Positions 1-64,000 of a stretch of DNA of 64,000 nt are shown here, piece by piece. Location: contig NC_092679.1 in the NCBI RefSeq assembly GCF_964355755.1, forward strand, positions 13,561,432-13,625,431, in the 5' to 3' direction. The notes beneath the pieces are model-generated. The model ran no database searches and was not told the DNA's origin. It saw nothing but the letters and a program-made list of their open reading frames with translations. Source of the stretch: Antedon mediterranea (taxonomy: Eukaryota; Animalia; Echinodermata). Each line of letters begins with the position of its first letter. Positions within the stretch are counted from its first letter, which is position 1. The position numbers and the translations under genes were made by a program.

Positions 1-96
1 CATGAAAAAGATGTGTACACTGGACCTACGGTTTATAGTCCAATTATCCAAGAAGACTTGTTCTACAGAACCATGGAGCGAGTGAGGTTTGAATAC
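1..96 (-). mobile_element. Degenerate SINE fragment (Deu-domain-like central region), cut by the window edge
   Basis: Minus strand reads ...aacaagtcttcttggataattggactataaaccgtaggtccagtgtac; a related degenerate copy lies at ~28380-28560 (+). Resemblance to SINE central domains is from memory. Confidence 0.35.
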
Positions 97-929
97 TTGC
101 CGTTGTTATTTATACGCACTACGGTATGTATTAGAGCAATGGTAAATAGTCACTGACCAAGGCGATTTGCCATTGTGGTATGAATGGCCTATAAACCTAA
201 TTGTATTCCGAATACGTTTTTAAATGGGCCTGTGTTTGCTGTATTGTGGTCGATAGGAGGCTTCTTACATGTTAAGTAAGTAGCATACACTATAAAGAAA
301 GAGTGTTGCAACATGAACATGAAATTGACTCATTCTGTTAAAGACAATGCTTATTGGGTACATACTAAACACTAACTCAACCTTCGATTGGTCTAGTATT
401 TTGAAGAAATGATTATCTCTTTTGGCAGTACCATCTCGTCAGATTGTTTGCTGTTTTCGATATCACTTAGGTACATACATTGAATTATATACATAATTAT
501 GGAGTTTGAATATCTTTAGAGAAGAGTTCATTCAATATTGTCTGTACTGTCTTTATGGTACTGGTTCAGTCCTTTTAACATAACTTATAGTGCACAAATA
601 TCTTAATATATAGTTTTTTAATATAGCTTTATAACAATTCAATTCTATGCAAAATGAACAATTTCTAAAAAGAAATAGCCACCATTTTTTCTGCTTACTT
701 TAAAAGGAAATTTAAAGTAGTAAATTATAGTTTATACACATGCACAAGTACTTTCTTTAAATACGAAAGATGTGGTGTATGTATGTGGGTAGATTTCTCC
801 ACAGGGTAAAGTTTTAACCACAGTAAATGACAACTTATCTTTGTAGACCAATAATATCTACAGTGAAACCATAAACATGTAGGACATGCTAATTTCTAAT
901 ACAATTAAAACAAATAATTTTACCAATAA

Positions 930-1468
930 TGTATTGTCCCTTGAAACACAAAAAATGAAAAAAAAATATTCTAAATTTAAATTGGCCATATCAAAGTAAT
1001 GTTAAAGTTATTCACTTTAAGTCGAAAATTCGAGCCAAAAACAACAGTTTATGTAATTAACAGGTAAATTAATTAGATTACATTTCGTCTGAGAAATCGT
1101 CGCAAGTGAAAGTAAACAAAGATTTCAAACCATGAGTATGCATTATGCATGATGCTAATTAGGATTGTTTACAACTCATCACGGTTGAGAAGGTGTTTTC
1201 ACACAGATCGCGAGGAAGTTTTATGATTATGCATACAGAGTAGCCAAACAAGCGCATTGCATTATGGGATATGTTTTGATTGAAAACTTTGACTGGAAGT
1301 CAAAGTTATTTTTTGAACACAAAAACATCTGTATTTCGGTTAAATAATTTTTTTTGGGACTAATTTTTGGTGAAAGTTAATAACTATTATGATACTTCAA
1401 AATGACCCAATTTTTTTAAATTTAAAAAAAAAAATTTTTTTGGAATTAGTCAAAGGGACAATACATCT
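930..1468. mobile_element. Non-autonomous Kolobok-type MITE
   Basis: Inverted ends tgtattgtccctt...aagggacaatacatct followed by TTAA (1469-1472). The empty site accgataa|ttaa|tattaag is seen in backbone copies near 11244-11262 and 20388-20407. The left TSD and terminal bases are deleted. Confidence 0.7.
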
Positions 1469-1879
1469 TTAATATTAGGATGGCTCCAACTTTTCATTTT
1501 TTCTAATAGTTTTTCATCTTTAAAATATAATATTTTATATCTATTTTGATTATTATATGGATTTAGTGCAGGTTTCCTGTAGACATCTATATAGAAAATG
1601 ATGCTGTATTACACATTCCAGAAGACCTAGACTTTGATTTAAATGTAAATTTGCCATGTCGTGCAATTTATTCTGCCAATAGTTTTGGCTGTATTACTGA
1701 TATTCGATTGTTGTAAGTTTGATTGATATATTGTTGGGTCTGAATGACTTTCATTGCATAGCCCTTCTTGTTTCCATGGGCCAGCTCATCTTGAAGGTCT
1801 CTTTAACCTTAAGGCAAGGTTGCTTAATTAAAAGATTAACCAATTACAGTGTCCTGTGGATTCACCCCTGCTGTGACCC

Positions 1880-2352
1880 AGGCTTAGTTTATACATAGGC
1901 CCTGTACCGTATATATATGCAGTATATATACCACATAAATATCCCCATTGTTTGTGGATATTATACGGTATATTCCAAAATATAACATATATTTCGTAGC
2001 CCGTTTCTGCTGCACTCAAAATATACCGTATATGTGACCCGGCCCATGACACAAGGTCAAAAACTAACAAAGCGCGACGCGTTTGTTTGGTTTTTCTGCT
2101 GCATTGACACACACGTGTACAAGCAAGAAACAGATCAAAATTTCACTGTGGACTGAAGAAATAACTATTTTTGCAATTCAATTGGTTGGGGGGGGGGGGG
2201 GGGAGACTGCATGGCAACAGAAGAGATACCGAGATTTACAAAAGTATCTCAAACAAAATAAAAGCAGAATTTGTGGTAGACTTAACGCCAAAGAAAGTTA
2301 ACAGCAAACTCAAAATTGTACGAAAACAGTACAATTTGGCAAAACACAACAC
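1880..2352 (+). mobile_element. PIF/Harbinger-like left end with a frameshifted Myb/SANT-like DNA-binding ORF fragment
   Basis: Starts aggcttagtttatac, like a Harbinger terminus. Peptide LWTEEITIFAIQL...LHGNRRDTEIYKSISNKIKAEFVVDLTPKKVNSKLKIVRKQY is split by a frameshift at a poly-G run and fits the trihelix Myb/SANT pattern. Confidence 0.5.
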
Positions 2353-4454
2353 ACATTCCAGAAGACCTAGACTTTGATTTAAATGTAAATTTGCCATGTC
2401 GTGCAATTTATTCTGCCAATAGTTTTGGCTGTATTACTGATATTCAATTGTTGTAAGTTCGATCAATATATTGTTGGGTTTGAATGACTTTCATTGCATA
2501 GCCCTTCTTGTTTCCATGGGCCAGCAACCGAACCTCAAGCTGCAGAGAGTATAGACACCAGCTTGTGGAAGCTCTTCCTACAAACAGGGAAACAAGAAGC
2601 AAATTGGTCTGTAGCAAAACTAAAAGGAGAACTGAAGAAACATGCAATTGTACACCCATCTAATGCTAAAAAGGATGTGGTGTATGTATGTGGGTAGATT
2701 TCTCCACATGGTGAAGTTTTAACCACAGTAAATGATTGTCATTTCATTAATTAATAAATATTAAAAGGGCTCCAACTTTTTTTTTTCTAATAATTTTTCA
2801 TCTTTAGAATATTATATTTTATATCTATTTTGATCATTATATGGATTGTTTGATTGCAGGTATCCTGTAGACATCTATGGAAACTGATGCTGTATTACAC
2901 ATTCCAGAAGATCTAGACTTTGATTTAAATGTAAATTTGCCATGTCGTGCAATTTATTCTGCCAATAGTTTTGGCTGTATTACTGATATTCGATTGTTGT
3001 AAGTTCGATCAATATATTGTTGGGTCTGAATGACTTTCATTGCATAGCCCTTCTTGTTTCCATGGGCCAGCAACCGAACCTCAAGCTGCAGAGAGTATAG
3101 ACACCAGCTTGTGGAAGCTCTTCCTACAAACAGGGAAGCAAGAAGACAATTGGTCTGTAGCAAAACTAAAAGGAGAACTGAAGAAACATGCAATTGTACA
3201 CCCATCTAATGCTAAAAAAAACTATTTTGTTTATTTGAACTCTTTCTATGGAAAACATACAAAACCCCACGTTACACTAGGACAAAGAGAATTTCAAGTA
3301 GAATTTATACAAAAAATATTAAGCAGAAACTTATATCTTTTGATAGACAGAAGTCTCAAGACAAGATAAAAAAATTTCAGAAGCAAAAAGAAAGAGACGG
3401 CCACGGCGGCCATAGCCACCATCCTACGCAGCACCCTGTTTGTTCCAGTAGTGATGGAAGGAGGTTTTCAAGCCCACACAACCAACGAACAGCTCAACAA
3501 GTGAATGAGAATGTAGAGGTGGTTGAGGATGTGAAGACAACACTCTCCTAATCACCACAGCGGCCATAGACACCATCCTTAATACGCGGCACCCCAGAGT
3601 CCTGCGACTTGGGGAACATGTTTCTTTTATTATTGACCTTTTCCAGTCATTAATTAGAAGGTGGTACATATATTATAACAACCGATTCTATTATCTCTAT
3701 TTCGAATTAGAAAACAATATTGCTTTATTTCACAGATAATGTGGACGGAACATTCGGCATTTTGTTACTAATGGACACTTAACATTAGAACAGTCAGGAA
3801 AATTCAAAAGCATTGCCATATTACTCTATACGAGGTACCTGCTATGTGCTGTACACTTGTTAAAAAGTTAACACTAGACTGAAACAACGTTCATACAGTG
3901 TAGTATGCCTCCTATCTACAATTCGCAATTGATATTCAGATTCTGAATGAATTTAGGTTGAGACAGCAATGCAAAGAGAAAATTAATAAGTGGTCATACT
4001 GCATTCATGTGGTGTCTCCTGTGTGTATTCTCAAATGATTCATGAATTGTATATTTAAATTATTAAAGACAGCACTCTCCCAATCGTCACGAAGGCCTTA
4101 GACACCATCCGTACATCCAATAAATACTACTTTAAAAAGCCGCTATAAATATGCATCGGAATGAGAGTGGCAATGAGGATTAACTTTAAAAGAATAAACA
4201 CTAGGACAAAGAGAATTTCAAGTAGAATTTATAAAAAAATATTAAGCAGAAGCTTAAATACATCTTAAGACAAGATAAAGAATTTGCAGAAGCAAAAAGA
4301 CAGATGTAATTGGGTATACCGCATTCATGTGGTGTCTCCTGTTTGTATTCTCAAATGATGCATGAATTCTATATTTATAAGACAGCACTCTCCCAATCAT
4401 ACACAGGACACAGAGTTCAAAATATTGCTTTCAAAATTGACCAACATATAATAG

Positions 4455-4575
4455 TCAAATGCTGATTGTGTTTAATTTCTTTCCACAATGTTCACATTCA
4501 TAGGTTTTTCTCTTGCGTGTATTCCTATCTATTCTCTTTAAAGTTCTTGCCACAATGTTGGCACTCTCCTAATTG
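4455..4575 (-). pseudogene. Decayed C2H2 zinc-finger remnant in the backbone (further copies ~5000-5115, 6430-6485, 14300-14360, 19235-19350, 25935-25990)
   Basis: Minus strand gives ECQHCGKNF...IH-REKP-YECEHCGKK, a degenerate TGEKPYxCxxCGKxF linker/finger with frameshifts. Confidence 0.6.
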
Positions 4576-5379
4576 CCATGACACCATTGGTACTTGGCAC
4601 CCTAGATCCAGGGACTATTATTGATCCACCATGCTAGGGTCCAATCGGAATCCAGTTGCTGGTTCCTTTAATGGTGGAAGAGGTGGAAGATGTGCAGGAA
4701 TGTGGGAAATTTTAACAATGTCAATGATTCCAAATAAGGATCAAATTGATGCTGTTGACATTTGTGAACATTTAATCCAATGTGATACTCAAGACATCCA
4801 GGAAAACTTAAACAATCAATTATTATCAAAGGAATGATAAATACTTTAGATTTAAAATATACTAAAGAAAGTCCTGGAGAAATGCAATTTCATGACTGAC
4901 AAAATGCTATGCTAAAATATCCAAGACAAGATAAATATAAATTAATATTTGTTATATTTAATAAGTAACGATGAATAATTCAGATTTAAAATTCAATAGT
5001 CAAATGCTGATTGTGTTTAATTTCTTTCCACAATGTTCACATTCATAGGTTTTTCTCTTGCGTGTATTCCTATCTATTCTCTTTAAAGTTCTTGCCACAA
5101 TGTTGGCACTCTCCTAATTGCCATGACACCATTGGTACTTGGCACCCTAGATCCAGGGACTATTATTGATCCACCACGCTAGGGTCCAATCAGAATCCAG
5201 TTGCTGGTTCCTTTAATGGTGGAAGAGGTGGAAGATGTGCAGGAATGTGGGAAATTTTAACAATGTTAATGATTCCAAATAAGGATCAAATTGATGCTGT
5301 TGACATTTGTGAACATTTAATCCAATGTGATACTCAAGACATCCAGGAAAACGTAAACAATAAATTATTATCAAAGGAA

Positions 5380-5785
5380 TGATAAATACTTTAGATTTAA
5401 AATATAATCAAGAAAGTCCTGGAGAAAAGAAATTTCATGACTGACAACAATGCTAAAATATCCAAGACAAGATAAATATCAATTAATATTTATTATATTT
5501 AATAAGTAACGATGAATACTTTAGATTTAAAATATACTAAAGAAAGTCCTTGAGAAATATGCAATTTCATGACTGACAACAATGCTAAAAATATCCAAGA
5601 CAAGGTAAATATCAATTAATATTTATTATATTTAATAAGGAACGATGAATAATTTAGAATCAAAATATACTAAGGTCCTGGAGAAATATGCAATTTTATG
5701 ACTGACAACAATGCTAAAAATATCCAAGACAAGGTAAATATCAATTAATATTTATTATATTTAATAAGGAACGATGAATACTTTA
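5380..5785 (+). repeat. ~128-bp AT-rich tandem repeat (also 4835-4990, 13140-13675, 19617-19880; degenerate copies at 6150-6420, 14030-14290, 25640-25900, 27555-27930)
   Basis: Unit gatgaatactttagatttaaaatatactaaagaaagtcc...gcaatttcatgactgacaacaatgctaaaatatccaagacaag...aataaggaac is repeated head to tail 1-4 times per locus. Confidence 0.85.
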
Positions 5786-5889
5786 GCGTTAAGCGTCAAG
5801 GCCCAGTTTGAAACCGATTTAGATTATTTCAATGGACAAAGTGGAAGCCTACTGCTGAAAGAGCATTACAGAGTGATTTTCTGTACATG

Positions 5890-6140
5890 GTTTCAAGATT
5901 TAACAACCCTCGGATACCTGGCAGGATCGGATTTTAACATCAGGCAGCCAAGATTATCTTAGGTACAGATACTTATCTGCCATATTTTATTTATCTGTAA
6001 TTGAAGCATCGCCTATAGAGATGAGCACTGTAAAAGCAATTATTGAATGTAGCTTATAAATGGCTGACAAATTCCAGCTGAAGCAGATAACTGCTCATAT
6101 TTGATCCAAGCAATTTATGCTAGTCAAAGAGATGCGATGA
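5890..6140 (+). pseudogene. Decayed Academ-type transposase fragment (copies also at ~13770-14013, 21374-21595, 23680-23901)
   Basis: The best copy reads RIPGWIGF...YLPVIEASPIEMSTAKAFIECSSEMADKFQLKQIVHIFGQAIYAKVQEMR*. This matches the Academ pattern PxWxGF...YLPxIxxxPTxxSTV...FDQxIYAK as I recall it. Stops and frameshifts are present. Confidence 0.6.
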
Positions 6141-7190
6141 ACAAATAAAAATTTTAAATATTTTAGATTCAAAATATTGCTGAAAGTCTTTCAGAAATAT
6201 GTAATTATCTGTTACAGCGGAATGCTAAAAATATCCAGGACAAAGTAAACATCAATTCTTATTTCTTATATTGAATAAGAAAAAATGAATACTTTCAAAA
6301 TATACTAAAAAAAGTCATGAAGAAATATACAATTTGTTACGGAGAAGAATGCTAAAAATATAAAGGTAAACATCAATTGATATTTCATATAGAAAATGGA
6401 AAGATTTTAGATTCTAAACACATTTTGTTAATTTTTTTTCCACAATTTTCACATTCATAAGGTTTCTCTCCATATGTATTCCTAGATCAACAAACCGAAA
6501 ATAACAATAATGCCAAATTTCCTCAATTTTCACTAGGCCTAAGTGACAACTCACCTTGGTATCAAAGTAAAGAGCCGCGATTTACATAAACAACAGCTTG
6601 TGGTCTGACAGTGCAACATAAACAGAGAGAGTATATTGATCCAGTTCGTTTGGTCAAAGTTTTGCTTTTTAAATATTCCTTTTTACAAGACAACATAAGT
6701 ATAAAGATTCAAGGAGATGGTGCTCAAATGGGTAGTCGTAAAATTACTTGTGGGAATTTCATTTCTTAACCACGAAATAAAGCTGTTTGGCATATCCTAT
6801 CAAAATCTAAAAGAAATTTGCCCAGTTACACTTTTCTATGATTGTGATAACCTAGAAGAAAACTTAAAAATTCCTTTTCTGGAAAGATTAAACATTTTCA
6901 ATCAAATTTTACCTTTTATTTAAGTGGAGATGAAATGTTCATCCAAGGTATAAAAAGAGAAAGGTTGGAATATCTATAATGAATGTAGCAAAAAGTAAAA
7001 AAAAAATGTTATAGAAAACGGTATGCGAACAGACTTGACCATGCCTAATATTGATAGTTATCCATTCATTTTCATACTGCCATCCATTCCACTTATCCAT
7101 ATACTGGCATGCATTCTTCTCTGGATTTCAATGTGTACCGAAACATTTTTGTCATTAGAAGTTGAGAAAATATTTTCACTTGGAAATAAA

Positions 7191-8209
7191 AGTAATGGTT
7201 AACAATTCGCTTAGAGACTTCCCAAATCGGTGGAAGTATGTAGATGATTTGTCAATATGTGAAGTTCACAACAAGAAAACCCCGCCTAATGTTCAAGATC
7301 AATTAAACGAACTATCACAATGGACCAAAGACAATAATATGATAATTAATATTGAAAAAACTAACTTTATGAACATTTCTTTTGCCAAATCTCAACCCAT
7401 TGTTAAATCATTTACGATAAATAATATAAAAATAACCAATGTTGAATGCTTAAAGTTACTTGGGGTTCAGATCACTAATGATCTGAAATGGAATATGCAT
7501 ATCCACGATGTTGTTAATAGAGCCAGTAAGAGATTACATATGTTGACATGTTTAAAAAGATTTGGAATGCCTTGTAACCATCTGCGTCAAATGTATATTA
7601 GCCACATAAGACCTGTAACTGAATATGCGTGTCCGGTATTGCACTCTGCCTTAACCATAGCACAATCCATGGAGCTTGAATCTATACAGAAACGCGCATG
7701 TAGAATAATTCTCGGACAAAAATATGCATCTTATGATCAAGCAATTAAACTACTTAATCTTAAATTTTTAGATCAAAGAAGAGAAGATATTCTTCTTGAT
7801 TTTGCTAAAAATCTTAACAAAATCGTCCCTAACGCACTTCCTAAATTGAGAGGCGAAACGTGTGGCAGGATACTTAGGAATGCTAAGAAGCAAAGTGAAA
7901 TATATGGCAATACTAAAAGATTCAACAACTCATGTTTCCCAGCACTGTGTAGACTAATTAATAAACCAAAATAAACACATTTCGTGCTTAAGAACAACAA
8001 TAATAATAATAAGTACTTTCATCAGTTTTTTCCATGTGTAATATCTCCTTTTTAAAAATATTTTTTTTTTTAACTTTTTAACTTTTTAATGTTGTAAATT
8101 TTGATGTTTGAAAGCTTGTACCAATTTTATATGTAAATCTCTCGCAATTAAGTTTTATTTTATATATACTGCAAAGAGAAATATTGAATAAAAGCAGAAT
8201 GAATGAATG
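7191..8209 (+). mobile_element. 5'-truncated non-LTR retrotransposon (CR1 group, Daphne/Rex-Babar-like): reverse transcriptase C-terminal half and 3' tail
   Basis: Open frame to 7974 with WKYVDD (YxDD), LLGV, RPVTEYACPV and IQKRACRII, then AATAAA at 8187 and a (GAAT)3 tail. It begins abruptly where the backbone copy at ~24260-24306 continues differently. Confidence 0.9.
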
Positions 8210-8658
8210 CAATTGTGCCATGTTCAGTTGGAGTTCCTTTGTTAATATTCTTTTCTAAACATCTGCTGTGTTTCAAATCTAAAACATATTTTTACAAATA
8301 AGTAACGTACATACAATAATTCTGTATTGTATGTACTTTAAATGCCAATGAATGTTATTTAGCCTAGGCCCCTTTACCATTTTAAAACTTGGGCATTGTT
8401 TAGAAGATAGCAGTTTATATTTAGGCATCATTCCTAGGCTAGCTAGGCCCCTATATCACACACATGGATAGGTAGGACTGCAGTTTATAACTGTTACTAA
8501 GCCTAGCCCTATACTTACTAGCCTAGCTAGGCTTTCTTAGAGAGGACAGTTTTAATATCATTGATGGAGGAAAATGGTTTTATAAATTATTTATTTAATA
8601 TAAAATTATATTAATTATTACTCAGAAAAGAAAATCAATCTCTTTTGGTTCAAATGGT

Positions 8659-8674
8659 GGCTCTGAAAAGAGCC
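8659..8674 (-). terminator. Replication-dependent histone mRNA 3' stem-loop (consensus) downstream of the PRPF18 fragment
   Basis: Minus strand GGCTCTTTTCAGAGCC, then ACCA and a purine-rich CAAAAGAGA downstream element. Confidence 0.9.
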
Positions 8675-8709
8675 TTTTGGTGTGAGAAGTCTTTGACTGT
8701 GTGTACTGC

Positions 8710-9108
8710 CTATCCACGGATATATTCAACACACCGCGACGGGTCCATTGGATATTGTCTCTGGCAAAGAGTCATTAACCTTTTCAATCCCTGGATGTAT
8801 TTTCTTTGTGTTTTATCATTTAGCACATGAGCAACGTGTTGTGCGTAGATCTTTTCTCTTCCAGTACGGGCATGAATACCCACCATAGTGACTCCTATTG
8901 GCCAAGGGGCATTGCCTACTGCCATTTGGAGATAAGCATCATTTGCCTTCACATAGTTTCTGTCCAATAAAAATCCAACAATCAACTTTAAATGTTCCAA
9001 GATATCTGTTGCAACATTCCTTTTCTTAAGTTTCCTTAAAAGTGGCTTAAGATAAGTTTTGGTTTGCGAATGAGTGGCGCTCAGTAACTTTCCTTTTGTA
9101 CTTCTTTT
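8710..9108 (-). pseudogene. PRPF18: Intronless fragment of pre-mRNA splicing factor Prp18 (C-terminal domain) fused to a histone H4 3' end
   Basis: 132 open codons: [31 protein letters not shown]...[65 protein letters not shown]...DPSRCVEY. There is no upstream ATG (in-frame TGA at 9112-9114). Confidence 0.93.
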
Positions 9109-9120
9109 GGTTCAAATGGT

Positions 9121-9136
9121 GGCTCTGAAGAGAGCC
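9121..9136 (-). terminator. Histone H4 mRNA 3' stem-loop (loop variant)
   Basis: Minus strand GGCTCT-CTTC-AGAGCC followed by ACCATTTGAACCAAAAGAAG. Confidence 0.85.
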
Positions 9137-9172
9137 TTTTTGGTTTGAGAAGTCTTTGGCTGTGTGTACTGC

Positions 9173-9590
<418 letters not shown>

Positions 9591-9899
9591 GCCCTACAGT
9601 AATAACGTTGACATAACTCAATGTGACCTCTTACGGGTTAGGAAATTCCTTATTGTGATTCGGGCGGTAAATTAAAACTAAAAATTAGAATTGCGCTTAA
9701 AAATTGAATATTAAGAAAATCATAGCAACATTCTTAACTTGTATAAGATAAGAATGTTGCTATGTGTATCCTGCTCCTTTGTTTGGTCACCTAGGTAGGG
9801 GTCCGGGACCGCGACAGAACGAGAACGGATGGGGGCCCTCCAAAGAAATTGCATTTTATTTGTCAGGCATTTGTATGATTTGTTTTTATTTTTTTTTAA

Positions 9900-10804
<905 letters not shown>

Positions 10805-12227
10805 TTACTTTCGAATTTCGAAATTAGATTTACGGTTTGGGTTCGTTTATAAGCAACCTGATAAGCAACCTGATTGCTGAAGGCAATTAGGAAACGTAAT
10901 GTGATTGGAAAAAATGTAGCTTATTACACGTCCGCATACAAATCTATCAAATCATCAATAGATACTCAGATCGCGCTGGTTTTCGTGAAACAAAAATAGG
11001 CCTAGATACAAAACAAAAGGATAAATACACCTAGGCCTATATATACTGTATTATCCATCTTCCTCCTATTCGATTTTAATTAAACAATAATACTGTAAGT
11101 AATTATAGTAGTAGTAAATTATAGTTTATACACAGCACAAGTACTTTCTTTAAATATGAAGGATGTGGTGTATGTATGTGGGCAGATTTCTCCACAGGGT
11201 AAGGTTTTAACCACAGTAAATGATTGTCATTTCATTAATTTTACCGATAATTAATATTAAGATGGCTCCAACTTTTTATTTCTTCTAATAATTTTTCATC
11301 TTTAAAATATTATATTATATATATATGCCATAGACACCATCCTTAATACGCGGCACCCCCGAGTCCTGGGACTTGGGGAACATGTTTCTTTTATTATTGA
11401 CCTTCCGTCATTAATTGGAAGGTGGTACATATTATGACAACCGATTCTATTATCTCTATTTCGAATTAGAAAACAATATTGCTTTATTTCACAGTGGACA
11501 TTCGGCATTTTGTTACTAATGGACACTTAAGAACAGTCAGGAAAATTCAAAAGAATTGCCATGTTACTCTATACGAGGTACCTGCTATGTGCTGTACACT
11601 TGTTTAAAAGTCAACATTAGACTGAAACAAGGTTCATACAGTATATAGTAAGCCTCCTATCTACAATCCGCAATTGACATTCAGATTCTGTATGAATTTT
11701 GTCCAGACAGCAATGCAAAAAGAACATTAATAAAGTGGGCATACCACATTCATGTGGTGTCTCCTGTGTGTATTCTCAAATGATTAATTGAATTATATAT
11801 TTAAATTATTAAAGACAGCACTCTTCCAATCGTTACGAAGGCCTTAGACACCATCCGTACATCTAATAAATAAAAAGCAGCTATAAATATTTATCGGAAT
11901 GAGAGTGACAATAAGGATTAACTTTAAAAGAATAAACACTAGAACAAAGAGAATTTCAAGTAGAATTTATTTTAAAAAATATCAATCACAAGATTAAATA
12001 CATCTTGAGACAAGATAAATAATTTGCAGAAGCAAAAAGAAAGATGTAATTGGGTATACCGCATTCATGTGGTGTCTCCTGTTTGTATTCTCAAATTATG
12101 CATGAATTCTATATTTATAAGACCACTTTCCCAATCATACACAGGACAATATTGCTTTCAAAATTTACCAACATATAATAGTCCAATGCTGATTGTGTTT
12201 CTTTCCACAATGTTCACATTCATAGGT

Positions 12228-12893
12228 CACGTGCACCACGACGATAGAATTATTGCCGAAACCGATTTGTTCGTTTACGGTGTTCTATCTCTGGTAGCGT
12301 TGGTGTACGAACCGACCATCAACAACGGTTCGTTGATGATACGCGTAAATGGATTGTTTTGTGGAATAGTTGCTTCGAACATTAACACTAAACTGTGCGT
12401 CGAGTTCGAAAAAGAAACTCGACGTTCTTGTAAATATTTGAAGATTATGCACGGCGTAAATCGAAAACGACACAAAACGTGCACGAATACGAATACAAAA
12501 GACGACATTGAGGTGCATCATCGCGAATACGAATTTTTTCCTTTGGTGTCGGCCAGAAACGAAGATCCCGACCTAGTTTATTCGTGCTATAATCCATTGT
12601 CGATGCACACCGAACTCGAATTGGAAATTACGCTGATTTCTTCATGGCGACAAAGTGTATCTGTTGAAGATGAAGAAATATGTAGGCGATTGAACGACGA
12701 ACACGGTATATTTGACGCGAAGAATTGTGTACAAAAAATCGATTTCGATGTAATGTATTTGAATTGGATGGAAATCGAAATAGTGAAAAGAATGCTTTGG
12801 TTTTTAATGTCTCAACAGCCATCTGCCCGCGACTGTTTTTCGTCGATGGTTGGTGATAGACGGTGGTTATATAAATTTACGAGTTATATTTCA
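12228..12893 (+). other. Foreign CpG-rich coding fragment (222 uninterrupted codons), possible endogenous large-DNA-virus or Polinton-like fragment
   Basis: No stop across the 666 bp. About 55 CpG by hand count against almost none in the adjacent backbone. It replaces ~80 bp present in the other backbone copies (e.g. 4505-4587). No protein family recognised. Confidence 0.5.
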
Positions 12894-14495
12894 GGTACTT
12901 GGCACCCTAGATCCAGGGACTATTATTGATCCACCACGCTAGGGTCCAATCGGAATCCAGTTGCTGGTTCCTCTAATGGTGGAAGAGGTGGAAGATGTGC
13001 AGGAATGTGGGAAATTTTAACAATGTCAATGATTCCAAATAAGGATCAAATTGATGCTGTTGACATTTGTGAACATTTAATCCAATGTGATACTCAAGAC
13101 ATCCAGGAAAACGTAAACAATAAATTATTATCAAAGGAATAAATACTTTAGATTTAAAATATACTCAAGAAAGTCCTGGAGAAATGCAATTTCATGACTG
13201 ACAACAATGCTAAAATATCCAAGACAAGATAAATATCAATTAATATTTATTATATTTAATAAGGAACGATGAATACTTTAGATTTAAAATATACTAAAGA
13301 AAGTCCTTGAGAAATATGCAATTTCATGACTGACAACAATGCTAAAATATCCAAGACAAGATAAATATCAATTAATATTTATTATATTTAATAAGGAACG
13401 ATGAATACTTTAGATTTAAAATATGCTAAAGAAAGTCCTTGAGAAATATGCAATCTCATGACTGACAACAATGCTAAAAATATCCAAGACAAGGTAAATA
13501 TCAATTAATATTTATTATATTTAATAAGGAACGATGAATAATTTAGAATCAAAATATACTAAGGTCCTGGAGAAATATGCAATTTCATGACTGACAACAA
13601 TGCTAAAAATATTCAAGACAAGGTAAATATCAATTAATATTTATTATATTTAATAAGGAACGATGAATACTTTAGCGTTAAGCGTCAAGGCCCAGTTTGA
13701 AACCGATTTAGATTATTTCAATGGACAAAGTGGAAGCCTATGTGATGTGATTTTCTGTACATGGTTTCAAGATTTAACAACCCTCGGATACCTGGCAGGA
13801 TCGGATTTTAACATCAGGCAGCCAAGATTATCTTAGGTACAGGTACTTATCTGCCATATTTTATTTATCTGTAATTGAAGCATCGCCTATAGAGATGAGC
13901 ACTGTAAAAGCAATTATTGAATGTAGCTTATAAATGGCTGACAAATTCCAGCTGAAGCAGATAAGTGCTCATATTTGATCCAAGCAATTTATGCTAGTCA
14001 AAGAGATGCGATGAACAAATAAAAATTTTAAATATTTTAGATTCAAAATATTGCTGAAAATCTTTCAGAAATATGTAATTATCTGTTACAGCGGAATGCT
14101 CAAAATATCCAGGACAAAGTAAACATCAATTCTTATTTCTTATATTGAATAAGAAAAAATGAATACTTTCAAAATATACTAAAAAAAGTCATGAAGAAAT
14201 ATACAATTTGTTACCGAGAAGAATGCTAAAAATATAAAGGTAAACATCAATTGATATTTCATATAGAAAATGGAAAGATTTTAGATTCTAAACACATTGT
14301 GTTAAATTTTTTTCCACAATGTTCACATTCATAAGGTTTCTCTCCATATGTATTCCTAGATCAACAAACCGAAAATAACAAACAATAATGCCAAATTTCC
14401 TCAATTTTCACTAGGCCTAAGTGACAACTCACTAAGTAAAGAGCCGCGATTTACATAAACCACAGCTTGTGGTCTGACAGTGCAACATAAACAGA

Positions 14496-17400
14496 TAGTA
14501 GAGCAGTTAATGACATGAGCTGTGCATTTTATTACCAAAGCATGAAACTTGGCACAAAGTTTCTTTGATGTATATAGATTCAAAATATCAGGGGGTGCCA
14601 AGTGTCCAACGTCCGGTATGGCGGCCATCTTGATTTCAAAATGGCCACCATAAAAACAAAAAATTTTCATATCTTGGCAACTATACACATTAGAGACTTA
14701 ATTCTGGTCTCAAATTGTTCACAAACCATATATTTCTATTTGCTCTAATGAAAAGTTTCGTCCAAAAATGACCGGAAATGACGTTTCTTACAGTTTGACC
14801 TTTGACCTCGTATTTGTATATCTCTGATTTTGGTGTCATTTTGTTCAGAATAAATACATTTATATTTGTAGTAATGAAACATTTTCACATAAAATGACCG
14901 GAAATACAATTTATGACCTTTGACATTAATTTATTGATTTTTAATGTGAATATACTGTAGGTGGTTTTTGTTGGTCTAAAGTGCACCTAATTTTGAACTT
15001 TAACCTGATAGGCGTAATTATATTAAATGATTAATGGACTTAAATTGTATATAGTACATAAAATTGGTAAACATTGTGCTTGGTGGTACCATTAGTTCAA
15101 TGATGTTGGCACCTTCTGATTCGCTAAAAGTTTTAATAGTTTGACAGAGGAAATAACATACATGTTATTGAATACCGTAAAACCTCGAAAAGGTGATAGT
15201 ATGAGCTTCTTTTCGAGACAGACTGTATTTGATTGTCAAATGAATACTAGTATGATGATCGTGTTTATATCAATATATTATTAATGACCTTACAAAGAAC
15301 CCTTTCTATTTCAACAATTAAGCCACAGTTATTCTACAATTTATTGTTTTCCAAGTGGTAGGCTTATTTTGATTGCATCTTATTTTTGTATGCTTCCTCG
15401 GTTAATATGGTCCTAACCCTCCTTCTTTGTCTGTAGATGATCTTATACCCCATTCTTTGTCTGTGGATGGTCTTTACCCGCTTCTGTGTCTGTTGATGGT
15501 ATTATTACACCCCTTTCTTTATGTGTGGATGGTCTTACACCCATTTCTTTGTCTGTGGATGGTCCTACACTCCCTTCTTTGTCTGTGGATGGTCCTACAC
15601 CCCTTCTTTTTCTGTGGATGGTCCTACACCCCCTTCTTTGTCTGTGGATAGTCTTATGCATCCTTCTTTGTCTGTGGATGGTCTTACACCCCTTTCTTTG
15701 TCTGTGGACGGTCTTATACCCTTTTCTTTGTCTGTGGATGGTCTTATACCCCTTCTGTGTCTGTTGATGGTATTACACCCCTTTCTTTGTCTGTTGATGG
15801 TATTAAACCTCTTTCTTTGTGTGTGGATGGTCTTACACCCCTGTCTTTGTCTGTAGATGGTCTTATAATCCCTTCTTTGTCTGTGGGTGGTCTTACATCC
15901 CCTTCTTTGTATGTGGATGGTCCGATGGTCCTACACCTCCTTTTTTGTCTGTGGATGGTCTTATACCCCTTCTTTGTCTGTAAGTGGTCATATACCCCTT
16001 TCTTTGTCAGTGGACGGTTCTACACCCCCTTCTTTGTCTGTGGATGGTCTTACACCCCTTTCTTTTTCTGTGGACGGTCTTATACCCCCTTCTGTGCCTG
16101 TGGGTGATCTTATACCTCTTCTTTGTCTGTTGATGGTATTACACCCCTTTCTATTTGTCCGTTGATGGTATTACACCACTTTTTTTGTATGGCTGGTCTT
16201 GCACTCCTTTAATTTGTCTGTGGATGGTCTTATACCCCTTCTTTATCTGTAAGTGGTCCTATACCCCTTTCTTTGTCAGTGGTGGATGGTCTTACACCCC
16301 TTCTTTGTCTGTGGACGGTTCTACACCCCCTTCTTTGTCTGTGGATGGTCTTACACCCCTTTCTTTTTCTGTGGACGGTTTTATACCCCTTCTGTGCCTG
16401 TGGGTGATCTTATACCCCCTTCTTTGTCTGTTGATGGTATTAACACCCCTTTCTTTGTCCGTTGATGGTATTACACCCCTTTTTGTATGTGGATGGTCTT
16501 ATTTCTTTGTCTGTGGATGGTCTTATTTCTTTGTATGTGGATGGTCTTATACCCCCTTCTTTGTCTGTGGATGGTCTTATATCCCCTTCTTTGTCTGTGG
16601 ATGGTCTTCTCCCCTTCTTTGTCTGTGGATGGTCCTACACCCCCTTCTTTGTCTGTGGATGGTCCTACACCCCTTATTTGTCTGGGGATGGTCTTATACC
16701 CTCTTCTTTGTCTGTAAGTGGTCCTACGCCCCCTTCTTTGTCTGTGGATGGTCCTATACCCCTTTTTTTGTCAGTGGATGGTCTTATATCCCCTTCTTTG
16801 TCTGTGGACGATCCTACATCCCCTTCTTTGTCTGTAGATGGCCTTACACCCCTTTCTTTGTCTGTGGATGGTCCTATACCCCTTTTTTTTGTCAGTGGAT
16901 GGTCTTATATCCCCTTCTTTGTCTGTGGACGGTCCTACATCCCCTTCTTTGTCTGTAGATGGCCTTACACCCCTTTCTTTGTCTGTGGATGGTCTTATAC
17001 CTCCTTCTTTGTGTGTGGATGATCTTACACCCCCTTCTTTGTCTGTGGATGGTCTTACACCCCCTTTTTTGTCTGTGGATGGTCTTATACCCTCTTCTTT
17101 GTATGTGGATGGTCTTACAACCCCTTCTTTGTCTGTGGATGGTCTTACACCCCCTTCTTTGTCTGTGGATGGTCTTACACCCCCTTCTTTGTCTGGACCC
17201 ACTACTTTGATTGATTAAATTAGACATTGTTTCTCGTATGATTAGGAAACCAAGACCTTTAAAGTGAAAGTCCACAGGTGGATGCCTAAACAGGTCTTGT
17301 ACAGAACAGTATATTGTAGGTCCATGTCACTAATTTGAGGATTACTTGAATAATTATATTGAGATGTCTTTTACGAATTGATTTAGTTCGGATTTTGCTA

Positions 17401-18163
17401 AAAAATCAATGACTAGAGAAAATCGAGGAAAAGGATTCAGATGAAAAGTTTACAGCAAAGGCCCATTACCATAAGAATGGAGTACATTTTTTTAGATGCA
17501 ACGAAAAAACGATTGACACATCACAGTTTAGCAAACATGTCGGCATAGATGAGCTCAGTGATCTGTCATACTTTATGCCTATCCTATCACATCAAAAGTT
17601 AAAAATTCAGAATAATAATTCTGTGTCATTTATTTCGGTAAAAAAATTAGGTGCATTTATACCAATTTAACCACATACAGTATGTTCACATAATTATATA
17701 TGTCAAAGGTTATAAATTGTATTTCCAGTCATTTTATGTGAAAATATTTCATTACTACAAATATAAATGTCTTTATTCTGAACAAAATGATACCAAAATC
17801 GATTGAAAATGATCAGTAGTTACTGAGATATACAGATAAGAGGTCAAAGGTCAAACTGGAAGAAACATCATTTCCTGTCATTTTTGGACGAAACTTTTCA
17901 TTAGAGCAAATAGAAATATGTGGTTTGTGAACAATTTGAGACCAGAATCAAGTCTCTACTGTTTATAGTTGCCAAGATATGAACACTTTTTGTTTTTATG
18001 GTGGCCATTTTGAAATCAAGATGGCCGCCATACCGGACGTTGGACACTTGGCACCCCCCGATATTTTGAATCTATATACATCAAAGAAACTTTGTGGAAA
18101 GTTTCATGCTTTGGTAATAAAGTGCACAACTTGGCTATTTTTATGGCGTTAACTGCTCTACTA
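14496..18163. mobile_element. Non-autonomous Academ-type DNA transposon with ~500-bp imperfect terminal inverted repeats
   Basis: Ends TAGTAGAGCAGTTAA...TTAACTGCTCTACTA; inverted similarity 14496-~14995 vs ~17640-18163. It is absent from the empty backbone site at ~6621-6640. TAG termini are typical of Academ. The TSD is ambiguous because the site is a GA run. Confidence 0.8.
15415..17200. repeat. 30-bp minisatellite (~60 units) inside the Academ-type element
   Basis: Consensus ccccttctttgtctgtggatggtcttacac repeated in tandem. It accounts for all ORFs called between 15427 and 17275. Confidence 0.95.
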
Positions 18164-21100
18164 GAGAGAGTATATTGATCCAGTTCGTTTGGTCAAAGTT
18201 CTGCTTTTTAAATATTCCTTTTTACAAGACAACATAAGTATAAAGATTCAAGGAGATGGTGCTCAAATGGGTAGTTGTAAAATTACTTGTGGGAATTTCA
18301 TTTCTTAACCACGAAATAAAGCTGTTTGGCATATCCTATCAAAATCTAAAAGAAAATTTACCCAGTTACACTTTTCTATGATTGTGATAACCTAGAAGAA
18401 AACTTAAAAATTCCTTTTCTGGAAAGATTAGTTAAACATTTTCAATCAAATTTTACCTTTTATTTAAGTGGAGATGAAATGTTCATCCAAGGTATACTGG
18501 ATGGGTCATCTGTTTTAGGACCACTATAAACAGAGAAAGGTTGGAATATCTATAATGAATGTAGCAAAAAGTTAAAAAAAAAATGTTTTAGAAAACGGTA
18601 TCCGAACAGACTTACCATGCCTAATATTGATAGTATCCATCCAGTTTCATACTGCCATCAATTCCACTTATCTATATACTGGCATGCATTCTTCTCTGGA
18701 TTTCAATGTGTACCAAAAAACTTTTGTCATTAGAAGTTGAACATTACAAGAACCTAGTCTGACATAAGTGGGCATACCGCATTCATGTGGTGTCTCTCCT
18801 GTGTGTATTCTCAAATGATTCATGAATTATACATTTAAATTATTAAGACAGCACTCTCCCAATCGTCTCGTAGGCCTTAGACACCATCCGTACATCCAAT
18901 AAATCCTACTTTAAAAAGCCGCTATAAATATTTATCGGAATGAGAGTGAAAATGAGGATTAACTTTAAAAGAATAAACACTAGGACAAAGAGAATTTCAA
19001 GTAGAATTTATAAAAAAATATTAAGCAGAAGCTTAAATACATCTTAAGACAAGATAAAGAATTTGCAGAAGCAAAAAGACAGATGTAATTGGGTATACCG
19101 CATTCATGTGGTGTCTCCTGTTTGTATTCTCAAATGATGCATGAATTCTATATTTATAAGACAGCACTCTCCCAATCATACACAGGACACAAAGTTCAAA
19201 ATATTGCTTTCAAAATTTACCAACATATAATAGTCAAATGCTGATTGTGTTTAATTTCTTTCCACAATGTTCACATTCATAGGTTTTTCTCTTGCGTGTA
19301 TTCCTATCTATTCTCTTTAAAGTTCTTGCAACAATGTTGGCACTCTCCTAATTGCCATGACACCATTGGTACTTGGCACCCTAAATCCAGGGACTATTAT
19401 TGATCCACAACGCTAGGGTCCAATCAGAATCCAGTTGCTGGTTCCTTTAATGGTGGAAGAGGTGGAAGATGTGCAGGAATGTGGGAAATTTTAACAATGC
19501 ATGTCAATGATTCCAAATAAGGATCAAATTGATGCTGTTGACATTTGTGAACATTTAATCCAATGTGATACTCAAGACATCCAGGAAAACGTAAACAATC
19601 AATTATTATCAAAGGAATGATAAATACTTTAGATTTAAAATATACTAAAGAAGGTCCTGGAGAAATGCAATTTCATGACTGACAACAATGCTAAAATATC
19701 CAAGACAAGGTAAATATCAATTAATATTTATTATATTTAATAAGGAACGATAAATAATTTAGAATCAAAATATACTAAAGTCCTGGAGAAATATGCAATT
19801 TCATGACTGACAACAATGCTAAAAATATCCAAGACAAGGTAAATATCAATTAATATTTATTATATTTAATAAGGAACAGAAAAATACTAATGCTTATTGG
19901 TACATACTAAACACTAACTCAATCTTCGATTGGTCTAGTATTTTGAAGAAATCATTATCTCTTTTGGCAGTACCATCTAGTCACAGATTGTTTGCTGTTT
20001 TCGATATCACTAAGGTCCACACATTGAATTAGATTTACAATGATGGGGTTTGAATATCTTTAGAGAAGAGTTCAGTATAAGATCATCCAAAATTAACAAT
20101 TTCTAACAAGAAATACAGTAGCCACCCTTTTTTCTGCTTACTTTAAAAGGAAATTTAAAGTAGTAAATTATAGTTTATACACAGCACAAGTACTTTCTTA
20201 AAATGAAAGATGTGGTGTATGTATGTGGGTAGATTTCTAAACAGGGTAAACTTTAAACCACAGTAAATTACAACTTATTTCTATAGACCAATAATATCTA
20301 CAGATAATATCCACAAAAATGTGCTAATTTCTAATACACTTCATGATTAATTTCATTTATTATTTTTCAACTGTAGTTTTCATTTTTACCGATAATTAAT
20401 ATTAAGATGGCTCCAACTTTTTATTTTTTGTAATATTATATTTTATATCTATTTTGATTATTATATTATTAGATTAGATTGTTTGATTGCAGGTATCCTG
20501 TAGACATGTATATGGAAAATGATGTTGTATTACACATTCCAGAAGATCTAGACTTTGATCTAAATGTAAATTTGCCATGTCATGCAATTTATTCTGCCAA
20601 TAGTTTGGACACACATTAACTTGAGAGTTATACCAACAAGAAGCAAACATTTGAAACTAAAAGGAGAACTTAAGAAACATGTAATTGTACACCCATCTAA
20701 AGCCAATATTCCTAGGCCAGAAACCGAACCCCAAGCTGCAGAGAGTAGACACCAGCTTGGGGAAGCTCTTCCTACAAACAGGGAAACAAGAAGCAAATTG
20801 GTCTGTAGCAAAACTAAAAGGAGAACTTAAGAAACATGTAATTGTACACCCAGCTAATGCCAAAAAAAACACAGTTGTTACGCTTATTTAATGAAGTCAA
20901 TATTCCTAGGCCAGAAACCAAACCTCAAGCTGCAGATAGTAGACACCAGCTTCTGGAAGCTCTTCCTACAAAGAGACTACTGATCCACTTAGTTTCTATG
21001 TTGTCAACAACATTACAAAATCTTCAACAATATGTGGCATCATTGACACGAAAAGTGAGTTCTTTGAGCTCTCAACTACAGCCGCAGTTGGTAGTCCTTC

Positions 21101-21983
21101 AACCATCAATAATACTGCCACTAGTTCCCAAGCAACGATAAGCGAGGACGTCACACTGGAGCCATACACAATTAATTCAGCAGTCGAGGCAATAAATCAG
21201 CCTAGTACGTCGACAAATAGACGGTAATAAACAGTATGTGTTGTTTTACAGTAAGGAACGATGAATAATTTAGCGTTAAGCGTCAAGGCCCACAGTTTGG
21301 ATTATTTAGATTATTTCAATAGACAAAGTGGAAGCCTACTGCTGAAAGAGCATTACAGAGTGATTTTCTGTACATGGTTTCAAGATTTAACAACCCTCGG
21401 ATACCTGGCTGGATCGGATTTAGGTACTTATCTGCCATATATTATTTACCTGTAATTGAAGCATCGCCTATAGAGATGAGCACTGCAAAAGCTTTTATTG
21501 AATGTAGCTCAGAAATGGCTTACAAATTCCAGCTGAAGCAGATAGTGCACATATTTGGTCAAGCAATTTATGCTAAAGTCCAAGAGATGCGATGAACAAA
21601 TAAAAACATAAGTATAAAGATTTAAGGAGATGGTGCTCAAATGGGTAGTTGTAAAATTACTTGTGGGAAATTCATTTCTTAAAGAATATCACAGATACAC
21701 GACCTATATGAGTTGTTGATTTTTGAAGTACTTTTTGTGCTGAACACATATTTGATATAATTTTTTGTTTTTAACAATCGGAAATTGCCGAAAATACATA
21801 ATTTTAATATTTTTCTAAGCCCCGCCCCCGGCGATGTTCAGCGAAGCGCGTCCAAGCCCTGTGACGTCAAAGCAGTAACATAGCTTTCTTGGGATATCGC
21901 TTGCCTCCTCCTGCATCGTGCGCTATATACACACAACACAGTACTTTTTTATCAGCTATTCGCTATTTATCGTGTTGAAAGAG

Positions 21984-23119
21984 ATGGATTATATACAGCC
22001 GTATCAATTTGAGCCACTAGCAAATGAAGATGAGAGTATTGCAGAAGATGCATTAGTAATCGAAAAACAGAAGAGACTGGAAAATACGGAATGGTAAGTT
22101 TCGATTTTAAATTAAAAAGCCCAGCCTCCCCATCCCATTTAATTATTATAGGCCTAGCTAGGCTATGCTAAGCATGGATGTATTATCCGTATTAAACCTC
22201 CATGGGCTTAGGCTGCCTTACCTTTGATTAGAGCCGGGCCTAGCTAAATAGGCCCTAGTTTAGGAATAATTTGTGACTTTTTAACCCCACTTCAACAGTA
22301 CAACGAATCCAATCGGTTTTTAAATGTGTTGGAATGGTTTCCGAAATGACGACTACTACTACAGTACTACTACTAGGCCTAGCCTAGCCTTAATAAATAA
22401 TACTAGGCCTCTAGGCTAGTTAATCAAGCAACACTTTCTAGCCTATCTCTTAATTATATTATAATGGATAAAGCCATTGTACAATAAAGGGTAGTAGTAC
22501 TGTAGTAGCTGTTATCGGTCACACCTACGTAAGACAATAGAGCCAATTTATTGTTATGTTACATGGTCTCCCTTTTTAAAAAAAAAACAATACTACCATT
22601 TTTGTTAAGGTGCACATGTGGGAATTGTAAAATAATGCAGTCCTTTGAAGAGTGCCTATGTTGCACCGAGGTAGCAGATGTCATCAGCACCAGAGACCGT
22701 GATGCGGAGATTACAGGAGAATTTCAGTGCATCACCGACCACCCAGGATTTCATGCAAATTGTCTAGATGTGTGGGCTTTACAGATGGCAAGAAAAAATA
22801 CACCCAAAAAATTCTTGACTAAAGAAGCTAAATCAATGCATGAGTAAGTATTTATGACAACTGTTTTAATAATCAACAATTTTCAGCCAATTCTACAAAA
22901 TAAATGTATATAACATTATATGGTTTCTGAAATTGACTACAAATCTATATTTTTTGTTATAGAAAGTACAGGCACACAAGTTACAGGAACTTCGTGAAAT
23001 GGACACATGGATACATGGGTCGAAGCAATCGTGTAATTATCCCAGCATGTGTTGTTTCGAGAATCCGAAACACATTTTCATCCGAGCAATACACCGGTTT
23101 CAAATATCCATCTCTTTAG
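21984..23119 (+). CDS. KolX / P2X7 C-terminal ballast-like zinc-binding protein, 166 aa, 3 exons
   Basis: Exons 21984-22093, 22610-22843 and 22963-23119 have GT-AG junctions and consistent phases. Protein: MDYIQPYQFEP...WCTCGNCKIM...ECLCCTE...CITDHPGF...YRHTSYRNFVKWTHGYMGRSNRVIIPACVVSRIRNTF. A GC box, TGACGTCA (21862-21869) and a TATA-like run lie upstream. Confidence 0.85.
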
Positions 23120-23210
23120 GTTGAAAGCGTGTACGGTGAGCAGCTATTGCTTCAGTTTTGTTGGGACGGGCAAACTCGCTGCATAGTGGCGGTGGCACAT
23201 CTTCAATTTG
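23100..23210 (-). pseudogene. C-terminal tip of a Kolobok-like transposase, convergent with and overlapping the KolX gene by 20 bp
   Basis: QIEDVPPPLCSEFARPNKTEAIAAHRTRFQPKEMDI*; the P...RPxKxExxxxHxxRF ending is recalled from Kolobok transposases. Confidence 0.55.
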
Positions 23211-24929
23211 TCTAGGCCAGAAACCAAACCTCAAGCTGCAGATAGTAGACACCAGCTTCTGGAAGCTCTCCTACAAAGAGACTACTGATCGACTTAGTTT
23301 CTATGTTGTCAACAACAGTACAAAATCTTCAACAAAATGTGGCATCATTGACACGAAAAGTGAGTTCTTTGAGCTCTCAACTACAGCCAGCAGTTGGTAG
23401 TCCTTCAACCAACAATAATACTGCCACTAGTTCCCGAGCAACGATAAGCGAGGACGTCACACTGGAGCCATACACCATTAATTCAGCAGTCGAGGCAATA
23501 AATCAGCCTAGTACGTTGACAAATAGACGGTAATAAACAGTATGTGTTGTTTTACAGTAAGGAACGATGAATAATTTAGCGTTAAGCGTCAAGGCCCACA
23601 GTTTGGATTATTTAGATTATTTCAATAGACAAAGTGGAAGCCTACTGCTGAAAGAGCATTACAGAGTGATTTTCTGTACATGGTTTCAAGATTTAACAAC
23701 CCTCGGATACCTGGCTGGATCGGATTTAGGTACTTATCTGCCATATATTATTTACCTGTAATTGAAGCATCGCCTATAGAGATGAGCACTGCAAAAGCTT
23801 TTATTGAATGTAGCTCAGAAATGGCTGACAAATTCCAGCTGAAGCAGATAGTGCACATATTTGGTCAAGCAATTTATGCTAAAGTCCAAGAGATGCGATG
23901 AACAAATAAAAACATAAGTATAAAGATTCAAGGAGATGGTGCTCAAATGGGTAATTTCATTTCTTAACCACGAAATAAAGCTGTTTGGCATATCCTATCA
24001 AAATCTAAAAGAAATTTACCCAGTTACACTTTTCTATGATTGTGATAACCTAAAAGAAAACTAAGAAATTCCTTTTCTGGAAAGAAGATTCTGTTCATCC
24101 AAGGTATACTGGATGGGTCATCTGTTTTAGGACCACTATAAACAGAGAAAACTTGACCATGCCTAATATTGATAGTATCCATCCAGTTTCATACTGCCAT
24201 CAATTCCACTATCCATATACTGGCATGCATTCTTCTCTGGATTTCAATGTGTAGCGAAAAACTTTTGTCATTAGAAGTTGAGAAAATATTTTCACTTGGA
24301 AATAAATTAGCTCAAGTTGATGGCTCTTCAAATGTTGAAGACCTAATAAAAAATTTAGAGGCAAATATTAATTTGAGAGGCATAAACAATGGTAATTTTA
24401 GAATACCATTAGATAAAAATGGAAAACCAGAGCAGAAAGACGCTGCAATCACAATAATTTGCCCAAATCCCCTCACGAGAGTAGACCTATCAAGTTTATA
24501 TGTCTAGAGTTTATTAAGTTGAATAAAATTTGTAGATTTAATATTTATTATACATATTTTGCATAATGGATTCACAATTCTCAACAGTAGTGAATGGTAT
24601 AATGTTCTTAATGATCTCCTTATTGATATGTTGTTTATGTAAGGATTTGAATAGAAAAGATACAAGTATAAAGCACAGCAGTGTCAATACGTCTGGTAAT
24701 TGTAGTAGTTGAATTATGGATAGAAAATCTGAATTTAAAACAGTCATGTATGACATCTTTGACCTACATGTGCTGTCCATCTAAGAATGTAAACGACATA
24801 GGCACTATAAATTAGGAAAATGGTAATAGTAATACCAATTGTGAAATTATCAAAGATACAACTTAATTTAAAGGAATAGTTGATGATATCCTAGCATATT
24901 ATCTTATGGAACAGCGCTCGCTTCAGAGT

Positions 24930-27345
24930 TTGACAAATGTGGTCTTTGTAGTATTGAAGTGAAAGAAAACAATATTTACGTATCATGTGACTGTTGCAGT
25001 AAATGTTTCCATGTGACCAGACAAACAGTTTCCAGAGTAATTTGGATTTGTTCAATGTGTGGGAATAGTAATTTTGCTGATCATATGTTAGGTGAGATAG
25101 GAATACCTTGTCATTTCAATAGGTATATGATTTTAGAACATGATGACTGTTGTTACGGACTTCCAAAAAATAACGAAAAATGAAGATAAATGTTGTTCAA
25201 GACTAAGAAACCGAATTTAACAAAGAATAATGCCAATGTCAACTTTTTAGTAGTGGAATTATGGATAGAAAATCTGAATTTAAAACAGTCATGTATGACA
25301 TCTTGGACCTACATGTGCTGTCCATCTAAAAATGTCAACGACATAGGCACTATATATTATGAAAATGAAGGAATGGAAATGAATTTTACACTAAAGATCT
25401 CGACAAGATATTGACTCTTAGAAATGAATTGTACTATTATATTCAAAAAGATTCAACTTTGGATGATGACCCTTTGATGATTTCTGAACTGCCAAAAGAA
25501 TTGGATATTTTGGATAATACATTTGTAATATCTCCCAAAGAATCAGTGTTTGGCATAATAGATAGGAATCTCAAATTGATTGCTGAATACGGAGGTTTTC
25601 CATTAAACCAAAGACATCAATTATTATTTCTTACATTTAAAGGAAAGATGAATATTTTAAATTCAAAATATTGCTGAAAGTTTTTCAGAAATATGTAATC
25701 ATCTGTAGCAGAGGAATGCAGAGGAATATTGAAATAAGGAAAAAATGAATACTTTAGATTCAAAATATACTTTAAAATATGTCCTGAAGAAATATGCAAA
25801 TTCCTATTTCAAAAGAATGCTGAAAATATCCAGGGAAACAATTAATATTTCTTATATTAAATAAGGAAATATAAATATTTCAGATTCAAAATATTGTTTC
25901 TGAAATTTGTAAACATATATTATAAACACAATTGCCCATTGTGTTAATTTTTTTCCACAATGTTCACATTCATAAGGTTTCTCTCCATGTTTATTTTTCA
26001 TTGCAGATTACATCAATTGTTATAGGATTTGAAAACAGAGTTCACTAATTTGAATAAATTTGTAGATTTATTTATTATACACATTTTGCATAATGGATAC
26101 ACAATTCATAACAGTAGCGAATGGTATATTGTTCTTAATGATCTTACTAATGTTATTTATGTAAGGATTTGAATAGAAAAGATACAAGTAAAAAGCACAA
26201 TAAAAAATCGTAATGCCAATTGTGAATTTATCAAAGATAAACCTGCATTTAAAGGAATAGTTGATGATATCAAGCATATTATCTTTATTACAGTGCTGGC
26301 TTTAGACAATATTTACGTAAAATCTGACTGTTGCAGTAAATATTTCCATGTGCCCTATGTAAAGACACATTTTCTAAGACAAACTCTGATTCCAGAGTAA
26401 TTTGGATTTGTTCAATGTGTGGGAATAGTAATTTTGCTGATCATATGTTAGGTGACCCTTTGATGATTTCTGAACTGCCAAAAGAATTGGATATTTTGGA
26501 TAATACATTTGTAATATCTCCCAAAGAATCAGTGCCCTATGTAAAGACACATTTTCTAAGACAAACTCTGATTCCAGAGTAATTTGGATTTGTTCAATGT
26601 GTGGGAATAGTAATTTTGCTGATCATATGTTAGGTGAGATAGGTATACCTTGTCATTTCAATAGGTATATGATTTTAGAACATGATGACTGTGTTACTGA
26701 CTTCCAAAAAAATAACGAAAAATGAAGATAAATGTTGTAAGACCAACAAACCGAATTTAACAAAGAATAATGCCTAATGTCAACTTTTTAGTAGTGGAAT
26801 TATGGATAGAAAATCTGAATTTAAAACAGTCATGTATGACATCTTGGACCTACATGTGCTGTCCATCTAAGAATGTCAACAACATAGGCACTATAAAGTA
26901 GGAAAATGGTAATACCAATTGTGAATTTATCAAAGATACAACTTAATTTAAATGAAAAAATGATGAAAAAGAAGGAATGGAAATGAATTTTACACTAAAA
27001 AGATCTCGACAAGATATTGACTCTTAGAAATGAATTGTACTATTATATTCAAAAAGATTCAACTTTCGATGAGGACCTTTTGATGATTTCTGAACTGCCA
27101 AAAGAATTGGATATTTTGGATAATACATTTGTAATATCTCCCAAAGAATCAGTGTTTGGCATAATAAATGGGAATTTCAAATTGATTGCTGAATACGGAG
27201 GTTTGTCATTAAACCAAGCTCTTGAACAAGAATGCCATTATCATGATGCTTGGTTTATGAATTTCAACAGAAGCACATTTTTATTATTAAACGTTAAAAT
27301 GGTTTTCTTATTTTGATCGACATGCTAGAGATCGTGTCGGTAGTG
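24930..27345 (+). pseudogene. Duplicated, decayed PHD-finger and peptidase C76 (herpes tegument deubiquitinase)-like remnants, plausibly Helitron/Helentron-derived
   Basis: VSCDCCSKCFH...WICSMC (24980-25062); DLDKILTLRNELY...LMISELP...LSLNQAL...FDRHARDRVG (27000-27341, partial copy 25395-25610). This fits the DxILxxGxxLY / ELP / FDSHxR pattern. Confidence 0.45.
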
Positions 27346-29633
27346 TTATTTGGAGTAGGTAGATATTTACTACAGACTCTCAAATTTTTCCTCCCACCAC
27401 TTCTATAATTTCTTCCTATGTTCAAATTGTGGAAACTTGGGACAAGATAAATAATCAGTCTTTAAATTTGAATATTTGCTGAACCATCCTTTTGACATTT
27501 GTCAAACACTTCAGTCAAATACCCAAGACATCAATTATTATTTTTTACATTTAAAAGATGAATATTTTAGATTCAAAATATTGCTGAAAGTCATTCTTTG
27601 GATTTAAGCACTCTCCTGATCACTACAGTGGCCATAGACACCTTCCTTACATGGCACTTCAGGTTTAGGAATTTAGGGAACATGTCTGAAAGTTCTTCAG
27701 AAATCTTTGAATATATGTTGCGGAAGAATACCAAAAATATCCAGGACATGTTACACATCAATTATCATTTCTTATATTGAATAAGGAAAGATGAATATTT
27801 TAGACTGAAAATATTATTAGGAGTCCTTCAAAAATCTGTAATCATCTCTAAATTTATTTTTAAAAAGTCCTGAAGAAATATGCAATTATGCGTTAAAATA
27901 TCCAGGACAATTAGGTACATATCAATTATTATTACCTTGGCCAAGGATGTTTTCACCCCTATATGTGTGCGTGTATATGAACAGCCTATAGGTGACAGTT
28001 CAATACCAACGCTTCACCTAGATAAAATGGATCTAGTATTGTAGAATTCATCAATAGTGGTGCGATACATGAGAATCTTTTATGAATGTTGACCTGTCAA
28101 TGCATGGCTCATTTAAAGCACAATAATATAACTGGTCATGACTTGTGTTTTAAAGCCTTGGTAGCTAGACTCCTAATTGTGGGACCTTAGAAGGTAGGTC
28201 CGCGTTTATAAATTATTAATAAATAAACATAACACTAATATGTGGTTGTCATACAAGATAGATTGTTTGTGGTTAAAGAAATCAAATACAAAGATGTTGC
28301 TGTAGTTACAAACTCAGACCCTCTCTATGATATACTTTTTAAACTAGCAGAATATGCGACAAATGTAGTTAGACTTTAAAACAAGTCTTGGATAAGGACT
28401 ATAAAACCATCAAAAAATGCTTGTGTGCAAAAAAAAAACTTTGAGATGAGTAGGGAGTTACCCAAATATAAAGCCACGATCACACACAGAGAGTTATCAT
28501 AACTCATCAAGAGGGCCCCTTGATTGTCGCTGTTTAGGGCCACCCTCTATAAATAAGGCGAAATAAAATTGGTTTATGGCTAACAAGATTTACATCTTGT
28601 ACACATATTATTATACAATAATGAATGCTTATGAATGAGATTGTTCAAGAGGTGAAAGATGAAAGGTTATTATTTTCACAAGGCGACAACCGAGTGAGAA
28701 TATGACCTTTCATCTATTGCCGAATGATATTTTTACCATAGCATGAATATACAAACATTCATTATTTGTTTTATATAACATTTAAGTAGATTCTTGTCAT
28801 TTCATTCAGATTGAATGAAAGGTTGGCCTACATTTGATTAAAATTAAAAGATACCAATTTAATTTTTTTATACATCTATCTAAAAAAGGTTTTTACCTCT
28901 ATAGCTTATTGGTTTTTTTGAGTCAGCATCATCATGTAATTTAGTCATTTTATCGTCGCTCAACAGAGCAAAATTGCAACAGGAGATTGTTGTTAAGGGA
29001 GTTTGTGTAGTTCTAAACTCCTGTGGGAGCATGCGCAAAGCATTGTTGTTGTCGGTATAGGAATACATAGACGAGCATAAAAAAAGTTCCTTATTTTTTT
29101 ATCACATGACCCACAATCTTCCAATCAAATGACAGGAATCTATTTAGGCGTTGTATAAAGATACCTAGTTCATATACGCTATATCGGGGGGTTATCAACA
29201 GTAGGTTAGATAGTAATATAAAATCAATCTCATGGTTATATAGCACGTGAGGACATTGTAAGGTGGCGTCTGGCTTTTTATTCTCTATTAACAGTGGTTC
29301 TTCATAGGCTATGAATACACTAGATGGATGAATCTGACCTGTGGACTGTCGGTTGATAACCCCTGTGCTATACAAATCAACCTATTTTTGTTAATAATAA
29401 TAATAGATCCTTCCATCATCTGCACTGATATCAATGGTATAGCAGTATACTACTTGACATGTGTTGCATTTTGTAACTACACTAGGTAGATACATTCAAT
29501 ACCACCCGCTGCACAGATATAATTTTGAAACTAGCATTCTTACGCATCTTGCTATTACACTAGGTAGATCCATCTAATGCCTCACCACCCTCTGCACCGA
29601 TTATCATATCTCACCACCTCTGAGCCGATACTC

Positions 29634-32600
29634 CTATACAATATCATCTAACAGTGTACTTGACAATCGGTCAATGTGCTTTCTTGAAATATCAGCATCA
29701 ACACTTGGTAGATCAACCTGTCTTCTCACTGCCCTCTGCAAATAATAATAAAAACACAATTCAGCATCATTGATTCGATATTCAAATTAATCAGAGTCTA
29801 TTGGCTGGTAGCCCTAAACTAAACCTAAAGGCATAAATGTAGTTAAAACAATATATAGCAGAACTTAAAGAAGAAACCACAGAATCTCTAACAAAGTGTT
29901 CCCTTAAAAAAGAGGTTGGCCAATAAAACATAAATTTCCACTCTTTCGTTTAACCAGAAAGTATGGGACTTACAATGACTAGGAGTATAGAAAAATTAAA
30001 AAATACCTCAATTTTGTGAACAAGTTCAACATCCCATTTATGTACGATAAAATTAGTAACATGACCATTGCTGTGGCTACCAACTCTGCCGACTCGACCA
30101 ACTCGGTGGATATAGTCTGACATATGGTTGGGAAAGTCAAAATTGACAACATGGTGCACCTACAAAACAAGATCATGTAGAAATAAAATATTATCAATGA
30201 AATAAAACAATAGCAACATCGGAATGTATCAGAAATTGATAGTGAAATACTTTGTGTATCTGTGTAATTCTCCTGTGGACCTTACACTTGGGATATTGCC
30301 CAATACAAATTACTCTGTACTAAACTAAAACTTATTGATTACTTGTGATTTGTGTTAGCTTCTTGCGTCTGACCTTGCTCAGATAGCAACGCTATAGACA
30401 TTCCTAGGTTTATAGTATGCACAAAAAGCAGTATTCTAAAAAGCAGCCAGGCAATGCTTAAGCACAAATTAAATCCTATGAATGCATTAACTTACATTTG
30501 TTGTGTCTATGCCACGAGAAGCGATGTCTGTAGCAACAAGAATGTTACAGTAACCATTGTGAAAGGCTTGTAGCATCCCAACTCGATACTGCAAGAAAAA
30601 TGAAGGTGATATGAACAAAAAATGTACAACTCATCAAATAGGAAAGACTGTCCAGTGGGGAAATGCAATAGACAACAGTCCACCCAAGTCCATTGTTAAA
30701 ATAGAACCTAAGCCTAGGCCTACACTGGTTTTATTTTACACACAAGATAGGGCCGGAGAGAGGGAGGCGAGGCCAGCGACCGCTCCGGCGTTTACAACAA
30801 CAATGAACCACGCCCAGCTCTATCGTCGTGCGATGATGTGAGTTTAGTGAGGCATGACAAATCACATGACCGGTTTTTCTGCTGTGATCATTTTATTTCT
30901 TAAGAAGTCATACTACAATTGTTGATTACTTTTATCAATTTTTATATGAACATGTAGCGTTTAAAGTTGTAATATGAATTAACAGTCAATAAATATTTAA
31001 AACATTATAGTTGTATTTTCAGTTTATTTCTTATTGTTATGGTGTCCTGCTGAGAGAATGGAAGAGTCCAACTTGTATTGGGGATTGAAAACCGCCAGCA
31101 GATATCAAGTGACTTTAGCAAGCGGTGGGTGTACACAATTAATAAAAACCCAAACAGTGTACCTTGTTTTCATTTGACAATGATTAAAAATATAAAAAGA
31201 AGTAAATATCAACGTTGTTCGTCTCTTTTTACACTCCGTTTCACCGTCATGTGAAATACATGGTTGTCATGGTTTTTAGTTCTATTATTATTACAGCAGC
31301 CGCGTAATCGTCATTGGATGATCAGCAGATCCTTTTGTGATTGGCCACAAGGGTTTTTTTGTTTGCGTGGTTATTATGAGAGCAAGAGCCGCGCCGCAAA
31401 TGCGCTTTACATTATCAACACAGCTATTTTTAGGTACAGTACAGTTAATGTGTGTGTGACTGAATACTAAAAATAGCTTTGGGGGCTGAAAAAAAAAAAT
31501 GCTGACGTGTTCTTCGTTTACGTCGGAATTTTTTTGCCGAGGTCATTTCGTCCCAATTTTGAGGGCTGCACACATGGGCTCATTGCAATAAGAATGAATG
31601 CACATCTAACAAAATTGCACTCTTGAAGTCCAACTCAGATGTACAACAAGGCTCGATGAGTCGTCTCGTCGGGAGAAAATTAAACATGTTTAAAGTGCTT
31701 GCAACGAGTCAAGATGTTTAGTCGGGTCTCTTCGTACGACGCTGTCCGAGTTTGCCTTTAAGGGTCCATTGGAGTAGTCTATTGAATATCATGTGACCCA
31801 CAATTCTCCAATCTATTGACAAGAACTCATGCATGTTATTAACTGACCTGTGGTAATAAATTTCCATTCAGTCTGATGACTTTAATTTTATGATCTTGTA
31901 AGAATGCTGACATCCAGTTACAGCTGTCTATTTCATTACAAAATATAATAGTACGAATTCCTCTTTTGTCATTCTTTGCAGCCAACTCCAAAATGTGAAC
32001 TATGAAATATAAAAAAATATATTTTAATCAATACAATGTAAATTTATTTTATTAATAAAAAAATAGTCCAACCACTAATAGCGAGTTTTAGATGTGCGAC
32101 GCTATTATTCCAGAACGTAAAACATACCATTTTGCAATAGACAGTGAAGTCTTCTGATTGAACATAATGCAGACACGTCTGCTAATTTACTCAAAGAAGC
32201 AGACATTATGAATGTGATTGTGTACGCATATGTGTTAATGACGTCATATCCTTCCATAGAACTAATTTTCGTAGATCCAATACTCACTATTAAGGGGAAA
32301 CCTTCGAGAAGCAACAAAGTATCCCCTTCATAATTGTCAGACTAATCCTACCGATTTGAACTAAGGGCCTAAGGATTGTTGAGAAAGTATTTCAACAGCA
32401 ACTCCACCAGGTCACTACATTTTCTATATTTACTTTACAAAATAAAAACACACCTGATTTTTCTGAACTTGACATTCGGATGAACTTTTGGTTGACATGG
32501 GGCATAACACGGTGAAGGTGAGATGTGGATATTACTGTTAGTGATTTCTCCTGAGAAAGAAATACTTAATTACATAACAAATTGATTTTCGTAAATCTTC

Positions 32601-35600
32601 TAATTGTAACCCTGGGTTCTTTGATTGTTTTTTTACAGTGGGTTAATATTAGAAGGGGGGGGGGGGGGGGGTTACTATTAGAGTAGTGGGTTACTTTTAC
32701 TTATCTTAAATTAGGCACTTGAAAATAGTAACCAACTCCAACTATTCCGGTCAGCAAATCATAAGCAAAAAATAATAAAACAGTACGAATAAACAAAAGT
32801 GGTTGAACTCTAACTTTATTTAATAAACTCAAAAGCACTCAATTCACCCCACACTCCTGAGATCAACTTGCCTTATCTCTTTATTTCATCATATTGCATC
32901 ATAAACGACCAGTCTTCATAATGTCATTTTGTCAATAGTTTTGTGACTCTAATATTAACCCCATGGGTTACTATTAGAGTAGTGGCCCGGGTTATTATTA
33001 TAGATTGACTTATAAGGTGGGTGACTATTAGAAGGGGGTTATTATTAGAATGTGGGTTACTATTAGAAGATTTACGGTATAATGAAAATTAGACTAAATA
33101 CAGATGTTAATTTCGTTTTACTCTAACATTGTATTAATTTAATAAGAAAATTCAAAATTAAATTTACAGGTACAAAATTATTTTCTTCTGTTAAAAATAT
33201 GTCTTGTAAGTTGTAGGAAAAGATTTGTTTCCGAGGTCAACATTTTTTATTTATTTAAAACAATTTTATATCTATTTTTGTTTTACTATTTACTACTATG
33301 TTTTAACAACTCTACAATCCTTGATATAACAGTTTGCATAGTTTATCTGTGTTGGTGTTTTATAACAACACCTTGTCACTGTTTGTCAATATGTATATAG
33401 TTTTCTGTAATATGGTTCAAAATACAGATGCAAAATTACGTCTCTAGTGGGAACCTTAAAAGTTGAATGAAAGATTCACCTACTGAAGTTTAATAAAAAC
33501 CCCGTTTAAAAACCAATCTTTTAAAGTTTTTTTGTAATTCAATTTATTTTAAGCACTTTGGGACAATTTTCTGATTGTTAAAAGCACTATATAAATTTGA
33601 CAACATTATTACACCAGTAATTTGATTTAAAACAAATTAAGATCACTTACGGTAATAATTTCACTAAGAATTTCTGAATAGTGTTTTGGTAAGGTAGCTC
33701 CAACCAATATCAACTGAGCCTCAATTGGTGGATAGTTATGCGACCAGTTACCAAGGCAAATCTACAAAACATAGAATGAAAAACAACTTTTTTTTCCCTC
33801 AGTAATTACAACTTTTTTTATCTGTTATCTATAAAAAAGGTACCCTCTATATAAAAAAAAAGATGTTTTGGAAAATGGCAACTATGGAATACAGCAAGTG
33901 CTTTTATGAGAAGAAAAAAACAGCATGTTTTCCCAGAAATAACTTGAAAAATGGCATCTATGGAAGTGTGCCTTTAGTGAAAGCTTATAAAGCACAGTGA
34001 TGTGCAAGTGATTTATAACTAAGTCATAAAAAAATTTCAAAATTTATATTGATTATTTTAAACATGGCTCTTACATTTTAAAATGCAATATTAGAATAAA
34101 GTATTATCAAAACCTACATTCACATTTTGAAGAATCCTAATTATGTTATTGGAGAAGCTGCCATCTAACATTGTATCTACCTCATCAATAACAACATGGT
34201 GAATGTGCTTCATAGACACAAATTCTGAAATGGAAAATGTTATGGTAGATGATTTTACAAAATGTAAAAAAACCAATGACACCAACAAAAGCAACTATTA
34301 TAAATAGATTTCAGTGTTAAAAATATTAAATATATTTGACTCTATATATTACGGTAACCACCTCTATAAAGGTTCTTTGATAAATCTAATGATCTCTCAT
34401 CTCCAAACATGGAGGTGCAACTTTCCGCCAATTGTTTTTGACAAAAAAAAAATATCCTGGTAAATGGTAGTGTATAAATATAAACTTACTATTTAGAGGT
34501 TATACAAAATGGCCCCTGTTGGTTAACTAAAGGAAAAGAATGTCACGGATAGAAAAGTACCTGACCTGCCCTCCAAGAACTTTGTTAGGACATTTGTTTC
34601 TCACTTTTTTTTAATACAAACATTTTGTTTTGCCTACTCAGTGTGCGTTTCCAATATTTGCATAAGAAAATCATGTTATACTTTAATTAGAATAAAACTT
34701 AGTAGTAATATTTACTCTCTCTTAAACAGCCTATCAATGGACCAGGTGTTGATATGATGATGTCCACTGGAGTCTTGAAAGTATGTAGCATGGTTTTCTG
34801 CATTAAAAAAAAAAAAAAAATTAGATTTAAAATAATGGATTATTGTTTACCATGGCAAAGGTGAATCTTTCAACTCTAATGCTCCCACTAGAGAAGTAAT
34901 GTTGCGTCTGTATTGGCAACCAGAGTTTATTGCCAATAAACAGAATTTTATGACATTATTTATTCTATTCTTGTGTAATCATACCGAAGTATGTACTCGC
35001 CAATTGCAGGACAGGAAACCCGCCAGATCTAACTCTAATAGGATTTGAACCAAGGATTGGTAAGGAAATGGATCCATCTGGTGAATAAATTGCTTATTAC
35101 CTTTGATTTTGATCCTTCCAGATGGCGTATGGTGACACTGTTCTCAGATGTTAATAACCGTCCTACTTTCTGTAAAGCAACAAAAACTTTGTAAATTCAA
35201 TGTAAATTATCAACATCACACATAGAGAATACATAGAAAGCATACCACCTCAATTCACACTCAAGGCTAATTTACAGACAAGCAGTAATATGAAGCAATA
35301 AACGGTAAGCAGAAAACAAAATATGTAAAATTTGTTAGTTCTTATGACCATTTCCACAAAACGTGGAGTAGACGGGCGGTTGAGTGGAAACCAGATGGAT
35401 ACCCGAGGATAGATACCCGATTCTATGTGGGACAAGCTCACGGTTTTCCGCTTACCATTACATTAAAAGATGTCTAAAAAAGTCATCACACATGGACTGT
35501 TGTAGTGCTATGAAGCCGAACTTCAGTATGAAAGTCAGTCAATTGGTCAGTCATTTCAGCATTTCAAGATGGCTGTTGTTAGTGTTGAAAATAACTTGTC

Positions 35601-38600
35601 CTATCTAGTTTTTTTAGAAAAATGATTTACATTTTACCTCAACTTGTATGGCAAGTTCTCTAGTTGGTACTAATATCAAAGCACTGGGATGTTTTGGTTC
35701 AGCTTTCATACCAAATGTATCTCTTTCATTGTACAACATATTGAGGAGTGGAAGCAGATAAGCCAAGGTCTTTCCACTGCCTGTTTCAGCTGCAAATAGT
35801 ACATTCTTCCCCTCTAATAAGGATGGTATTGCATTGTACTGTAAAGGAAATTAAAAACGAGTTAATATCAGGTCAAGTGAGCAACATAAGAGTTTGATTA
35901 TTTTTATTAATTTCCAACAGTCTAACTAGAATCACACAGAGTACAGTTTTTCCTTTACATGTGCAAAAATGAGTAACTTCCATAAAGTTTATTAAGTTAG
36001 AGATACTAGTTCCAAGTTCCAGATTCAAATGTATAGGTGATTACAAGAGACATTCATTATTTAAAAAAATCTAATTCACAAATCTAGGCTCATGTTAGTA
36101 TGAAATTTTCTTTCATTTGACATCCAAAAACAGACTGCTCCAGCGGTTTTCGAATTTTAAAGTGGAGCTACACTCAGACTTTCTCAGCTTATATCATGTT
36201 TAAGTATGTTTAATTGAAAGTGATTACATAAAAAAAACCAGGAAAATACGGAAATATTTTCCAAAAACTAATTTGTAAAAAATCGGTCAGGAAATAGTGT
36301 TTTTTAACACATTACAGTTTTTCAGTAACTTAGGGGTTATTAGTTTACAATACGTCGCAAAACGCGTTACACTTAGCGACTGACGCGTTTTAGTCGCCGG
36401 TCAACGCATTGATGAAATGTCTCCCCTTTGGTAAATTATGTGTCGAAAAATGGGGAATAAATTTTATACACACAATTAATACGATTTGTTTAGGCCTAAG
36501 TAATATTTCCGATAAGAATGTCAGTATAATTTACATGTAACCTCATGATTTTCACTGTACAACAACAGCATAATAATCTTATCAGATTGCTTTTAACTTT
36601 AAGCTAGGGCTAGCCCTAGCTCAGCCGTCTGCTCAGCCTAGCTAGCCTTGAATTTTTTTTTAGAGGCCTATGTATTCATAGGCATGGTCGTTTCGCCCCA
36701 TTTATCGTTCCTGGGTTTTCTCGCACATTAAGAATTGTGAAACACAAAATCCTATAGTATACAGAACAAGAGTAGTAAAGAGTAGTAAAGCGATGTGCAA
36801 GCTTAGACCTGACTGACTGAAAAGCAACTTTTCAGGCACCCTATCATGGCCCATGGGTAGGCCAAGGTCGGGTGCCAGCAAAACAAACTTCACTGCTGTC
36901 AGCCTAGCCTAGCTAGAGGCCAAGCAGCATCGGTACATACCTACACTCTAGTAGGCCTAGGCCTAGCTTTATTGAATATATAGCCACGTCTTTCTCAAAT
37001 CTCGTTAAATTTGACGTTTTAGTAATAGTCTCATAATCACATTATTACACTGTGAAACATAATAGGGTCACATTCAGAATGTTTTAATACTTTTCGCCCG
37101 TCAAAAATAACATCGCGACAAAATAACAGATTGCCAGCAGCTGCAGTAGTGTGATTGTGAAAAATGTCACGTGATCGTACTCCCTAGCAAAATAAAAAAC
37201 CCAATTGGACCCGAACGGGGGAAAGTGTCTATTTACGCAAAATTGCGCAATGTATACGTGATAAAAATACCAGAAATAGAAAGATCTGGGAAAAATAAAA
37301 AAAATATACATTTTACTTTTTTTTTTTGGTGAAGAAATGAATTTTTTAGGATTATTCAAATATACCCCCCTTTTGCATGTAAAAGAATAGGAAATTACAA
37401 GGTATCCCCCCAAAACGCAAAAAGGCGTGATTTTCAAGAAAATCGTACCCATTGAAAAAAAATTCAAAAAAATATGAAGTATAAGGGATGATATTTTTAA
37501 ATAATAGTTGAAATGTATGAAAAATAGTAATTTTCTGGGTGGAGCTCCACTTTAAAAAGCATTCACTATTTTGGAGGAACGGAACAGCGCAATAAATAAC
37601 CATCAGCATATAAACAAATTTTACTAACAAAGGTTTTACATTTTTTTTAATAGCTGGTATTGAACACAATGAAAATATACTAGAATACTATATTTTAAAC
37701 TTACTTGAATTTTTGTTGGATAATCAACACTCATTGTGCATAGTGCATCCTTAAGTGACTTGTGCAATGGAAGATCATCAAAGCTTATCTTCCTTTCAAT
37801 ACCATTGCTATCTGGTTTCTTACCAAGGTAGGAAGGGTTCTAAACAATATTAAAAAATTAAAAGACATTTTAAATTACTGCTAAATAAATACTTACCAAT
37901 TTAATTATGTTTTTAGGGGCAGGTCAAAAAGATATAAAAGGTTTGCATTTTAAACAACACTTTTAGATGGATATGATAAGACAATTCCTTCTAGAAAGCT
38001 TACAGAATGACCACTGACAGAGAATGGAGGCAATTGTTCATAAAGCCAATGACAATAGGATAACGCTGAAAAAAAAATGGTATCTAGTTTGAGTGTGACG
38101 TGGTAGGTAGAAATTGTGAGGCGACAGTGGCTTATAAAATAAACTATGGAAGACATTAGGAAAGGGCAATGCATATAACACAGTGCTCTGTAGCTAGGTG
38201 CTTGACACACTGCTTTACCAATTCCAGAGTTGTTGGTTCAAATCTTCTTCCAGCATAGGTTATGTCAAGACAATCTAACAACAAGACACTGAGCTTGCCT
38301 TGCCAAGATAGGAACTTGTAACAGTCCTTTGATCTTAAATTAAATGTAATCAAATAGGACAATTCTGTTCTGAGTTGAGATATTTCATGCATAATTATTA
38401 GCAAATCAGAGATAATGTCACTGGTTAATTTGTCATGGAATGCTCAATAAATAAAAACTTACACTTTTGTATGCAAGAATGGTGAAGTAGTCTCCCTTAG
38501 ATTTCTTATGTTTCCAGCCATGTGAAGCTAGCTTTGGTTGAGCAAATTTATCATACTTTTGATTCATATAATGGTTGAACTCTTTTCTCTTCGCAGAGAT

Positions 38601-41600
38601 GATTTCCTTTCCTGGTTTTGCCGTAAACACTCGTCCTTTCCATTTCACTGGCCCTTTGCCGGTTTTCAGTTTATCAATGCCCTTGGCAAGATTCCGTGGT
38701 ATGCGGATTACTTCCAAGCCATCGGACTCCTATAATTTTAGAAGAAAAACTAATTTATAAATATTTCGTGAAGATCTTACAAGATTGATTAACGACCAAT
38801 TAGCATATTCTTAATGATTTGTTTTCTCTGTTTTTGTGAACACTTCTTACCTGTTTGCTGTCTGCTCTCAACTTTTTAAATTCATATGTTATTTTATTGT
38901 AAAAAAAATCAACTATTTTGATTGCCAGTTTTATCATACTGGGCTCGCACTGGCCGATCGCCAAGTCGCCATGGGCGAAAACGTTTCCAGATTGGCGAAA
39001 AATAAAACGGCTACTTTAGCCACTTTGGCGATGACATATGATAAAATAGATAATCAAATAAGGTTAATTTACCAAGTACACATGTTTGTTAGTTCTAGAC
39101 CTCTGCTTTATGAATTGCATTGGCTACCTGTTGAAAGTAGAATCACTTTTAAAGTGTTACTTTATGTCTACAATTGTATAAATAATAATGCGCCCTGTTA
39201 TCTGAGCAATCTCTTACGGGTGTATAGATGTGCTAAGAGAGGCCTGAGTTCCGAGATAGATCACACTAGATTGGATCACTGTCTCGAAAAGCGGACCTCT
39301 GAAAATAATACTTTCTCAAAATTTGGACCGGTGATGTGGAACGACCTCCCGTCTGTATACCGGGAACAAACCACGGTTTTAAAATTTAAAAAAGCCCTCA
39401 AAACACATCTATTTCCTAAGAAGTAACTCATTGTTGGGTGTGCTGATGTAAAGCGCTTTGATCATTTTATACTAATTTGGAAAAGCGCTTTATAAATAAA
39501 ATAATAATAATAATAATAATAATCATTTTGGCGAAAGCATAAAGTCCAACTAAAAGGTCCATTTGTCGATCTTCAAGCATTTATTTTGTTCGTTATAATG
39601 TTGTTTACTTCAAGCTCCATTTTCGTCAACTCGTTGTACCAGGCGTCTCTTTGTTATTTCAATATGATGGAGGTACAGTATACTGCACAGAGAGACAGAC
39701 ATTACACGACACATGGATGATGGAGTCTACCCAAACTATCACGTGTTGCACTGCACGAACGATCGACGACTCGACAGCCGACGGTCGGCTATTTACCGGG
39801 ATTGTCTATTTTTCGATAGGGGTGTACTTTTCAGATTCAAAACAAACATAGTATCTTCAATGAATGATCTTATCGAAATCATTATTTATGCGTTATGCAT
39901 TTTAGGCTCCAATAATGTAGTTTCATATTTTACCCTTAATAAAGTTTCCTCGTGCGTGCAGTGCGTCAGTAGAGTAAACAAAATAACATTCGGGAAATGG
40001 TAGAGTCTAACGGGGATTTAGCTAAACAAACATAGTGCATTTATTGCGGACTATATAAACAGCAAGGCCGGCCTCCGGCTTCTGTGTTGTTGGGTAATAA
40101 ATAATCGAGCCGGGATGGTATACATTTCTCCCCGACAGAAATGCTTTTTCCCTGTGCTTTGGCCTATATTATCTGCACGTTCAACAACGATACGAGTGTT
40201 CGTTTGCTAGAAATATTTTAAGCATATACGACGTACCGTCGTACATAATTTTGTAGGCCTGCGCTAACTGCATTTTTGCACCTCTTGAGCATATCCAATT
40301 TAAAAACATTCACCCGCTGCGCAGCGGTGACGGTGGGTGATTGTGAAAGTCTTAGGACACGATTTTCGCATGGGGTACGGAAGCCACCAGCCAAGCGTAA
40401 AAATAACATAGCGTTCAGGGGATTTCAGAAAACTGTAAAACTTATTAACTTGATAACTGTATGAATGCTGTACGATTAAAAACAATTTGAACAATTGTTT
40501 TGATCATATAAAATACAACAACAATTATTTTTTTTAATCATACAGTGATTTAGGCATGGCTCTCTCTCCCCAAATGCCTTACAAAAACGTTCAGGGAACA
40601 GTGTATAGACCTATTGACATAGATAAATTAACTAAAATGTTTTTACCATTATATATCAACAATTTTTCATTTTGGCTAATGACCGATTCATTTGGCTAAA
40701 TAAAAAAAATTGGACTTTAGCCATTTTGGCTATAGGTAAACTGATTTGACTAAAAAAAATATTTTGACTTTCGTCAAATGGCTAAACAAAATGAAATGTT
40801 AGTGCTACCCCAGTCATATATTGTATGATGGGGTTTTTACCAAGAATAATAAAACATGATTGATTTAATATTGAATTGTTGATTATTTAATCACATTTAC
40901 CTGGTTATTAAAAGCATCTTTAACTGCAACACTGCCATACAATCTATTAATATTTAGACATCTTCTACAAACCTGAAAAAAAATATAATTTAATATCAAT
41001 GTACCAAAAAGTAGAGTTTGAAACTTAAATGTAACCAGGGCATCATTTATAAGGAGCGCCTGCGCGACCGCGCTCCTTTACGCTCCTCAACAGGCTTCGA
41101 GGAGAGCAATTTATCGCGCTCCTTAATTTTCAAAATAGAGCCTAGCTTTTGACAGTGTTGATTTTTCTGTCAAGAGGCCTAAAAACACATGGATTTTTAA
41201 AAGTTAAAACCAATCTAGGCCTAGGCTAATAATATATAAGCTAAGTTATAAAGCTACAAGCCTAATGGCAGTCCCTCGTTTTTAAGGATCGCGAGTGCGA
41301 TCGCAATCAACAACCTTTCGAAAAGGAGAGCAATTCATCGCGCTCCATCTCACAGCAGTGCGAGGTACCAACAAAGGGGATTCCCCTGCCTGCGCGCATT
41401 CAAGGGCGAGTTTACTTCATCGCCTCATAGTGCAACCAGTACGGTGTCATAGAAACACCTCCTTTACAGGAAGATCATGTCCCAACCAATAATTTTTCCC
41501 TTTATGTTTTTATGGAACGAGTTAATAAAATATATTTAATTTTAAAAGGCAACATTAATATAGGAGGCCTAAATATAATGTTTATTATTTAAAAAAGCTT

Positions 41601-44600
41601 AGCTGCTGGTTGCTTTAATTATGTCATTTTGAAGATGGATTATTTCTTCGAAAGTTCTAACCAATTTTGGTCACTCAAATCCTCCTCAAAACACGTGCTG
41701 TGACGTCAGCATCTTCTAGAAGCTCTCTCAGCCCTCCCCTATTGTGCGTGCGCCCATGTGTGACACATGTAAACACAATCAAATATCTTTCTTAATTATT
41801 TTAAAATGACACTTTGTAACTTATTATCAATATTTTAATGGCTGTTGTATGTTAGAATTGTATAATTTAGGAATTGCAGGTAAATACTTTTCAGGTTTTC
41901 TGTCTGATTTCTAGGCCAACAAGCTAGGCTAGAAAAGCTAGGCTAAAAAGGCATAGTTGGCCAGGACAGGATTCTCCAGGCTACTGAAACCCAATCTACC
42001 CAGGCCATAAAAAAAAAATTGGCTTGAGTTTTTTTACTATAGAATAATACAATCCCCACGGAAAATATTGTGTGTGCAGGTGGGTGGGGGGGATTTTAGG
42101 GGAGAGGTACAGTATACATTTGTTGTGCCCGGCAGGGGGGGGGGTATCCCCACCCCTGTCGGGCAAAAAAAATGTGTACAAAAAATTAATAAGGGCCAAG
42201 CCATTTTTAATAAGGGCGACCATCCTTCAACTTCAACTGGCCCTGCTGGCCACTATGGTTTAAAGGTTAATTTTCAGCCCTGGGCATGCCAAGATACCTG
42301 TTGTTGTTACTTTTATAATCCATGACATATAAATATAATTAGAGGTTAGCTGCCAACACTTGTTTTTGTTTTTAATTACTGGCCGCAGGCGCCACCACTG
42401 CCTAATGATGATCGCGACATCATAAATTATAAAAGCTCGAGAAGGCGGCGGAGTGATACTAGACGACGACGAAGCAAAGTAAACAACAACAGAGTCTAGC
42501 TAGCTAGCTATCTAGTCTACTAATAAAACACGAGGCCGACCGGACGTACAACTTTTGTATACACGTGACGTGTGTAATCTCCCGATATGATGGAAGAGCG
42601 ATACGAAAATCAACTAGAAATTACGCTAAAGACACGTTTGTAAATATTAATAAACATTAGAAAAAATTGCCTCAGTTGTTTTATTATTCATAAATTTGTA
42701 ATACTAGATGGCACGCTCGCTTCGCTCGCGTACCATCTAGGGGTGCTCACAGATGGTTCTCGAATACAGTAGAATCCACGGACGGGGACTTTTTTGGGAC
42801 ACTAAACAAAAACGGAAGTGTCCCCCTAATTGGGGTATTCAGAAATAGAGACAACAAAACCAATACTGGATTCCATAAAGGACAATTAATGTATGTGGAT
42901 TAAAGAAATTAGGGAGAAATGGAAATGTATGTACGGGAATTGGGCGGCACGTGGTGGTGGTGATGGAACCGCAGTAATAAAGTTGATTGTATCTATATAT
43001 TATAAGAACCAAACTAAATAAATAGACCTAGACATTCTGCGAAATGGAAATCGGAAATTCAAGCTCCTATTCAGTGAAAAATTAAACTGTAGTCTACCTA
43101 AATATTTAGGGCAAATCATCGGTTGTGGTGTTGAAATTCCTGTAAACATTTGTGTGAACCAAACTGGGTCGAATTTCTGTCATGAGTACTGATTTGTTGG
43201 CCTGTGATTTATGACGCCTAAGGGATCTATCTAGACTTATTTTTTAGAATAATGTACGTACCTGTCAGATACAATTGTCTTGTGTCGTATAATAAATAAG
43301 TACTGTAATAGTTACTGAAGTTACTATTACAATCTCGTCAATGAAAACACGAAAATGTATATGCACTTACTTATGAAAACGTATACAGTATTATACTCAG
43401 TTATTGAAACAGTAGGTTTAAAAAAGTTTCGTTTGTCTGTAAAATGATGTAATCAAGCTGTTTACATGAGTCTTAATTTATAAGCACATCAATAATAAAA
43501 TAGTTTATCTATCCTGTAATTGGCGAGATTATGGTCGCTGTTGAATGAAATAAAGCCAATCGGTATCATATTTGTACAGAAACGTTTTCGCGACCGAAGG
43601 GTGTAACCTAAATTCGTTGTATTATCGTCAAGAACTAACTGTAACTAAACTTACATAGAAAGTAGGGTATCATAAATTTGGCCTTAGCACTCGGGGGAGT
43701 GGCTAAGATGAAGTCCGTGGGACTACTAAATATAAATTGTAATGAACCTCGAGGGACATAAATAGGAATATTTCATGTTTCATTATCAATGTATAATAAA
43801 TGGAAACTGTTTACCGATTCAAATAATAAAAATTGGTTTTTAACATTTTCCGAACCTATTGCAAGTTTATTCTCAAAGGGCCCATATATTTACCTACCGT
43901 ATGTGTTAAACCAAGGGCTCATAAATTTACCTACAGTACTTGTGTTAAACCAAACTCTGGCAGACTGAGAGATTGGGATGTTCCATTCATCGCAAATCAA
44001 TACATTTGTATAATCGTATATTAAATCTATCAAAATAGTTTTTTTTAAAGAAAATCGGCCTGTCTTCAACATTATGATGGTGTACTCTAGCAATCTATCA
44101 AAATAGTATTTTTTAAAGAAAATCGGCCTGTCTTCAACATTATGATGGTGTACTCTAGCTGTTCAACCGGTTTTCAGCTATTAAAAACAATTATCGTAGG
44201 AGGAGATAGGAAAATGCGAAGCCTCCTCGCTATGTAACATTAGGGTTGAGGGATGGGAAAGCGGATAGGTACAAAGAGGAACAATTTTTAAATATATTCT
44301 TTATCCACTGAGTAACGAAATATTTTGTTCATGTTTTATAGGCCTATAAATAATATACCTCTAAATACAGTAGGCCTAAAACATTTGCGATTTAATACTT
44401 TGTTAAAACTGTCACTGTCATAATCGATTGAAATATTAAAGTACATGTCACGATACACCACTACGACGTTTATATTTTTGGTAATTATTAATTAATACAA
44501 ACGTTGAGAAGGAACTGTCAGTATAAAGTTTATTTGTATATCTAACAGTAGAGCCTATCCACAGTCTCAGTAATAAAGTTTATATTTTTATATTACATCT

Positions 44601-47600
44601 AACAGTACGAACATTCATAGTAAGAAATGTTCGATTCAAATGAAAAATAGTTAATAGGTATTTACAGTATTGTCAAAGTATTGCAAGTTTATTCTCAAAG
44701 GGCCCATATATTTACCTACCGTATGTGTTAAACCAAGGGCTCATAAATTTACCTACAGTACTTGTGTTAAACCAAACTCTGGCAGACTGAGAGATTGGGA
44801 TGTTCCATTCATCGCAAATCAATACATTTGTATAATCGTATATTAAATCTATCAAAATAGTATTTTTTAAAGAAAATCGGCCTGTCTTCAACATTATGAT
44901 GGTGTACTCTAGCTGTTCAACCGGTTTTCAGCTATTAAAAACAATTATCGTAGGAGGAGATAGAAAAATGCGAAGCCTCCTCGCATTTTTTTGGCGGGTA
45001 TTTTTCAAGATGGACATCCATTAGACAGTGTATACCACGATCGGAAAACACCCCTATTTGGGGCAAATCGTTGAACCTAAATTCGTTTTAATCGTCAATA
45101 ACTAATTATCTAACTCAATTTAATTAGTAAACAGGGTTACATCAGGCGGTTAAAATCAGTACCGAAAGTACGAACCAACTTTACATACCATCGAGTGAAA
45201 ATTCTAGAAGTAAGGCGCGATTTACCGAATTTTGCCCTTACGTAAATTTATATATAGATAAATCTCATACAATATTATTTATTAATAAAAGATTTATAGA
45301 TTATAATATAATAGATTATAGCGGCAGCGTGCCCTAATAATTTGTTTTTTGTAGCAAAACCAATAGAATTTAACTTTTGTGGTCCAATTAAAACATTGTA
45401 ATTTTTTTACATATTTACATAAACATTTGAGGAGAGCGATTTAAAATTTTTGCAGGGAGAGCGAATTGCTCTCCTCGGTGATTTGAGGAGAGCGATTTGT
45501 TGCTCTCCTGGGTTTTACATACGTGATGCCCTGATGTAACCGAATAATTTAGTACTTCAACACAGGTTTATGATATCAATCACATTTAAAATCGGCTTCG
45601 CTATAAAAATCTGACATACTATTGCGTTTGATATACGCTGAAAAGATAGGGCTGCCAACTACGTCAACCAGCCTCACCCCTAAATCAATTAGTGTTTGAA
45701 TGTTAGTTTGTAAAAATGTGCATGAACGATTTTTGATTGACTAAGCCTAATAAATTGTGTTCCGCTGACTACGTACATGGCGTTTTATTTGGTTATTATT
45801 TTGTACGCCGTGGTTAGGATTCCGGCACCGGAATTCAACTGCCCACCGTTAGGGAATCCGACACGCTATTGCGCATGCCCAGAGCGAAGTAATTATTGCT
45901 TGCATGCACAGCTGCAGACCGCGCACACCCACACACCACCGAGAGTCGAACGTTGTTATAGGTATTTACTGTAGCCTTTAGTCGTTGCGCGGGGGAGAGA
46001 GCGATGGATGAAACTTGGCCTAGGCCATACATAAATTAAATAATTAAAATTTGCGTCCAACTTAATGATATATTGTACTAGGCCCAACCACTCACTTTTT
46101 CAGTTAATACGGATTGGACTCCATTGGATATAAGTTTACTTTTTATTTGTCGACTTAATGGGTTATCCTGGTATTCTTTTTGTACATTGTATGAATATCG
46201 AATAAAATCAATCAATCAAAATACGACTACGCCACGCGTTAAAAATAATTATTATGATATTGATAAGAATCAGTATCTATCTAAGAATCGTAATGCTGTA
46301 ATTTTATTAGACAGAGGAAGTATGAAGTTCGGCATAACGCTTGCGTATTTCAAGAAATGTACGAAATTGAAAATGCGACCTTCGACTTCCCGAACAGTTC
46401 TGCTTTTTTTACATCATATCCGCGCGGCGGCTGCCGTCAACAAATCAACTTGTATACGAGTGCATGTTATTACAGTATAATGCGTTATATGAAATCTTTT
46501 ATTTTGTACTTGAAAATCATAAAACTAGTCATGTAATTATAATTCATATTTATATGAAGTTTATATATGAATGGGCTAGGCTAGTTTGCCGTGGCGCAGC
46601 TATTAATAGATCCATCGCTGTTAGCAAAGATAGTGTAGTATCTTTGCTGTAGTCTGTAGATGATGATAGTTTAGAGTAGTCGTCGATTACCTCGCTCTGG
46701 GCATGCGCAATAGCGTGTCAGATTCCCTAACGCTGGGGGCAGTTGAGTTCCGGTGCCGGAATCCTAACCACGGCGTATTTTGTATGGCAAGTAAGTAATG
46801 AAATAATAATAAAAAAATACCAACCAAGCCAAATATAAAAGTAGATTTTTATAATGCACTAACACAGTAACACTAAAGAAAGGGCTCTGGCCTAAGAAAG
46901 GCCTACAGTACAGAAAGAAAATACTGCAACTTTACCTACGAAGTAGCTTCGTAGATAGAACGTAGGCTACGTTGTTGGCTTCGTAGGTTCCATTGTTTGG
47001 CTTCGTAACCTCAATAAACAACTTTCAATGAGCTACGTTCTGAACTTCGTAGGGAGTTCGTAACCTAAATAAACAACCCTACGATGTTCTTAGTGAAGTA
47101 AGGTATGAAATTAATGTGTTAAATTTAATTGGCGGAGGACAATGTTGTAAATTAATAAAAAATAAATAATATTTTTTAATCGTAATATTTTCCTTCGTGC
47201 GTGTTTACCTACTCAACGGCGAATATAAATATAAATTTCCCACGATGTATAACGTAGAGAGAGACACGATCCAACACAGGTGAACCGCAACGAACAGGCC
47301 AACTAATAAACATAATATAGCGAACGTCCCATCCAGAAACGATGCCGAGAAAAAATGATCGTAAACAATTCATTCTAAATATAGCATCAGGACGTTCAAT
47401 CGGCCCCCGGTCGCTCAAAAAGACTGCCGACAGAAGACCGTAATACAGACCTAGTTTTTTTTTGGTCACATGGCATGAAACGCGATACTCTCTCTGCTTA
47501 CCGCAATCTCTCACATGTTTTTTTTACTCAGTACGAGCACGAGAGGGTGGCTACCGTCTGACGACGATAAAACAGTAATTATAAGATCGTGGTACCTGGA

Positions 47601-49679
47601 TTTTGTGTCACATGACATGAAACATAATACTCTCTCTCTAAACTGCTCAGCTCACATGTTTTTTCCCCTCCAAATTCTGGTCGGGCCTTTTTCTTTATAC
47701 ATGTCGTAATCATTTTAAAAGGCCTATTTATGTATGTTAAATCTTAATATGGAATATATATTTATTTTGCATATATTTTGTTGGTGTCCTAGCCTAGGTG
47801 TCGTTGTTTTTATAATTCGCTAACCCAACAAGGTAGGAATAAATAATTTATAGTGTAGGCCGCCGAAACAGGCTAGGCCTAGCCTCAACTCTCTCTACGT
47901 GAGCTGAGGTCCACCGGCCCGATATCGTTTCGTCGGCGGATTTCCGTCCAAATTAGGATAACCGATGCGTAGGGCGGCTACAAAAATTGACCTATCTTTA
48001 GGTAGGATTTTAATTAGCAAACAATACATTTTTTGTTTGCATTGTCCATGCTTCTACGAACCACCCTACGATCGAGGCGTAGCCTAGATTTCATAACAAT
48101 ACATCGTAGGCTACGAACAATACATCGTAGGTAGGAGAGAACACTACATCGTAGGCTACGAACAATACATCGTAGGAGAGAACAATACATCGTAGGCTAC
48201 AAACAATACATCGTAGGCTACAAACAATACATCGTAGGAGAGAACAATGACCTACGATCTACCTACGAAAGCCTACGCGTAGATACAAAGCAGTAATTTC
48301 TTTCTGTACTGTAGGCTAGGCCCTAGTCTACACTAATAACTAGCCTACTACTACTAGCCTAGGCCTTCTAGGTAGGGCATACTACTACTAGAAGCTAGTA
48401 GTAGGCCTAGCCCTACACACGCTTTTATTAATCGCCGTGGTTAGGATTCCGGCACCGGAACTCAACTGCCCACCGTTAGGGAATCCGACACGCTATTGCG
48501 CATGCCCAGAGCGCCGGTAATCGGCGACTCTATACTTTATCAACAGCGATGGATCATTTCATAGCTCCGCCACGGCGAACTAGCGTAGATGCCTACTAAT
48601 AACAGGATCCACTAATAGTAAATACTAGGCTAGGCCTACCAGCTAGACGTGACCAGTGGGCCTATTTATTTTGTAATTAAAAAGTGGTTGCTTCATTCAT
48701 ATATAAACTTCATATAGGGCCTAATTATGAATTATATAATTACATGAGTTGACTAGTTTTATGATTTTTCAAGTACAAAATAAAAGATTTCATATAACGC
48801 ATTATAACTGTACATAACATGCAATCACAAGTTAATTTATTGACGGCAGCCACCGCGTGGATGTGAAAAAACTGTTCGGGAAGTTGGGGTCGCAACGCTA
48901 AATACAGCATTACGATTCTTACGGTAGATAGATACTGATTCTTATTAATATCATAATAATTATTTTAACGCGTGGCGCCTGGCATAGTCGTATTTTAATT
49001 ATTAATTCATGTATGGCCTAGGCCAAGTTTAATCTATCGCTCGCGCAACAACTAACTAGGCTACAGTAAATCCTAACACTCCGACTCTCAGCAGTGGTAG
49101 TGTGGTGTGCAGAGTAGTGTGGCACAAGCTATAATTCACTTCCCAGAGCTCTGGGCATGCGCAATAGCGTGTCGGATTCCCTAACGGTGGGCAGTTGAGT
49201 TCCGGTGCCGGAATCCTAACCACGGCATTTATTAATATAATTGCACATTTTGAGGAAAAAAAATGCGCCAGGAAAATAATAATATGAATGATGAATAATT
49301 TTTGTTTTGGCATAACCTTTTTTATGAACGAATTTGTATAAAATACATTAGGTCTAGCCTAGGCCTATATCTTTTTTCTTTCCAGTCCCACCAGTCACCC
49401 GGCCCACGAGTTCCACATAATAACTGGCCATTACACACGTGACCTAGTAATATTACTAGGTAGTATAGTATAAGCCCAGTGGCGCCCGGTGGTGGTGTAG
49501 AGTCCTGGCCCACCATAACATGCGGCATGCATTGCATATAAATGAACTAATTAGTGCCTAGTCTAAATTAAACTAACACCTCGTAATTCTAAAAACACAA
49601 TCCCTATATTTTAGTTATGTGATCATACCTGAGAATACAAAAAATACATAGATTTTCCCGAAAAATAATAAGATAACAT
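29634..49679 (-). CDS. DDX28: Mitochondrial DEAD-box RNA helicase DDX28, ~563 aa, 14 coding exons
   Basis: Exons (minus): 49679-49629, 40972-40901, 38729-38463, 37839-37705, 35838-35638, 35169-35101, 34797-34716, 34224-34118, 33761-33651, 32550-32454, 31999-31848, 30588-30496, 30159-30007, 29735-29634. All are GT-AG with consistent phases. Motifs: [74 protein letters not shown]. The first two exons are less certain. Confidence 0.92.
32589..33077. mobile_element. Tc1/mariner-pogo-type MITE in a DDX28 intron
   Basis: Inverted ends cgtaaatcttctaattgtaaccc...gggttactattagaagatttacgg followed by TA; internal repeats of gggttactattaga. Confidence 0.65.
36161..37551. mobile_element. Non-autonomous Kolobok-type element in a DDX28 intron
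   Basis: TTAA|AGTGGAGCTACACTCAG...CTGGGTGGAGCTCCACT|TTAA: 15/17 TIR match and a TTAA target duplication. Confidence 0.8.
38938..40814. mobile_element. Probable non-autonomous DNA transposon with nested insertions
   Basis: Imperfect inverted ends actgggctcgcact...agtgctaccccagt, with many subterminal tggcga/tggcta repeats at both ends. TSD unclear. Confidence 0.4.
39091..39522 (+). mobile_element. L2-clade LINE 3' end
   Basis: [15 protein letters not shown]...APCYL...WNDLP...[10 protein letters not shown], then an aagcgctttga...aagcgcttt tail and (TAA)n. Confidence 0.85.
41036..45533. mobile_element. Non-autonomous hAT/P-type element hosting a nested Helitron
   Basis: TIR CAGGGCATCA...TGATGCCCTG flanked by a 7-bp direct repeat ATGTAAC; ggagagc(g/a)a subterminal repeats at both ends. 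Confidence 0.75.
42704..45258 (-). mobile_element. Non-autonomous Helitron
   Basis: Minus strand starts A|TCTATATATA and ends in the hairpin ctagatggtacgcgagcgaagcgagcgtgccatCTAG|T, with no TSD. Internal duplication ~43855-44230 vs 44680-44985. A second copy lies at 59839-61428. Confidence 0.85.
45806..46775. mobile_element. Mutator-like (MULE) MITE, copy 1
   Basis: ~80-bp TIR cgccgtggttaggattccggcaccgg... and a perfect 9-bp TSD TATTTTGTA. Confidence 0.88.
46901..48316. mobile_element. Non-autonomous DNA transposon with CACTA/EnSpm-like subterminal repeats
   Basis: Perfect 20-bp inverted ends gcctacagtacagaaagaaa...tttctttctgtactgtaggc; many ctacg/cgtag subterminal repeats, including a tandem aacaatacatcgtagg array at ~48095-48240. 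Exact termini and superfamily are uncertain. Confidence 0.65.
48433..49227. mobile_element. Mutator-like (MULE) MITE, copy 2 (opposite orientation to copy 1)
   Basis: Same TIR as 45806-46775 and a perfect 9-bp TSD TTTATTAAT. Confidence 0.88.
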
Positions 49680-50141
49680 CTCAACACATTTTCAGCTACA
49701 TATTAATCTTTGCACACTCTATAAAGATAACGAGGACACAAAAAGAAACCGTTTCGGTGCTGTTTTGGTATGGTACGCCTTTATTGCATTTCATGCCATT
49801 TTGCATAAATAGTGGCATATCTAAGGAATGGTAATAATTATTTACTAATATAAATTATTAAATACACACATTAGTCATATTATCTTTCTTTTGTTTATCG
49901 AATTCGACTTATTCTTTCGCGTGGTTACTGTAAATCGGTTATTTTGTAACTAAACTCTGATCACGGTACCAAAAACGTCCTTCATCCATAGTCTACTATT
50001 TGTACTAGTATGACGGGAGGATCGAGGGAGAGTAGGAAGAAGGTGTTTTGCCCTTCTGCCGCGGTTATTAGAGTACTCAACCACTTGTAACAGTCCGCCG
50101 AACCTACTAGCTACATGTCTGTAGGCCTAGCATAAATTAAG
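49680..50141. promoter_or_regulatory. Putative bidirectional promoter of DDX28 and BABAM2
   Basis: Divergent start codons (49679 minus, 50142 plus) are separated by 462 bp. Confidence 0.65.
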
Positions 50142-52621
50142 ATGTCGACAGATGTCTCAGCACGACTACATCCCAATTTTCTCCGATACATAGAGGCTAT
50201 TTTAACAAATGGACACCACCTTGGTGTGATAGGAGGTCCCGTCCGATTTGGAGAACCTTCATCTGGGTAACTTGTAAGATAAGATTAGGCCTAGCCTAGG
50301 CCTAGGCCTAGCTAGTAGGAGGCTAGGCAGCCTACCAGGCATAGCCTCTAGTAGGCCTATAGTAGGCTAGGCCCTACCTATGCCTATAGTAGGCTAGGCC
50401 TATAGGCCTATTTTTTAGGGCCTCCTCTAGGCCTAGTACTGCCTAGCTCTAGGCCTAATGATAAGAAGTATAAAAAGACGGTCATCCAGACCATGTGCTT
50501 ACTCAATATAATTACCGTTTATGTCATTTACGAACATAAAAATGCATTGAAGAAAAAATATTGTTGTTTTTCCATTCTAATAGCATCATTCTGATATAAT
50601 TTTACTGATTGGGGGATCGAATTAACAGCAAAAAAAGTAAAACATAAAATAAATTGAATTGTTTTATTTTACAAACCAAGTCTGCTACTGAATCCAAACT
50701 ACTGATATTCTTTATTCACTCATTTTTATTAATTAGGCGGCAAAGTGCAGGGAAACAAGAATTTCTGTATCTTTTCGTTCTGCAGAAAAACTCGCTGAGA
50801 TTTTCACTGTTTCTAAAAACCCTTCCACATGTGGCCGCTCTACTTTTGGTTAATGCATTGGGCAAACAAAATGTTGCATGTAGATGGTGCAGACATGATT
50901 TAAAGGGTCCTTTTATAATGTGAAATATTATTGGGTTCTTTCAGATTATAAATAATTGATACATTGTTGTTATTTGATCATTTTACAATCGTTAACCTTT
51001 TGATTTTCAGTGTATGAGACTACATTAAATAAATGTAAATTCGAATTTTTTAGACTGACGAAAACAGAATAAACGGTTATTTTTAGATATTATTCTTTAG
51101 AACAAAGCCATCATTCGATGATTGACGTCTGTATATAATAGTAATTTGGCTATTGTATTCCCAATAAAGACTTTTAAGTCTTAAAAGTTGGTCAATAGAA
51201 CAATACGGGGTGGGGTGTTGAAAATGAAAACAAAAAGACGAACAAACCAAACAAGAAAGCATGACATGCAGTATGTTGGTTAGAACGGGAGAAAAGTTTA
51301 TTTTTTCATTTTTATATTCTTGAAGTAATTAAAATACCCCCATTTTCTCATGAAGAATGAATCGTAATCTTATTTATATTGCATAAATATTAGCAAATAA
51401 TAATGTATTATCTGTTCTTGTTTTCTGTTTATAAATAGCCTATAAACTCTTAAAATACCTTGGTATGGTCTCAATAAAATTTGAATGATAACCCTATGTA
51501 TGTATGGAAAGCAGAAACATCTTAACGCATGAGGCAAATACGATCAATCCGTTATACATTTTTATTTCAAATATACATATCTTTTTATTGTCAAACACTT
51601 GTAAAAAGTCTAAATACATTTAATGACCAGAATAATATAGACCTGTTGAATAATATACAGCTATTAATTAATTAACCAAATAAGAAAACAACCCCTGAAA
51701 AAAGACAAGTTAGCTAGGATTTCATTTAGTGCATATCAAAACGTCGAAAATAAAACAAACATAATTATGTTATAAATAAAACAAACATAACTAGAAAGCC
51801 ACTCCGAGAGTGCATACCTCCGCCTACTGTAAAATTCTATTTCTCCGGTGAAAAAAAAAATATATATATATTTGTGTGTGTCTTAATGCTGTTTGTGATT
51901 TAGGCTAATTTCACTACAAGCATGTGTATGCAAGTTTGGTGTAATGGTTATGTAACAAGCCTTTCAATTAACAATAGCTTCAGTTGACTAACAATAGAAC
52001 AGCAACGCGAGTGAATTTGAAAAGAAAATAGGTTTTTTAAACTACTGGCATCAAAATACGTGCACATTAAATCAAATTATGTTTTAAAATTACAAATCAC
52101 AAATTATAACTCTTGCCTCTTGTACAAAAATGAAGTTTTTTGGACAAGTAGTTCTCGAGAAAATGCAATTTCAGTATACTTGTTACTTTAAGACTGCTCG
52201 CCGGCTTTTGAAAAATTCTGTCCTATCTTTTAACACTAGCCGGTCTGAAAATAATATCATTTTTGTTATTTGTAAAGTTATTAATAAACCAATTTAGTTG
52301 ATTTTCAATAGGCATGGTCTGAAGGTATATACCTATCTACACCCAAAAATTCAGAACGATAACTTGAAAACTGTAGGCGCTATCGTGCTAACAAACAAAC
52401 AAACATACAAACATACAAATGAAAGCACTCAGAAACTGAGTGAAGTACTTGGCAAAATATATCCACTGACTCGGAGCATGTCATTTTTTGTTACAAACAA
52501 TTCCGGCATTGCAACAATGACCTTTCATTCATTCATTCATCTTTTATTTCGGAAAAAAAAAATTCTCCATAGTTCAGTAACAAATGAGTGTACATTATTG
52601 CAAATATACGGTAACAAATAC

Positions 52622-52652
<31 letters not shown>

Positions 52653-55600
52653 ACTCCAAAGGCAAATTACTGAAAAAAATGACAATGCTGTGGGTAACAG
52701 TGGCTGGATCTCAATGGAGATACAAAAATAAAAAGCGAAAAGCTAAATCAAAACGATAAAGTAAACAGCCAGAAAAGTTAGCAGAGCTTTCGGGCAACAC
52801 TAGCCCTTCATCAGTGCAAGCAATTAGTGTAATACCTATATATATGTAGATATATTAAAAAAAAACAAACCTACGCTACATAGTCACGTGGTTAGAACAA
52901 TAGCTTCATCCATCTACTATGTAGATTGGATGAAGGAAAAGCAAATTCATGAATACATTTTATGACAATATTGTCTGACCTCCCTAACCTGCACAACATG
53001 CCAAACACTACCTTACGTTGTAGTTCGTAGAACGAGCAGATGTGGTTTTCTACAAACATGGTGCTGGCACTGCATGACCTAGGTTTATTAAGGAGCAGGC
53101 GTAAGGCATTGTTTAAGCACACCTTTAGTGCTTCCATTGATTTTACATTAAAATTTGCCCACAAAGAAGCACAGTATAAATAAGTTACTACAATATGTTT
53201 TAAACAAAAACACTTTATGTTTTTAGAGCATTTTGAGAAAGTTCTACATAGTGTATTAGCTCTAATGCAGCTAAGCTTTGACAATTTCCTGACTGTAGGA
53301 CAGAATAACATACATACAGATTTTTTCTTGTTATACAATATATCATGCGTTAATGAGTATTTTTCACACTATGAATTAGATGTTGTAAGGCGGAGGCAGA
53401 TGGTGCAATAAGTACCATATCATCCGCGTAACTAAGGTTGTTTAGTTTTATACCGTGTAATTCGCATCCATTGCGAGACATACTGAGATTGACAATTAAA
53501 TCATCCATATAAATATTAAAAAGTAAAGGAGACATAACTCCACCTTGTCTAACACCATTGGTAACTGGGAAGTCTCTAGACAATGACTTTCCCCACCGAA
53601 CATGAAACCTGTGATTGGTATACCAAGACACAAGAACTCTAACTACACATAAGGGGTTCCCCTATTAATCAGTTTCTTGTACGGTGTCCAATGATTAATA
53701 CGATCAAATGCTTTGGAGGCATCTAAAATACAGGCATAAATCGGGCTACCATTTCCATTATAAAATTCGATTGTCTGTTTGAGAATAAAAATACATGTTT
53801 CAGTTGAATGACCATTTTTAAACGCATACTGTCGGTCATTTGATTCGAGTGTATCACCACACATAAATCAAAATAGACTCAAACACTTTAGACATCACGC
53901 ATGCAAGCGCAATAGGACGGTAGTTGATCTTTACTTGTAATATCCTTTCTAAAATCAAGATTGACCAGAATAATGATGGAGAAGTGTCTTGAAGCTATGC
54001 CGATTTGCGGCGCCTTAACCCATGTAGTAAGCTTAACCGCTTGACCAGTCGACTAATGTTTTGGTCCATATCAAAGAATATGTCCATGTTGAAAGAAGAC
54101 AGAATGCGTGCTATTTGATATATCGTACGGAAGATAGCTTTTGTAACAACCAATATATCAATTTACCTGAGGCTAGCTAGTTGTTGTTGTTCAGAGAGCT
54201 AGGTAGGCCTAGTAGTAGAGGGGAACAGACGATCGGGACCACGGATGATCGGGCCCAAGACGATTTGCTGTCCCGATCGTCTGTCTTATGTGTTGTGCCC
54301 GATCGTCTTACCAGTTGGTCCTGATCGTCCAGTATTTTCAGAACCACGTTGGGCCCGATCGTCTCACCAGTTGGTCCGGGTGTCCCGATCGTCTTAATAG
54401 CGTTGGGCCCGATAGTCTTTTGTGTTATATAAAATAATGTGCCACATTTCATTCCTATTGCTTTAGTGATTTTAATTAAAAAGGTTAGTTAGATTTTTCT
54501 GATTTTATCATAATTTTCCCCTAATTAACACTACTGGTTTTAAGAATTTCTTACCAAATACTCTCGATTTATGAATAAATGTGATTGATTTTAATTTTTA
54601 TTATCAGGGAGGGATTGTTATTATCAGGGTTATTATTGTGTTGTATGTATTCCCGTATTTAATGTATTACTCTATACAGTGTGATATAACTTGACTTCTC
54701 TCTCGCAACAAAATTAATAGCACATGCGTGAAACCTGATTCGGTAATATTTTCATATTTTTCTGACTTTAAATCGAATAATTATTTTTAAAAATTTTCCG
54801 AGAATGTTTTGGGCCTGATCGTCTTATTCATTGGGCCCGATCGTCTCTTGTCCCGATCGTCTTTCACCATTGATGAGCCCAATCGTCTCACGATTTGGGC
54901 CTGATCGTTTTGAAGTGGGCCCGGATCTGGTCTAGTCTTCTTAAACTTATTATGCCCAGTTTTAATTTAGATACGAAACTGCAGTAGTTGAGGTCTCTAG
55001 GCCTAGCCAGCCTATCAAGCAGGTTGCTTAGATAGAGGTACAGTAAGACAAGGCTAGAACTATAATAAGTATATGTTATTAACGGTCATGCTAATCTTTG
55101 CCAGGTAGGGCCCTGTATCTCTAGGTAGGGGCCGGTATCGCTATGTAGGGTCCCGGTATCGCCTGGTAGGATTTTGATTATGATATAAAATTATGTCAAG
55201 TACATTACTGTACGTTATTAGATGCTTTAGTCGTAAATTTAACATATCAATTGTTTTCTACAGACAAAAAGTTAAAATCAGTTAAAATGTTATTAATTCA
55301 GTATCACAATAACATTAAATATTATGTTACAGTAGCATGTACTTGACAACATTTTGTATCATAAAAACACACCGGGTGACACCGGGCCCAGCTGGGTGAA
55401 GATTAGCATGACCTGAATGTTATATAATTATAAATGTTTATATTTATTTATGCAGACTCTCCTACTTAACTAGGAGGCTAGGCCTAGTTATTGTTAATAA
55501 TATTTACAAACTTTTTTAATTAATATTAAAATAAATATATCTTTTTTTAGGTGTATATCGAGCAGTCAGAGAAAAAATAATTGTGATCGATTCAAAATTT

Positions 55601-58600
55601 ACATTCCATATGCTGGAACAAATATTTCATGTAAGGCAAATTAATCGTTTAATATTAATGTTTATCTAGGGAATTAAAAAGTTCTGGGTTAAAAACAATG
55701 CTCATTTACCAAGAACATTTTTCAAAAGCTGTAAACTATCTAATTATTGCTATTCAAAATGTCCGTCCAAGTCTTTGTAATTTTATTCTAAAAACTCCAT
55801 TTTTTACAGGGCAAATTATCTTCAATAGTCAAGATGTTTGTGAACCACCCGATTTTATTTTTGGACAAGAGGATGAGGGATTTGAACCAGAGCTAGAAGA
55901 TATTAAGGTACCGTACAGTTCTGTCGGATGCAAGTTCCTTGATTGATTTTTTCATGTTCATTTGTATGTTCGGAAATGTGAAATTCAGTATCTGAAGTTA
56001 AAAAAAATGGAAGGTGGTGGTGGTGGTTTTACAGTAATTATGTACGTGAGGGTGTGTGGCGCAGCGTGTTGGACATTCAACTACTGATCGTGAGATCGAG
56101 GTTCGAATCCAACTCTCGCCGCATTGCTTGTATCATTAGGCAAGATACTTTACCTACGTTTGCCTCTCTCCACCCAGGTGTATAAAATGGGTACCCGGTT
56201 AGATCAAGACACAACTTTGCGCTGATTACTAGCTGCATTCTGGTAGTATGTTTCCTAGTGTGTTTGATCCAAAAAAATGACTGGGGTAATAATGTTCAGC
56301 ACATTGAGAGCTTGCTTTGCGCTATATAAGAATGAACTATTATTATTATTATTATTAATTATACCAGGTGAGGTAAATAAATGCAGGGTGTGATGAGATG
56401 AGCAGTATTGTGTGGTGGTTATGTAATCCTCTTTCCGTTTCAAAGATGGTTGTATAATTGATATAATATTATAAATTCATTTTTGTGTGAGCTTTTTTGT
56501 TAAATTTTAATACAGAAAAAAACAACACATATACATCAAATGTCAGTTTTCCAAATGTGGAAAAACGGGATCATGATTTTAGGCCAGAAGACGAGTCTAT
56601 CATACAGAAATCTCCCAGCCAAAACGGGAGTGTTGGCATATATGTTATTATTCTTATAGGAATGTGTTCATGTCGGGTCTATCTAGCTTTTTAGCATAGA
56701 AAAAAAGTTGTCACGGTTAAACATGCTAATACTAGTTACATTTTTCTGAACAGGTTACCCACCTAAACTTCTATTTCGAAGGTGTTTATTAATATTTTGT
56801 TGCAACATTGCAATTTTAAAATTGTTCTCCCCAGAGTCTTGTGAACTGGAATGCAGCCGATGAAAATTCTCTGTTGTATGTTCTGCGAGAAATGATATGT
56901 TTGTATCGAGAGCATCAAGAAACATTAATAGTGGAAGTGAATGAGAGATTTATGTTTGAATACACCTCATTAGTGGATACCAAAATATACGCTGACTTTG
57001 AGGTACATCGTGGTAGGAAATTACCAGGGGTGAGTAATGCTATCTGTATATAATTCGTTTATAAATACGTTTTTCTTTACAAATACGTACGTCGCAGGAT
57101 AGATACCGATTCTAAGTGGGACAAGCTATGCGGTCTGTGTAAATTGGCCTTAAAGGCCAATTTTCACTAAGGCGATAACGATCGACAATAAATAGATAAA
57201 TATGCATTTTTCATACCTGAAACAAAGGAAATTTTAAAAGTTTTCATCCTAGAACTATAGGATAACTATCTATGCTGTCTTTGATAAAAATGATATTTTC
57301 ACACGTCCAATCAAATGATGTCATGATTAGTAAGAGTAATAATATCGTGACAATACGATTTATTGTTTTTATTGATCATGACGTCATTTGGTTGAATTTA
57401 AAAAAACATCATTTTTATCAAAGACAGCATAAATGGTTATACAAAAACTTTTCTAATTTCTTGGTTTTATGCAAGAGAAATGTATGTTTATCTGTTTATC
57501 GTCGATTGTTATCGTTCTAGTGTAAATGGGCCTTTAGACTGCAATTAAAATGTAGCTTTAGCTTGGAACAACATTGATAATAATACAAATTAAATGGCCA
57601 ATATTCATGTGTGAGTCCACTTTTGGTTTAAGCCAAAATTTGTAATGCCTTCTTTCCATTTTAGGCTAGAGATGTACCTGTAAATTTTTTGATACGACTA
57701 CCAATAAATTTTCAAGATTTACCCGAGTTTATTATCAAGGTAAGTATTATCAGACGATTGGATCACAGACAGTTAGGCCCACCGAATAAGGCAATCAAAT
57801 TCGTAAGCTTCGATCACTTGTTTCTTAAAAGGATTAACACTTTTTATATGGCGCCCTACAAAGAACTAACTAACAATACTTAGTAAATAATTAAAAAGAA
57901 AGTTTTAGGTTGATGTTTAAATAGAGGTGCCGAATTCGCTCCTCTCAAATCGACAGGTAGCGTGTTCCAGATCCGCGGAGCGGTAATAAAAAAAGCATTG
58001 TCACCAGCTTTCCGATTAGATCGTGGAACGAAAAGTCGGGTGGGGGATCTTTAGAGGATCGAAGTCGGCACCTGTAATTAAATGTAAGCTGGTCACGGTT
58101 AAACTTAATTAAATCAAAAATGTACAAAAGGAACAACATGTTGAATGTGTTTATTCTTTTTTTACAGGAAAATCCTGGTGAGGATACTGCTATACTGCTA
58201 GTCAGTTACCAAAACAAAGAAGCAACCAAGATATTTCCACAACTTTACCTATCACCAAGAATTGAAGAGTGAGTACTCCTCCAATAAAAAAAAATATGTG
58301 ACAATGATATAAACTGTTCTAGTTGGAACATGATGCCATAATATCATTTATGATGTCATAATATCATTTATGATGTCTTAATATCACTTATGATGCCATA
58401 TTATCATTTATGAGGTCATAGCTCATCAATCAAAGGGCCATTTTTTATTATTAATGATGGAATGACTTCTTAAAATAATTATTGTTAAACATTCAACTTT
58501 GAATTCTTTTATAGTGCTCTCGGTGGATCATCCTCACTACGGATTCCTTCATTCCCAGCAGGTTCCTGTTTGCTAGACTACATCCCACATGTTTGTGAAT

Positions 58601-61600
58601 TACTACAGAATATGGTAATTTTTTTCTCAATATGCTATGCCATATCTTTGTATTTGTGTGTTGAGTATTGTTCAGGATAAATACATTGTTCGGTTGTGAT
58701 ATTAACTTTATAATCTTATTATATATATAAAAAGATTTGTGTCATTTCATTGGAGGATTGTGGGTCACATGATATTCAATAACTACTCCATTGGTATATG
58801 CGCATAAGACTATATAGGCTATCGACTGATCACATTCGAAAATCAACCATTAGTAGTGTCCGCCATCTATAATTATCCTACTCCGCATCCAAAATTTAGT
58901 ATTACAGTTTGTCTGGTTTGGTATATAAAACACTCCTATCAAATTTGTTTAATGTGTTGCGAAAAGTTCATACTGTACATAATTTTCCACATCATACAAA
59001 TAACTATTAGTCTTAGCCAGTTTTTGTTAATAATGTTTGTATAAAAAGTATTTTAAACAATTTATTTTTGTTTGTTCTTCATAGGTGGATCAAATAAGTA
59101 AAGGATATCAACGACGAAAAGAATATATTGCGGCCTTCTTAAGTCATTTTGGAAAGTAAGTTTTGCCATCTAATAAAGAATATATTTCAACAAGACAACA
59201 ATCAATCAATATTTAACCACATGCACATGGTCTGTTTCTATCGAGTATTGTCTTAAAGAATTTGTTTTTTTGCCAGCAGAACCTCATTACGGTTTCAAAA
59301 ACCCAAATCGATGGCAAGAACTTAAAACGGTTTTAATTTCTAATTTTATTTTTCAGAGCTGTTCTTGAATATGACATGATCACATTCCACAGAATATCAT
59401 TTTTATTTGAACATTTTGACTTCTTCTGTACAGTACACAGTAAGTTATAAAATGATGGTTTGCATGTTAAATATGTATGTAAATAAAATGTTTGCAGTTA
59501 AAAAATCAGTAATTAATTAGCAATATAAGGTGTATTTCAGGAATGAAAATTAGAAAAACACCACATATTTCTATATAATCTCTATATAAATTATGCTTAA
59601 TACTGAGATAGGCGGACCCAATGCAAAAACTGCGGATCTTTCACAATACCAAGATTTGATAACATTACAGCAGAACACTGGTTCCATGTTTGTCTCTTAG
59701 CACAACAAAATAAAGACAATCTTTCAATACGAATTCACTTTGTAGTCACTTCCAAATTAACATTTAAATATTAAATAAATAACACTACTTGTTTCAATAG
59801 TAATAACCTATATAGCTGTTAGGATAATTTTAAAACAACTAGATGGCACGCTCGCTTCGCTCGCGTACCATCTAGGTCGTGCCCACAGATGGTTCTCGAA
59901 TACACAGTATTTCCAGCGAGAAAAAAATGGAGATTTCAAATGTACGTACCGCAGGACTATAATACATTGTCGTTTACAGAAACGAATAAATATACACAAT
60001 GATTTATGTAGTCAACCAAAATTAGCACCCTGGGAATTACTTCCGAGAGAGAAACAAAATGAGTCAAATTTTTTTATTTGGACTCATTTAAACAAACCCA
60101 ATTTGTGTTTTGTATGTAACATTAAGGGTTGAGGGATGGGGGAAGAAGATAGGTACAAAGAGGAAACATTTTAAAATATATTCTTATCCACTCAGTAACA
60201 AAATATTGTTTTTAATGTTTTATAGGCCTATAAATAATATACCACTAAATACAGTAAAACATTTACGATTTAATACGGTACTTTGTTAAAACTCTCACTG
60301 TCATAGTCGATTGAAATAGTAAAGTACATGTAACGATACACCACTACGACGTTTATATATTTTTAAATTGTTAATTAATACAAACGTTGAGAAGCAACTG
60401 TCAGTAATAACGTTTATTTATTTGTATATTATATGTTTATAATCTAACAGTAGGGCCTACCCACACTCACAGTAATAAAGTTTATTTGTATATATTTTTA
60501 TATTACATCTAACAGTACCAACACTCACAGTAAGAAATTTGCGATTCAAATTGCGATCAAAAGTGGTTAATACCTTAACAGTATTGTACAGCATTGCAAT
60601 ACTATTTATGTTTATTCTCCAAGGGGGCCCATAAATCTAAATCTATACCTCTATGGTTAAACCAAATAATTTGGAATGTTTATTTGTATATTATATGTTT
60701 ATAATCTAACAGTAGGGCCTACCCACACTCACAGTAATAAAGTTTATTTGTATATATTTTTATATTACATCTAACAGTACCAACACTCACAGTAAGAAAT
60801 TTGCGATTCAAATTGCGATCAAAAGTGGTTTTAACCATTAAAATACCTTAACAGTATTGTACAGCCAGGGAACTCCCTGGTACAGCATTGCAATACTATT
60901 TATGTTTATTCTCCAAGGGGGCCCATAAATCTAAATCTATACCTGTATGGTTAAACCAAATAATTTGGAATGTTCCATTCATCACAAATCAATACATTTG
61001 TAAAAACGTATATTAAATGTATCAAAATAGTATTTTTTAAAGAAAATCGGCCTGTCTTCAACATTATGATGCTGTACTCGAACTGTTCAACCGGTTTTCA
61101 GCTATTAAAAACAATTATCGTAGGAGGAGATAGGAAAATGCGAAGCCTCCTCGCATTTTTGTGGCGGGTATTTTTCAAGATGGACATCCATTAGACAGTG
61201 TATACCACGATCGGAAAACACCCCTATTTGGGGCAAATCGTTGAACCTAAATTCGTTTTAATCGTCAATAACTAATTATCTAACTTAATTTAATTAGTAA
61301 ACAGGGTTACATCAGGTGGTTAAAATCAGTACCGAAAGTACGAACCAACTTTATATACCATCGAGTAAAAATTCTAGAAGTAAGGCGCGATTTACCGAAT
61401 TTTGCCCTTAGGTAAATTTATATATAGATGCATGACTGTATCTGAATACCGGTGAAAGTTTGTATATAATAAATGCGCCATGTAGAAAAGCTATTTTAAA
61501 TGATCGTACTTCAAATAAAACACGAGATTATTGCTATTTAAACTAGAAAGCCACTTCGAGAGTGCATACCTTTGCCTACTGTAAAATTCTCTCACATGAA

Positions 61601-62142
61601 AATTCTGTCCTATCTTTTAACACTAGCAGGTCTGAAAATAATTTTTTGTATATATTCGTTTTCATTAGTTCATTTGCCGACATATTTTCCCAAGGATCAG
61701 CCAATATTTAACTTTCAATCAATCTATCATTTTGATGCATACAACAAGCCATACACATCCATAGTCAACAATTATCCATACAGCCCTCGATGGACTGGCA
61801 ACGAAATGGCGCAAAGAGCCGAGTAAGTTATACTATGTTTATCGTGCTAATTTATTATTTATATATGGGATTTGTATTTGTACCTGATCTCCTGGGAGCT
61901 TATACAAGTGACCACCTTATATGCACGTTAAAGCTTGGTTCCCACTATGACGCAATGCCAAGCTGCAACTCATGCGAATTGACAAAGCAATGGATTCTTC
62001 AAACTGTTTATTTCATTTCTGATAAGGTACAAGCGTTTTTACATGTATTTATATTTTCAGGATGTTTCTGACGGGTCACATACAAGAGTTTAAAACAGCA
62101 TCAGTACGAAATGGTAAAAGGAATATTGACCCACTAGGGTGA
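50142..62142 (+). CDS. BABAM2: BRISC and BRCA1-A complex member 2 (BRE/BRCC45), 387 aa, 11 coding exons
   Basis: Exons 50142-50266, 55551-55630, 55810-55907, 56835-57029, 57665-57739, 58168-58268, 58515-58614, 59085-59155, 59357-59439, 61669-61822, 62061-62142. All are GT-AG, 1164 nt in frame. Motifs: [90 protein letters not shown]. Confidence 0.95.
51790..52457 (-). mobile_element. Short non-autonomous interspersed element (DINE-1/HINE-like) with a tetranucleotide microsatellite
   Basis: End motif actagaaagccactccgagagtgcatacctccgcc recurs at ~61542-61640 in an internally deleted copy; (ACAA/ACAT)n lies near the other end. Confidence 0.5.
52892..53950 (-). mobile_element. Decayed non-LTR retrotransposon RT (RTE-X-like)
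   Basis: Frameshifted pieces [49 protein letters not shown] and YADD. Confidence 0.88.
54217..54940. mobile_element. MITE-like element built from gacgatcgggccc subterminal repeats
   Basis: Many gggcccgatcgtct / gacgatcggg motifs in both orientations at both ends, around an AT-rich core. Confidence 0.5.
55084..55413. mobile_element. Small MITE
   Basis: 15-bp inverted ends ggtcatgctaatctt...aagattagcatgacc. Confidence 0.55.
56048..56356 (+). mobile_element. tRNA-derived SINE (CORE-like centre, L2-type tail)
   Basis: A box tggcgcagcgtgttgg, B box ggttcgaatcc, centre ggcaagatactttacc...ccacccaggtgtataaaatgggtacc, and tail gcgctatataaga...(TAT)n. Confidence 0.85.
57154..57533. mobile_element. 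Harbinger-type MITE
   Basis: Inverted ends aggccaattttcactaaggcgataacgatcgac...gtcgattgttatcgttctagtgtaaatgggcct with TAA/TTA flanks. Confidence 0.6.
58329..58420. repeat. 20-bp tandem repeat (~4.5 units)
   Basis: atgatgccataatatcattt repeated in BABAM2 intron 6. Confidence 0.8.
59839..61428 (-). mobile_element. Non-autonomous Helitron, second copy (BABAM2 intron 9)
   Basis: Same 5' TCTATATATA end and 3' hairpin-CTAG end as 42704-45258; internal tandem duplication ~60416-60675 / 60677-60970. Confidence 0.85.
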
Positions 62143-62929
62143 AACAAACGATCAATCTACCGTTCATCAAATTAATTAAATATTCTAGTTGTATATATCT
62201 TATGCTATATATATCTTTCGTTATTTTGTACAACAGTATCTGTAAAAACAATTTAGTTTATCCTACTGGTCATGCATTCCTGGCATGTCAACATGATGTC
62301 CACTTCAATCGAAAAGTTCATATACGGTACCTGTGGACGAGTATCGATCAACAGCTTGGATAGCACATGTGAAATGAATGTATTCTAAATTCCATTTTTA
62401 TTATTTATTTGTTTATTACAATATAAAGAACATCATAAGAGACTATTGTATATACTATAAATAAAAATTGAAATAAAACAAAAGGATTGGAAGCATTTTT
62501 ATTTTTGAAAAATATATTTTAATTCATCCTCTATACATAATATTCTGAATATTTACATTAGGTCAAATATATACAGTTATGCAATTATAATTTAAAAAAA
62601 AACCCTAAATAAATACAAATTTTAAATCAATGAAATATGTCTTAAGCTATAAATTAAAAATCTAGGAATAAAAAGGCAAATTTATATTTTAAGACTCCTG
62701 ATAAAATGATTAAAATCTATAACTAATTCGTCACAAACATCAACAGGTAAACAAATAAGTTGCGGCATATCTCATAATTATACTATTGCTTACGCAAGCT
62801 GGTGTTAAGCTTTGATTAGTTTCTTTTAACTAAATCTTATCACCTTTTGTCAATGATGATGATATTGCATAGGCATAACATCAGATAGAGGGCAGTAATT
62901 ATATTCAAGACTGAAAAGAAAAGTCTGAT

Positions 62930-63960
62930 GATAAAGATAGTGCAAATGATGAGGAGTCTGTGTGGACAATGGATCTTCGGTTATGTCCTTGGCAAAATGC
63001 CAGTATCACCATGTACTATATAAAACAAAATTACAAGTTTACAATTTCACCCTCTACGACCTAAACAAGAAAGAGGGATATTGATATTGTGGGAAGAACA
63101 TGAAGAGGATTTAAGTAGTGATGTGTTTGTATCAATGCAATATACTCACTTTAACAAACTATCATTCAGCACTGAAATGGGAAGTCCTATCCACAAAGAA
63201 TTAAAATCCCAAATCAGCTCTTTGGATGGATGGGTACAACTGTATAGTGGTCCTAAACCCATAACTCTGCACAAGTACAATGACTTACAGCCCATGAAAC
63301 ATGTACGACCTAAACAAGAAAGAGGGATTGCTATGTGTGGGAAGACATGAAGGGGATTTAAGTAGTGATGTGTTTGCATCAATGAAATATACTCACTTTA
63401 ACAAAGTAACCAAGGGGAAAACCCACTGATTAAAGAGATAATTATCTGAAGCGACGGTTGTGGATACCAAAAACTGTTGCTAATGCATATCTGCTGTTGG
63501 CAATGCCAAAAAGGATAAAAATTACACAAAAATATCTTGTTGCAGGACATACTCAAATGGAAGTTGACAGCATGCATGCAACTATTGAGAGGAAAATTGT
63601 AAGACAAGTTTTGCTTCTAATTTTGATCCCTAAGATGGTCTTATATTAATTGTTGATTATTGTTTATTGAAATATTGTTTGTTATATATTGTTTGTAAAT
63701 AAATGTTTATTGAAACTGAAACAGTTTTACCCCGCAGGATTAAATTGTAATGGAGAATTCTCGAAAAAGACCAACACCATAACAGGTTATTCAAGTAAAC
63801 CATTCACAGTTTAGAAAACTGACTGGAGTACAACACCAATGGCCAGATCAGATTCAAATTATCTTTCAACACCGAAACACAATGGGAAGTCCTACCACAA
63901 AGAATTAAAATCCCAAATCAATGTATTGTCACACTATACATACAACTATGTTCATAGTTT
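62930..63960 (+). pseudogene. Decayed Sola1-like DDD transposase, partly duplicated
   Basis: Frameshifted WTMDL...MYY-KTKLQVYNFTLYDL...LWEEHE...SDGCGYQ...QKYLVAGHTQMEVDSMHATIERK. Confidence 0.7.
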
Positions 63961-64000
63961 ACCCCATGTGGAAGTGTGAATATTTCACTATTATTTGGGG

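What the first reader, a model, noticed from the sequence alone, without database searches (positions are those of the whole stretch)
12228..12893. CpG-rich orphan 222-codon insert, candidate fragment of an unknown DNA virus
Seen: 666 bp with no stop in frame and about 55 CpG (hand count, roughly twice the expectation for its GC content) inside a nearly CpG-free backbone. It replaces ~80 bp found in three sister copies. It is in frame with backbone on both sides, giving the 301-aa ORF, and is bounded by ag|GT...tttcAG|gt. Established: CpG excess in AT-rich coding DNA occurs in several large invertebrate dsDNA viruses. Inference: recent capture from a virus or Polinton-like element that has not yet been eroded by methylation.
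Basis: partly seen in the sequence, partly recalled or inferred. Interest (0 to 1): 0.75.

Follow-up and report, generated by a model that had tools for sequence, protein, structure and literature searches.

The report
Orphan viral-signature fragment in feather star
A 666-base piece of open reading frame with no known relative has replaced part of a decayed zinc-finger gene in a feather-star genome; its base-pair signature suggests it likely came from a large DNA virus not yet sampled, and a near-identical sequence appears in RNA from a second sample.

Summary
The 666 bp are stop-free, carry 55 CpG (O/E 2.07) and replace 83 bp present in three sister copies. The host is a crinoid.

New here:
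- The insert also lacks CpT/ApG (0.50). CpG excess plus CpT/ApG loss is the published signature of large invertebrate DNA viruses. None of 559 other windows comes close on either measure, and codon content does not explain it.
- The backbone is a decayed zinc-finger gene on the opposite strand, so the "301-aa ORF" is antisense backbone plus insert. The splice-like ends are mostly backbone letters.
- Three libraries of one sample hold it as a single identical contig. A spliced-RNA library from a second sample holds 355 nt of it with 3 differences.

No homologue was found in any protein, viral, metagenome, prokaryote or structure search. The viral origin therefore rests on composition alone, and algal-virus-like contigs show the same signature more weakly. 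Best reading: a young, probably neutral fragment of an unsampled large dsDNA virus, patched in at a DNA break (about 0.55). It is a useful probe for a crinoid virus, not a new system.

The parts
12228..12893 (+). Foreign insert: 222 open codons, no start or stop of its own (a gene fragment); CpG 2.04-2.07, CpT/ApG 0.50, CpC/GpG 0.67
12280..12634 (.). Part held by a 355-nt contig (3 differences, depth 3.3) in RNA run X5 of a second sample; strand unknown
   Evidence: table 8; RNA nature of X5
12198..12923 (.). Single 726-bp contig, no differences, in runs X1, X3, X4 (one sample); 30 backbone letters on each side of the insert
   Evidence: table 8
11327..12227 (-). Left backbone: decayed C2H2 zinc-finger-like repeats on the minus strand (motif label recalled, not from a profile search); 89% identical to sister copies
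12894..13650 (-). Right backbone of the duplicated unit, 94-96% identical to sisters, running into a ~130-bp tandem repeat
12009..12929 (+). Chimeric open frame, 306 aa stop to stop: 73 backbone codons, 222 insert codons, 11 backbone codons; ATGs at 12102, 12186, 12210. Sisters have only 10 open codons before the junction
4506..4588 (-). Sister A: the 83 bp that the insert replaces (contains a C-x2-C finger remnant)
5051..5133 (-). Sister B: the same 83 bp
19285..19367 (-). Sister C: the same 83 bp

Best explanation
The insert is likely a mid-gene fragment of a large double-stranded DNA virus not yet sampled, likely patched into one copy of a decayed, duplicated zinc-finger unit during repair of a germline DNA break that removed 83 host bases. 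Shown: the replacement, the open frame, the outlier composition, presence in contigs of one animal's sample and in RNA of a second sample. Inferred: the viral donor (from composition only), end-joining repair (deletion plus insertion, no target-site duplication, no terminal repeats), recent age (no TpG/CpA excess, no stops), and that it is a neutral passenger transcribed at low level rather than a working gene.
For: CpG 2.04 and CpT/ApG 0.50 (bootstrap 1.62-2.29 and 0.38-0.66) match in direction the signature of 88 large invertebrate DNA viruses (1.41+/-0.29 and 0.72+/-0.10; PMC4219779). 0 of 559 other windows reach CpT<=0.6; the lowest is 0.69 and the highest CpG 1.53. The bias persists across codon boundaries: CpG 30 against 15.2, CT+AG 11 against 22.7, 0 of 2000 codon shuffles as extreme. 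CT 0.55 and AG 0.46 are both low on one strand, as expected of a dsDNA donor (inference). Host sequences differ: helicase exons CpG 0.29, LINE pieces 0.61-0.76, histone genes 1.07-1.16, all with ApG/CpT near 0.9-1.2. The signature switches at the junctions (60-bp bins). Depth over the insert equals that of the one contig, so no second copy at 85% identity or more was laid. 0 of 1373 windows from 35 prokaryote and viral loci reach the insert's values. Endogenous herpesvirus-like regions are reported in a starfish (bioRxiv 10.1101/2025.04.19.649669). The top three Atlas clusters were viral LamG-like proteins (0.93; weak).
Against: No homologue: 0 hits among 92 and 431 word-sharing candidates. 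The 1 hit in 1.84 billion representatives is a multi-PDZ repeat artefact. No Pfam hit is better than E 0.11 for the whole insert. The signature is not exclusive: algal-virus-like marine contigs reach CpG 1.4-1.7 and ApG 0.67-0.78, and 1 of 987 of their windows matches the insert's thresholds. The published set is 84 of 88 insect viruses, so it says little about marine ones. The control panel is small and not random, and it holds no marine invertebrate parasites or Polintons. 666 bp is short for composition. The Atlas score has low recognition (1795) and only 118 shared features.
Confidence: 0.55

Rival explanations
1. Horizontal capture from an unmethylated cellular donor: a crinoid symbiont or parasite, or a food alga or bacterium, with CpG-rich DNA.
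For: No viral hallmark was found. CpG excess with ApG loss also appears in algal-virus-like contigs and, from recall, in some cellular genomes. Crinoids host many symbionts (PMC10967334, search listing only).
Against: No homologue in about 15 billion predicted proteins as searched or in 185,579 prokaryote genomes (close relatives only). The 8 bacterial loci sampled have CpG 0.77-1.09. 666 bp without an intron.
Confidence: 0.18
2. A piece of a virus-like or other host mobile element (Polinton/Maverick or similar) that is rare or extinct in this genome and was copied into the break.
For: Polintons carry orphan ORFs (recalled). The region collects mobile and retro-copied pieces, including a LINE remnant and an intronless Prp18 fragment. 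The whole genome could not be searched.
Against: TE remnants in the window have CpG 0.61-0.91 and ApG/CpT 0.87-1.09. No second copy was laid at 85% identity or more (contigs do not prove absence). The preprint reports that most Polinton-type regions resemble host composition.
Confidence: 0.17
3. A working new gene: the insert is translated with backbone-derived start and stop, or spliced in as a symmetric 669-nt exon, and is kept by selection.
For: The frame is open for 73 codons upstream, against 10 in each sister; 2.4% of window positions and 0 of 4967 backbone positions do that. A hydrophobic stretch follows the ATG at 12186. An H4-promoter-like 12-mer points toward it at 10927. RNA holds part of it.
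Against: The flanks are the antisense strand of a decayed zinc-finger gene. The splice-like letters pre-exist in the sisters. The RNA contig is shallow (3.3 against 12.7 for a housekeeping mRNA), has unknown strand and lies wholly inside the insert. An intact frame needs no selection if the insert is young.
Confidence: 0.07
4. Assembly artefact or contaminant.
For: The contig carries 30 flank letters per side, one short of the tool's 31-letter bridging rule, and the three runs may come from the sample the window was built from.
Against: The same 726-bp contig with both flanks appears in 3 of 3 laid runs of that sample, at host-like depth. A second sample from another study holds the sequence.
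Confidence: 0.03

Closest known systems
Non-retroviral endogenous viral elements of echinoderms: transcribed densovirus NS1 EVEs of sea stars (PMC7737747; passages read)
   Same: A short virus-derived gene fragment in an echinoderm genome, found in transcriptomes.
   Different: Those EVEs are identified by SF3 helicase homology to ssDNA densoviruses. This one has no homologue and a dsDNA-type composition.
Endogenous dsDNA viral regions across eukaryotes, including Herpesvirales-related regions in a starfish (bioRxiv 10.1101/2025.04.19.649669; passages read; supplements not seen)
   Same: Accidental germline insertion of large-DNA-virus sequence with composition unlike the host.
   Different: That survey needs two or three distinct viral gene hits per region. 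A single orphan fragment like this one would be invisible to it. The word 'crinoid' does not occur in its main text.
Large DNA viruses of invertebrates (baculo-, nudi-, asco-, hytrosa-, entomopox-, malacoherpes-, nimaviruses; PMC4219779, parts 1-2 of 6 and the virus list read)
   Same: CpG excess together with CpT/ApG depletion, independent of codon use.
   Different: The insert lies about 2 SD beyond the group means, shares no detectable protein, and sits in an echinoderm; the set has no echinoderm virus.

Membership tests
Endogenous viral element (non-retroviral) | Sequence or structural homology to a viral gene | tested here: inconclusive
   No significant hit. The models were too poor for fold search (pLDDT 36.5 and 51.0). 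Unsampled viruses would give the same blank.
Endogenous viral element (non-retroviral) | Embedded in host chromosome with host flanks | tested here: met
   Flanks are shared with three sister copies inside a histone- and zinc-finger-bearing region. A 726-bp contig with 30 flank letters per side is in 3 runs; this is one letter short of the tool's bridging rule.
Endogenous viral element (non-retroviral) | Germline inheritance (same junction in other individuals) | tested here: inconclusive
   The second sample holds 355 nt of the interior with 3 differences, but its contig does not reach a junction.
Large dsDNA viruses of invertebrates | CpG excess plus CpT/ApG depletion (a described signature, not a taxonomic criterion) | tested here: met
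   2.04 and 0.50 against 1.41 and 0.72; also seen, more weakly, in algal-virus-like contigs.
Large dsDNA viruses of invertebrates | Core genes (DNA polymerase, capsid, per os infectivity factors, terminase) | not testable with these tools
   Only 666 bp of one ORF are present and no host assembly is held.
Polinton/Maverick | Terminal inverted repeats, target-site duplication, pPolB, integrase and capsid genes | tested here: inconclusive
   None at this locus: the insert replaces 83 bp without a duplication. An internal fragment would lack them.
LamG/pentraxin (concanavalin A-like) domain | Profile or fold match over the beta-sandwich | tested here: inconclusive
   Atlas 0.93 with 118 shared features and low recognition. 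No Pfam hit. The N-terminal piece alone folded as low-confidence helices.
Spliceosomal intron or captured exon | Splice junction seen in RNA | tested here: inconclusive
   No 12225-12895 joint among the listed rows (7 rows not shown). The RNA contig is unspliced interior sequence.

The most novel reading that the evidence does not exclude
The insert is a trace of an undescribed lineage of large DNA viruses that infects crinoids, distant enough that one of its genes has no relative in public protein sets. The 99%-identical RNA in a second sample comes either from the inherited fragment or from that virus still circulating.
Probability: 0.35. Interest if true: 0.7.

Novelty: new member of a known kind. 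Interest (0 to 1): 0.42.

Why it matters
In the papers I could search (8 searches) I found no virus described from crinoids, and echinoderm viruses there are mostly small ssDNA and RNA viruses. If the reading holds, this fragment is a ready probe for finding such a virus. It also shows that a two-dinucleotide scan can flag viral fossils that homology-based surveys miss. As a single 666-bp passenger without an identified donor, it changes no mechanism by itself.

Tried and rejected
Protein searches:
- Near and longer length classes gave nothing; the 'shorter' class was not run.
- The one representative hit, P0001, is a 1451-aa multi-PDZ protein whose score sums over repeats; the best single stretch is 28.9 bits. 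Rejected.
- Pfam, PHROGs, NCBIfam, PDB sequences and phage tblastn gave nothing significant. Four minus-strand ORFs of 74-95 aa gave one weak hit below cut-off.

Contig scans:
- L001-L003 share an 8-residue word with small phage proteins; L004-L008 are similar short matches, one through a stop codon. All rejected as chance.
- Prokaryote genomes: 61 pattern matches, 0 confirmed.

Structure:
- Single-sequence models had pLDDT 36.5 and 51.0. BFVD gave 0 matches at E<=0.001. The wide PDB search gave best Z 4.5 and none at 5 or more. Uninformative.
- The second Atlas search gave nothing at 0.9 or above.
- A by-eye likeness of residues 20-75 to the end of a SPRY, neuralized or LamG sandwich is recalled and was not supported by any profile.

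Reads:
- No listed holder was on record as RNA; X5's RNA nature was shown separately.
- X5 does not cover 12635-12893, which proves nothing.
- Copy number is unresolved. Insert depth is about half the single-copy level in X1 (142 against 237-352) but near it in X3 (25 against 26-29, with some pieces at 11-20) and X4 (32 against 17-59), and the tool warns that depth is no copy number.
- The three differences in X5 were not among the rows shown, so their effect on the frame is unknown.

Other:
- No copy of the insert elsewhere in the window. No whole genome is held.
- Earlier-findings look-ups by sequence, place and words gave nothing on this insert.
- The bacterial promoter scan was irrelevant.

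Full report
Observation. The stretch 12228-12893 holds 55 CpG (O/E 2.07, GC 40.2%) and reads as 222 codons without a stop. It stands where three sister copies have the same 83 bp (4506-4588, 5051-5133, 19285-19367). A frame this long arose in 0, 3 and 22 of 5000 simulations at Markov orders 0, 1 and 2. The backbone is CpG-poor rather than CpG-free (0.56 and 0.38).

Host and setting. A Prp18 fragment 3 kb away is 93% identical to the protein of the feather star Anneissia japonica, against 78% or less for the other 119 listed hits. Earlier AI notes also call this genome a feather star. The insert lies in a duplicated unit whose minus strand carries decayed C2H2 zinc-finger-like motifs (label recalled). 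The replaced 83 bp contain a finger remnant. So the insert's frame runs antisense to the host pseudogene. The AG|GT at the left end and the GGT at the right are backbone letters present in all three sisters. There is no target-site duplication, and no copy of the insert elsewhere in the window.

Composition. Besides CpG 2.04, the insert has CpT/ApG 0.50 and CpC/GpG 0.67. Among 559 other windows the extremes are 1.53 and 0.69. Amino-acid content does not explain it: 2000 random recodings averaged 1.18 and 0.88 and never passed 1.66 or 0.63. Across codon boundaries there are 30 CpG against 15.2 expected and 11 CT+AG against 22.7, with 0 of 2000 shuffles as extreme. TpG/CpA is 1.02, so there is no sign of methylation decay, whereas host helicase exons show CpG 0.29 and TpG/CpA 1.27. 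PMC4219779 (parts 1-2 of 6 and the virus list read) reports CpG 1.41+/-0.29 and CpT/ApG 0.72+/-0.10 as the signature of 88 large invertebrate DNA viruses, 84 of them from insects. As a control, 0 of 1373 windows from 35 fetched loci reach CpG>=2.0 with ApG<=0.55, and 15 reach the looser 1.6 and 0.65. A further 28 marine viral loci, algal-virus-like by my recall of their genes, lean the same way: 1 of 987 windows strict, 33 loose. The signature therefore points to an unmethylated dsDNA donor of large-virus type but does not name the host range of that donor. The panel is small, clustered and not random.

Homology. Nothing was found among 5.8 billion clusters in two length classes. The single hit among 1.84 billion representatives is a repeat-summed PDZ artefact. 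Pfam, PHROGs, NCBIfam, PDB and phage searches were blank or insignificant. Four viral-contig scans, one metagenome scan and one prokaryote scan with the insert gave only short chance words. The Atlas ranked viral LamG-like clusters first (0.93), but with recognition 1795 and 118 shared features, which the tool calls weak. Structure models were unusable. The protein's function cannot be assigned; a lectin-like beta-sandwich end in residues 20-75 is a lead only.

Reads. Five runs hold the stretch, all coded organism A, from two samples and two studies. I laid 4 of the 5. X1, X3 and X4 (one sample, possibly the source of the window) each give one 726-bp contig, 12198-12923, with no differences. 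It has 30 backbone letters per side, one short of the tool's bridging rule; I infer that this is where 31-letter words branch into the sister copies. Depth over the insert equals that contig alone, so no second copy at 85% identity or more was laid, though contigs cannot prove absence. X5 is RNA: one 2243-nt contig joins three exons of a DEAD-box helicase gene (38463-38731, 37705-37839, 35638-35838) end to end across their introns. X5 holds 12280-12634 as a 355-nt contig with 3 differences at depth 3.3, against 12.7 for the helicase mRNA and 3 differences in 605 nt of its exons. The difference is thus of allelic size. The contig reaches neither junction and has no strand, so it may come from this locus, from another copy or from an outside source.

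Mechanism. The simplest account is repair of a germline break in one copy of the unit, with loss of 83 bp and capture of a foreign fragment (inferred from the anatomy). The neighbourhood shows another capture: an intronless Prp18 piece set between two copies of the histone H4 3' end with its stem-loop. The intact frame and undecayed CpG fit a young, neutral passenger. One oddity stands against pure neutrality: the frame is open for 73 codons upstream, against 10 in each sister, which 2.4% of window positions and 0 of 4967 backbone positions achieve. An H4-promoter-like 12-mer at 10927 also faces it. I give a working chimeric gene 0.07.

Comparison and novelty. It works like a non-retroviral endogenous viral element, as described for transcribed densovirus fragments in sea stars (PMC7737747, passages) and for dsDNA viral regions including a herpesvirus-like one in a starfish (bioRxiv 10.1101/2025.04.19.649669, passages; its supplements, not seen, may list crinoid regions). 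Membership is not proven, because the defining test, homology to a viral gene, is blank. Passages of PMC6950620, PMC11097642 and PMC11606319 hold no mention of crinoids. Verdict: a real foreign fragment, likely from an unsampled large dsDNA virus (0.55); rivals are a cellular donor (0.18), a mobile element (0.17), a new gene (0.07) and an artefact (0.03). Interest 0.42.

Noticed in passing
window 8634-9180 (-): An intronless Prp18-domain fragment (Pfam E 4.7e-54; 93% identical to the Anneissia japonica protein) sits directly behind an intact histone H4 gene, between two copies of about 80 bp of the H4 3' end, each with a histone stem-loop (Rfam hits at 9097-9141 and 8634-8679). It looks like an mRNA-derived piece that now ends in a histone 3' processing signal.
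   Followed up: partly
window 9752-10801: A histone H3 gene (-) with a frame break near its 3' end and no stem-loop hit, abutting a retrotransposon integrase-like remnant (+; BEL/Pao label recalled, no Pfam hit).
   Followed up: no
window 36156-37550: A 1395-bp high-copy insertion in a helicase intron is skipped by a contig in all three DNA runs of the sample, so it is probably a heterozygous transposon insertion.
   Followed up: no
window 33600-38731 (-): Multi-exon DEAD-box helicase gene (DDX28-like by recall), spliced in RNA run X5; used as the single-copy and RNA control.
   Followed up: partly
window 15407-17195: 30-bp tandem array of about 60 copies with long open frames on both strands.
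   Followed up: no
window 39500-40500 and 45000-49000: CpG-rich host stretches (O/E about 1.3) without the insert's strong CpT/ApG loss; probably unmethylated promoter regions.
   Followed up: no
L017-L035: 19 contigs of the viral collection encode histone H4-like proteins at 77-97% identity, including L032 among algal-virus-like genes; some may be eukaryotic contaminants.
   Followed up: no
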